Shown: positions 1 through 26,179 of the stretch, piece after piece
Layout: each line of letters starts with the position of its first letter
How positions within the stretch are numbered: position 1 is the first letter of the stretch
IMG/VR virus record: IMGVR_UViG_3300006045_000004
Span: 1-26,179 of that record
Direction: 5' to 3' (one strand)
Source of the DNA: a virus
DNA length: 26,179 nucleotides
The notes under the pieces: model-generated
What the model was told of the DNA's origin: nothing
Seen by the model: the letters and a program-made list of their open reading frames with translations, nothing else
Database searches by the model: none
Made by a program: the position numbers and the translations under genes

Positions 1-253
1 TTACAGTATCAATTATATCATCACTATTATTATCAACTACTTTTTCATATGGCACTTCAAATATAAAATTTTTTATTCCTTGATTATCTATAAGGTAATG
101 TTTTAATAATTTATTATTATCTGGGTCATAAAATCTAATATTCTTTAAATCAGGTCTTAAATATTCACTCGCATAACTTTGAAATTCAGTCATCTTATCA
201 AATAAAACTTTTTCTCCATTTATACCATTTTGAATATAAACACTTTCATCCAT
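1..253 (-). CDS. DUF2341-like domain protein, putative tail adhesin/fibre component; truncated at window edge and absent from the ORF track
   Basis: ATG at 253 with GAGGAGG upstream; frame open to base 1: MDESVYIQNG...RPDLKNIRFYDPDNNKLLKHYLID...FIFEVP, resembling the DUF2341 'D..DIRF.D....LL.yw.......vkvP' motif. Confidence 0.75.
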   Translation of the reverse strand, partial: MDESVYIQNGINGEKVLFDKMTEFQSYASEYLRPDLKNIRFYDPDNNKLLKHYLIDNQGIKNFIFEVPYEKVVDNNSDDIIDTV

Positions 254-254
254 A

Positions 255-2222
255 CTAAACTTCCTCCTCAAAATTTAAAACATTACTTGGTAACACAGTA
301 GCTTCTGGAATATTCCATAAACGAGCATAAAATACTTTTTTCTGTAACAACTTATCTCCAATATCATTATCAGTTAAAGAACCAATTTTAACATTATTAC
401 TATCATAAAAATCTATAAACGAAGCATTAACACCACTATTATTAACAATACTTAATGGATATTGAGTGTCAAATTCAGTAATATCAATTAACACACTTTC
501 ATATCTTTTTTCTGGCATTGTATAGAAAGCTCTTCCTTGAACAACATAAACTACACCTTGTACATCAGCAGAACCACCTGAATGAGTAATATTAAATACT
601 ATTTGTGATGAATTATTAGTTTGTTTTATATTGTTAATGTTAGTACATTGTTTATCACGGAAAACATAATTTCTTTGTTGTATATCGCCTGTATTCCATT
701 GTGTATCCCATGAAGATAAACTTGAATCTGTACTTGATAATGTATATCCAATAAAGCTTGTGTTATTTTTTGTTTGTAAAGGTGTACTTGCAGAACTTCT
801 AATAAATACAGGATTAAAATTAAATTGTTTAACATTTCCATTCGCATTTATACCCATATTATAACCAAAATCAAAACCAAGATTATCAAAACTTCCAGAA
901 TCTTTATAATACCTAACACTACAATATGGTGAAATAGCTTGATTAACAATATTACCAATAGTACCTATTTGTCCTCCAGTAGCACAACTAAGCAAATACA
1001 TATTTATTGGTGCACCATACCATTCTGAACTAAGTAAAGTTCCAGAAGAACAATTTGCAGTAGCAAAATATCCCTTAGCTATACTTAAATCAACAAACCC
1101 ATTTCCTGCGTTTGGATGTTTATATCCAGTATCATATAAATATGAAGGATAATATTTCGTATTAGTTCCTTTATTAAACATTATGCTTTTAATATAAAAT
1201 GGTGTTCCTCCAAGTGCTGTATTTGCATTTACTTGGAAATACATATAAGGATTTGTTGTATCCATATTAACTGATACACTTATTCTTTGCCAATCACCAG
1301 TACCTGTAAATCCAACAGCATTAGAACCACTACTTGCAGTTCTACTTGCAGCTAATGGCACAACTCCTAAACTTCCTATTTTTCCACTTGGATATTTTAT
1401 ATCCATTGATAATGTGTAAACTCCATTTTCACTACTATTAGCAACATATTTCATGCAGGGTGGTTGAGCCCATCCTGTATCTGCATCTCGCTTAGTACGA
1501 GATTGGTTATCATAATTCCATAAATAAAGATTTTCAACAGCTGCATTTTGTGATTGTGTTAATTGGTAACATTTGTCTCCATTGTGAGTTGTTACACTCA
1601 TATAGCTTGTTGCTGGTTGCCATGTTGTTCCACTATGCCTGAACATATTATCACTTACAGCTAATTTAACATCATTTCCATACATTTCGCTTAATAAGTT
1701 TTCTGGTGTTTCAGAAAATTCTGAATTCAATACTGATAAGCTTTTAGGTTGATAAGATTCTCCCTCATCTTTATAAGTTACTTTAAAATCATTTTCTTGT
1801 AATGTGTAATAATCATCTAATATAAAATCACAATCTTGAATATTTAAGTTTTCAAAATTTATTGTATTTAAACTAATTGTTTGAAGTGGTGTACTAAGAG
1901 ACATAATCAAATTCATCCAACTTGATAAATCATTCATTATATCTTGTTTTTGAACACCTAAACTTGGTTCAAATCCATCATCATATTCAAATCTAAACAA
2001 ATACCAATTATTATTTCGTGATACAGCAAAATATTTATAATCACAAAAAGCAAAAATTCCTTCACTATTATTAGAACTTGTTATAGAGACTATTTTTTCT
2101 CCAACAACATTTTGTGACAAAGTTTCTGTTATTAAATTTGTTGCTACTTTAAATTTTACCTTAGCCATTATATCTAATGATTTAGTTACATTTTTTTGTT
2201 CAAACATTATTATTTTGCTCAT
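255..2222 (-). CDS. Putative tail adhesin / receptor-binding protein (~655 aa) with a CBM-like jelly-roll segment
   Basis: Start more likely ATG 2222 (MSKII; ATGA overlap with upstream stop) than 2240; central 'YTLSMDIK...GDWQRISVSV...FYIKSIMFNKG...YYPS' resembles carbohydrate-binding-like modules of phage tail proteins; beta-rich S/T/N/G composition. Confidence 0.6.
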   Translation of the reverse strand: MSKIIMFEQKNVTKSLDIMAKVKFKVATNLITETLSQNVVGEKIVSITSSNNSEGIFAFCDYKYFAVSRNNNWYLFRFEYDDGFEPSLGVQKQDIMNDLSSWMNLIMSLSTPLQTISLNTINFENLNIQDCDFILDDYYTLQENDFKVTYKDEGESYQPKSLSVLNSEFSETPENLLSEMYGNDVKLAVSDNMFRHSGTTWQPATSYMSVTTHNGDKCYQLTQSQNAAVENLYLWNYDNQSRTKRDADTGWAQPPCMKYVANSSENGVYTLSMDIKYPSGKIGSLGVVPLAASRTASSGSNAVGFTGTGDWQRISVSVNMDTTNPYMYFQVNANTALGGTPFYIKSIMFNKGTNTKYYPSYLYDTGYKHPNAGNGFVDLSIAKGYFATANCSSGTLLSSEWYGAPINMYLLSCATGGQIGTIGNIVNQAISPYCSVRYYKDSGSFDNLGFDFGYNMGINANGNVKQFNFNPVFIRSSASTPLQTKNNTSFIGYTLSSTDSSLSSWDTQWNTGDIQQRNYVFRDKQCTNINNIKQTNNSSQIVFNITHSGGSADVQGVVYVVQGRAFYTMPEKRYESVLIDITEFDTQYPLSIVNNSGVNASFIDFYDSNNVKIGSLTDNDIGDKLLQKKVFYARLWNIPEATVLPSNVLNFEEEV

Positions 2223-3580
2223 TCTACCACCACAGTCCAATTAGATAAAGTTGAATATCTATTTTTAAAATTATTACCTATTTGTAAGCTTGATGCATAA
2301 ATTTTCAAATCTGATGTATTAGGACTTGAGTAAAATGGAGTATTGTTTGGTGTATAAATTGATTTTCCAGACCAATCAACATTTCCAATTATAATCTTTT
2401 CTAAAACTTGACCACCATTCATAAAATTATAATTATCACCAGTAGCATTAACAAGTCCACTTAAATTAATAGTTTTTAAATCATAACAAGCTTCTAAACA
2501 TCTTGTACCAATATCAGTTACATTAACAAATCCACTAAAATCTATTTCTTCTACACCATAAAAATGTCTGCACATATAATAAAGAGTTGTTGTAGCACTA
2601 TAATTATTTCCAAATTTAATTTTTTTTATAGTATTTAAAGGTATTGGGTTATTATTTATGATAACATCTTGTGCATTTTGATTATTAACTTGAAAATTTG
2701 TTACTGGTGTTGTATTTGGTTCTATCTCTATCTTTGTTCCATCAAATAATTGTATATAAGAATCATAATTTTCTATTGTTATATAAAAATTATTTTCATT
2801 AAAAAGTTTGTTAAATATATTAATTTCAGCTAAATTACCTATAATTGAATTATCTTCTTCTTTTTTAAATAATATATCACCATTATCATTACCTGTATAT
2901 TTTTTAATATTAATTGGATATGTTGTTATATTTGAATTAAAATTACTCATATTATATATTTTTCCTAATTCAATATCCATTTCAACATCTTCAAGAACAT
3001 TATATATTATTGGTTCAACATCTGATGGTATTTCTTCTAAATTAATTATATCTTCGTTATTATATTCATCTTCTTTTATCCAATAGTCATCTGGGTCTTG
3101 TTGTTTGATAGTCATGTTTTCTGGTTTTCTTGGAGATATTACTTCTCCACCAGGGGTTATTTCTTTTTGAAGAAATTCTATTTTTAAATTTCCATCAACA
3201 ATAGTAACTTGATATTCTGGAGTTTTTTCAATAACAGCTTCATTCATATCAGCTTTAAATAAGAAAACACTATTATCATTAGGATATGTGTATGATTTTG
3301 GAAGAATATGTAATATTATTTGTGTTGATGTTGTAAAAAATGGTAATTTAATATAATAATAATCATAATAAAGATTATGAGGTAATAATGTTTTCTTTTC
3401 ATCATCAAGTGTAAATCTTATATTTGAATATGTTTGATTTAATTCTTCATCTATGTTTTCTGTTATGTCTGATTTTTTTATTTTTATTGTTATTTTTCCA
3501 GAACCTGTTTGTGGGTTTGGATTATTTAGTGTTAATGTGTATTCTTTGTGTAGACATTGAAGTAATTCATTTATATCCAT
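2219..3580 (-). CDS. DUF2341-like N-terminus plus C-terminal BspA-type leucine-rich repeats; putative adhesin
   Basis: N-term 'YSNIRFTLDDEKKTLLPH...YYIKLP'; C-term LRR-like 'VEEIDFSGFVNVTDIGTRCLEACYDLKTINLSGLVNAT...FMNGGQVLEKIII'. Confidence 0.65.
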   Translation of the reverse strand: MDINELLQCLHKEYTLTLNNPNPQTGSGKITIKIKKSDITENIDEELNQTYSNIRFTLDDEKKTLLPHNLYYDYYYIKLPFFTTSTQIILHILPKSYTYPNDNSVFLFKADMNEAVIEKTPEYQVTIVDGNLKIEFLQKEITPGGEVISPRKPENMTIKQQDPDDYWIKEDEYNNEDIINLEEIPSDVEPIIYNVLEDVEMDIELGKIYNMSNFNSNITTYPINIKKYTGNDNGDILFKKEEDNSIIGNLAEINIFNKLFNENNFYITIENYDSYIQLFDGTKIEIEPNTTPVTNFQVNNQNAQDVIINNNPIPLNTIKKIKFGNNYSATTTLYYMCRHFYGVEEIDFSGFVNVTDIGTRCLEACYDLKTINLSGLVNATGDNYNFMNGGQVLEKIIIGNVDWSGKSIYTPNNTPFYSSPNTSDLKIYASSLQIGNNFKNRYSTLSNWTVVVE

Positions 3581-6084
3581 TATTTCACCATCAGGTTGTT
3601 TGTACTTGTTTTTCCGTCTAAAAATGTCATTATGTTCCAGAATCCTTTCTGTATTCCTGTTATTGTTATATTTTCTTCTATTGTGTCATCTGGTTCTAAT
3701 TCATTTATTACGATTTCGTTTCTATCTAATTCTAATTGACTTGATGCTAAAGTTTTTATTACTTTATTTTCTAACTTTACATCTCCAATATTTATTAGTT
3801 TAACTTTTAAATTTGCTGTTCCATCTATTTCAACTATTCTTGGGTTTATATCAGCAGATAATAAATATAATGGTAATTTTTTTCTATAATATATTATCAT
3901 TTTAGCATTAAATATTGTTACACTACTGTTTAATGCTGAATCATTATTAGTTATTCCTATTTGGAATCCAAAATCTTCATCTACTAATTGTTCTCTTGTA
4001 ATTCTTGCTTGATTAAATAAATCTTTTTTTCCACCAAATTTAAGTATTTGTCTTCTTGTTCCTATAATTTTAGACTGTTGACAAGGAACTTCTTCTATAT
4101 CACCATCTTTTGGTAATAATAACATAGTTCTTTCATCATCTTTTTTATTAGCATATCCATTATCAGCAATCACATCAACTAAAATTTCAACACCTTCAAT
4201 TTTAATATCATTTGGTAGGAAATTTAAATCAAATTTCATCAATATACTTTTAGACTTATATTTTTCATTCGTCACATAATTTCCATATTTTGCCCTAATT
4301 TGAGCATTACTATAATTATCACTATCACTCATAATATTATCTAAAAAACTCCACTCAACATTATCCTTAAAATCATTCTGAACAACACTTAATGGATATA
4401 TTGGTTCTGTTTCTGTGAAATAAATATCATAATTTGGTTCATTAGTTTCAGTCATTACAACTAACTCTTCAATAAATGGGTCAGTTGACTGTATTCTAAT
4501 TAAACTTGTATTATCATTATCTTTCAAAAAAGTTGAATTAATTTTATCTTCATTAAGAACATATTCACTCAAAAGTCTTCTTTCATACCAATAATCTTGT
4601 TCTACTGGGTATGGATAGTGTATTGGAAATGTTCTTATTTCATCATCAATATCTATTTCTTTTTTATAATCTCTTCTTGGTAATCCATAAATTTTACCAA
4701 ACTTATCAAGATTAGGATTAATTAAAAATCTTTCATCATCAGTTTCTTTTTCTTGTGGAAACCCTATTTGTATTGGATTATTTAATCCCCATAATTGTAC
4801 TTCTGCGATAAATTTTTCTACTGGAAATTGCTTTGTTATTCTATCATATACAATTTTATCTTTTTTTTGATATGATTTCTTCCATAAAGATTTCCATCCA
4901 TTTTCATTTGGATTAAATTTAAAATCATATAATCCATAAAGCTCTATACTTTTTAATGGTAAGAATGTAAGTGTTGATAATTTTATATTTTGTTCTACTG
5001 TAAATATTGGTTTTTCCATCTCTATTGTAATATTATATATATTATTAAATGATGAAATTATCTCCTCTTCACTTTCTATTTGTAATTCTATTTTATTTTT
5101 ATATAATGTTGAACTACTTGCATTATATTCATCTTCAAACCTATCAATTAAATTACTTGCAGGTATGTTTAAATTACGGTTTACATACCAAACATTATCT
5201 TTAATTATAGGGTTTTTAAAGTATTTTGCATCTCCTATGTTTATATATTTTTTTTCTTCATCATTATATAGATATAAGTATCCATCTTCTATATATGGCT
5301 CGTTTCTAACAAGTCCAATTACATAACTATTTCTATATTTTTGTGTTTCATTATCATAAACATACCAATAATCGTTTTCTATATACGGTTTTTTATTATT
5401 TTGCTCATAATTCGAATCAACAAATACTTCTTGTATAGCATCATAAACAAACCAATTTTCTTCTTCTATGTACGGATTTGGTGTTTGTGGAACTGCTGGT
5501 ATTTCTGTATTTATATCTATAAACCATGTTTTATTTTTAACATAAGGTTCGTTATTTGAAGCATTATATCCAGTATCTTCATAAGTTTCTGTTTCTATAT
5601 TGTATACTTGCCATTTATCATCTATTATTTTTTTTGCTTGTTGTTCTGTGTTTGTTTTTGATAGTTGTCCATCTATATATAATGCTGATAAGTTTAAATC
5701 ATATGTTATTTTGTCTGCTTTTATTTTTGGATTTATGTATTCTACTGTTTGTGTTCCGTTTTTTAGTGTTAGGTTTTTTAAGTAGTTGTCTGGATGTCCT
5801 TTTTGAATTTCAATGGTTATTTTTCCTCTTGTTGGATATTTTGTTATTGGTAGTTGTATTGATTGGTTTATTGTTTCAAATGTTCTTTTTATGATTTTGT
5901 TTTCTTCTCTTAGTGCTTCTTTCCAACATTGTACTGGTTGTTCTATTCTGTTTGTTATTAGTTCGTATATGTATTTAAATTCCTGGTCTCCACTATATTC
6001 GTTAATTATTTTAATTAATAAATCTTCAGACCACCATAATGGTAAACTATGGTCAATACTATATCCTATGTTACTATTAAGCAC
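3580..6084 (-). CDS. Large baseplate wedge / tail-fibre attachment protein (834 aa) with internal aromatic repeats
   Basis: Long ORF (GTG start) directly after J-like and gp25-like genes; 'LDKFGKIYGLPRR' resembles the wedge (gpI-like) motif; product inferred mainly from context. Confidence 0.55.
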   Translation of the reverse strand: MLNSNIGYSIDHSLPLWWSEDLLIKIINEYSGDQEFKYIYELITNRIEQPVQCWKEALREENKIIKRTFETINQSIQLPITKYPTRGKITIEIQKGHPDNYLKNLTLKNGTQTVEYINPKIKADKITYDLNLSALYIDGQLSKTNTEQQAKKIIDDKWQVYNIETETYEDTGYNASNNEPYVKNKTWFIDINTEIPAVPQTPNPYIEEENWFVYDAIQEVFVDSNYEQNNKKPYIENDYWYVYDNETQKYRNSYVIGLVRNEPYIEDGYLYLYNDEEKKYINIGDAKYFKNPIIKDNVWYVNRNLNIPASNLIDRFEDEYNASSSTLYKNKIELQIESEEEIISSFNNIYNITIEMEKPIFTVEQNIKLSTLTFLPLKSIELYGLYDFKFNPNENGWKSLWKKSYQKKDKIVYDRITKQFPVEKFIAEVQLWGLNNPIQIGFPQEKETDDERFLINPNLDKFGKIYGLPRRDYKKEIDIDDEIRTFPIHYPYPVEQDYWYERRLLSEYVLNEDKINSTFLKDNDNTSLIRIQSTDPFIEELVVMTETNEPNYDIYFTETEPIYPLSVVQNDFKDNVEWSFLDNIMSDSDNYSNAQIRAKYGNYVTNEKYKSKSILMKFDLNFLPNDIKIEGVEILVDVIADNGYANKKDDERTMLLLPKDGDIEEVPCQQSKIIGTRRQILKFGGKKDLFNQARITREQLVDEDFGFQIGITNNDSALNSSVTIFNAKMIIYYRKKLPLYLLSADINPRIVEIDGTANLKVKLINIGDVKLENKVIKTLASSQLELDRNEIVINELEPDDTIEENITITGIQKGFWNIMTFLDGKTSTNNLMVK
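5150..5630 (-). repeat. About six degenerate protein repeats of the form PYI..(d/n).W.(V/L)Y(D/N)......Y in the 834-aa protein
   Basis: IIDDKWQVYNIETETYEDTG; EPYVKNKTWFID; NPYIEEENWFVYDAIQEVFVDS; KPYIENDYWYVYDNETQKYRNS; EPYIEDGYLYLYNDEEKKYINIG; NPIIKDNVWYVN. Confidence 0.8.
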
Positions 6085-6086
6085 TT

Positions 6087-6539
6087 TTAAACACCTCTAC
6101 TAATAATGTTTGGTTTTTCTCTTGTTGTGAATGAATTTATTATATCCATTGCTATATGACTTACACCAGTAAATCTTCCATATATACTATCTACATCTAC
6201 TTCTATCTTAACATAAGCTCTACCATAAGGTATTACTCTTATTTTTGTAAATAAATTCACTTCTTCATATTTATCTTGTATATCTCTGATATGAGATTCT
6301 GCTTCTCTAAGTAACAATCCGTCTAATGGAGAACCTAAAAGATTCCATATTCTACAACCATAAGTTTCAAGACCTACACCATCTATAACACCATAAGGGG
6401 TTTTTATTTCTCCTTCTATAGCTTGCCAAAGTGCTTCTGCATCTGATATCATTTCTATATCATCTTTATCAACTGTGGTCTTTTCCCAAAAACCATCATA
6501 CATATCAGTTCTTAGGTCTTGTATATCTCCTTCTGGCAT
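6087..6539 (-). CDS. Baseplate gp25/gpW-like sheath-initiator protein
   Basis: 150 aa; 'EALWQAIEGEIKTPYG...YGCRIWNLLG...LREAESHI' fits the gp25/gp46 pattern; adjacent to baseplate J. Confidence 0.75.
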   Translation of the reverse strand: MPEGDIQDLRTDMYDGFWEKTTVDKDDIEMISDAEALWQAIEGEIKTPYGVIDGVGLETYGCRIWNLLGSPLDGLLLREAESHIRDIQDKYEEVNLFTKIRVIPYGRAYVKIEVDVDSIYGRFTGVSHIAMDIINSFTTREKPNIISRGV

Positions 6540-6540
6540 T

Positions 6541-7677
6541 TTAATAACCTTCGTAATTTAATTTTGTAGTTACTTTATTAGGGTATAAATTTTCTGATAC
6601 TCCAACAACAATATGTTTATCATCTATTGTTAAGTCGTCATTGGTTATTTTAATATTAAAATCTAATACTTTAAATTCACTTGGAATTGAGTATTGTATT
6701 GATGATTTTAAATCATTTAATGATAAAGATTTTCCTACCATCATTCCTATTCCAAAATAATCTTGTATATTGTCTTCTATAAATTTATAAAGTTCTTGTG
6801 ATTCTCCATATGTTATATTTTTTTCTCCAGTTAATAATATTTCAATTAAAAAATTTACATATAATCTTTCAACTTTTTGGAATCTATAATTTATTCCAGC
6901 TATTCTATTATAGTTTAATTCAGTTTTAATATCTTCATATTCAAATTCATTTGGAATATCTAAAGCTAATAATACACTTCCATAACCATCATAATATTCA
7001 ACTATTTTATAAAATCTTTTTGTTAGTCCAAGTTCTTCTATTTGATTTTCTATATCTCTTTCTGTTCCTTCTCTTAAATATCTCCATGAAGTAGATAACG
7101 CTCTTTCTCTTGCACTTTCAAGAGATTCGTCATCTCTTCCACTCCAAGCACTTTTTGGATTTGTTACTGATATATCTGCTCTATATTCTGATTCAACAAG
7201 ATATACAAGAGTATCTTCATCTATATTATAAGCTGAACCAACTTCTGTACAATAAGCAAGAACTTTTGCTTTTTTAGTACCTTTCCACATATAAAGGTCT
7301 TCAACTGTTTCAAAAATTACTGGGTCTGAACCAAGAGTAGATACTGTAAATCCTGCTGGTATTACAATATTATCATTAAAAGTTGGGTCTCTTGTAAATT
7401 CAAGAACCACTTTTGCATTTGAAGCTATTCTTATTGATATATATGGTTTTAATAGTGATTCTAATAACGCTTCATCTGTTACCGTTTCAAGAGTAAATTG
7501 TGAAACATATTCATTCATTATACTTATTAAACTTTCAAATTGTCTTGCAAAAACAGCAAACAGTAATCCAATCCTTCCTCCTTCAAATCTTCTACTTAGA
7601 AGTCCAACTTCTATTGCTGATGTGAAAAGGGCTGTCAGAATTTCTTCTTCTGACATATACATCTCACTCATAACCAT
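6541..7677 (-). CDS. Baseplate J-like wedge protein
   Basis: 378 aa; 'IVIPAGFTVST...FETVED...AYCTEVGSAYNI...VTNPKSAWSGRDDESLESARER' is typical of Baseplate_J; GGAGAG upstream. Confidence 0.9.
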   Translation of the reverse strand: MVMSEMYMSEEEILTALFTSAIEVGLLSRRFEGGRIGLLFAVFARQFESLISIMNEYVSQFTLETVTDEALLESLLKPYISIRIASNAKVVLEFTRDPTFNDNIVIPAGFTVSTLGSDPVIFETVEDLYMWKGTKKAKVLAYCTEVGSAYNIDEDTLVYLVESEYRADISVTNPKSAWSGRDDESLESARERALSTSWRYLREGTERDIENQIEELGLTKRFYKIVEYYDGYGSVLLALDIPNEFEYEDIKTELNYNRIAGINYRFQKVERLYVNFLIEILLTGEKNITYGESQELYKFIEDNIQDYFGIGMMVGKSLSLNDLKSSIQYSIPSEFKVLDFNIKITNDDLTIDDKHIVVGVSENLYPNKVTTKLNYEGY

Positions 7678-7694
7678 TTATATCTCTCCCATTA

Positions 7695-8726
7695 TTATAA
7701 TTTTGTTACAATACAAATTGAAGGTTGGCTTATGCCTCTCATATATTGTTCTGCTGTTGCAAAAGACCTTGTTTCAATCCATCCACCAGACAAACTGTTT
7801 GCAACTATTACTTGTTTCTTATTTAAGCAAATACCTGTAAAGTATTCGTAATGACCCCAATTAGGGTTATTCTTATATAAACAATGTGTAAAGAATGATT
7901 TCTTTGGGTTTTTAATTATATTATTCAAACCTTCCCATTTAACACTTGAAAAATTTTTCCATTCAATTTTAAGCTTTCCACCAAACTTATGAACTAAAGT
8001 AGTTAAAGCTTTATCAAGACCAGAATGACCTGTTCCACTTGTAGTAGTTCCAGCAATATTAGCTATTTCTTTTTCAGAATAATATTTACCCCATAATTCA
8101 TAAATAACTTGTTGAAGACAATTTGGACCACACCAATAATTAGTTTCTTGATGGATATAATCCTTGAGATACTTAGCTACATACATACAAGTTTGAGATG
8201 ATGTTGAAGCTGGTGGAACTGGAGCTGTTGGAGGATTTACATATACACCATCTGCATATGTTCCTTTAGCAGTTTTCCATCTTTCCATTCTTTCAAGCAT
8301 ATTTTTATATCTTGCATAAGTAACATATTCTCTTTTTGTACCATCAATATAAACTGTTGATGGTGCCGAACCATTAGTTTTTACCCAATTTTCAACTCTT
8401 TTTTTCATATCTAAAAATGTTGTTTTTGGTATAAATTTTGTTGTTCCACTTATATTACTTAAAGTTTGAGTAATATTAGTTGTTGTAGTTGTTGTAACTG
8501 GAGTTATAGCTCTTTTATAAGCTTTTTCTGTTTCATTACCCCATACACCATCTACAGCACATGTACTACAATAATATCCTTGTGTTTTAGCCCATGATTG
8601 GAATTTTTTTGTTGCATCTCTGCTAAATTGACCCCAATCACCATCTACATTTTTAGTGTACCATCCTTTGTTTTTTAAGAATGTTTGTCTTTCTTTTTTT
8701 TGTGCTAACGCTAATGTGTTTATCAT
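7695..8726 (-). CDS. Endolysin, putative pseudomurein endoisopeptidase (PG-binding-like domain + two pseudomurein-binding repeats + C39-like peptidase; PeiR-like catalytic type)
   Basis: N-term 'QTFLKNKGWY...VDGDWGQFSRDATKKFQ' and 'VDGVWGNETEKA'; Thr linker; PMBR-like 'FLDMKKRVENWVKTNGSAPSTVYI' and 'YKNMLERMERWKTAKGTYADGVYV'; catalytic 'QETNYWCGP...WGHYE...VANS'; follows three membrane-protein genes. Confidence 0.85.
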   Translation of the reverse strand: MINTLALAQKKERQTFLKNKGWYTKNVDGDWGQFSRDATKKFQSWAKTQGYYCSTCAVDGVWGNETEKAYKRAITPVTTTTTTNITQTLSNISGTTKFIPKTTFLDMKKRVENWVKTNGSAPSTVYIDGTKREYVTYARYKNMLERMERWKTAKGTYADGVYVNPPTAPVPPASTSSQTCMYVAKYLKDYIHQETNYWCGPNCLQQVIYELWGKYYSEKEIANIAGTTTSGTGHSGLDKALTTLVHKFGGKLKIEWKNFSSVKWEGLNNIIKNPKKSFFTHCLYKNNPNWGHYEYFTGICLNKKQVIVANSLSGGWIETRSFATAEQYMRGISQPSICIVTKL

Positions 8727-9202
8727 AATTTCTTACCTCTATTTAATGTTTCTTTTACATAATTTCTTTTATTATCATCAATACTTTTTATTTCATCTGC
8801 GATTTCAGGACTTATATTAGGTAAAATTATATTATTTCTTTCAGCTATACCCCATACATCTTTAGCCCAAATTTTAAGTTTTTTATATCTTCTTCCACAA
8901 TCACTTAACTTTCTAAGCTCTCCTTTAATCTTCTCCATATCAATTTGTAATTCATGAATAACATTTATCGCATCTTCATATTTTTTATTCGTTTCTTCAA
9001 ATTTTCTCTTATTTTCATCAGAACTCTTTTTATATTCTTCACTTAATTCTCTGTAAGAGTCTTTTATACTTTTAAATTCATCAACCTTTTCACCAGTTGT
9101 TTTAGGTTTTAAACGGTCAAATAAAAAACCTCCAACAGCACTAATTAAAGCAACAATAATTAAAGGAGCTCCAGTAATTAAAACTTCTACTAAATCCACC
9201 AT
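8723..9202 (-). CDS. Membrane protein with one N-terminal TM helix and a coiled coil; holin-like lysis-cassette component
   Basis: Hydrophobic 'VLITGAPLIIVALISAVGGFLF' then charged heptads; ATGA overlap with the endolysin. Confidence 0.6.
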   Translation of the reverse strand: MVDLVEVLITGAPLIIVALISAVGGFLFDRLKPKTTGEKVDEFKSIKDSYRELSEEYKKSSDENKRKFEETNKKYEDAINVIHELQIDMEKIKGELRKLSDCGRRYKKLKIWAKDVWGIAERNNIILPNISPEIADEIKSIDDNKRNYVKETLNRGKKL

Positions 9203-9640
9203 CTATAATCCCTTCCTTATGAATAATTTAAGATAAAAAACTCTTAAAAGAATTATAATTGTTCCCAATATTCCAAAACTAATTCTAAATATAATCCCAC
9301 CTTCAATAGTGAAAAATAATAACATAATAGTTTGAATTATAGTAACTGATAAAAATACTAAAAATATTGAAACTGTGAAATTAAACTCACTTATTCTTTT
9401 TTTTGCCGCTATTAAATATATATTAGCTATTGCAAGTAATGGAATTAAACTATTTAATACAAGATAAAAACCATCCCATTTAGGAATTGTTTCTAATGTA
9501 ATGTTTTGAAATCCTAACGATACTAATGAAAAAACTACAAATATTATAGAATAAAATATCATATATTCATAATCTGTTATTTCTATAAATTTTTCAATCT
9601 CAGCAAGAGTACATGGTATTGTAAAATCTTGGTTTGACAT
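9203..9640 (-). CDS. Four-TM membrane protein, holin candidate (paralogue A)
   Basis: Four hydrophobic segments and a basic C-terminus; shares LG(F/Y)Q...P..D and TIEGGIIFR with the neighbour. Confidence 0.65.
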   Translation of the reverse strand: MSNQDFTIPCTLAEIEKFIEITDYEYMIFYSIIFVVFSLVSLGFQNITLETIPKWDGFYLVLNSLIPLLAIANIYLIAAKKRISEFNFTVSIFLVFLSVTIIQTIMLLFFTIEGGIIFRISFGILGTIIILLRVFYLKLFIRKGL

Positions 9641-9642
9641 AA

Positions 9643-10071
9643 TTATAATCCTTCCTTTATATCGATGTTTAAGAATTTTGTTCTGAAGAAAAGCATTACT
9701 GTGATAAATATATTAAAACTCATTCTAAATATTATTCCACCTTCAATTGTGTTAAATAATAAAACATATCCTTCTATGATAGTCCACATTGCGAAAAATA
9801 TTGCTAAAAAATTTGCATAAAAGTATGCTAAGCTTCTTTTTCTTAGTAGTATTAGTATTATTGCTACGAATGATACGACTGCTATTATTATGTTTGATAT
9901 TATGTAACTGATGTCGAATTGTGGAACTGTAGTTAATATTACATCTTGGTATCCTAATGATAGTAATATTGCATCTACGAGAATTATTATGTATAGAATT
10001 AAGTATAATCTATCTACAAGATTTACATATTCTCCTAAGCTTTCTATTCTTTGTTCAATTTCTTCAAACAT
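9643..10071 (-). CDS. Four-TM membrane protein, holin candidate (paralogue B)
   Basis: Four hydrophobic segments; paralogous to 9203-9640; AAAGGA upstream. Confidence 0.65.
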   Translation of the reverse strand: MFEEIEQRIESLGEYVNLVDRLYLILYIIILVDAILLSLGYQDVILTTVPQFDISYIISNIIIAVVSFVAIILILLRKRSLAYFYANFLAIFFAMWTIIEGYVLLFNTIEGGIIFRMSFNIFITVMLFFRTKFLNIDIKEGL

Positions 10072-10076
10072 TTTTT

Positions 10077-10415
10077 TTAATCCTTTCTTATTTTTTCTCT
10101 TATCTCTTCTGATGCAGTTTTTTCTGCTGCTTTAATCGTTAAACCTTCGGTTCTTTTAAGTGAAAGAGTAAGAGCTGTTTTAATCTCCTCTGCTGTTAAT
10201 GGGATTTCAGGAATTGGATATGTTGGGTCTTCGAAAATTTCTTCTTCAATTTCTTGCTTACTTTCTTCCAAAAAACCTAAAACCTCTTTCTCCCAATCTT
10301 CATCAATAATCCACTCACCATCATCATTAATAACATAAATACGACCATTATCAAAAATATCTTTCAATACTTTTTTTGGTGCTTTATCTATATAATTCTC
10401 AATATCTTTAATCAT
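10077..10415 (-). CDS. Hypothetical acidic protein (112 aa)
   Basis: Operonic ORF with ATGA overlap to the upstream gene; no recognised motif. Confidence 0.7.
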   Translation of the reverse strand: MIKDIENYIDKAPKKVLKDIFDNGRIYVINDDGEWIIDEDWEKEVLGFLEESKQEIEEEIFEDPTYPIPEIPLTAEEIKTALTLSLKRTEGLTIKAAEKTASEEIREKIRKD

Positions 10416-11632
10416 ATTATATCCACCTTTGCACTCATTGTACTACTTCCAGCTGGTTTATTATAATAAAAGAAATGTACATCATTTATGGGCCAACTAA
10501 CATCCATTCCAAGCGTAAACCATTCTATATCTTGCGTTGTTTGGTTACTTGCAATTGTTGTTTCTTGGTAGAATCGTGCTCTAAATCTCCAATTTGTATA
10601 TCCATCATTCCACGATGTTACGATTTGTTTGGAATTAGCAGGGTCCATTAGTGTACCAACAGCCCAGTTCCCATTTAATTCATTTACGAGATTTGTTTGT
10701 CTCATCGTATTTAACATATGTGTGTTTAGTGCTTTGAACATTTTCATAAACATTGCTTTTTGTGTTGAATCTGTTACTTCTTTTGGGTTAGGTCCGTAAT
10801 AATAATGTCCATAGTGTTCATTCATAAAAAAACATCTATCTGTATTCATTGCTCTTATAAGTGCTATTCCAGTAGTATCATTATCTTGTGGTCTTTCAAA
10901 TATCATTTTTTTACACACTAACCAATCATTTATATCTATTGGTTTATTTAAATCATCTTGATTATATTTATATACACCTGCTGGTAAATGCCATAAATTT
11001 GGTTTTATTTTACTTAAATCAGGTCTATTTGCTATCTCATTATATTGAACAGGGTTTAATAATTTATCTTCAAACATTTGCTGACTAACAGTTCTTATTA
11101 AGAAAGGATTAGTATTAATTGTCTCCATAAAACTATTCATCCAACCAGAAAGACCAAAATCAATATAATCTATTAAATGATATATAACTGTATAATTTTT
11201 TATATATAATTGAGTATTATTATTTCTAAATTCAAAATAATCACTTAAATATTCTGGACTAAGTGATTCCATATCATCTAATCCCCCAGTAAATTTAAAC
11301 ATTAATTTACTATTTTTTACTATTATTTGAATTTGTCCACTATAATAATTTGGATTTGGAAAATCATCATAACTATAATGCCAAGAGAATATAACATCAT
11401 TTTTAAAGTCTACTAAATCAAGTGCTAATCCACCTGGTGCATCCCAACCAACTTGATTAACAAGGTCTTCATTCCCTTCTGTTAGTCTTGCAAAGTCTCC
11501 ACTACTAAATTCAGGTAATTCGTTTAGTGGTACTTTGCCTGCTTCGTCGAGTGATGCTACTCCGTTAGATTCGCTTCTTTTTATTATTTCGAAGATGTTT
11601 CCTTGTTTTTTTAGGTTGTTTTGTCCTGACAT
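10412..11632 (-). CDS. Putative tail fibre / receptor-binding protein (~406 aa)
   Basis: N-term 'NGVASLDEAGKVPLNELP' and 'YNEIANRPDLS' are common fibre motifs; start placed at M4 (11632), whose context GATTATTATG is shared with the 13320 start. Confidence 0.65.
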   Translation of the reverse strand: MSGQNNLKKQGNIFEIIKRSESNGVASLDEAGKVPLNELPEFSSGDFARLTEGNEDLVNQVGWDAPGGLALDLVDFKNDVIFSWHYSYDDFPNPNYYSGQIQIIVKNSKLMFKFTGGLDDMESLSPEYLSDYFEFRNNNTQLYIKNYTVIYHLIDYIDFGLSGWMNSFMETINTNPFLIRTVSQQMFEDKLLNPVQYNEIANRPDLSKIKPNLWHLPAGVYKYNQDDLNKPIDINDWLVCKKMIFERPQDNDTTGIALIRAMNTDRCFFMNEHYGHYYYGPNPKEVTDSTQKAMFMKMFKALNTHMLNTMRQTNLVNELNGNWAVGTLMDPANSKQIVTSWNDGYTNWRFRARFYQETTIASNQTTQDIEWFTLGMDVSWPINDVHFFYYNKPAGSSTMSAKVDII

Positions 11633-11676
11633 AATAATCATTTTTACGGTTTTTGTTATTAGTTTTGTAATGTTTT

Positions 11677-12303
11677 ATGTTTATTTCGTTAAATCAAAGT
11701 ATAATGAATAAAGCACATCCGATAGGTACAGTTTACCAAAATGTAGCTGACAACACAAACCCATACACCTTGTTTGGTGTAGGAACTTGGCAAAGAGTTA
11801 CTGGTAAATACTTACGAGCAATGACCGACCCAGAAGGTTCTGGTGCAACAGCACTAAATCCTAAAATGGGAGGAACAAACAGCATAAACATTGATTGGCA
11901 ACATAATCACGGAAACACTAATAATATTAGTGGGGCTCCAAATACAAATTATACAAGTACGCCAAAGAATAGTGGAGCAGATTATCCGAATGTATCAACA
12001 ATTGGAAACCACGCTCATTCTGTTCGTCTTGGTTGGGCAATTCCATCAAGTGGGTATCGTATTAGAACAACAACTGCTCTTGAATTAGGAGCTGTAAGTG
12101 GTAGTTATACTGGTTCAACTGTTGTAGTTGATAATCCACTATCCAATGTATCTGGTGATAGTGGTTCACATACTCACTCTATGCCACACGACCATTTAAT
12201 GACACATTACCATACTACAAATAATGCTGGAACTCAAACAAGTTCAGTTAAAACGATTGAACCTGAATGGGTTGGTACATATTCGTGGATAAGAGTTTTA
12301 TAA
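11677..12303 (+). CDS. Alternative (antisense, probably silent) fibre-tip cassette 1; T4 gp10/gp12 C-terminal-like domain with HxH motifs
   Basis: Begins SLNQSIMNK, identical to residues 127-135 of 12298-13320; HPIGTVY...NPYTLFGVGTWQ...HNH...HAH...HTH...HDH...HYH...WIRVL; no N-terminal domain and no obvious RBS. Confidence 0.85.
   Translation: MFISLNQSIMNKAHPIGTVYQNVADNTNPYTLFGVGTWQRVTGKYLRAMTDPEGSGATALNPKMGGTNSINIDWQHNHGNTNNISGAPNTNYTSTPKNSGADYPNVSTIGNHAHSVRLGWAIPSSGYRIRTTTALELGAVSGSYTGSTVVVDNPLSNVSGDSGSHTHSMPHDHLMTHYHTTNNAGTQTSSVKTIEPEWVGTYSWIRVL
11685..11712 (+). repeat. Outer crossover site of segment 1: TTCGTTAAATCAAAGTATAATGAATAAA
   Basis: Exact reverse complement of 12916-12943; core TTCGTTAAA-TCAAAG-TATAATGAA. 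Confidence 0.95.
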
Positions 12304-13320
12304 TACTCGTATCCACATTGAAGTAAGGATATGGTCTGGATTTATACTATCTGGATTAGCACTACCTGCATTATTTGTTGCGTGAATATGGGTCATTAAA
12401 TGGTCATGAGATAATGTATGTGTATGTGCCGTTCCAGGCATATTTCTACTATTAGCATAAGTATCATTTGCTGGAACAGTATCATTAATAACAAGTTTAT
12501 TACGATTATTGGTTGAAGAACTAATATTTGTTATATCTGTATTAACTCCTCCAGTTCCTAATAAAACAACTCCTGCTAATCTTGAACCAGCTTCATTAGT
12601 AAAGAACAATCTATCTGGGTGTTTATGTGATGACTCAGCACTTGTAGTTTGTGCAGAAGCACCTGAGTTCATTGCATTACTTGTGTAAGAACCGTTTGGT
12701 GCTGATGTTATATTATTAGTGTTACCGTGATTATGTTCTGGTAAGTTATTTAAACCAAGTTTTCCAGTATATTTAACTGTACCATCTAATGTATCGCCGA
12801 ATTTCATTCCTCTTGGATATGCTCCTTCGATTTTCTGCCAAGTACCCACTCCAAAGAGTGTGTAAGGGTCAGTATCATTTAAAGCATTCATATATACATA
12901 TCCAACTGGGTGACTTTTATTCATTATACTTTGATTTAACGAATCATATAGTTCTCCTTCTCCATTTTTTAAATCTTCTAACATTTGATAAATATCTATA
13001 AGGTCTAATTCTTCATTATTTATTTCTATCTTGTTTGCTTTATCAGATACATCTACATTTCCATGTAAATTTCCTAATAAAGTCCAACCATCAAATTTAT
13101 GATAAAGATTACCGTTTCCACTATTTATATATACATCACCATCTACTCCTATTTGTTCTGATGGTGGGTCATCTCCTCCAACGAAAAGACTCCAAGGTGT
13201 TTCTATACTACAATTTGTATATATGTCTCCGTTTTCATCGAATATTAAATCTGAACATACGGATTTGTGCTTTATGCACAGTTTTTCCCATTCGTTTGTT
13301 TCTGGATTTTTAAATTTCAT
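12298..13320 (-). CDS. Tail fibre 1 (340 aa): constant N-terminus (~126 aa) plus switchable tip
   Basis: 'GGDDPPSEQIGVDGDVYINSGNGNLYHKFDGWTLLGNL' fibre module, then HPVGYVY...DPYTLFGVGTWQ...HxH motifs...MWIRVL. Confidence 0.9.
   Translation of the reverse strand: MKFKNPETNEWEKLCIKHKSVCSDLIFDENGDIYTNCSIETPWSLFVGGDDPPSEQIGVDGDVYINSGNGNLYHKFDGWTLLGNLHGNVDVSDKANKIEINNEELDLIDIYQMLEDLKNGEGELYDSLNQSIMNKSHPVGYVYMNALNDTDPYTLFGVGTWQKIEGAYPRGMKFGDTLDGTVKYTGKLGLNNLPEHNHGNTNNITSAPNGSYTSNAMNSGASAQTTSAESSHKHPDRLFFTNEAGSRLAGVVLLGTGGVNTDITNISSSTNNRNKLVINDTVPANDTYANSRNMPGTAHTHTLSHDHLMTHIHATNNAGSANPDSINPDHILTSMWIRVL
12916..12943 (-). repeat. Inner (intragenic) crossover site of segment 1
   Basis: TTTATTCATTATACTTTGATTTAACGAA is the reverse complement of 11685-11712. 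Confidence 0.95.
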
Positions 13321-13358
13321 AATAATCTTTAATTTTTTAATAATGTTTTGTAGTATTC

Positions 13359-13391
13359 TACTAATTTTTCAAAAATTAGTATTTAAATACT
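13359..13391. promoter_or_regulatory. Overlapping palindromes containing an archaeal TATA-like element; possible promoter/operator or recombination accessory site
   Basis: TACTAATTTTT-C-AAAAATTAGTA (13359-13381) and AGTATTTAAATACT (13378-13391), which reads TTTAAATA on both strands. Confidence 0.45.
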
Positions 13392-13404
13392 TATTTTTCT
13401 TCGT

Positions 13405-13433
13405 TATATAATAATATAATGAACAATGAACAT
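13405..13433 (+). repeat. Outer crossover site of segment 2: TATATAATAATATAATGAACAATGAACAT
   Basis: Exact reverse complement of 14365-14393; core at 13400-13423 is TTCGTTATA-TAATAA-TATAATGAA. Confidence 0.95.
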
Positions 13434-13874
13434 GATATAGGTTCTATCTATTTCACTTTTAATGTAAGTGATAATCCTAATAATAAATATCCTGGAACAT
13501 GGATATTATTAGACTCAAATACATATCTTATAAGTGCAGGTAATGGAATTAATGCCAAACAAAGTATAGGAAATAATCAAAGAAGTATAGATATTGATTG
13601 GTTACATACTCACGCTCAAAACGCACATAAACATAGTTTATATGTTAAAGCACCACCAGCACCAGCAGGTGGAATAACAGTTCCAGCTTCTGTTCATGTA
13701 AACAATACATTTCCAGTAGATTGGAATACATCACAAATAACTAATCAAAATGTGATGAATAGTATGAATGATATAACTGCTACAAATCAAAATTCTGGAA
13801 CTATGAGTAAAACACAAACTTTTGATAATCGTCCTAATAGTACAGCAATTTATATGTGGGAACGAGTTAGCTAA
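13419..13874 (+). CDS. Alternative (antisense) fibre-tip cassette 2
   Basis: MNNEH identical to 13867-14790 at the repeat; GSIYFT...DNPNNKYPGTW...YLISAG...IDIDWLHTH...DNRP...YMWERVS. Confidence 0.85.
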   Translation: MNNEHDIGSIYFTFNVSDNPNNKYPGTWILLDSNTYLISAGNGINAKQSIGNNQRSIDIDWLHTHAQNAHKHSLYVKAPPAPAGGITVPASVHVNNTFPVDWNTSQITNQNVMNSMNDITATNQNSGTMSKTQTFDNRPNSTAIYMWERVS

Positions 13875-14790
13875 CTCTTCTCCACATGTAGAAAGCTATA
13901 CTTTTTGGTCTGTTGTCTTTAGTTGTTGATTGCGTTCCTTTGTTTACTATTGACATTGTTGTTGTTGGATTACCAGTATTACCAGTATAGCTTGTTACTT
14001 GTGATTGTAATCTTCCAGATTGAACATTTCTAATTCCCCAATTACTTGGTACAACATTTCCAAACCAATACCAATCATCTGTATTATCTACATCAGTACC
14101 AGCAGTTCCTGGTATTGTAGCTCCCACAGTTTCCTTATTTGAATGTCTATGGATATTTGTGTGTAAATGATTAGCATTATTTAAATCGTGATTATGTAAC
14201 CAATCAATATCAATTGTATTAGAACCAATAGTATTATTACCACCTGTAATAGTTGAACCAGCACTAACCAAGTATTGATTCTCATCTATAAGAGTCCAAG
14301 TACCTGGATATTTGTTGTTTGGGTTATCTGTGTTTAATATTGTAATATATAAACTACCCACAGAATGTTCATTGTTCATTATATTATTATATACAGAAGT
14401 ATATAAATCTCCTTCTCCATTTTTTAAATCTGTTAATTCTCCTTGCATTTGACTTAATGCTTGTAATAATAATGTATCATCATAAAACCCACCTTGTTCT
14501 TCTTGCTGACAATTTTCTTCTGGGTCTATCCATAAATCATATCCTTCTGGTGGTTCTTCATTACCTATCCAGATTTTATCTTGTCCACTTCCACCTCCAC
14601 TAAAACTATTAGCATCATAGAGTTTTGGTGTTCCTGAGTTATCTGTTCCATATAATTTATTATTTTGTGTTGTTTTATTGACTTTGTTATCTAATTCTGT
14701 TTGTACTAATTGGAGAGCTCCAGCTATCATTTTATTACAATAATCTTTGGCATCTTGCCATATTTTACCGAATTCGTCTCCAATTGCCAT
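13867..14790 (-). CDS. Tail fibre 2 (~307 aa): constant N-terminus plus switchable tip
   Basis: Start at ATG 14790 (MAIGDEF) preferred to TTG 14799; 'KIWIGNEEPPEGYDLWIDP'; tip GSLYIT...DNPNNKYPGTW...HNH..HLH..HRH...DNRP...YMWRRVS. Confidence 0.9.
   Translation of the reverse strand: MAIGDEFGKIWQDAKDYCNKMIAGALQLVQTELDNKVNKTTQNNKLYGTDNSGTPKLYDANSFSGGGSGQDKIWIGNEEPPEGYDLWIDPEENCQQEEQGGFYDDTLLLQALSQMQGELTDLKNGEGDLYTSVYNNIMNNEHSVGSLYITILNTDNPNNKYPGTWTLIDENQYLVSAGSTITGGNNTIGSNTIDIDWLHNHDLNNANHLHTNIHRHSNKETVGATIPGTAGTDVDNTDDWYWFGNVVPSNWGIRNVQSGRLQSQVTSYTGNTGNPTTTMSIVNKGTQSTTKDNRPKSIAFYMWRRVS
14365..14393 (-). repeat. Inner (intragenic) crossover site of segment 2
   Basis: ATGTTCATTGTTCATTATATTATTATATA is the reverse complement of 13405-13433. 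Confidence 0.95.
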
Positions 14791-14791
14791 A

Positions 14792-15418
14792 TTAATCAAG
14801 ACTGTTATTACTTCTAAATGTACTACTTATTGTATTTATTGTACTTTCTATTTCTGTTCTAAGGTTTCCAACTGTTGTATCTACATATATTTTATTCGCT
14901 GCTGCTGTATTTGTTGTTGGGTTTGGTACTATGGGTTCGTTAGTGAATGTTTTGATTCCAGATATGTTTTGATTTCCACTTGTTTTCACAACATTTCCAT
15001 CAAGAGTTGTTATTAACCCTCTTATATCTGTATGTGCTGTTCCACTTGTATTATGGTCATCTATTGCTTGTGCTAATTCTATTGGGTCTACTGTATCACT
15101 TACTGTTGAATATAATACCCATGTACTACTGCTTCCAGCCACTCTTTGGTATACTCCTTTGAGTTTTTCTGTTGGTTGTCCAGCATTTTCTGTTTTTCTA
15201 ACCATACATAGCCAGTCGAAACTTTGTTCTCCTCCACTTATAACTGGTAAATTGCTATATAAAGCTACACTTGGTTTCCATTTTTGTCCACCAGTAGTTA
15301 ATTGAGCAATTAAATCAGAAACATCACTTACTGTTAAAATCGTAAGACCAGAAATCTTACTATCAGTATAATCTTTACCGTCCTTATAAACCTTATTAAA
15401 GGCATCTACGAGTGTCAT
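14792..15418 (-). CDS. Tail fibre shaft/connector protein (208 aa)
   Basis: Fibre motifs 'WKPSVALYSNLP', 'AIDDHNTSGTAHTDIR' and 'SGNQNISGIKTFTNEPIVPNPTTNTAAANKIYVD'. Confidence 0.8.
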   Translation of the reverse strand: MTLVDAFNKVYKDGKDYTDSKISGLTILTVSDVSDLIAQLTTGGQKWKPSVALYSNLPVISGGEQSFDWLCMVRKTENAGQPTEKLKGVYQRVAGSSSTWVLYSTVSDTVDPIELAQAIDDHNTSGTAHTDIRGLITTLDGNVVKTSGNQNISGIKTFTNEPIVPNPTTNTAAANKIYVDTTVGNLRTEIESTINTISSTFRSNNSLD

Positions 15419-15425
15419 TTTATCT

Positions 15426-15695
15426 TTATCCTAATCCATTATTTACTCTAAATTGAACTGAAACATAACTAACAGCAGTTTCAATATCTTCAAATTTACT
15501 ATTAATTTCTGTTTTATTATAATAATTACTTAAATCAACATTACCAGATTCCAATAAACTTATTATATCATCAATTTCATTTTTTTTATAATAATTACTT
15601 AAATCAACAGAAACTGAACCACATTCTTTAAATTTTAAATCTGTATATGCTTTAGCAATCTCCAACAGCTCTCTGAAATAATCATCATAATTCAT
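15426..15695 (-). CDS. Small fibre connector protein (89 aa) with two VDLSNYY.K.EI repeats
   Basis: 24-bp direct repeat TTATAATAATTACTTAAATCAACA at 15517-15540 and 15586-15609; ATGA overlap with the upstream gene. Confidence 0.75.
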   Translation of the reverse strand: MNYDDYFRELLEIAKAYTDLKFKECGSVSVDLSNYYKKNEIDDIISLLESGNVDLSNYYNKTEINSKFEDIETAVSYVSVQFRVNNGLG

Positions 15696-16255
15696 AATCC
15701 ATTTTCCTTCTTAAAATCGTCAACAGCTTTCAAAATACTATCTTCCAAAGGTTCACCATTAAACTTAATAGTAGAACCAACTATATCAACAGAATTATCA
15801 TCAATGGATATTTTGTTTTCATTATATGCTATTTCACTATTACCACTTCCTACTACCAAATATCCATTATCTTTTTCGAGGGATATTGTTCCTGTTTGTA
15901 GTATGTTTTGTGGTGTGTCATCTATTATTGATATTATGTTGTATTCTCTTGATATTTTATCTAATGATACTTTTACTTTTATGTTTTTTGTTGGCACGAG
16001 GTATCCGTTTTTTTGTATTCCTTCTGGTATTTCCATTATATTTGATGTGTATGTACATCTGTATGGTGTATTATCAACTATTACTATCCATCCGTCTGAT
16101 TTTATGTATTTTAATTCTATTTGTTTTAATATTCCTTCTTCGTTCCATACATCATCTTGTCTTTGACCAGAACTACTACTTACTCCTCTCTCTGGTTGTA
16201 CAAATTTATTTAATGCTTTTTGTAATTGTACATTTGTTTTTTTATTATATTTCAT
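15692..16255 (-). CDS. Probable baseplate central spike (gpV/gp45-like)
   Basis: Follows the hub gene; beta-rich N-half and short beta-strand repeats 'GTISLEKDNGYLVVG...NKISIDDNSVDIVGSTIKFNG'. Confidence 0.6.
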   Translation of the reverse strand: MKYNKKTNVQLQKALNKFVQPERGVSSSSGQRQDDVWNEEGILKQIELKYIKSDGWIVIVDNTPYRCTYTSNIMEIPEGIQKNGYLVPTKNIKVKVSLDKISREYNIISIIDDTPQNILQTGTISLEKDNGYLVVGSGNSEIAYNENKISIDDNSVDIVGSTIKFNGEPLEDSILKAVDDFKKENGL

Positions 16256-16257
16256 TT

Positions 16258-18483
16258 TTATATACCTAAAGGGTTTCTTGACCTATTAACTCTCGTTGTT
16301 GGGTCACATTTTTGATATTTTCCATTATATTTAACCCAAGCATAAAAGTGACCAACTACGCCACCACTACGAGTTTTTAACATTGTTTTATTACTCATTT
16401 TAGCTTCAATACCATTAGCTTTACAAATATGAACTACCGCACGAGCCATATCCATACAATTACCTTTTCTATTTCTAATTACCCAATCTGGACAATGTGT
16501 ATAATCTTTATAAAAACTATAGTTCCAATTTCTCGTTGCATATTGGCACACTTGTTTTCCATTTTTATATTTTTTCGCTGTATCAATTGTTAGTTGTGAT
16601 AATTTACATTCATCTTTATATCCAACACCACTTCCTGGGTCTGCTAAATGTGTAGCTCCCTTTTGAGCTCCAGTACCATCTGTCCATGTTTGCCCACCAA
16701 CTGTTACATCTTGCTTGGCATCTCCTACTTCTGGTATTTCTGGATTATCTGGATTTCCAGGTCCATATAATAATGTTAAACTTGTCATAAGTCCTTTATC
16801 GGCATCCCAATCTGTTCTTACATTACTTATAAAGTACCTTCCTATACTACCTGTTTCTGGATTAGGTATTCTACAAAATGTACCTGGGAAGAATCTTCCA
16901 GAACCTATTATAGTCGCTTCTACTTTTAATCCAAAATCACGAATATATGCTGATAAATATGCATTTGCTCTTAGTGTTGCAGTTTCTTTATCAATTTTAG
17001 GTTCACTAAATACTTTTGGAACTTCTCCAAAAACTCTTACAAGGTCATCATATGATTTTTTAATAGTTCCATTTTTATATTTAACATACACAGTATTATA
17101 ATATCCAAACTCACTTACATCAAGTTTAAATGAATCATTTTCAATTTGCCAAGGTTGTATTTCATATATAGCATTCATACCATCAAATTTATTTGATAAA
17201 TATTCTAAACTTTCTATTTCTTTATATAACCAACTAAATGTACCTATCCATATATCATTGTTTCTTACTATACATATTGAATCTGTTTTTTTACATATTT
17301 CAGTTATTATATCTTCAAATGTTTTTTCACCTGCTATTATTGAAAGAGATTTTGTTGCTGAATCTTTTGTAAATGGTTTATCTGCGGTAAAACTTGGTGT
17401 ATAAGGTGCTCCACCTTTACTTTTTTTTTGATTTTTTAACTCAACTTCTGTTGCTGGAATAAGCTTAATTCTTGCACATCTTAATCCTTTACTATCCTTA
17501 CCCCAAGTATCTCCACCACAAACACCACAATAATCAGCACTACACGATTTACATGTTATTTGACCATCAAGCTTCGTCATCCATTTACCAGGTTTATCAT
17601 GAGCCAAATAAAGTTGACCAATCCCTTTATGAGACCTATTTTTACATGTTGAACTTACACATTGATTTATCCAAGTATATTTTTTCCAAACATAAGGAAA
17701 TGATGTTCTATTCATACAACACCCACAACTTGGTCTTGCTTTAACTGATATTGTGGGTTTATTATCATTAGGATTTTGTGTTTTATCAAGTCTTTCTATA
17801 TCTTTTTTTTCTTGCTTACTGTAACTAATATTAATATCTGTATAATCTCTTAAGTATTCTGGATATTGAGGTATGAAAAAAGTTCTACTGTCTGGTGTTT
17901 TATTATCTTTTAAAATACCAGCTGTATCTATTCCATCATTCATTATATTATCACGCATTGTATAAAAGGGTGTATTTTTTATAGATTTTAAAACATCAGG
18001 TATTTTGTAAATATCTTCTCCTTTATGCTTTAAATTACCATCTTTATCAAAAGCGTAATCTCCACCAACATTAAGTTTTATATATGATTTGTCAAAACCT
18101 AAATGATTAGTAATATCAACTAATACACTATATATGGTTTTGTTTTTTACTTTTTTTTCATAAAAATCTTGTGGCATCATTTGTTTAATTTTCCAACCAA
18201 TATCTTGAAGACTTATTTCCATATCTTGTCCGTTTAAACTAATTCCACGAACTCTTCCTATAAAAAGCCATAAATCATCATATACACCACCTTTAACACC
18301 AACCGTTTGTGTAATAGGTTCCCAATATGACCACAATTCTTTACTCCAAGGACATTTTAATGTTGCTGTTCCCATAGGACTATCTATACTTTTATCATAT
18401 GAAAATTCGGTGAAATATCTATGTTCTTTATTATCTTTTGTAGTTTTTACTACAAAATTTTTTTCTAAATTCATTATGGTCAT
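16258..18483 (-). CDS. Baseplate hub (gpD/XkdQ-like) with a Cys-rich insertion and a C-terminal transglutaminase-like cysteine protease; putative virion-associated pseudomurein hydrolase
   Basis: Hub motifs 'LFIGRVRGI...MEISLQDIG' and 'VEATIIGS...PGTFCRI...GRYFISNVRTDW...MTSLTL'; C-terminal triad 'GNCMD...GHFY...CDPT'; AGGTGA RBS. Confidence 0.8.
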   Translation of the reverse strand: MTIMNLEKNFVVKTTKDNKEHRYFTEFSYDKSIDSPMGTATLKCPWSKELWSYWEPITQTVGVKGGVYDDLWLFIGRVRGISLNGQDMEISLQDIGWKIKQMMPQDFYEKKVKNKTIYSVLVDITNHLGFDKSYIKLNVGGDYAFDKDGNLKHKGEDIYKIPDVLKSIKNTPFYTMRDNIMNDGIDTAGILKDNKTPDSRTFFIPQYPEYLRDYTDINISYSKQEKKDIERLDKTQNPNDNKPTISVKARPSCGCCMNRTSFPYVWKKYTWINQCVSSTCKNRSHKGIGQLYLAHDKPGKWMTKLDGQITCKSCSADYCGVCGGDTWGKDSKGLRCARIKLIPATEVELKNQKKSKGGAPYTPSFTADKPFTKDSATKSLSIIAGEKTFEDIITEICKKTDSICIVRNNDIWIGTFSWLYKEIESLEYLSNKFDGMNAIYEIQPWQIENDSFKLDVSEFGYYNTVYVKYKNGTIKKSYDDLVRVFGEVPKVFSEPKIDKETATLRANAYLSAYIRDFGLKVEATIIGSGRFFPGTFCRIPNPETGSIGRYFISNVRTDWDADKGLMTSLTLLYGPGNPDNPEIPEVGDAKQDVTVGGQTWTDGTGAQKGATHLADPGSGVGYKDECKLSQLTIDTAKKYKNGKQVCQYATRNWNYSFYKDYTHCPDWVIRNRKGNCMDMARAVVHICKANGIEAKMSNKTMLKTRSGGVVGHFYAWVKYNGKYQKCDPTTRVNRSRNPLGI

Positions 18484-18490
18484 TTTTTAT

Positions 18491-18958
18491 TCACCTTAAA
18501 CCTTCAATAGTAACTTCATAAGCAGCATCAGTTGTTCCACCCTCAACTTTGTGAGATATCTCTTCTATTACACCATCAAATGTTTCAAATAACTCACAAA
18601 TAACACGAACAGCTTCTCCATCATATTTTAATAAAAATTCTCTAACAAGTTCAAAATATTCATCATCAATTTTTGGTAATTGTGGTTCAAATCCAGAAAC
18701 ATAATTTGGATGGATATCGTCTGTTATTAATGTACTAAATTTAAGTGAAGCATATTGGTCACATAATGATGGTATTTTTAATGTTCCATGTGCAGAATCA
18801 AAAGTATTCCATCTTGTTCTTCTTCTTTGATATTCTATATCAGATGCTCTTAATATTAATCTTTCTAAGTTTTCATCTGACATTGGAACTAAAAGTATTT
18901 GTCCATTATGTTTTTTTATTGTTTCATAATCATCATAATCTTCAACAAATTCTACCAT
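18491..18958 (-). CDS. Tail protein between tape measure and hub (tube-initiator position), 155 aa
   Basis: AGGTGA RBS; function inferred from synteny only. Confidence 0.55.
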   Translation of the reverse strand: MVEFVEDYDDYETIKKHNGQILLVPMSDENLERLILRASDIEYQRRRTRWNTFDSAHGTLKIPSLCDQYASLKFSTLITDDIHPNYVSGFEPQLPKIDDEYFELVREFLLKYDGEAVRVICELFETFDGVIEEISHKVEGGTTDAAYEVTIEGLR

Positions 18959-18970
18959 TTTTCATCACCT

Positions 18971-21900
18971 TTATATTGATATATCTGGGTTACCTTTACT
19001 TGAAATAATTGTTGGTGCAATTATATCTGCTTTTTTAATTAAATCATTTGTTATTGCGTTCATATAGTCATCTGGATTGTCTTTTCTTGTTATTACTTCC
19101 ATTTTTCCTATATTTAGTTTTTTCTGGTCTACTCCAACTAATGGTGCTCTATCATGTAAGTTTACATTTATATCTGGTAATCTTTTATTTTTACAAAATA
19201 CATAATCTACTGTAATTTTTTTTAGTGCATCAAGGTCTGATTTTTTCTTTCCTTTTCCACCATCACCAATAGAATCTGTTCCAGAACCAGGATAATCATC
19301 TCCACCTTCTCCAGCTACTCCTCTATAATTCATATCTAAATTCTTTTTAAGGAATTTTTTAAGGTCAACATAAGTTTGGTCACTTCCATTACCAATTATA
19401 CTTACATTTTTAATACCCATGCTTTCAAATAAACCTTTTATTGCGGCATTTGATTGTATATTTGAAGCACCCCATGTTCCTTTTATATTACTTACTGGTT
19501 GGGTTGAACTATATTTATTAGGGTCTATTCCAGCTTTTTTAGAATATTCAACCTTCATACCCTTACCTTTATCTTGTAGCCATCCACCAATATCATTTCC
19601 AACAACAGGTATTTTTTTAGCTTGTTCACCTAATCCTTCAATAAATCCTCCTAAAGCAGCAATTACACCATTAAAACCATTTTCATTTAAATTTCCAATA
19701 GCATCAGCTATATTCCAAATTCCAATTAATATTTGAGCTATGGGCCATATTACATCAATAAGACTATTTACTAATATATCAAGAGCTTCATAAAGACTTA
19801 ACCATGCATTATTCCAAAATACAGTCCAATATGCTCTACTCCATATTTGGTCAGCATATTCTTGAGCAAGAATATCAATCATCGCATTTTGTGCTTCTAA
19901 TGTATTTCCAAACATAGCACTAACATTTTCATTTCCTTGTGATATACCTGAATCTATCATATCCATTTTTTTCAATATATTGTCTGTTTCAGATTCCATT
20001 AATACATTTGAGTTTGCAACAACTTGTTCTACTTGCATCCAATCAAGCATTCTTTTAACTTCATCAACACTCATTCCTGTTTCTTTTACTAAATCATTTA
20101 ATGATTTTACAAAATCTTCTCCTGCAATACCATATTTATGTGCTGCATCTATTGCTAATTTAGCACTTCCATCAGCTGCAACTTCAATATCTTCCCACAT
20201 TTGCATTTTGTCTAATAATGGATTACTATTATCTGTTTTAACCATATTAAGTGCATCTGTTTGTTTATTATATAATGTTGTGAAATCACTCCAATAAGTA
20301 TTAAGTTTACTCATTGCTTTTCCATTTTTTGATAAGAAATCATTAACTACTTGAAGATTATCTTCATATACCCTACTTTGATTTGCTATTGAAAAAGGAT
20401 TACCGCTTGTTGATGCGTTTTGCCAACTTAAATTTTTGTCCATATCCCAGGTACCAGATGAAAATTTTAAAAAAGCACCATAGATTGAATTATCCCATGA
20501 ACCTGCTGATTTTTGTTTAAACATTTCAGCTGCCCATGTTCCTTTTGATGGGTCTTCATATTTTTGTTCGTTCATACCTAATTTTTGAAATAAATTGTAA
20601 GCACTTGCATGAATACCGTTACTTCCAGTATCTCCCCACATTCCCCAAAAACCATCTGATTCTTCTTTAGCTATTTGATTTGCAGCTACTTTCATTGCTA
20701 AATTAGACTCTTCCATTGCTTTTGTATATTTTTTTACATTTTCTGCACTTTTTTGAGCTTGTACTGAATTTTCTCCAAATCTTTCGGTATTATCTTTTAA
20801 TGATTGATTAGCGTCATCTAATTTTTGTTTGTTTTCTTCATATGCTTTCTTTTGTTTATCAAATCTTTCTTTTAATTTTTCAAGATTTTTCATATAATTA
20901 TCATGCATAATTGCAAAAATAGCTATTACTGCTATAATAGCAACTATAGCTATTATAGCTATTCCAATTGGACTTGCTAATCCCATAATAGCTGTAGATA
21001 ATGATGCCATAGCTCCTTCACCAGCTGCTGCACTTTGACCTATTTTACTTGTACTACTTATAAGACTATTTGCTACCATTTCTTCTTTCCAAAATGTGCT
21101 TAATTTGCTCATTAATCCTATTTTAGCAGCTTCATCAGTTAGTTCTTTATTAGCTTTTGGTATTAAATTTTGAGCTCCATTAACACTATTTCCAACAAGC
21201 ATTATATCTTCAGTTTCTTTAAATCCTTTAATTGATGCTTGTAAATTATCTATAGCAGCTTGACCACCACCAGTAAATTGTTTCATGTTAAGATTTTTCA
21301 TAACATTATCAATTTGGTCAGCATTTTTAAGATTTTTTAAAATTTGCCCCCCACCAATATCTGTACCTATATTATTAAGACCTTTTGTACCAGTATTAGT
21401 AAATAAATTACTTAATCCTCCAGCTATTCCACCTGTTGTTGTAGCTGCTGGTGCTATTCTTGAGCCACTCATTAAATCAACACCTTTTATAGTTACAGGT
21501 GTTGGTTTGCTTGTAATTCCATTATAATTACCATAATTGTATGCAAACCCAGGTCGATTAAAATTAGCTCCACCGTGATGTCCTGCTCCATAGAATGGCA
21601 TACTACCATATGGTGACATTGGGCTTCCTCCACCAGGAAGTGTAAATGGTGGTAAATAACCTCCTCCTTTTATTCCTGACATTCCACTTCTATGTGCATT
21701 ATAAAACATTCCATTATTAAATGCCTTATGTTTTAAAAGTGTGTCTTCGTAGCTTTTTAAATATCTTTTTATTACTGCTTGTTCATTTAGAAGTTCTGAA
21801 CCAACAAATGCACTTGACATACCCATAGTTGCTTTATTAATATTAATACCTTTACCAGTACCAGGTGTTTTAATTCCAGAGCCAACTGATGCCATTTGTG

Positions 21901-23593
21901 CTACATTCAATCTTTCTTGGGCAATAGCTAATGCAGTTACTTCTAAAGCAGCAGTTCCTGCTGACTCACCTAATGCTATGTTTTCTAATCCTAAAGAGTT
22001 TGTTAATGGTATTCCTGTTTCCATTTCTGTATTAACTAATCCGAGTGCAAGTCCTAAATCATTTACTGCTGTTGCTGTAATTGGCGTAACTGTTGATACT
22101 TCTCCTAATGACCCACTCATCATATCTGCTGATACACTTGTATCTTGAATTAATCCTGATAGTATACCTGTATTTGTAGCTAATTCACCTTCTGCAACGG
22201 ATGCTGCTTCTGTTTCTCCAGCTAAAATACCTAATGATTTCATAATTCCATTAAATGATGTATCTGCTGTTCTTAGTGCTGTTATCGCATATCTTAATAC
22301 TCCTACAAATAATTTTGTAGCAACAACAAGTCCTAAAAACGCTCCCCCAAGTAATACAATAGTTGTTATCCATCCTAAAAATGGATTATCTCCAACTGCT
22401 TTAAAAAACCATGTTAAAGCATCAAGTATTGGTTTTACTGCTACTAATAAATTATTACCAACATTAATCAAACCAACTTTAAACGCTTCTTTTAATTGAT
22501 TCCATTTTTCAGTAGCCGATTCAAGAATTTTATTTATTCTCTCCTCTACATCTATTCCTTCAGCTATTTTTTCACGAAATGGGTCAACTGCTTTTGGGTC
22601 TATTTTCATTATTTGGTTTGCCATTTTTGGTCCAACCATTTTGCTCCAAAATTCAATTCTTTGCATTTGACTTAATTCGTAAGCATCCATGCTGTCATTA
22701 ATTAATTGTATTTGTTCTGATATTGGTTTTGCTTGATTTCCATCTTTTGACCATAAGTCTCCTGGTTTTAAACCTATAGCTCCAAGCATATCTACTGCTG
22801 GTGTTGCTTGTGCTGCTGGTCTTGTAAGGAATGCTCTTAATGCTGTTCCTGCTACATCTCCCTTAACACCACGAGAACCTAATAGTGCAATTACTCCGAA
22901 AAGGTCTTCTCTTCCTTCTCCTTTACCTAAACCAGCTAAATCAGCTGTTCCACCAGTATATTTTAATGTTGCTATTATATCTTTTACTTTAATTGGTGCT
23001 GTTTGTGCCGTTGTAATTAATTGTTTATTTAATTCTCTTAAATCGTCTGTAAAACCTTCAACACCAACATCAGTACCTAATAAACCTGTAGTAGTAATAA
23101 GCATTTCTAACGAATCATTTAATTCAATACCTTCCATCTTAGCAAGTTTTAAACCTTCTTCAAGAACTTTTGCTTGGTCAGCACTATCTTTTAATCCAGC
23201 ACGACCTAATGTAATAAGACCTTCATTAAGCATACTCATATCTGCACCATATTTAACAGCCATATCCTTAGCTTGTTGACCAAGAAAACTCATTTGTGAT
23301 GCAGTAGCACCTGACACAGCTGCCACTTGATTCATTTGTTGTTCAAACTTAGCAGCTTCCATAGTAGCTGCACCTAAAGCTAATGTTGCAGCACCAGCCA
23401 TAGCAATAGCAGCACCTTGTGCCGTATTTAAAGAATTAGTTAAAGCTTGACCACTCATATAACTCATTTGCCTTAAAGAAGCAAAATTAGTCATAGCCGC
23501 AGCTGTACCCATACCTGTTCTATTTGTAGCTGTAAGTACAAAATTCACTATATTTGGAGCACCCATAGCTCCACCAACACTTTCTCCTACCAT
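18971..23593 (-). CDS. Tape measure protein with TP901-family core (1540 aa)
   Basis: 'AAKFEQQMNQVAAVSGAT...' and 'GVKGDVAGTALRAFLTR'; Ala/Gly-rich, TM segments, coiled coils; follows the chaperone. Confidence 0.95.
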   Translation of the reverse strand: MVGESVGGAMGAPNIVNFVLTATNRTGMGTAAAMTNFASLRQMSYMSGQALTNSLNTAQGAAIAMAGAATLALGAATMEAAKFEQQMNQVAAVSGATASQMSFLGQQAKDMAVKYGADMSMLNEGLITLGRAGLKDSADQAKVLEEGLKLAKMEGIELNDSLEMLITTTGLLGTDVGVEGFTDDLRELNKQLITTAQTAPIKVKDIIATLKYTGGTADLAGLGKGEGREDLFGVIALLGSRGVKGDVAGTALRAFLTRPAAQATPAVDMLGAIGLKPGDLWSKDGNQAKPISEQIQLINDSMDAYELSQMQRIEFWSKMVGPKMANQIMKIDPKAVDPFREKIAEGIDVEERINKILESATEKWNQLKEAFKVGLINVGNNLLVAVKPILDALTWFFKAVGDNPFLGWITTIVLLGGAFLGLVVATKLFVGVLRYAITALRTADTSFNGIMKSLGILAGETEAASVAEGELATNTGILSGLIQDTSVSADMMSGSLGEVSTVTPITATAVNDLGLALGLVNTEMETGIPLTNSLGLENIALGESAGTAALEVTALAIAQERLNVAQMASVGSGIKTPGTGKGININKATMGMSSAFVGSELLNEQAVIKRYLKSYEDTLLKHKAFNNGMFYNAHRSGMSGIKGGGYLPPFTLPGGGSPMSPYGSMPFYGAGHHGGANFNRPGFAYNYGNYNGITSKPTPVTIKGVDLMSGSRIAPAATTTGGIAGGLSNLFTNTGTKGLNNIGTDIGGGQILKNLKNADQIDNVMKNLNMKQFTGGGQAAIDNLQASIKGFKETEDIMLVGNSVNGAQNLIPKANKELTDEAAKIGLMSKLSTFWKEEMVANSLISSTSKIGQSAAAGEGAMASLSTAIMGLASPIGIAIIAIVAIIAVIAIFAIMHDNYMKNLEKLKERFDKQKKAYEENKQKLDDANQSLKDNTERFGENSVQAQKSAENVKKYTKAMEESNLAMKVAANQIAKEESDGFWGMWGDTGSNGIHASAYNLFQKLGMNEQKYEDPSKGTWAAEMFKQKSAGSWDNSIYGAFLKFSSGTWDMDKNLSWQNASTSGNPFSIANQSRVYEDNLQVVNDFLSKNGKAMSKLNTYWSDFTTLYNKQTDALNMVKTDNSNPLLDKMQMWEDIEVAADGSAKLAIDAAHKYGIAGEDFVKSLNDLVKETGMSVDEVKRMLDWMQVEQVVANSNVLMESETDNILKKMDMIDSGISQGNENVSAMFGNTLEAQNAMIDILAQEYADQIWSRAYWTVFWNNAWLSLYEALDILVNSLIDVIWPIAQILIGIWNIADAIGNLNENGFNGVIAALGGFIEGLGEQAKKIPVVGNDIGGWLQDKGKGMKVEYSKKAGIDPNKYSSTQPVSNIKGTWGASNIQSNAAIKGLFESMGIKNVSIIGNGSDQTYVDLKKFLKKNLDMNYRGVAGEGGDDYPGSGTDSIGDGGKGKKKSDLDALKKITVDYVFCKNKRLPDINVNLHDRAPLVGVDQKKLNIGKMEVITRKDNPDDYMNAITNDLIKKADIIAPTIISSKGNPDISI

Positions 23594-23617
23594 TTTTTTA
23601 CCTGGGGTATATTATAT

Positions 23618-23803
23618 TTATATTCCTAATGGAAATCCTGTTTTTTGTGCTAATTCAATTTCCCAAAGCATACCTGCTCTAACAAAATCAATATCAGTTT
23701 GCTTTATTTTTCCTTCCTCTAATTGCTCTCCAAGTTCTGAGGGCCATAATTTATATGTTTTACATAATAAATAATCTAACTTTAACTCAGTAGAATATTC
23801 TAT
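23618..23803 (-). CDS. -1 frameshift extension of the chaperone (gpGT-like; +61 aa, ~273 aa fusion); absent from the ORF track
   Basis: The -1 frame after the A9 run (23803-23811) reads IEYSTELKLDYLLCKTYKLWPSELGEQLEEG...TGFPLGI*, fills the gap to the TMP gene and has no early start codon. Confidence 0.85.
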   Translation of the reverse strand: MEYSTELKLDYLLCKTYKLWPSELGEQLEEGKIKQTDIDFVRAGMLWEIELAQKTGFPLGI

Positions 23804-24438
23804 TTTTTTTTAAAATCTTCTAACAATTTTGTTTCATTAATATTTGATAATAAAGATGCAACTTTAATACCTAATTCATTTGATAATGGTGCATCTACAT
23901 CTGCCCATTTCTCAGAACTCATTTTAGGGTCTACAATAACTTTTGCTAATAATTCATAATTTTTTTCTCTAAGTAACTCCACTTCCTCATCACTTAAATC
24001 ATCTTGATTCTTTGTCATTAATTTTCTATCAAAATATTTTTGCATTTCTCTTTCAGATAACCTTTTAGCCATAAATACCATAGCTTCAGTATCACTTACA
24101 GGTATTTTAAGTGGTATCTTTTTATCTTTTCTTGTAAAAATTAAATCTTCAGTTGCTTTAATTTCTTCATATTCTTTAACTTTTTCTTTCCTTAATCTTG
24201 TTTTAGTATTAATTTGAGCACTACCAGCTTCTTCAATAATACTATCTACTTTATCATCAATCTCATTATCTTCAGTTTTTGGTTCTTCACCAAATGTACT
24301 TACTCCTTCAAGCTCAAGGTCTTCTTTATCAAGATATAATTCTGCTTTTGATTTTTTCCTTACTTCAACAACTTCTTTTTCCACTTTATTAGATAATTCT
24401 TGAATTTCTGAACTATCTACTCCTTTATCAAATTTCAT
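23800..24438 (-). CDS. Tail assembly chaperone (lambda gpG-like), 212 aa
   Basis: Between tube and tape measure; acidic; ends TTT AAA AAA AAA TAG. Confidence 0.8.
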   Translation of the reverse strand: MKFDKGVDSSEIQELSNKVEKEVVEVRKKSKAELYLDKEDLELEGVSTFGEEPKTEDNEIDDKVDSIIEEAGSAQINTKTRLRKEKVKEYEEIKATEDLIFTRKDKKIPLKIPVSDTEAMVFMAKRLSEREMQKYFDRKLMTKNQDDLSDEEVELLREKNYELLAKVIVDPKMSSEKWADVDAPLSNELGIKVASLLSNINETKLLEDFKKK

Positions 24439-24538
24439 TCTTGTTCACACTCACTATATTCATTAAATTTAAAAAAATTAGTTCCATTTCTGGATATTTG
24501 GTCAAGTTTTTTGTATTTCCGATACATTTTATTTTCAT
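24428..24538 (-). CDS. Candidate small ORF (36 aa)
   Basis: GAGGTG 9 nt before the ATG at 24538; MKIKCIGNTKNLTKYPEMELIFLNLMNIVSVNKNEI*; overlaps the chaperone start. Confidence 0.35.
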   Translation of the reverse strand: MKIKCIGNTKNLTKYPEMELIFLNLMNIVSVNKNEI

Positions 24539-24562
24539 CTTTTCTTACACCTCTTTGAAAAT

Positions 24563-24598
24563 AAAAAAAATTTTTAATTCTCCAATTAAGGAGAATTA
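24563..24598 (-). terminator. Putative terminator/attenuator after the tail tube gene
   Basis: 9-bp stem TAATTCTCC / GGAGAATTA (24575-24598) with a 6-nt loop, followed on the minus strand by a T8 tract. Confidence 0.55.
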
Positions 24599-24603
24599 TG
24601 TTT

Positions 24604-25032
24604 TTATAAAGTACATTCGTTCTTTATTGCTGTTCTTATCTGGTCAATACTAACTACTCTTTTAGTACCTGCACCTTGAGCTTCTTGTTTAACTACATCT
24701 TGACCGTTTACTGGTCCTATATTATCTGAAGTTAATTTGCACCCTTGTACTGCCATTACTAATTGTGGTTCTTCTAAGTCATTATTAAAAAGTAATAGTG
24801 TAAATTCACAATCACTTTCATATATTTTGCTAAATATATTATCTGAAAATGCTCTTCTTAATGTGAATTCTACTCTTTTTCTTCCTGTTCTTATTGATGA
24901 AGCATCTTTACTTCCACTTTCATAGTATGGGTTTGAGTCTTTTGAAGAATTGATTGTTATTTCTTCACAATCTACTCTTGTTGAGCCAATTAGTATGAAT
25001 CCTGTTTCAAAATATACTGGTCCGTTTGCCAT
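24604..25032 (-). CDS. Tail tube protein (142 aa)
   Basis: Directly after sheath; size and pattern 'IRTGRKRVEFTLRR...VQGCKLTS...VVKQEAQG' fit contractile-tail tubes; GGAGTG RBS. Confidence 0.85.
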   Translation of the reverse strand: MANGPVYFETGFILIGSTRVDCEEITINSSKDSNPYYESGSKDASSIRTGRKRVEFTLRRAFSDNIFSKIYESDCEFTLLLFNNDLEEPQLVMAVQGCKLTSDNIGPVNGQDVVKQEAQGAGTKRVVSIDQIRTAIKNECTL

Positions 25033-25045
25033 ATTTTAACACTCC

Positions 25046-26179
25046 TTATAATACTATAATAGTTGCTTCAATTTGTCTTAGAGCGTGAACTGGTACAATT
25101 ACTAATGTAATATTTATTTTACCTGCTCTTTGATTTTCTCTTGGTTGAATTGAAACTTTTACATCATATGCTGGTGTATTTGGGTCTTCGATATCAATTA
25201 ATGTTCTATCTTCTGATTTTATTTGTGATAGCTTTGATTTGATAACTTCTTCAATTGCTGTTTGTAATTCTGATGTGATGTTTCTACCAATGAATCTTCT
25301 TGCAATTTCATATACTTCATATGATACATATGTTATTATACTTACTATTGACTCTTCATCTTGTTGGGTATCATTGTCAGCTTGTACTGTTGTTACTCCT
25401 TCTGTAATTGCAACATTATTGTATTCTTTTTTGAATGTTATAACTCCTTTTTCGTTATATTCATCCATATCAAGTTCTGTTGTTATTACTCCATCAGTTG
25501 TCATATCCATTACATCTGCTACACCTGTTAAGAGTTTTTTATTTTCCCATCCAAATATTGAGTCTCCGTAGAATAATGATGAGCGTTTTCCTGCTATAAA
25601 TATTGTTGCTTCGTATGGTAAGTATTCTTTTCCTTCATCTGTTATTACTCCTCTTCCTACGAATAATATTCTTTCATTATTGTATATTTCAGCTCTTTGT
25701 ATAATAGCATCTTTTGTTTGTCTGTCTACAGCTCCTATTAACGCATATCTCCATCTACATACTTCTGGTTGACTCATTTGGTCTGCATGATATACATATT
25801 CATTTTGTACTGATAAGTATTTGCTTTGTGAGAATACTCCACTTATTCTTTCATGTTCGAATAATTTTAATCCTTCACGATGTGCAAATGGTGCTTCTGT
25901 TTCTGGTAATTCTCCTGTTATTGGGTCTCCATCACCATTTGAACCACCAGTTAATGCTGTATTTAAATTTGTTTCTATTGTTTCTCCAGTTGTTGGTTCT
26001 GCTATAAATTCTGCTGTAACAAGTTTTGATTTGTTGTTTATAAGTTTAACTAAGTTTTGTATTGTGTTGATTCCTTCATTGTATTCTGTTGTGTATCCTT
26101 CTGCTGAAATATTACATGTAAACCCAGTACCATAATATGGCATTGTATTTATTAATATTTCAAAAGTTCCTTCTGACTT
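25046..26179 (-). CDS. Contractile tail sheath protein; 5' end lies outside the window
   Basis: Frame stays open upstream of 26143 to the window edge (KSEGTFEILINTM); 'LTGGSNG', 'ITEGVTT', 'RFIGR', 'GKINITLVIVPVHALRQIEATIIV' are sheath C-terminal motifs. Confidence 0.92.
   Translation of the reverse strand, partial: KSEGTFEILINTMPYYGTGFTCNISAEGYTTEYNEGINTIQNLVKLINNKSKLVTAEFIAEPTTGETIETNLNTALTGGSNGDGDPITGELPETEAPFAHREGLKLFEHERISGVFSQSKYLSVQNEYVYHADQMSQPEVCRWRYALIGAVDRQTKDAIIQRAEIYNNERILFVGRGVITDEGKEYLPYEATIFIAGKRSSLFYGDSIFGWENKKLLTGVADVMDMTTDGVITTELDMDEYNEKGVITFKKEYNNVAITEGVTTVQADNDTQQDEESIVSIITYVSYEVYEIARRFIGRNITSELQTAIEEVIKSKLSQIKSEDRTLIDIEDPNTPAYDVKVSIQPRENQRAGKINITLVIVPVHALRQIEATIIVL

Follow-up and report, generated by a model that had tools for sequence, protein, structure and literature searches.

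Two tail-fibre genes of this 136-kb virus of methanogens appear to belong to site-specific inversion switches, working or recently working, that exchange the receptor-binding head of one fibre each, and no recombinase gene was detected in the viral genome, which is closed. We give about an even chance to the explanation that a tyrosine recombinase encoded by the host, either XerA or an island integrase, would act on these switches in trans. All well-studied invertible tail-fibre systems known to us have an invertase of their own; a large virus of archaea whose two switches are intact but which encodes no recombinase would be the first exception. Should the enzyme be cellular, how often, and even whether, host range can switch would depend on the host cell.

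Search for a recombinase gene

The window studied here comprises bases 1-26179 of a viral contig of 135,897 nt. Comparison of the contig ends showed that the first 158 nt are the same as the last 158 nt, with 2 mismatches; the genome therefore closes and is essentially complete, with little or nothing absent, which rules out a recombinase encoded on an unsequenced part of it. The earlier note had reported that no open reading frame (ORF) in these 26 kb resembles a tyrosine or a serine recombinase. Scans of the ORFs of the window against Pfam and PHROGs bore this out: they found no recombinase, and the proteins recognized were confined to tail, baseplate, lysis and head functions. Neither the window nor the whole viral genome yielded a recombinase of the tyrosine, serine or DEDD type. 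Searches of the complete contig in six frames, which extended to the rest of the genome the Phage_integrase and Resolvase searches suggested in that note, gave zero candidates for Phage_integrase (PF00589), the archaeal Phage_integr_3 (PF16795), Resolvase (PF00239), Recombinase (PF07508) and DEDD_Tnp_IS110. Recombinases were also absent from the hmmscan results for about 100 ORFs of at least 140 aa, and scanning the ORFs with motif regular expressions revealed no tyrosine- or serine-recombinase catalytic motif and no N-terminal serine motif. When host XerA and three host integrases were used as phmmer --max queries against every stop-to-stop frame, the best E-value was about 1. One of the two sources of enzyme first envisaged, a distant integrase of the virus that has a second role, is therefore rejected. 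A diversity-generating retroelement, another common means of varying fibre tips, was rejected as well: the Pfam scans showed no family of reverse transcriptases, and the repeats take the form of inverted cassettes, unlike TR/VR pairs.

Architecture of the two switches

The invertible segments described earlier are both present, bounded by perfect inverted repeats of 28 nt in switch A and 29 nt in switch B (Table 1). Each switch consists of an expressed fibre gene and a convergent silent head cassette whose stop codons overlap, and in both the gene frame is kept after inversion in silico. Residues 1 to about 125 of the gene A product are constant and the remainder is a Gp10_C head; gene A gave tblastn matches to receptor-binding proteins of lactococcal phages. 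Cassette A' has no N-terminal anchor and is 42% identical to the gene A head, to which it is the alternative: in-silico inversion fuses A' in frame and changes the fibre from 340 to 331 aa. The same operation on switch B produces an in-frame fibre, of 288 aa instead of 307 aa.

Table 1. Positions in the window of the switch components and of the adjoining genes
Feature	Position	Strand	Description
Neighbouring 409-aa protein adjoining switch A	10412..11641	-	No Pfam/PHROG family; not a recombinase
Silent alternative head cassette A'	11677..12303	+	208 aa; Gp10_C fold, PF21939 E = 1.6e-9
Crossover site A-L	11685..11712		TTCGTTAAA-TCAAAG-TATAATGAA plus TAAA; outer edge of silent cassette A'
Expressed tail-fibre / receptor-binding gene A	12298..13320	-	340 aa; PF21939 E = 2.3e-10
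Crossover site A-R	12916..12943		Within expressed fibre gene A; encodes S-L-N-Q-S-I-M-N-K
Promoter-like element	13353..13393	+	Three palindromes plus a TTTAAATA box; lies 6 nt beyond B-L, faces cassette B'
Crossover site B-L	13400..13433		TTCGTTATA-TAATAA-TATAATGAA; perfect block 13405-13433; 1 mismatch to strict motif
Silent alternative head cassette B'	13419..13874	+	151 aa; ATG is the conserved Met codon within the site
Expressed tail-fibre gene B	13867..14799	-	307-310 aa; weak Gp10_C match, E = 2.9e-4
Crossover site B-R	14365..14398		Within fibre gene B; perfect block 14365-14393; 3 mismatches to motif
208-aa fibre protein adjoining switch B on its upstream side	14792..15418	-	Match to PHROG tail-fibre families and BppL_N; not a recombinase

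Each site lies in a stretch of 9 codons that are all identical; for identical residues outside the sites, the codon is the same in only 45-55% of cases (45% in the case of A-R). Such a run at each site suggests selection at the DNA level. Repeat identity ends sharply at 28-29 nt, and the synonymous sites of the cassettes outside the repeats are near saturation. Both silent cassettes stay open, over 208 codons in A' and 151 in B', in DNA of 28% GC. Copies of the promoter-like element that are 75-89% identical occur in many Methanobacteriaceae genomes; at the three host loci inspected, a gene on the same strand follows the element at a distance of about 70-200 nt. By inspection of its sequence, the N-terminus of the 409-aa neighbour of switch A resembles that of a fibre.

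The inverted orientation was absent from three other assemblies of the virus, which all have the same orientation. No protein in which the constant N-terminus is fused to the alternative head was present among 5.8 billion protein clusters (fibre gene B occurs in the protein collection in its parental form only), and no recombinant junction was found among the viral and metagenome contigs searched, from which near-identical records may have been left out. No relative with the switch of this virus was detected when viral and metagenome contigs were scanned by protein and by pattern; PhiF1 is only distantly related and lacks such a switch, as do the distant Gp10_C homologues on Methanobrevibacter and other contigs.

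A common crossover dyad

A single dyad, TTCGTTAWA-N6-TWTAAYGAA, describes all four sites, and each pair has its own spacer. At one mismatch or less, the strict motif was detected nowhere in the 136-kb genome but at three crossover sites (0.02 in shuffled sequences), A-L having 1 mismatch; the fourth site is B-R, the outer arm of which is degenerate (TTCTGTATA). The core site is thus a 24-bp element made of inverted arms around an asymmetric 6-bp spacer that is identical within a pair, which fits a core-type site of tyrosine recombinases. The spacer rules of these enzymes would permit A-by-A and B-by-B inversion and block A-by-B recombination.

The same dyad was found in an unrelated phage contig of Firmicute type, L122, as two further pairs, with their own spacers, that form a nested fibre switch; both L122 inversions are in frame. 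The arms TTCG(T/C)TAWA are conserved in the resulting 8 sites, that is 4 pairs, and the spacers are TCAAAG, TAATAA, CTCTAA and CAATGG. One of the L122 site pairs has just 14 nt of perfect identity, which argues for site-specific over homologous recombination. In sequence, the sites bear the marks of site-specific recombination. In two low-GC viral contigs that carry the motif inside long ORFs (L097 and L174), an inverted partner was absent from the DNA examined. A phage family of 48% GC has one conserved copy of the motif, which does not lie in a fibre gene and was set aside as uninformative.

The dyad in genomes of the host lineage

The strict motif was present in 148 of 301 Methanobacteriota genomes and a reversed-pattern control in none of the 301, the host genomes together containing hundreds of site copies. 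Nearly all the copies inspected are intergenic, and the genes next to them are mutually unrelated. Most host sites are distant from any recombinase gene. Some copies adjoin non-Xer integrases; in one genome, 4-5 of 7 sites are 1.4-11 kb from related integrases, and some arrays are ordered integrase - gene - site - gene - site. At one locus, two sites within a repeat of about 110 nt flank a single gene. Compared with the host dif site, which is single copy, located in the terminus region and of 11-6-11 structure, the motif is present in 5-7 copies in each of 5 complete genomes when one mismatch is allowed, one of them near the cdc6 antipode (Fisher p = 0.025).

This 24-bp palindromic motif, abundant in Methanobacteriota genomes, was previously undescribed, and the motif string gave no matches in the literature searched. 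Its arrangement around single genes hints at cassette exchange in gut and rumen methanogens. The host copies may alternatively be operators of a transcription factor; a ModE box was rejected, since despite like half-sites the motif has a spacing shorter by 4 nt and neighbours that are not molybdenum-related. Apparent direct or inverted duplicate sites in two genomes (G225 and G109) proved to be assembly artefacts. A CRISPR-spacer link to the host was not found, the short high-identity matches being outside repeat arrays.

Source of the enzyme

As the closed genome contains no viral recombinase, we propose that the infected cell supplies the enzyme. Its likeliest source would be a tyrosine recombinase of a Methanobacteriaceae host that recognizes the same dyad as in the host genome, the candidates being the universal XerA and the integrases of about 400 aa beside site arrays; each inversion would exchange the receptor-binding head of one tail-fibre protein per switch. 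The occurrence of inversion itself, the tyrosine-recombinase class of the enzyme and the identity of the host gene for it are inferred here. The earlier note had argued that the enzyme acts in trans, and a closed genome without a detectable recombinase, together with the site-specific marks at the sites, supports this. Its suggestion of a host Xer-like recombinase is plausible and has indirect support, since the dyad is strongly over-represented between genes in Methanobacteriota and has a copy near the cdc6 antipode in the five complete genomes, but taking XerA as the demonstrated enzyme goes too far in view of the copy number of 5-7, the non-Xer integrase neighbours and the Firmicute-type phage. 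The presence of the same site in that phage means that the cognate enzyme need not be XerA, and in other viruses it may be virus-borne. On a wider and more tentative reading, which we regard as somewhat doubtful, an integrase-less methanogen virus would outsource the phase variation of its fibre tips to a recombinase of the cell, through a dyad that separates gene cassettes in Methanobacteriaceae and drives the nested fibre shufflon of L122. If true, one recombination system would be common to different domains, and viral host-range switching would be tied to the recombinase content of the current host.

Three other explanations were weighed against a cellular enzyme. The switches may no longer invert, or their cassettes may act without inversion; the module would then have been inherited from an invertase-bearing virus and the enzyme lost later, the cassettes decaying slowly or being expressed as head-only proteins. 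This is unlikely: despite the near-saturated synonymous sites elsewhere in the cassettes the repeats are still perfect over 28-29 nt, and both silent cassettes (151-208 codons) are intact in AT-rich DNA. The single orientation in every assembly and the lack of an inverted-form protein would be expected if inversion had ceased. Expression of head-only proteins would be in keeping with the host-type promoter-like element, which has a TATA box about 30 nt upstream of the B' ATG; cassette A', however, has no such element, and head-only proteins would be without the N-terminal part for virion attachment. A further point for this explanation is the Firmicute-type phage, which has the same type of switch and whose flank, beyond the contig, could hold an invertase. 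Homologous recombination between the 28-29-nt repeats, by viral recombination genes or host RadA and with no site-specific enzyme, has only a slim chance of being the mechanism. The virus does have genes for an AAA_24 protein (a weak match, which we read as Sak4-like), a PD-(D/E)XK / Cas4-like nuclease and an ERCC4 nuclease, and the repeats are perfect. Against this, the identity of the repeats stops sharply and has not been extended by gene conversion; the arms are shared by all four pairs, which come from two unrelated viruses and each have a spacer of their own; the 14-nt identity of the L122 pair is short; and the arms are also a motif of host genomes.

It is quite improbable, though less so than homologous recombination, that the virus encodes an enzyme of a family beyond current profiles, maybe with a TasA-like Nop-domain protein as RNA-guided helper. 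Dozens of viral ORFs have no family assignment and would leave room for such an enzyme, yet no ORF has tyrosine- or serine-recombinase catalytic motifs, and the host genomes themselves contain site copies by the hundred. The possible helper is the 225-aa product of the ORF at 112611-113288 of the genome; it has an IS110-C / Nop domain alone (PF02371 E = 4e-6; PDB 9MTY TasR E = 8e-8), and its ORF is preceded by an 83-aa ORF that is HTH-like by inspection. At the position where we presume the catalytic Ser-Gly of IS110 to be, this protein has Cys-His, and it is without a DEDD/RuvC domain; as it was the sole match, an IS110/Piv-type invertase was rejected. The next gene was considered as a split RuvC partner and also rejected, since its product is a restriction endonuclease of the MjaI family, of an ordinary kind and sharing about 55% identity with bacterial members. 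A search by exact 7-mers for a TIGR dual-repeat array of 30-46-nt period was negative, and the crossover sites had no conspicuous guide-like matches. In favour of a helper role, the TIGR-Tas paper speculates that TasA could assist phage integrases (PMC12045711).

Comparison with known systems

The switches resemble the Mu G and P1 C segments (Gin, Cin; also Hin, Pin) in having a constant fibre N-terminus, two convergent alternative C-terminal cassettes and short inverted repeats that lie within coding sequence; in both, the likely purpose is a switch of host range. In Gin and Cin systems an invertase of the Resolvase family is encoded next to the segment, an enhancer is present and the 26-bp sites have a core of 2 bp, whereas here the Resolvase domain is absent from the genome and the site is a 9-6-9 dyad. 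The only archaeal-virus precedent known to us is the phiCh1 type. In the haloarchaeal myovirus phiCh1 (and in ChaoS9 and phiH), an archaeal tailed virus as here, the convergent tail-fibre genes ORF34/36 exchange their C-termini by Int1-mediated inversion (PMC8371274, PMC6471424). The tyrosine recombinase gene of phiCh1 lies between the fibre genes, and direct and inverted repeats of 30 bp form clusters in both of these genes; in the present virus there is no recombinase, one repeat pair per switch and only four sites in the genome.

The Cre/loxP core similarly has two inverted arms, and its asymmetric spacer fixes both orientation and compatibility. Here the spacer is 6 bp and not 8, and the virus has no Cre-like gene; the resemblance of the arm TTCGTTATA to what we take to be the inner lox arm, TTCGTATA, is a lead only. 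Elements that borrow Xer, such as CTX-phi-type IMEX and ColE1 cer, have no recombinase of their own either, and the Acinetobacter pdif modules are further examples. These elements carry a short dyad that mimics the chromosomal site and depend on the host tyrosine recombinase (PMC5357621). They are bacterial and serve integration or resolution, whereas here a structural gene would be inverted.

Bacteroides Mpi and Clostridioides difficile RecV act on distant invertons, and given these generally known cases the earlier premise that the invertase is always adjacent was too strong. As with Mpi, RecV and the R64 Rci shufflon, one recombinase would serve several separate or nested segments through a common site; in those systems a single genome holds both enzyme and sites, whereas here they are apparently split between virus and cell. 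The nested arrangement of the L122 switch is itself like that of a shufflon.

Structure of the two fibre switches

The features of the two putative invertible tail-fibre segments, switches A and B, are listed in the table. In each, the stop codons of the fibre gene and of the silent cassette overlap in a small palindrome where the convergent cassettes meet (TTATAA at 12298-12303 for A/A', TTAGCTAA at 13867-13874 for B/B'). Pfam matched the receptor-binding head domain Gp10_C in A, in A' and, weakly, in B; B' gave no Pfam match and could be aligned to the head of B. The homology between the alternative heads starts at the 28-nt repeat in A/A' and at the 29-nt block in B/B', and in-silico inversion between the repeats produced in-frame fibres of 331 aa (A) and 288 aa (B). 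Both switches are thus real as structures. At amino acids common to both heads only 45% (A) and 55% (B) of the codons are shared, and the repeats hold 9 identical codons in a row; judged by codon identity, they are conserved at the DNA level, beyond the protein level. The silent cassettes stay open for 208 and 151 codons despite the very AT-rich DNA, which would not be expected of decaying remnants.

Features of switches A and B (positions in the window)
Feature	Position	Strand	Remarks
Fibre gene A	12298-13320	minus	340 aa; convergent with A'
Cassette A'	11677-12303	plus	208 aa; without promoter
Switch A inverted repeat	11685-11712 / 12916-12943		28 nt, perfect
Fibre gene B	13867-14799	minus	convergent with B'
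Cassette B'	13419-13874	plus	151 aa
Switch B perfect block	13405-13433 / 14365-14393		29 nt
Promoter-like element	13353-13393		three palindromes and a TTTAAATA box; just outside site B-L

All four crossover sites (A-R and B-R inside the fibre genes, A-L and B-L bordering the silent cassettes) match TTCKKTAWATMAWARTATAATGAAYAAW, with the symmetric core TTCGTTAWA - 6 nt - TWTAAYGAA and a spacer that is TCAAAG for switch A and TAATAA for switch B. When up to one mismatch was allowed, the strict form of this dyad was found in the 136-kb genome at A-L, A-R and B-L only, compared with 0.02 matches in shuffled genomes; B-R has 3 mismatches to it, all in the outer arm.

The closed viral genome encodes no recognizable recombinase

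The window covers the first 26 kb of an IMG/VR viral contig that is 135,897 nt long and has a GC content of 27.6%. The same 158 nt, with 2 mismatches, stand at both contig ends (1-158 and 135740-135897), and an ORF spans the join; therefore the genome closes on itself, as a circle of about 135.7 kb, although IMG/VR lists it as linear, and the CheckV value of 85% complete is an underestimate. The virus is a myovirus, with tail sheath, baseplate J, tape-measure protein and endolysin among its genes. Its endolysin carries pseudomurein-binding repeats, which points to Methanobacteriales as hosts; the closest named relative is Methanobacterium virus PhiF1, with a baseplate J identity of only 29%.

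The earlier note had stated that no invertase is linked to the segments (11633-14800), and had proposed a profile search of the rest of the genome. When the entire contig was searched in six frames with the profiles of Phage_integrase, Resolvase, Recombinase, the archaeal Phage_integr_3 and the IS110/Piv DEDD domain, no candidate emerged. Scanning about 100 ORFs of at least 140 aa against Pfam identified replication, nucleotide-metabolism, anti-restriction and structural proteins and no recombinase, and catalytic-motif regular expressions for recombinases had no match on the viral genome. When Methanobacteriaceae XerA and three island integrases, which readily retrieve one another, were run with phmmer, filters off, against all stop-to-stop frames, the best E-value was about 1. 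The lack of a linked invertase was thus borne out and extends to the whole closed genome, and a distant viral integrase with a second role, one of the two enzymes put forward in that note, is rejected.

The sole recombinase-flavoured match was a 225-aa ORF (genome 112611-113288), whose matches are confined to the IS110 transposases' C-terminal Nop-like domain and the TIGR-Tas TasR structure (PDB 9MTY, E = 8e-8), and which resembles TIGR-Tas TasA. It was set aside as the invertase because it lacks a RuvC/DEDD domain, has Cys-His at the position of what we take to be the IS110 catalytic Ser-Gly, is followed by an ordinary restriction endonuclease of the MjaI family (about 55% identity to bacterial enzymes), and no dual-repeat guide array was found for it. 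The ORF belongs to three closely packed genes on one strand (genome 112358-113904; L005:6358-7904), the other two encoding the endonuclease and an 83-aa protein that is HTH-like by inspection. Candidate recombination and repair genes were observed at about 104244-112342: an AAA_24 protein (a weak match, read as Sak4-like), a PD-(D/E)XK or Cas4-like nuclease and an ERCC4-HhH nuclease, near replication genes, among them those for a primase and a split DnaE-type polymerase.

The dyad recurs in a Firmicute-type phage

Scans of viral contigs for the dyad returned mostly single, uninformative matches. One contig, L122 (IMGVR_UViG_3300021254_000498; 12.7 kb), is a Firmicute-type siphophage fragment whose capsid protein shares 66% identity with its counterpart in a Clostridium phage, and it carries a nested, shufflon-like switch with three alternative heads (L122:1-3708). 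Two dyad sites lie inside its 970-aa fibre gene and their partners start two plus-strand cassettes. The pairs are inverted and have pair-specific spacers (CTCTAA and CAATGG), and either in-silico inversion leaves the frame intact (products of 975 aa and 963 aa). Gp10_C matches one of the alternative heads (E = 1e-22). Translated, the sites read N-S-L-N-x-x-L-T-N; S-L-N-Q-S-I-M-N, at the sites of the methanogen virus, is read in that frame too. L122 begins 13 nt before the outermost site, so that the region beyond is hidden; such a start is typical of an assembly break at an invertible repeat. No such site pair was present in any of 80 other loci with Gp10_C heads; therefore the dyad tracks switching and not the protein fold.

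The dyad is abundant in Methanobacteriota genomes

Methanobacteriaceae genomes were searched, with a Methanobrevibacter locus as the entry point, and a loose dyad pattern was found in 88 of 121 genomes. The strict motif TTCGTTAWA-N6-TWTAACGAA was present in 148 of 301 Methanobacteriota genomes, in up to 7 copies per genome, and the reversed-pattern control in none of the 301. The copies inspected were nearly all intergenic, many lying between a T-rich and an A-rich run, mostly without an adjoining recombinase gene, and next to mutually unrelated genes (nucleotidyltransferase, Schlafen/AlbA, Cas6, glutamine synthetase and others). In one complete genome, integrases of a single family are found 1.4-11 kb away from 4 or 5 of the 7 copies, and one region has the order integrase, gene, site, gene, site. 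A different genome has a single gene bracketed by a repeated element of about 110 nt that holds two copies. The host loci that illustrate this are L048 (G063:C1:1676001-1694000) and L058 (G021:C210); in Methanobacteriaceae genomes the 24-bp dyad at times separates single genes downstream of an integrase of about 400 aa.

This arrangement looks like cassette boundaries of the integron or pdif-module kind rather than an operator set; we found no description of such a cassette system. Five complete genomes each have one copy 14-83 kb away from the cdc6 antipode (combined p = 0.025), a position that hints, weakly, at a chromosomal XerA site. The spacing of the host dyad is unlike that of the archaeal ModE box, and no match to the motif was found in the literature searched. 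What these searches add is the dyad itself, a motif that is prominent in methanogen genomes yet undescribed and, apparently, a cross-domain recombination site.

Which enzyme, and is the silent head expressed?

Plain homologous recombination could in principle drive inversion, as the virus has recombination genes. We consider this unlikely: the four site pairs, from two unrelated viruses, combine conserved arms with pair-specific spacers, a hallmark of a site-specific recombinase, in the simplest case a tyrosine recombinase, and the inner L122 pair has perfect identity over only 14 nt, which is too short for homologous recombination. Since the closed viral genome lacks a recombinase and the site abounds in genomes of the host lineage, a cell-encoded recombinase acting in trans is the most economical and best-supported explanation, and we put its chances at about even. 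The predicted host enzyme, XerA or an island integrase being the candidates, would flip both fibre segments via the dyad. The host part of the earlier proposal of a Xer-like recombinase is thereby favoured; Xer specifically is unproven, and the dyad in a Firmicute-type phage cautions against assuming it.

The opposite orientation was not seen: three further assemblies of the same virus share the orientation of the window, a large protein collection held no inverted-form fibre protein, and contig scans, of a set that may lack records close to the window, gave no recombinant junction. L011 (Logan SRR5248970 contig; window 3244-13487), an independent assembly, ends 54 nt past site B-L, and L012, another assembly of this virus, ends 47 nt before site A-R; these ends may be accidental or may stem from a mixture of orientations in the samples. 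The promoter-like element outside B-L, which runs antisense to the structural operon, is directed into silent cassette B' and leaves room for the B' head being expressed independently. It is of host type, 75-89% identical to elements of many Methanobacteriaceae genomes, and the copies inspected, at three host loci, precede unrelated genes by 70-200 nt.

Follow-up and report, generated by a model that had tools for sequence, protein, structure and literature searches.

Two adjacent fibre-tip units with the anatomy of inversion switches in a probable methanogen myovirus

In a viral DNA stretch of 26,179 nucleotides (record IMGVR_UViG_3300006045_000004, positions 1 to 26,179; the window in what follows), two neighbouring fibre genes each face an antisense relative of their own tip, and each pair is enclosed by inverted repeats. 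The locus raises the question of whether these pairs are invertible switches, able to join the constant part of a fibre to either of two tips, or whether the antisense copies have another origin or use. Bacterial phages and haloarchaeal viruses are known to carry systems of this kind: switches of the same design have been proven in Mu, P1, p15B and the Rin phages (PMC6109161), as well as in phiCh1 and phiH1 (PMC6471424), and those of Mu, P1 and p15B give an alternative range of hosts (PMC6109161). An earlier note on the window had read the locus as a 2x2 host-range switch and knew of no described example in viruses of pseudomurein-walled methanogens; our search of the methanogen virus literature likewise found no description of such fibre-tip inversion, and the MSTV1 paper contains no text on inversion. 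The reading favoured here, with a probability of about 0.6, is a tip switch of the Mu G, phiCh1 or Rin kind, present in duplicate and served in trans.

The record (135,897 bp, 27.6% G+C) is probably complete, since its ends overlap with 156 of 158 positions identical. The virus encodes a tail sheath, a tape measure, a baseplate J protein and a lysin with pseudomurein-binding repeats, as well as a hub protein with relatives in PhiF1, MSTV1 and Drs3, and on these proteins the earlier assignment to a probable methanogen myovirus holds; the best explanation is a Methanobacteriales myovirus with both modules located in the late tail operon. To our knowledge, isolates of Methanobacteriales viruses are very few. 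No DNA match to GenBank phages was obtained, searches with single proteins (fibre 1, fibre 2 and the hub) retrieved no close relatives from IMG/VR, and the baseplate J profile had no match in IMG/VR or JGI metagenome contigs. Relatives, such as L019 and L021, were obtained solely through a protein-cluster search, and another of them (L138) is a contig stopping short of the fibres. PhiF1, the nearest named virus, is without a fibre module of this type.

The features of the locus are collected in Table 1; the two fibre genes and their antisense tip-only homologues, joined tail to tail, have the ORFs, strands and coordinates previously described. Fibre 1 matches the PHROG tail protein and baseplate wedge families, and over residues 88-198 it shares 31% identity with receptor-binding proteins of the Lactococcus 936 type. 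The gathering score of Pfam Gp10_C (PF21939), 27 bits, is passed by fibre 1 and cassette 1, while fibre 2 (22.2 bits) lies below it; cassette 2 gave no Gp10_C match, though it is 43% identical to the tip of fibre 2. A profile built from the tips gave a match to T4 gp10 (PDB) with an E-value of ~1e-4, over the first ~30 residues only. Amino acid identity between cassette and fibre tip is 42-46% in pair 1 and 43-45% in pair 2, each cassette being alignable solely to the C-terminal part of its neighbour, from a point which coincides exactly with the repeat. The two copies overlap at their stop codons, by 6 nt in pair 1 and 8 nt in pair 2. The ATG of fibre 2 is coupled to the stop of an upstream 208-aa fibre-like gene, and its N-terminus is kin to two L021 fibres.

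Table 1. Features of the two fibre-tip units, in order of position in the window; both palindromes were read from the sequence.
Feature	Positions	Strand	Remarks
Cassette 1, tip-only Gp10_C paralogue	11677-12303	+	208 aa; Gp10_C 39.3 bits, residues 9-207
Putative invertible segment 1, silent and expressed tip of fibre 1	11685-12943		1,259 bp; perfect 28-bp inverted repeat
IR-L1, putative crossover site at head of cassette 1	11685-11712	+	9-6-9 dyad TTCGTTAAA-TCAAAG-TATAATGAA; rare Ser codon TCG
Palindrome TTATAA, Leu-stop common to fibre 1 and cassette 1	12298-12303		Symmetry axis of segment 1
Fibre 1 gene	12298-13320	-	340 aa, receptor-binding-protein-like; Pfam Gp10_C 42.0 bits from residue 133
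IR-R1, putative crossover site inside fibre 1	12916-12943	-	Codons for SLNQSIMNK
Constant N-terminal part of fibre 1	12944-13320	-	~126 aa, outside segment; N-terminus related to that of the L019 fibre
Spacer, fibre 1 start to IR-L2	13321-13404		Holds palindrome 13371-13398 containing TTTAAATA
Putative invertible segment 2, silent and expressed tip of fibre 2	13405-14393		989 bp; perfect 29-bp inverted repeat
IR-L2, putative crossover site	13405-13433	+	Related left arm TTCGTTATA begins at 13400
Cassette 2, tip-only paralogue of fibre 2 tip	13419-13874	+	151 aa from ATG; no SD motif
Palindrome GTTAGCTAAC, Val-Ser-stop common to fibre 2 and cassette 2	13866-13875		Symmetry axis of segment 2
Fibre 2 gene	13867-14790	-	307 aa; Gp10_C match weak, 22.2 bits
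IR-R2, putative crossover site inside fibre 2	14365-14393	-	Codons for YNNIMNNEH
Constant N-terminal part of fibre 2	14394-14790	-	Outside segment

The cassettes are the sole plus-strand genes of a unidirectional module of ~35 kb, and the remaining plus-strand ORFs of the window are shadows within minus-strand genes, as the claim that no other credible genes lie on this strand had implied. Counted from the repeat, they are open for 205 and 155 codons, so that, in a genome of 27.6% G+C, both appear to be kept as coding sequence.

The repeats of each unit are exact reverse complements of one another at the positions reported earlier, over 28 and 29 bp, and these two pairs are the only perfect inverted repeats of at least 20 bp in the window; in 100 dinucleotide-preserving shuffles, with the arms within 3 kb, the longest inverted repeat averaged 14 bp and never exceeded 20 bp. 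Repeat 2 can be extended imperfectly to 35 bp (13399-13433, 2 mismatches), and 14 nt of the perfect repeat precede the only ATG of cassette 2. Both repeats sit in frame at the point where the homology between fibre and cassette starts, which is also the start of the Gp10_C domain, and the peptides SLNQSIMNK and YNNIMNNEH are indeed encoded in the fibre frame. An AlphaFold2 model of fibre 1 (9 sequences, mean pLDDT 43) was unusable except for a helix at residues 123-136, which carries the repeat-encoded peptide. Inversion in silico leaves both fibres open, with fibre 1 passing from 340 to 331 aa and fibre 2 from 307 to 288 aa, in accordance with the fusions foreseen in the earlier note.

In both repeats, the two copies agree at 9 of 9 codons, while outside the repeats identical residues have identical codons in 44 of 92 and 42 of 70 cases, and in none of the 5 right after repeat 1. 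Moreover, the left arm contains the Ser codon TCG, which makes up 1.5% of Ser codons. Both cassette 1 and fibre 1 retain it, as do the sequence upstream of cassette 2 and the L019 fibre. Since every codon is identical within the repeats, the rare TCG included, against about half elsewhere, codon usage shows the repeats to be constrained as DNA, and not as protein only. Other runs of 6-8 identical codons fall at the conserved motifs HNHGNTNN and IDIDWL. All four sites have the arms TTCRTTAWA and TATAATGAA in common, with a central 6 bp that differs between units, and in the 136 kb this pattern is found at the four putative crossover points only. In a dyad scan with 9-nt arms and 2-8-nt spacers, the 9-6-9 register was best for site 1 (7/9) and for the site of the L019 fibre (8/9), and at site 2 it tied with a 9-4-9 register (8/9); 12-2-12 registers, inspected by hand, reached at most 6 of 12 complementary positions. 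The dyad symmetry is only suggestive, because 10% of random 28-mers reach at least 7/9 (1.2% at least 8/9), and in their possible 6-bp spacers the sites resemble those of tyrosine enzymes more than those of serine enzymes.

The enzyme which might act on these sites was sought in six frames of the whole record (135,897 bp), in which no Resolvase (PF00239; a control with this profile was positive in 12 of 14 genomes), Phage_integrase (PF00589), XerA, large-serine Recombinase or IS110 DEDD match was present; Pfam scans of 100 further ORFs revealed no recombinase either, and no viral candidate for a trans recombinase of the Bacteroides fragilis Mpi kind emerged from these searches. The only transposase-like protein, P0160, has a solo Nop/Transposase_20 domain without DEDD, and the best relative among solved structures is a TIGR-Tas protein, for which a guide array was sought and none found; as an invertase it is rejected on present evidence. 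The site pattern gave 21 viral matches and 87 scattered matches in 185,579 species genomes, with Methanobacteriales accounting for only 4, also scattered; none of these matches lies in a fibre gene and no dif-like or conserved host site emerged, so that the idea of a host dif-like site or Xer hijacking was dropped. A stricter site-1 pattern had no match in metagenomes.

The crossover sites of Mu, P1 and p15B are 26 bp long, with two 12-bp half-sites around a 2-bp core, a 12-2-12 design not matched here, where the best dyad is 9-6-9. In the Mu G (Gin), P1 C (Cin) and p15B Min systems, as in the present units, the constant 5' part of the fibre gene lies outside the segment and the opposite-facing 3' parts inside, with in-frame repeats at the junction (PMC6109161). 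However, a serine invertase gene adjoins their segment, whereas no Resolvase-family gene exists in the 136 kb analysed here; furthermore, there is no fibre-assembly gene inside either segment, and two separate units serve two different fibre genes. The haloarchaeal myoviruses phiCh1, phiH1 and ChaoS9 also carry two inversely oriented fibre gene copies in an archaeal tailed virus, and recombination between them alters which copy is expressed (PMC6471424). In those viruses an integrase/recombinase gene lies between the copies (PMC6471424), whereas here the copies abut, with common stop codons, and the record has no tyrosine recombinase; host clade, fibre family (Gp10_C here) and site sequences also differ.

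The Rin shufflon of Bifidobacterium prophages, served by a tyrosine invertase, resembles the present units in its constant receptor-binding protein N-terminus (Rc) and in its promoterless variable C-termini (Rv), with a short crossover site ahead of each (PMC6109161). Its cassettes, however, number three or more, its sites measure 11 bp and the rin gene flanks the locus, whereas each unit here has a single cassette and 28-29-bp repeats, and there is no recombinase. Of the features of tyrosine shufflons (Rin, R64 Rci), the short common in-frame site before the variable cassette is found here, and the flanking tyrosine invertase and the three or more cassettes are not. The lack of a flanking recombinase is itself a likeness to systems with trans-acting invertases (B. 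fragilis Mpi) and to the locus of bifidophage Bb423phi2, where inversion occurs at a short repeat and a trans invertase was proposed by the authors (PMC6109161); that locus, with genes of unknown function, is found in both orientations in related genomes, whereas here fibre tips are concerned and one orientation is seen.

The 5-6 public contigs that cross the four junctions (4-6 at each, drawn from at least four samples) have one orientation and are 100% identical, these contigs being assemblies, in which minor variants are dropped, and probably one clonal population. Among 5.8 billion protein clusters, neither the flipped fusions nor the silent copies that a flip would leave behind were present. 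Contigs ending inside the region do so at 12105-12181, 13482-13487, 14091 and 14571-14630, and are uninformative on flipping because none of these ends lies at a repeat. As regards relatives, the layout of fibre and antisense cassette recurs in L019, where a repeat of 19 bp sits at this same hinge, so the design has been passed down within this virus group. The L019 cassette is decayed and L021 has fibres without cassettes, so that the cassettes can be dispensed with. Scanned with the tip profile, GTDB genomes yielded no relative and IMG/VR no more than distant, partial matches.

That the inverted copies were made by a chimeric or mis-joined contig is effectively refuted: several public contigs end inside the region, but never at a repeat, and since independent assemblies (at least four samples, three pipelines) reproduce the layout with 100% identity over all four repeat copies, it is not an assembly artefact; nor can cassettes only 42-46% identical to the tips be collapsed repeats. 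It is distinctly unlikely that the plus-strand ORFs are stand-alone genes, independently expressed as small Gp10_C proteins consisting of a tip only, such as additional receptor binders attached to the baseplate, with the repeats being merely a conserved motif with AT-biased codons. Ordinary co-directional genes for such proteins of ~200 aa do exist in a 219-kb phage, in arrays (194-235 aa) also seen in another contig; both ORFs start with ATG, the TATA-like TTTAAATA, possibly an archaeal TATA box or a terminator, lies ~30 nt upstream of the cassette 2 ATG, and the identical-codon runs at HNHGNTNN and IDIDWL indicate that such runs also arise at protein motifs. However, about 89% of ORFs show a Shine-Dalgarno match of at least 3 nt and neither cassette has such a motif, nor an N-terminal anchor; cassette 1 has just 35 bp of upstream DNA, common to a divergent 409-aa gene; and both ORFs run towards the fibre genes and overlap them at the stops, within a long unidirectional operon. 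Moreover, the perfect repeat extends upstream of the cassette 2 ATG, as does the in-frame homology, which begins at 13398, 21 nt before it (SSLYNNI), the rare TCG is conserved, and small free-standing fibres of this family in close relatives keep their N-terminal anchors, the 236-aa protein of L021 having 76 residues ahead of the hinge.

Somewhat less improbable, but still unlikely, is a locked relic or reservoir, in which the cassettes would derive from a local inverted duplication of each tip and would no longer be flipped, or never have been, by a dedicated enzyme; at most, rare short-homology recombination or gene conversion would supply new tips over evolutionary time, and not a reversible switch. 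A record without recombinase, the single orientation everywhere, the state of the cassette in L019 and its absence from L021 fit this account, and the virus has general recombination and repair nucleases (PD-(D/E)XK, ERCC4). Nevertheless, the cassettes are both open throughout and the repeats perfect down to a very rare codon, which argues for ongoing selection on sites and coding sequence; for general recombination, repeats of 28-29 bp are short, and the identity tracts are sharp-edged at the same hinge in both units, unlike variable conversion tracts.

The preferred reading, a doubled tip switch, would involve two adjacent, separately bounded tip-swap modules. In each, the promoter-proximal constant part of the fibre lies outside a segment of ~1-1.3 kb holding the expressed Gp10_C-type receptor-binding tip and a silent alternative, tail to tail with common stop codons, and reciprocal recombination at the in-frame 28/29-bp inverted repeats, in the hinge helix, would join the constant part to the other tip. 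Independent flipping of both units would give four virion types, and the differing central 6 bp would bar cross-recombination between units if the enzyme were tyrosine-type. The catalyst would act in trans, as a protein encoded by the host or as a viral one outside the known recombinase families, short-homology general recombination being less likely. The sequence shows the anatomy, the open reading frames and the constraint on the sites as DNA; current flipping, a trans-acting catalyst and different receptors for the two tips are what we infer. Of the earlier 2x2 host-range switch, what stands is the inversion-switch anatomy, with DNA-constrained in-frame hinge repeats and two units side by side with different sites; its "2x2 receptor-binding states" and "host-range switch" are likewise what we infer, because the record has no recombinase of a known family, one orientation is seen and no flipped fusion protein was found. 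The wider proposal of a recombinase-less, lytic-type archaeal virus with a four-state host-range switch, its trans recombinase borrowed from the host or from an as yet unrecognised viral source and its flips, at two site pairs with common binding arms, kept independent by distinct 6-bp spacers, is tentative and rather doubtful as a whole; it would be the first DNA-inversion switch in methanogen viruses.

Pseudomurein-walled hosts include the dominant gut and rumen methanogens. A swappable pair of tips would mark exactly which domains, of ~150-210 residues, meet the receptor, and would supply four natural variants to compare. Should flipping not be found, the locus would still be a clean example of fibre-tip duplication, inversion and exchange at a conserved hinge. 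If flipping is real, the enzyme comes from outside the switch, which would point to host recombinases exploited by viruses or to a recombinase family of archaeal viruses that has escaped recognition, and phase-variable host range would extend from haloarchaeal to methanogen viruses.

Two adjacent tail-fibre genes of the virus, fibre 1 and fibre 2, each abut an antisense paralogue of the tip only (cassette 1 and cassette 2), and each pair forms a segment bounded by an inverted repeat. Both repeats are perfect at the positions claimed for them in the earlier note, and no other perfect inverted repeat of the window reaches 20 bp; in 100 dinucleotide shuffles, no inverted repeat exceeded 20 bp. 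Pfam Gp10_C is matched by fibre 1 (340 aa) and cassette 1 (208 aa), and weakly by fibre 2. Each cassette aligns with the C-terminal part of the neighbouring fibre only, from the exact start of the repeat, and its closest relative is that neighbour's own tip (42-43%, BLASTP), so each stems from a local inverted duplication. The stop codons of the abutting partners are common to both and lie within small palindromes (TTATAA and GTTAGCTAAC). Inversion in silico of either or both segments leaves every reading frame open and yields fibres of 331 and 288 aa, reproducing the previously calculated lengths. What the earlier note had observed is thus confirmed.

Features of the fibre locus, the viral record and the related contigs (window coordinates unless prefixed; G000, whole record; L013, stretch of the record carrying P0160; L019 and L021, contigs of related viruses; L017, phage contig)
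Feature	Coordinates	Strand	Description
Fibre 1	12298-13320	-	tail-fibre gene
Cassette 1	11677-12303	+	tip-only paralogue of fibre 1
Fibre 2	13867-14790	-	tail-fibre gene
Cassette 2	13419-13874	+	tip-only paralogue of fibre 2
Repeat 1	11685-11712/12916-12943		28 bp, bounds segment 1
Repeat 2	13405-13433/14365-14393		29 bp, bounds segment 2
Inner repeat	13590-13608/14193-14211		perfect 19-bp inverted repeat within segment 2
Palindrome	13371-13398		AT-rich, with TTTAAATA
Small proteins upstream of fibre 2	14792-16255		187, 89 and 208 aa
Terminal direct repeats	1-158 and G000:135740-135897		156/158 bases identical
P0160	L013:16611-17285 (G000:112611-113288)	+	solo Nop/Transposase_20 domain, PHROG 'transposase'
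Fibre/cassette locus	L019:1458-2235		586-aa fibre, antisense remnant of 87 codons downstream, and 19-bp repeat
Fibre genes	L021:4187-7420		three, co-directional, Gp10_C
Small gene array	L017:1700-7261		seven, co-directional

Two further elements lie in the locus. The inner repeat of segment 2 falls at a conserved IDIDWLH motif, and a crossover there would yield chimeric tips. The palindrome occupies part of the 98-bp spacer that separates cassette 2 from the start of fibre 1; its candidate roles are a terminator, a promoter of cassette 2 and, for fibre 1, an archaeal TATA box.

The repeats are more than a conserved protein motif, because of their codon identity, a rare serine codon and homology that begins before the cassette 2 start codon. 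Inside each repeat, 9/9 codons are identical between fibre and cassette, the same codon being used at only 44/92 and 42/70 of the identical residues outside the repeats, and at none of the five conserved residues directly after repeat 1. The left-arm serine codon is TCG, which accounts for 1.5% of serine codons in this genome; it recurs in both fibre 1 and cassette 1, ahead of cassette 2 in untranslated DNA, and in the fibre of the related contig L019, a different virus with a baseplate J just 48% identical to that of the window virus. Moreover, repeat 2 and the in-frame homology reach upstream of the only ATG of cassette 2. The four sites have in common the arms TTCRTTAWA and TATAATGAA around a central 6 bp that differs between the units (TCAAAG vs TAATAA), a pattern found nowhere else in the 136 kb except for one match with 2 mismatches. 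Taken alone, the dyad symmetry of the sites is only suggestive, random 28-mers reaching at least 7/9 in 10% of cases and at least 8/9 in 1.2%.

Related viruses carry variants of this arrangement. L019 (ENA contig ERZ25038426, 4,985 bp, about 1x coverage) encodes a single 586-aa collagen-repeat fibre with the same hinge as in the window (…ELYDSLYTSIMNK…), an antisense remnant starting at LYTSIMSK and, at a position homologous to site 1, a 19-bp perfect inverted repeat with the same hinge motif, so the layout of fibre plus antisense cassette is inherited in this virus group; the L019 cassette itself is decayed. The fibres of L021 (SRR32407041; 488, 236 and 347 aa) have no antisense cassettes beside them, and they combine tips and N-termini differently from the window fibres, the 347-aa fibre tip being nearest to cassette 2 (38%). 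The whole fibre module is absent from Methanobacterium virus PhiF1.

The switch interpretation of the earlier note is partly supported: the repeats, the frames and the in-silico fusions speak for it, and a single orientation, the lack of a flipped protein and the lack of a known recombinase speak against it. A pair of tip-inversion switches, working or very recently working and served in trans, is the preferred reading, with a probability of about 0.6. The virus is present in SRR6220664, SRR5248970 and JGI 3300002504 and 3300002505. The public contigs, which come from four or more samples and probably represent one population, all match the window at 100% identity and share its orientation. 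With 4-6 of them crossing each of the four junctions, an artefact is hardly credible. Queries with fibres 1 and 2 against 5.8 billion protein clusters returned the as-assembled proteins only, with no flipped fusion and no silent copy of the kind that a flip would leave behind. These results would also fit a locked relic or a recombination reservoir, a rather unlikely explanation, against which the frames of the cassettes speak: these are open from the repeat for 205 (cassette 1) and 155 codons (cassette 2), at an estimated stop rate of about 1 in 12 random codons in this genome, so both appear to be maintained as coding sequence.

That the cassettes are stand-alone antisense tip genes is improbable. 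A tip-only Gp10_C protein can, by analogy, exist on its own, as indicated by the array of L017 (219 kb, JGI 3300010167), in which five of the seven genes, all of about 194-235 aa, have Gp10_C. Against this reading, the cassettes are the sole plus-strand genes of a structural block of about 35 kb. Both lack the Shine-Dalgarno-like motif present in about 89% of the genome's ORFs, and upstream of cassette 1 there is room of only 35 bp, which it shares with a divergent gene. Furthermore, in the 236-aa fibre of L021 the hinge is preceded by 76 residues, with an N-terminus resembling the constant part of fibre 2, and the cassettes have nothing at that position.

The IMG/VR record, whose first 26 kb make up the window, measures 135,897 bp and is listed as linear and 85% complete; since its ends repeat each other, the genome is probably closed or terminally redundant, at about 135.7 kb. 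The window is a single long minus-strand tail module, comprising, in gene order, sheath, tape measure, a hub that carries a transglutaminase domain, small fibre-like proteins, the fibre 2 and fibre 1 genes, a 409-aa protein, lysin and baseplate J. The hub shares 31% identity with the PhiF1 hub (MSTV1 and Drs3 matches are weaker), the lysin combines a pseudomurein-binding repeat with a C39-like peptidase, and relatives carry Peptidase_C71; on these grounds a myovirus of Methanobacteriales is well supported, bearing out the methanogen myovirus proposed earlier. Directly upstream of fibre 2, the 208-aa protein matches tail-fibre PHROGs and a BppL_N motif, and the stop of its gene is coupled to the fibre 2 ATG (TAATATG).

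Profiles run against all six frames of the entire record detected no Resolvase, Phage_integrase, archaeal XerA, large-serine Recombinase or IS110 DEDD domain; among another 100 ORFs scanned with Pfam there were replication, repair and anti-defence functions and no recombinase; and a search for a host dif-like site found none. A flipping enzyme, if any, would therefore have to act in trans. The virus encodes PD-(D/E)XK and ERCC4 nucleases, and rare flipping through general recombination at these short repeats is possible. The only transposase-like match in the record is P0160 (225 aa), whose best PDB match is the TIGR-Tas structure 9mty; it lacks both a nuclease domain and a detectable guide array nearby, and the genes around it are of PD-(D/E)XK, primase-like, ERCC4 and MjaI-like type. 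One possibility is that this archaeal virus encodes a TasA-like protein that binds DNA under RNA guidance.

The Mu G, P1 C and p15B Min switches are run by serine invertases; the window locus is like them in design, and differs in site architecture and in having no recombinase. The Rin shufflon uses a tyrosine invertase (PMC6109161) and the phiCh1/phiH1/ChaoS9 archaeal virus module has a recombinase gene between two fibre copies (PMC6471424); unlike either, the window locus, again of similar design, has no recombinase. Recombinase-less inversion has been described in a bifidophage, with an enzyme proposed to act in trans (PMC6109161). The missing recombinase distinguishes the locus from the serine, Rin and archaeal virus systems, and its sites distinguish it from the serine ones; the locus therefore shares the design of these switches and is a member of none. 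The literature search found no paper on fibre inversion in viruses of methanogens, and by that search the host clade is new. Also new are the apparently complete viral genome without any known recombinase and the doubling into two neighbouring units, each on a fibre gene of its own and with distinct site cores.

Follow-up and report, generated by a model that had tools for sequence, protein, structure and literature searches.

Inverted pairs of dif-like sites at two tail genes of a putative Methanobacteriales myovirus point to probable switching by the host XerA recombinase

Introduction

In the tail-fibre inversion systems Mu Gin, P1 Cin and e14 Pin and in the R64 Rci shufflon, a constant N-terminus is joined to alternative C-termini carried on an invertible segment. 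The crossover is 2 bp long for Gin, Cin and Pin, all of them serine invertases, and Rci is a dedicated, linked enzyme all of whose sites inter-recombine. The locus described here shares with these systems a crossover site placed within a reading frame; it departs from the shufflon in that its spacers differ between site pairs and a linked recombinase was not found. In Cre/loxP, whose arm sequence and spacing resemble those of the viral sites, spacer identity decides which sites pair. Heterospecific lox sites are, however, engineered, and a Cre-like gene was not found in this virus.

Among archaeal viruses, the haloarchaeal phiCh1 is a myovirus with an invertible tail-fibre module, in which a tyrosine recombinase inverts DNA and thereby swaps the C-terminal part of a tail protein (PMC8651126, PMC8371274). 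phiCh1 encodes its own invertase, whereas in the present virus no such dedicated enzyme, the defining component of the phiCh1/Gin/Cin type, was found. The present sites also differ in copying a host dif-type motif and in forming two separate switches of two sites each.

Archaeal dif sites are described as single-copy, intergenic and serving dimer resolution (PMC2958812, PMC8371274). Their geometry is an 11-6-11 near-palindrome, the same as that of the host motif reported below (PMC8371274), and a conserved TAA-N(6-8)-TTA core has been recognized in them (PMC11840125). Pyrococcus abyssi XerA recombines dif in vitro without partner proteins (PMC2958812). The present system resembles archaeal XerA/dif in this geometry and in a terminus-linked copy, and would share with it a single, partner-free recombinase (PMC2958812, PMC8371274). 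In contrast to dif, the viral sites are present in four copies, as inverted pairs, with two of them in coding sequence; they are therefore called dif-like here, not dif itself.

Mobile elements without a recombinase of their own, namely IMEX phages and the Acinetobacter plasmid xrs/pdif modules, exploit the host Xer system, and in Acinetobacter no recombination takes place between Xer sites whose central regions are unlike (PMC5357621; 10.1101/2024.04.09.588662). Integration, co-integration or module exchange is the outcome in the IMEX and pdif systems, where the spacers of flanking sites are usually unlike, whereas the sites described here have matched spacers in inverted pairs, would serve in-frame domain swaps and belong to an archaeal setting. 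The single attP-like site and the integration at host dif that characterize IMEX were not found.

Results

The virus and its setting

The window analysed (26,179 nucleotides) covers the tail region of virus record IMGVR_UViG_3300006045_000004, which is 135,897 bp long. An overlap of 158 bp between the record ends indicates a genome that is probably complete and closed on itself, despite a CheckV completeness of 85%. The virus encodes a pseudomurein-binding endolysin, a sheath and a baseplate J protein, and its best phage match is Methanobacterium virus PhiF1, which together indicate a myovirus of Methanobacteriales. Its lifestyle appears lytic, and its early-region ORFs mostly lack annotation. 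The runs that contain it are termite-gut metagenomes, two of which are possibly the source of this DNA. A CRISPR host search with 40 kb of the virus against 42 genomes gave no array matches, and a 26-bp match in Methanovirga was set aside as a host link, being a chance match inside a coding gene. No close provirus was found in the 314 host-family genomes searched.

Two site pairs with pair-specific spacers

Four crossover sites of 9-6-9 architecture were confirmed where the earlier note had placed them (Table 1). They form two inverted pairs, each with one coding-internal member. In the 135,897 bp the arm pattern proposed there matched exactly at these four sites only. A scan allowing up to two mismatches gave 8 strand-matches (4 sites) against 0.36 expected from shuffles. 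S1a and S1b make up a perfect 28-bp inverted repeat, and the arms of pair 2 are imperfectly identical.

Table 1. Features of the switch region, in window coordinates.
Feature	Coordinates	Strand	Description
Site S1a	11685-11708	+	left arm non-coding, equal to the host arm consensus; spacer TCAAAG at 11694-11699
Cassette A	11709-12303	+	antisense, presumed silent; intact Gp10_C-type C-terminal domain
Tail gene 1	12298-13320	-	340 aa; constant N-terminal part and Gp10_C cassette B, joined at S1b
Site S1b	12920-12943	-	inside tail gene 1, at its cassette B junction
AT-rich double palindrome	13346-13398	.	abuts S2a
Site S2a	13400-13423	+	left arm non-coding; spacer TAATAA at 13409-13414
Cassette C	13419-13874	+	antisense, presumed silent; 151 aa
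Tail gene 2	13867-14790	-	307 aa; constant N-terminal part and cassette D, joined at S2b
Site S2b	14375-14398	-	inside tail gene 2; spacer at 14384-14389

The spacers read as reported earlier, TCAAAG in pair 1 and TAATAA in pair 2, each identical within its pair and the two differing at 3 of 6 positions. The proposal that spacers covary within pairs also held for a third pair, found in a distant relative (L053; baseplate J 48% identical) with the same switch layout, both of whose sites carry the spacer TACAAG. Across these three pairs, spacers of different pairs match at 3 or 4 of 6 positions. Sequence just beyond the sites is only 48-60% identical within pairs, from which 6/6 spacer identity in all three would have a rough chance of 1e-5.

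The arrangement had been described with the two outermost sites in direct orientation; this needs correcting, because S1a and S2b have inverted orientation. Direct orientation is found in S1a/S2a, where recombination would remove 1,715 bp with gene 1 included, and in S1b/S2b, where 1,455 bp would be lost. The suggested tyrosine-recombinase-type core is supported, and so is the suggestion that a single enzyme could serve both segments.

Although non-coding, the left arms of S1a and S2a agree with the consensus at every position, and S1b uses the rare Ser codon TCG (18 of the 1,585 Ser codons in the genome). Judged from these sequence features, the site is selected as DNA. An origin as a by-product of Gp10_C coding was rejected, as cassette-less Gp10_C genes lack the site and the match to the host motif described below has a peptide-conditioned p of 0.002.

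Tail cassettes and predicted products

The coding-internal site of each pair sits at the start of the Gp10_C domain, and its partner heads an antisense paralogous cassette. The reading frames of antisense cassettes A and C are intact, and both retain the conserved end motifs of Gp10_C; cassette A is 42-46% identical to the expressed cassette and cassette C 42% identical to D, which is Gp10_C-like but under the Pfam cut-off. Flipped in silico, gene 1 yields an in-frame product of 331 aa instead of 340 aa and gene 2 one of 288 aa instead of 307 aa. The locus thus has the inverted sites at a domain junction and the in-frame alternative C-termini of invertible tail-fibre phase variation.

The swapped domain matches Gp10_C and PDB 2fkk (E 7e-4), and its low-confidence structure model (pLDDT 63) has T4 gp10 as best match (E 3e-3). 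Since T4 gp10 is a baseplate protein, receptor binding by the swapped domain is at most suggested; the modelled likeness to the gp10 C-terminus makes a role in host binding plausible.

An element like the palindrome beside S2a is also found next to the non-coding site of L053, which it abuts, and in four host genomes. A promoter scan gave results below chance.

In L053 the distal arm is degenerate and the cassette frameshifted, at 1x coverage. A nearer relative (68%) and a host provirus carry Gp10_C genes with neither the site nor an inverted cassette. Scans of IMG/VR and JGI with the tail gene or baseplate J returned no relatives, and pattern scans of IMG/VR gave almost only single matches and no inverted pair with the same spacer. 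One further pattern match (L024) lies away from any Gp10_C junction and is probably due to chance.

A matching motif in Methanobacteriaceae chromosomes

Of 314 Methanobacteriaceae genomes, 153 contain exact copies of the motif TTCGTTAWA-N6-TWTAAYGAA, with 1-8 copies each, and its reversed control matched once in the same set. The inner 9-bp arms of the viral sites differ from the host arms at 1, 1, 1 and 3 positions in total; the left arm of S2b has 2 changes from the host consensus. Three viral sites are separated from the host arms by a single mismatch, whereas the expectation is 0.025 such sites per simulated genome; conditioned on the junction peptide and on codon usage, so close a match has p 0.002. 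In five of six viral right arms the sole departure from the usual host arm is T for C, and the sixth, in L053, combines this T variant with a second change. The variant occurs in only about 11 of about 378 host sites. The T is constant in the viral right arm, where it encodes Met, and one may speculate that it lowers the switching rate.

Flanks extend the host consensus to 11-6-11, the outer 2 bp being less conserved in the viral sites, so that two 11-bp imperfect inverted arms surround a 6-bp spacer as in archaeal dif. The GTTAA/TTAAC of the host motif shares its register with that of dif candidates from Sulfolobales (PMC2958812 Fig. S7), and the Thermococcus kodakarensis dif is less similar. 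The TAA-N(6-8)-TTA feature is present in host sites with TTAAA/TTTAA arms and on one side only in viral pair 1.

With a cut-off of 220 bits for the archaeal XerA model, 145 of the 314 genomes have both the motif and a XerA orthologue, 8 the motif only, 57 XerA only and 104 neither; these genomes are not phylogenetically independent and many are incomplete. Four of 6 complete chromosomes have a motif copy at a distance of 9-14 kb from the position opposite cdc6 (combined p 0.005, with some of the six related and a 1-mismatch pattern used to score one), and the region within 116 kb of cdc6 is free of copies in the complete chromosomes examined. A 1,767,403-bp chromosome, equal in length to that of Methanosphaera stadtmanae, has copies at 172 and 183 degrees. 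The published prediction for M. stadtmanae dif is at about 180 degrees.

Unlike the classic single dif, host copies are many and dispersed, with 4-9 per complete chromosome examined and varied spacers. They are frequently placed between convergent genes, and an identical spacer can turn up in differing gene contexts, so an operator role fits poorly. The termite methanogen Ca. Methanorudis spinitermitis has two exact motif copies. A single tyrosine recombinase was detected in it; this enzyme scores 350 bits with the archaeal XerA model, above the cut-off, and has the P. abyssi and Thermoplasma acidophilum XerA as nearest PDB relatives. Termite Methanovirga MAGs have neither a XerA orthologue nor the motif; their Xer-like enzyme scores 203 bits, just below the cut-off. 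M. acididurans has XerA and lacks the motif, and no good site was found near its terminus. Twin sites in one host genome (G022), considered as an integrated element, proved to be an assembly end overlap.

Recombinase searches and segment orientation

Searches of the virus yielded no tyrosine, serine or IS110 recombinase: PF00589, phrog_1, PF00239, PF07508 and PF01548 had no match in its genome, and control genomes responded. A serine invertase, the enzyme against which the earlier note had set its reading, is thus among those not found. A six-frame search without filtering, using an HMM built from 40 tyrosine recombinases, produced no genuine match, its best one (55885-56142, E 0.011) looking like a SWIM-type zinc finger. 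The catalytic-motif scan of the virus was also negative, and no candidate adjoins the switches.

A flipped orientation was seen in no contig, the contigs of three runs being free of joints at about 15x depth, and other assemblies have the orientation of the record with no flipped state. Contigs drop minority forms, so a single orientation does not prove inversion absent. A contig break at 13482-13487 in one run was considered as an inversion trace; it lies away from any site and has no joint.

Discussion

We consider it probable that host XerA, supplied in trans, is the invertase and that the spacer mismatch insulates the two switches from each other. XerA is the likely enzyme because the viral arms copy the host dif-type motif. 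It would bind the dif-like arms, and strand exchange across the 6-bp spacer would invert a segment of about 1.2 kb or 1.0 kb, joining the alternative cassette in frame to the constant N-terminal part. Two independent switches would give four tail-tip combinations, with a possible effect on host range. Recombination of oppositely oriented sites gives inversion; together with partner-free XerA activity and the rule that sites with unlike centres do not recombine, this means that XerA would flip each segment independently. Because exchange needs matching spacers, cross-pair reactions would be blocked, and with them the loss of gene 1, the 1.5-kb deletion and a flip of the gene 1 constant part. 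Spacer identity within pairs is required by the mechanism itself, whereas the difference between pairs may reflect selection or drift.

The sites could instead be XerA-type by origin and the switches now locked or nearly silent, with the antisense cassettes as recent relics and one state fixed by weakened arms or by a host without a matching XerA. The single orientation in all assemblies fits such locking, as do the rare right-arm variant, the two changes in the S2b left arm and, in L053 (1x coverage), the degenerate distal site and frameshifted cassette. Yet the antisense cassettes are intact and keep their Gp10_C end motifs at 42-46% identity, the non-coding left arms of S1a and S2a are perfect, and contigs would drop minority forms; we regard locking as unlikely. 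An improbable reading is that another tyrosine recombinase acts in trans, be it an integrase supplied by a host element or by a co-infecting virus, or the Methanovirga Xer-like enzyme, the motif match then reflecting related specificity. Hosts do encode extra tyrosine recombinases, the Methanovirga enzyme falls short of the XerA cut-off only by 203 against 220 bits, and the consistent T variant could suit a different enzyme. The left arms, however, are exact host-motif arms, the motif tracks the XerA orthologue and not other integrases, and Ca. Methanorudis carries the motif with only one tyrosine recombinase detected.

It is very improbable, in our judgement, that the motif binds a non-recombinase, such as a regulator or chromosome organizer lost with XerA, and that the viral repeats flip by 28-bp homologous recombination or act as operators. 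The 4-9 dispersed copies per complete chromosome examined, with their varied spacers, and the one-sided TAA-N(6-8)-TTA feature would agree with such a binder, but the frequent placement between convergent genes, the recurrence of a spacer across gene contexts, the copies near the terminus, and viral sites lying exactly at domain junctions with pair-specific spacers do not, and the imperfect identity of the pair 2 arms speaks against homologous recombination. Marginally less credible still is a virus-encoded invertase too divergent for detection. The mostly unannotated early region and the CheckV value of 85% leave room for one, and known tail-inversion systems encode their own enzyme; against this, the genome closes, the six-frame HMM and catalytic-motif scans were negative, and nothing suitable adjoins the switches.

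Under switching by host XerA, a broader reading follows that we hold tentatively, at somewhat less than even confidence: a lytic-looking virus may run combinatorial tail-tip phase variation wholly on the host dimer resolvase, with pair-specific spacers as natural orthogonal sites, copying the multi-spacer XerA-site arrangement of Methanobacteria chromosomes. In the literature searched, most subscription journals being outside its reach, neither this combination nor multi-copy dif-like sites in Methanobacteriales have been reported.

If true, this would be a case of Xer hijacking for tail-protein switching in an archaeal virus, a use for which no report was found, and it would explain phase variation in a virus without an invertase gene. 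Searches keyed to recombinases would consequently miss similar switches. It would also provide a candidate XerA recognition sequence for Methanobacteriales, whose chromosomes would carry multi-copy sites with different spacers, apparently lost with XerA in a large block of genomes, and it suggests a methanogen-native set of orthogonal recombination sites.

Variable tail genes

Tail-tip variation extends beyond the invertible cassettes. The L045 assembly shows zero differences from the virus genome from ~4290 to 23320, and divergence begins at ~3065 and runs downward, so that the C-terminus of the 453-aa tail protein (window 2219-3580) differs in L045. The end of this protein is a second variable tip, of a non-inversion type.

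The Gp10_C tail gene of the nearer viral relative (L336-L340, L052) varies through replacement. One allele consists of a 453-aa gene, the other of three different genes and an orphan 3' remnant, and no inversion sites were found in this variable locus. A Gp10_C-like YPVGSI motif also occurs at the start of an early-region ORF (G000:C1:45331-46059), which no site adjoins.

Features outside the cassettes

A 53-bp double palindrome adjoins the non-coding site in both the window virus and its distant relative L053, and is also intergenic in four host genomes (L265, L267, L305, L307); in the two hosts checked, no Xer-type site lies beside it. The element may be a regulator site or an accessory site. 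The tandem membrane-protein genes, located upstream of the endolysin, are probably holin-like.

Coordinates of repeated elements in the two viruses
Feature	Position	Remarks
Double palindrome, 53 bp	window 13346-13398	adjoins non-coding site
Double palindrome in L053	L053:2203-2260	adjoins non-coding site
Two tandem paralogous membrane-protein genes	window 9203-10071	71% DNA identity over 102 bp

Dif-like sites in hosts and other viruses

Complete Methanobacteriaceae chromosomes (G022, G029, G041, G046, G295; loci L120-L149) each carry 6-8 distinct, dispersed dif-like sites with a different spacer at each site, and none was found near cdc6 on these whole chromosomes. Most members of a block of ~107 genomes have neither the motif nor XerA, and the same is true of Methanovirga MAGs. 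At one locus (L250, G006:C210), three dif-like sites, all with different spacers, flank one gene inside 2 kb, an arrangement resembling a pdif module.

The host spacer TCAAGG belongs to a TCADGG family, some members of which lie close to the terminus in certain genomes. Viral spacer 1 (window 11694-11699) is identical to TCAAGG at 5 of 6 positions, a likeness that may be due to chance. Further viruses resembling methanogen viruses each contain one exact host-type site (L224:4105, L225:11953, L227:11528), and these lone sites are candidates for dimer resolution or IMEX-type integration.
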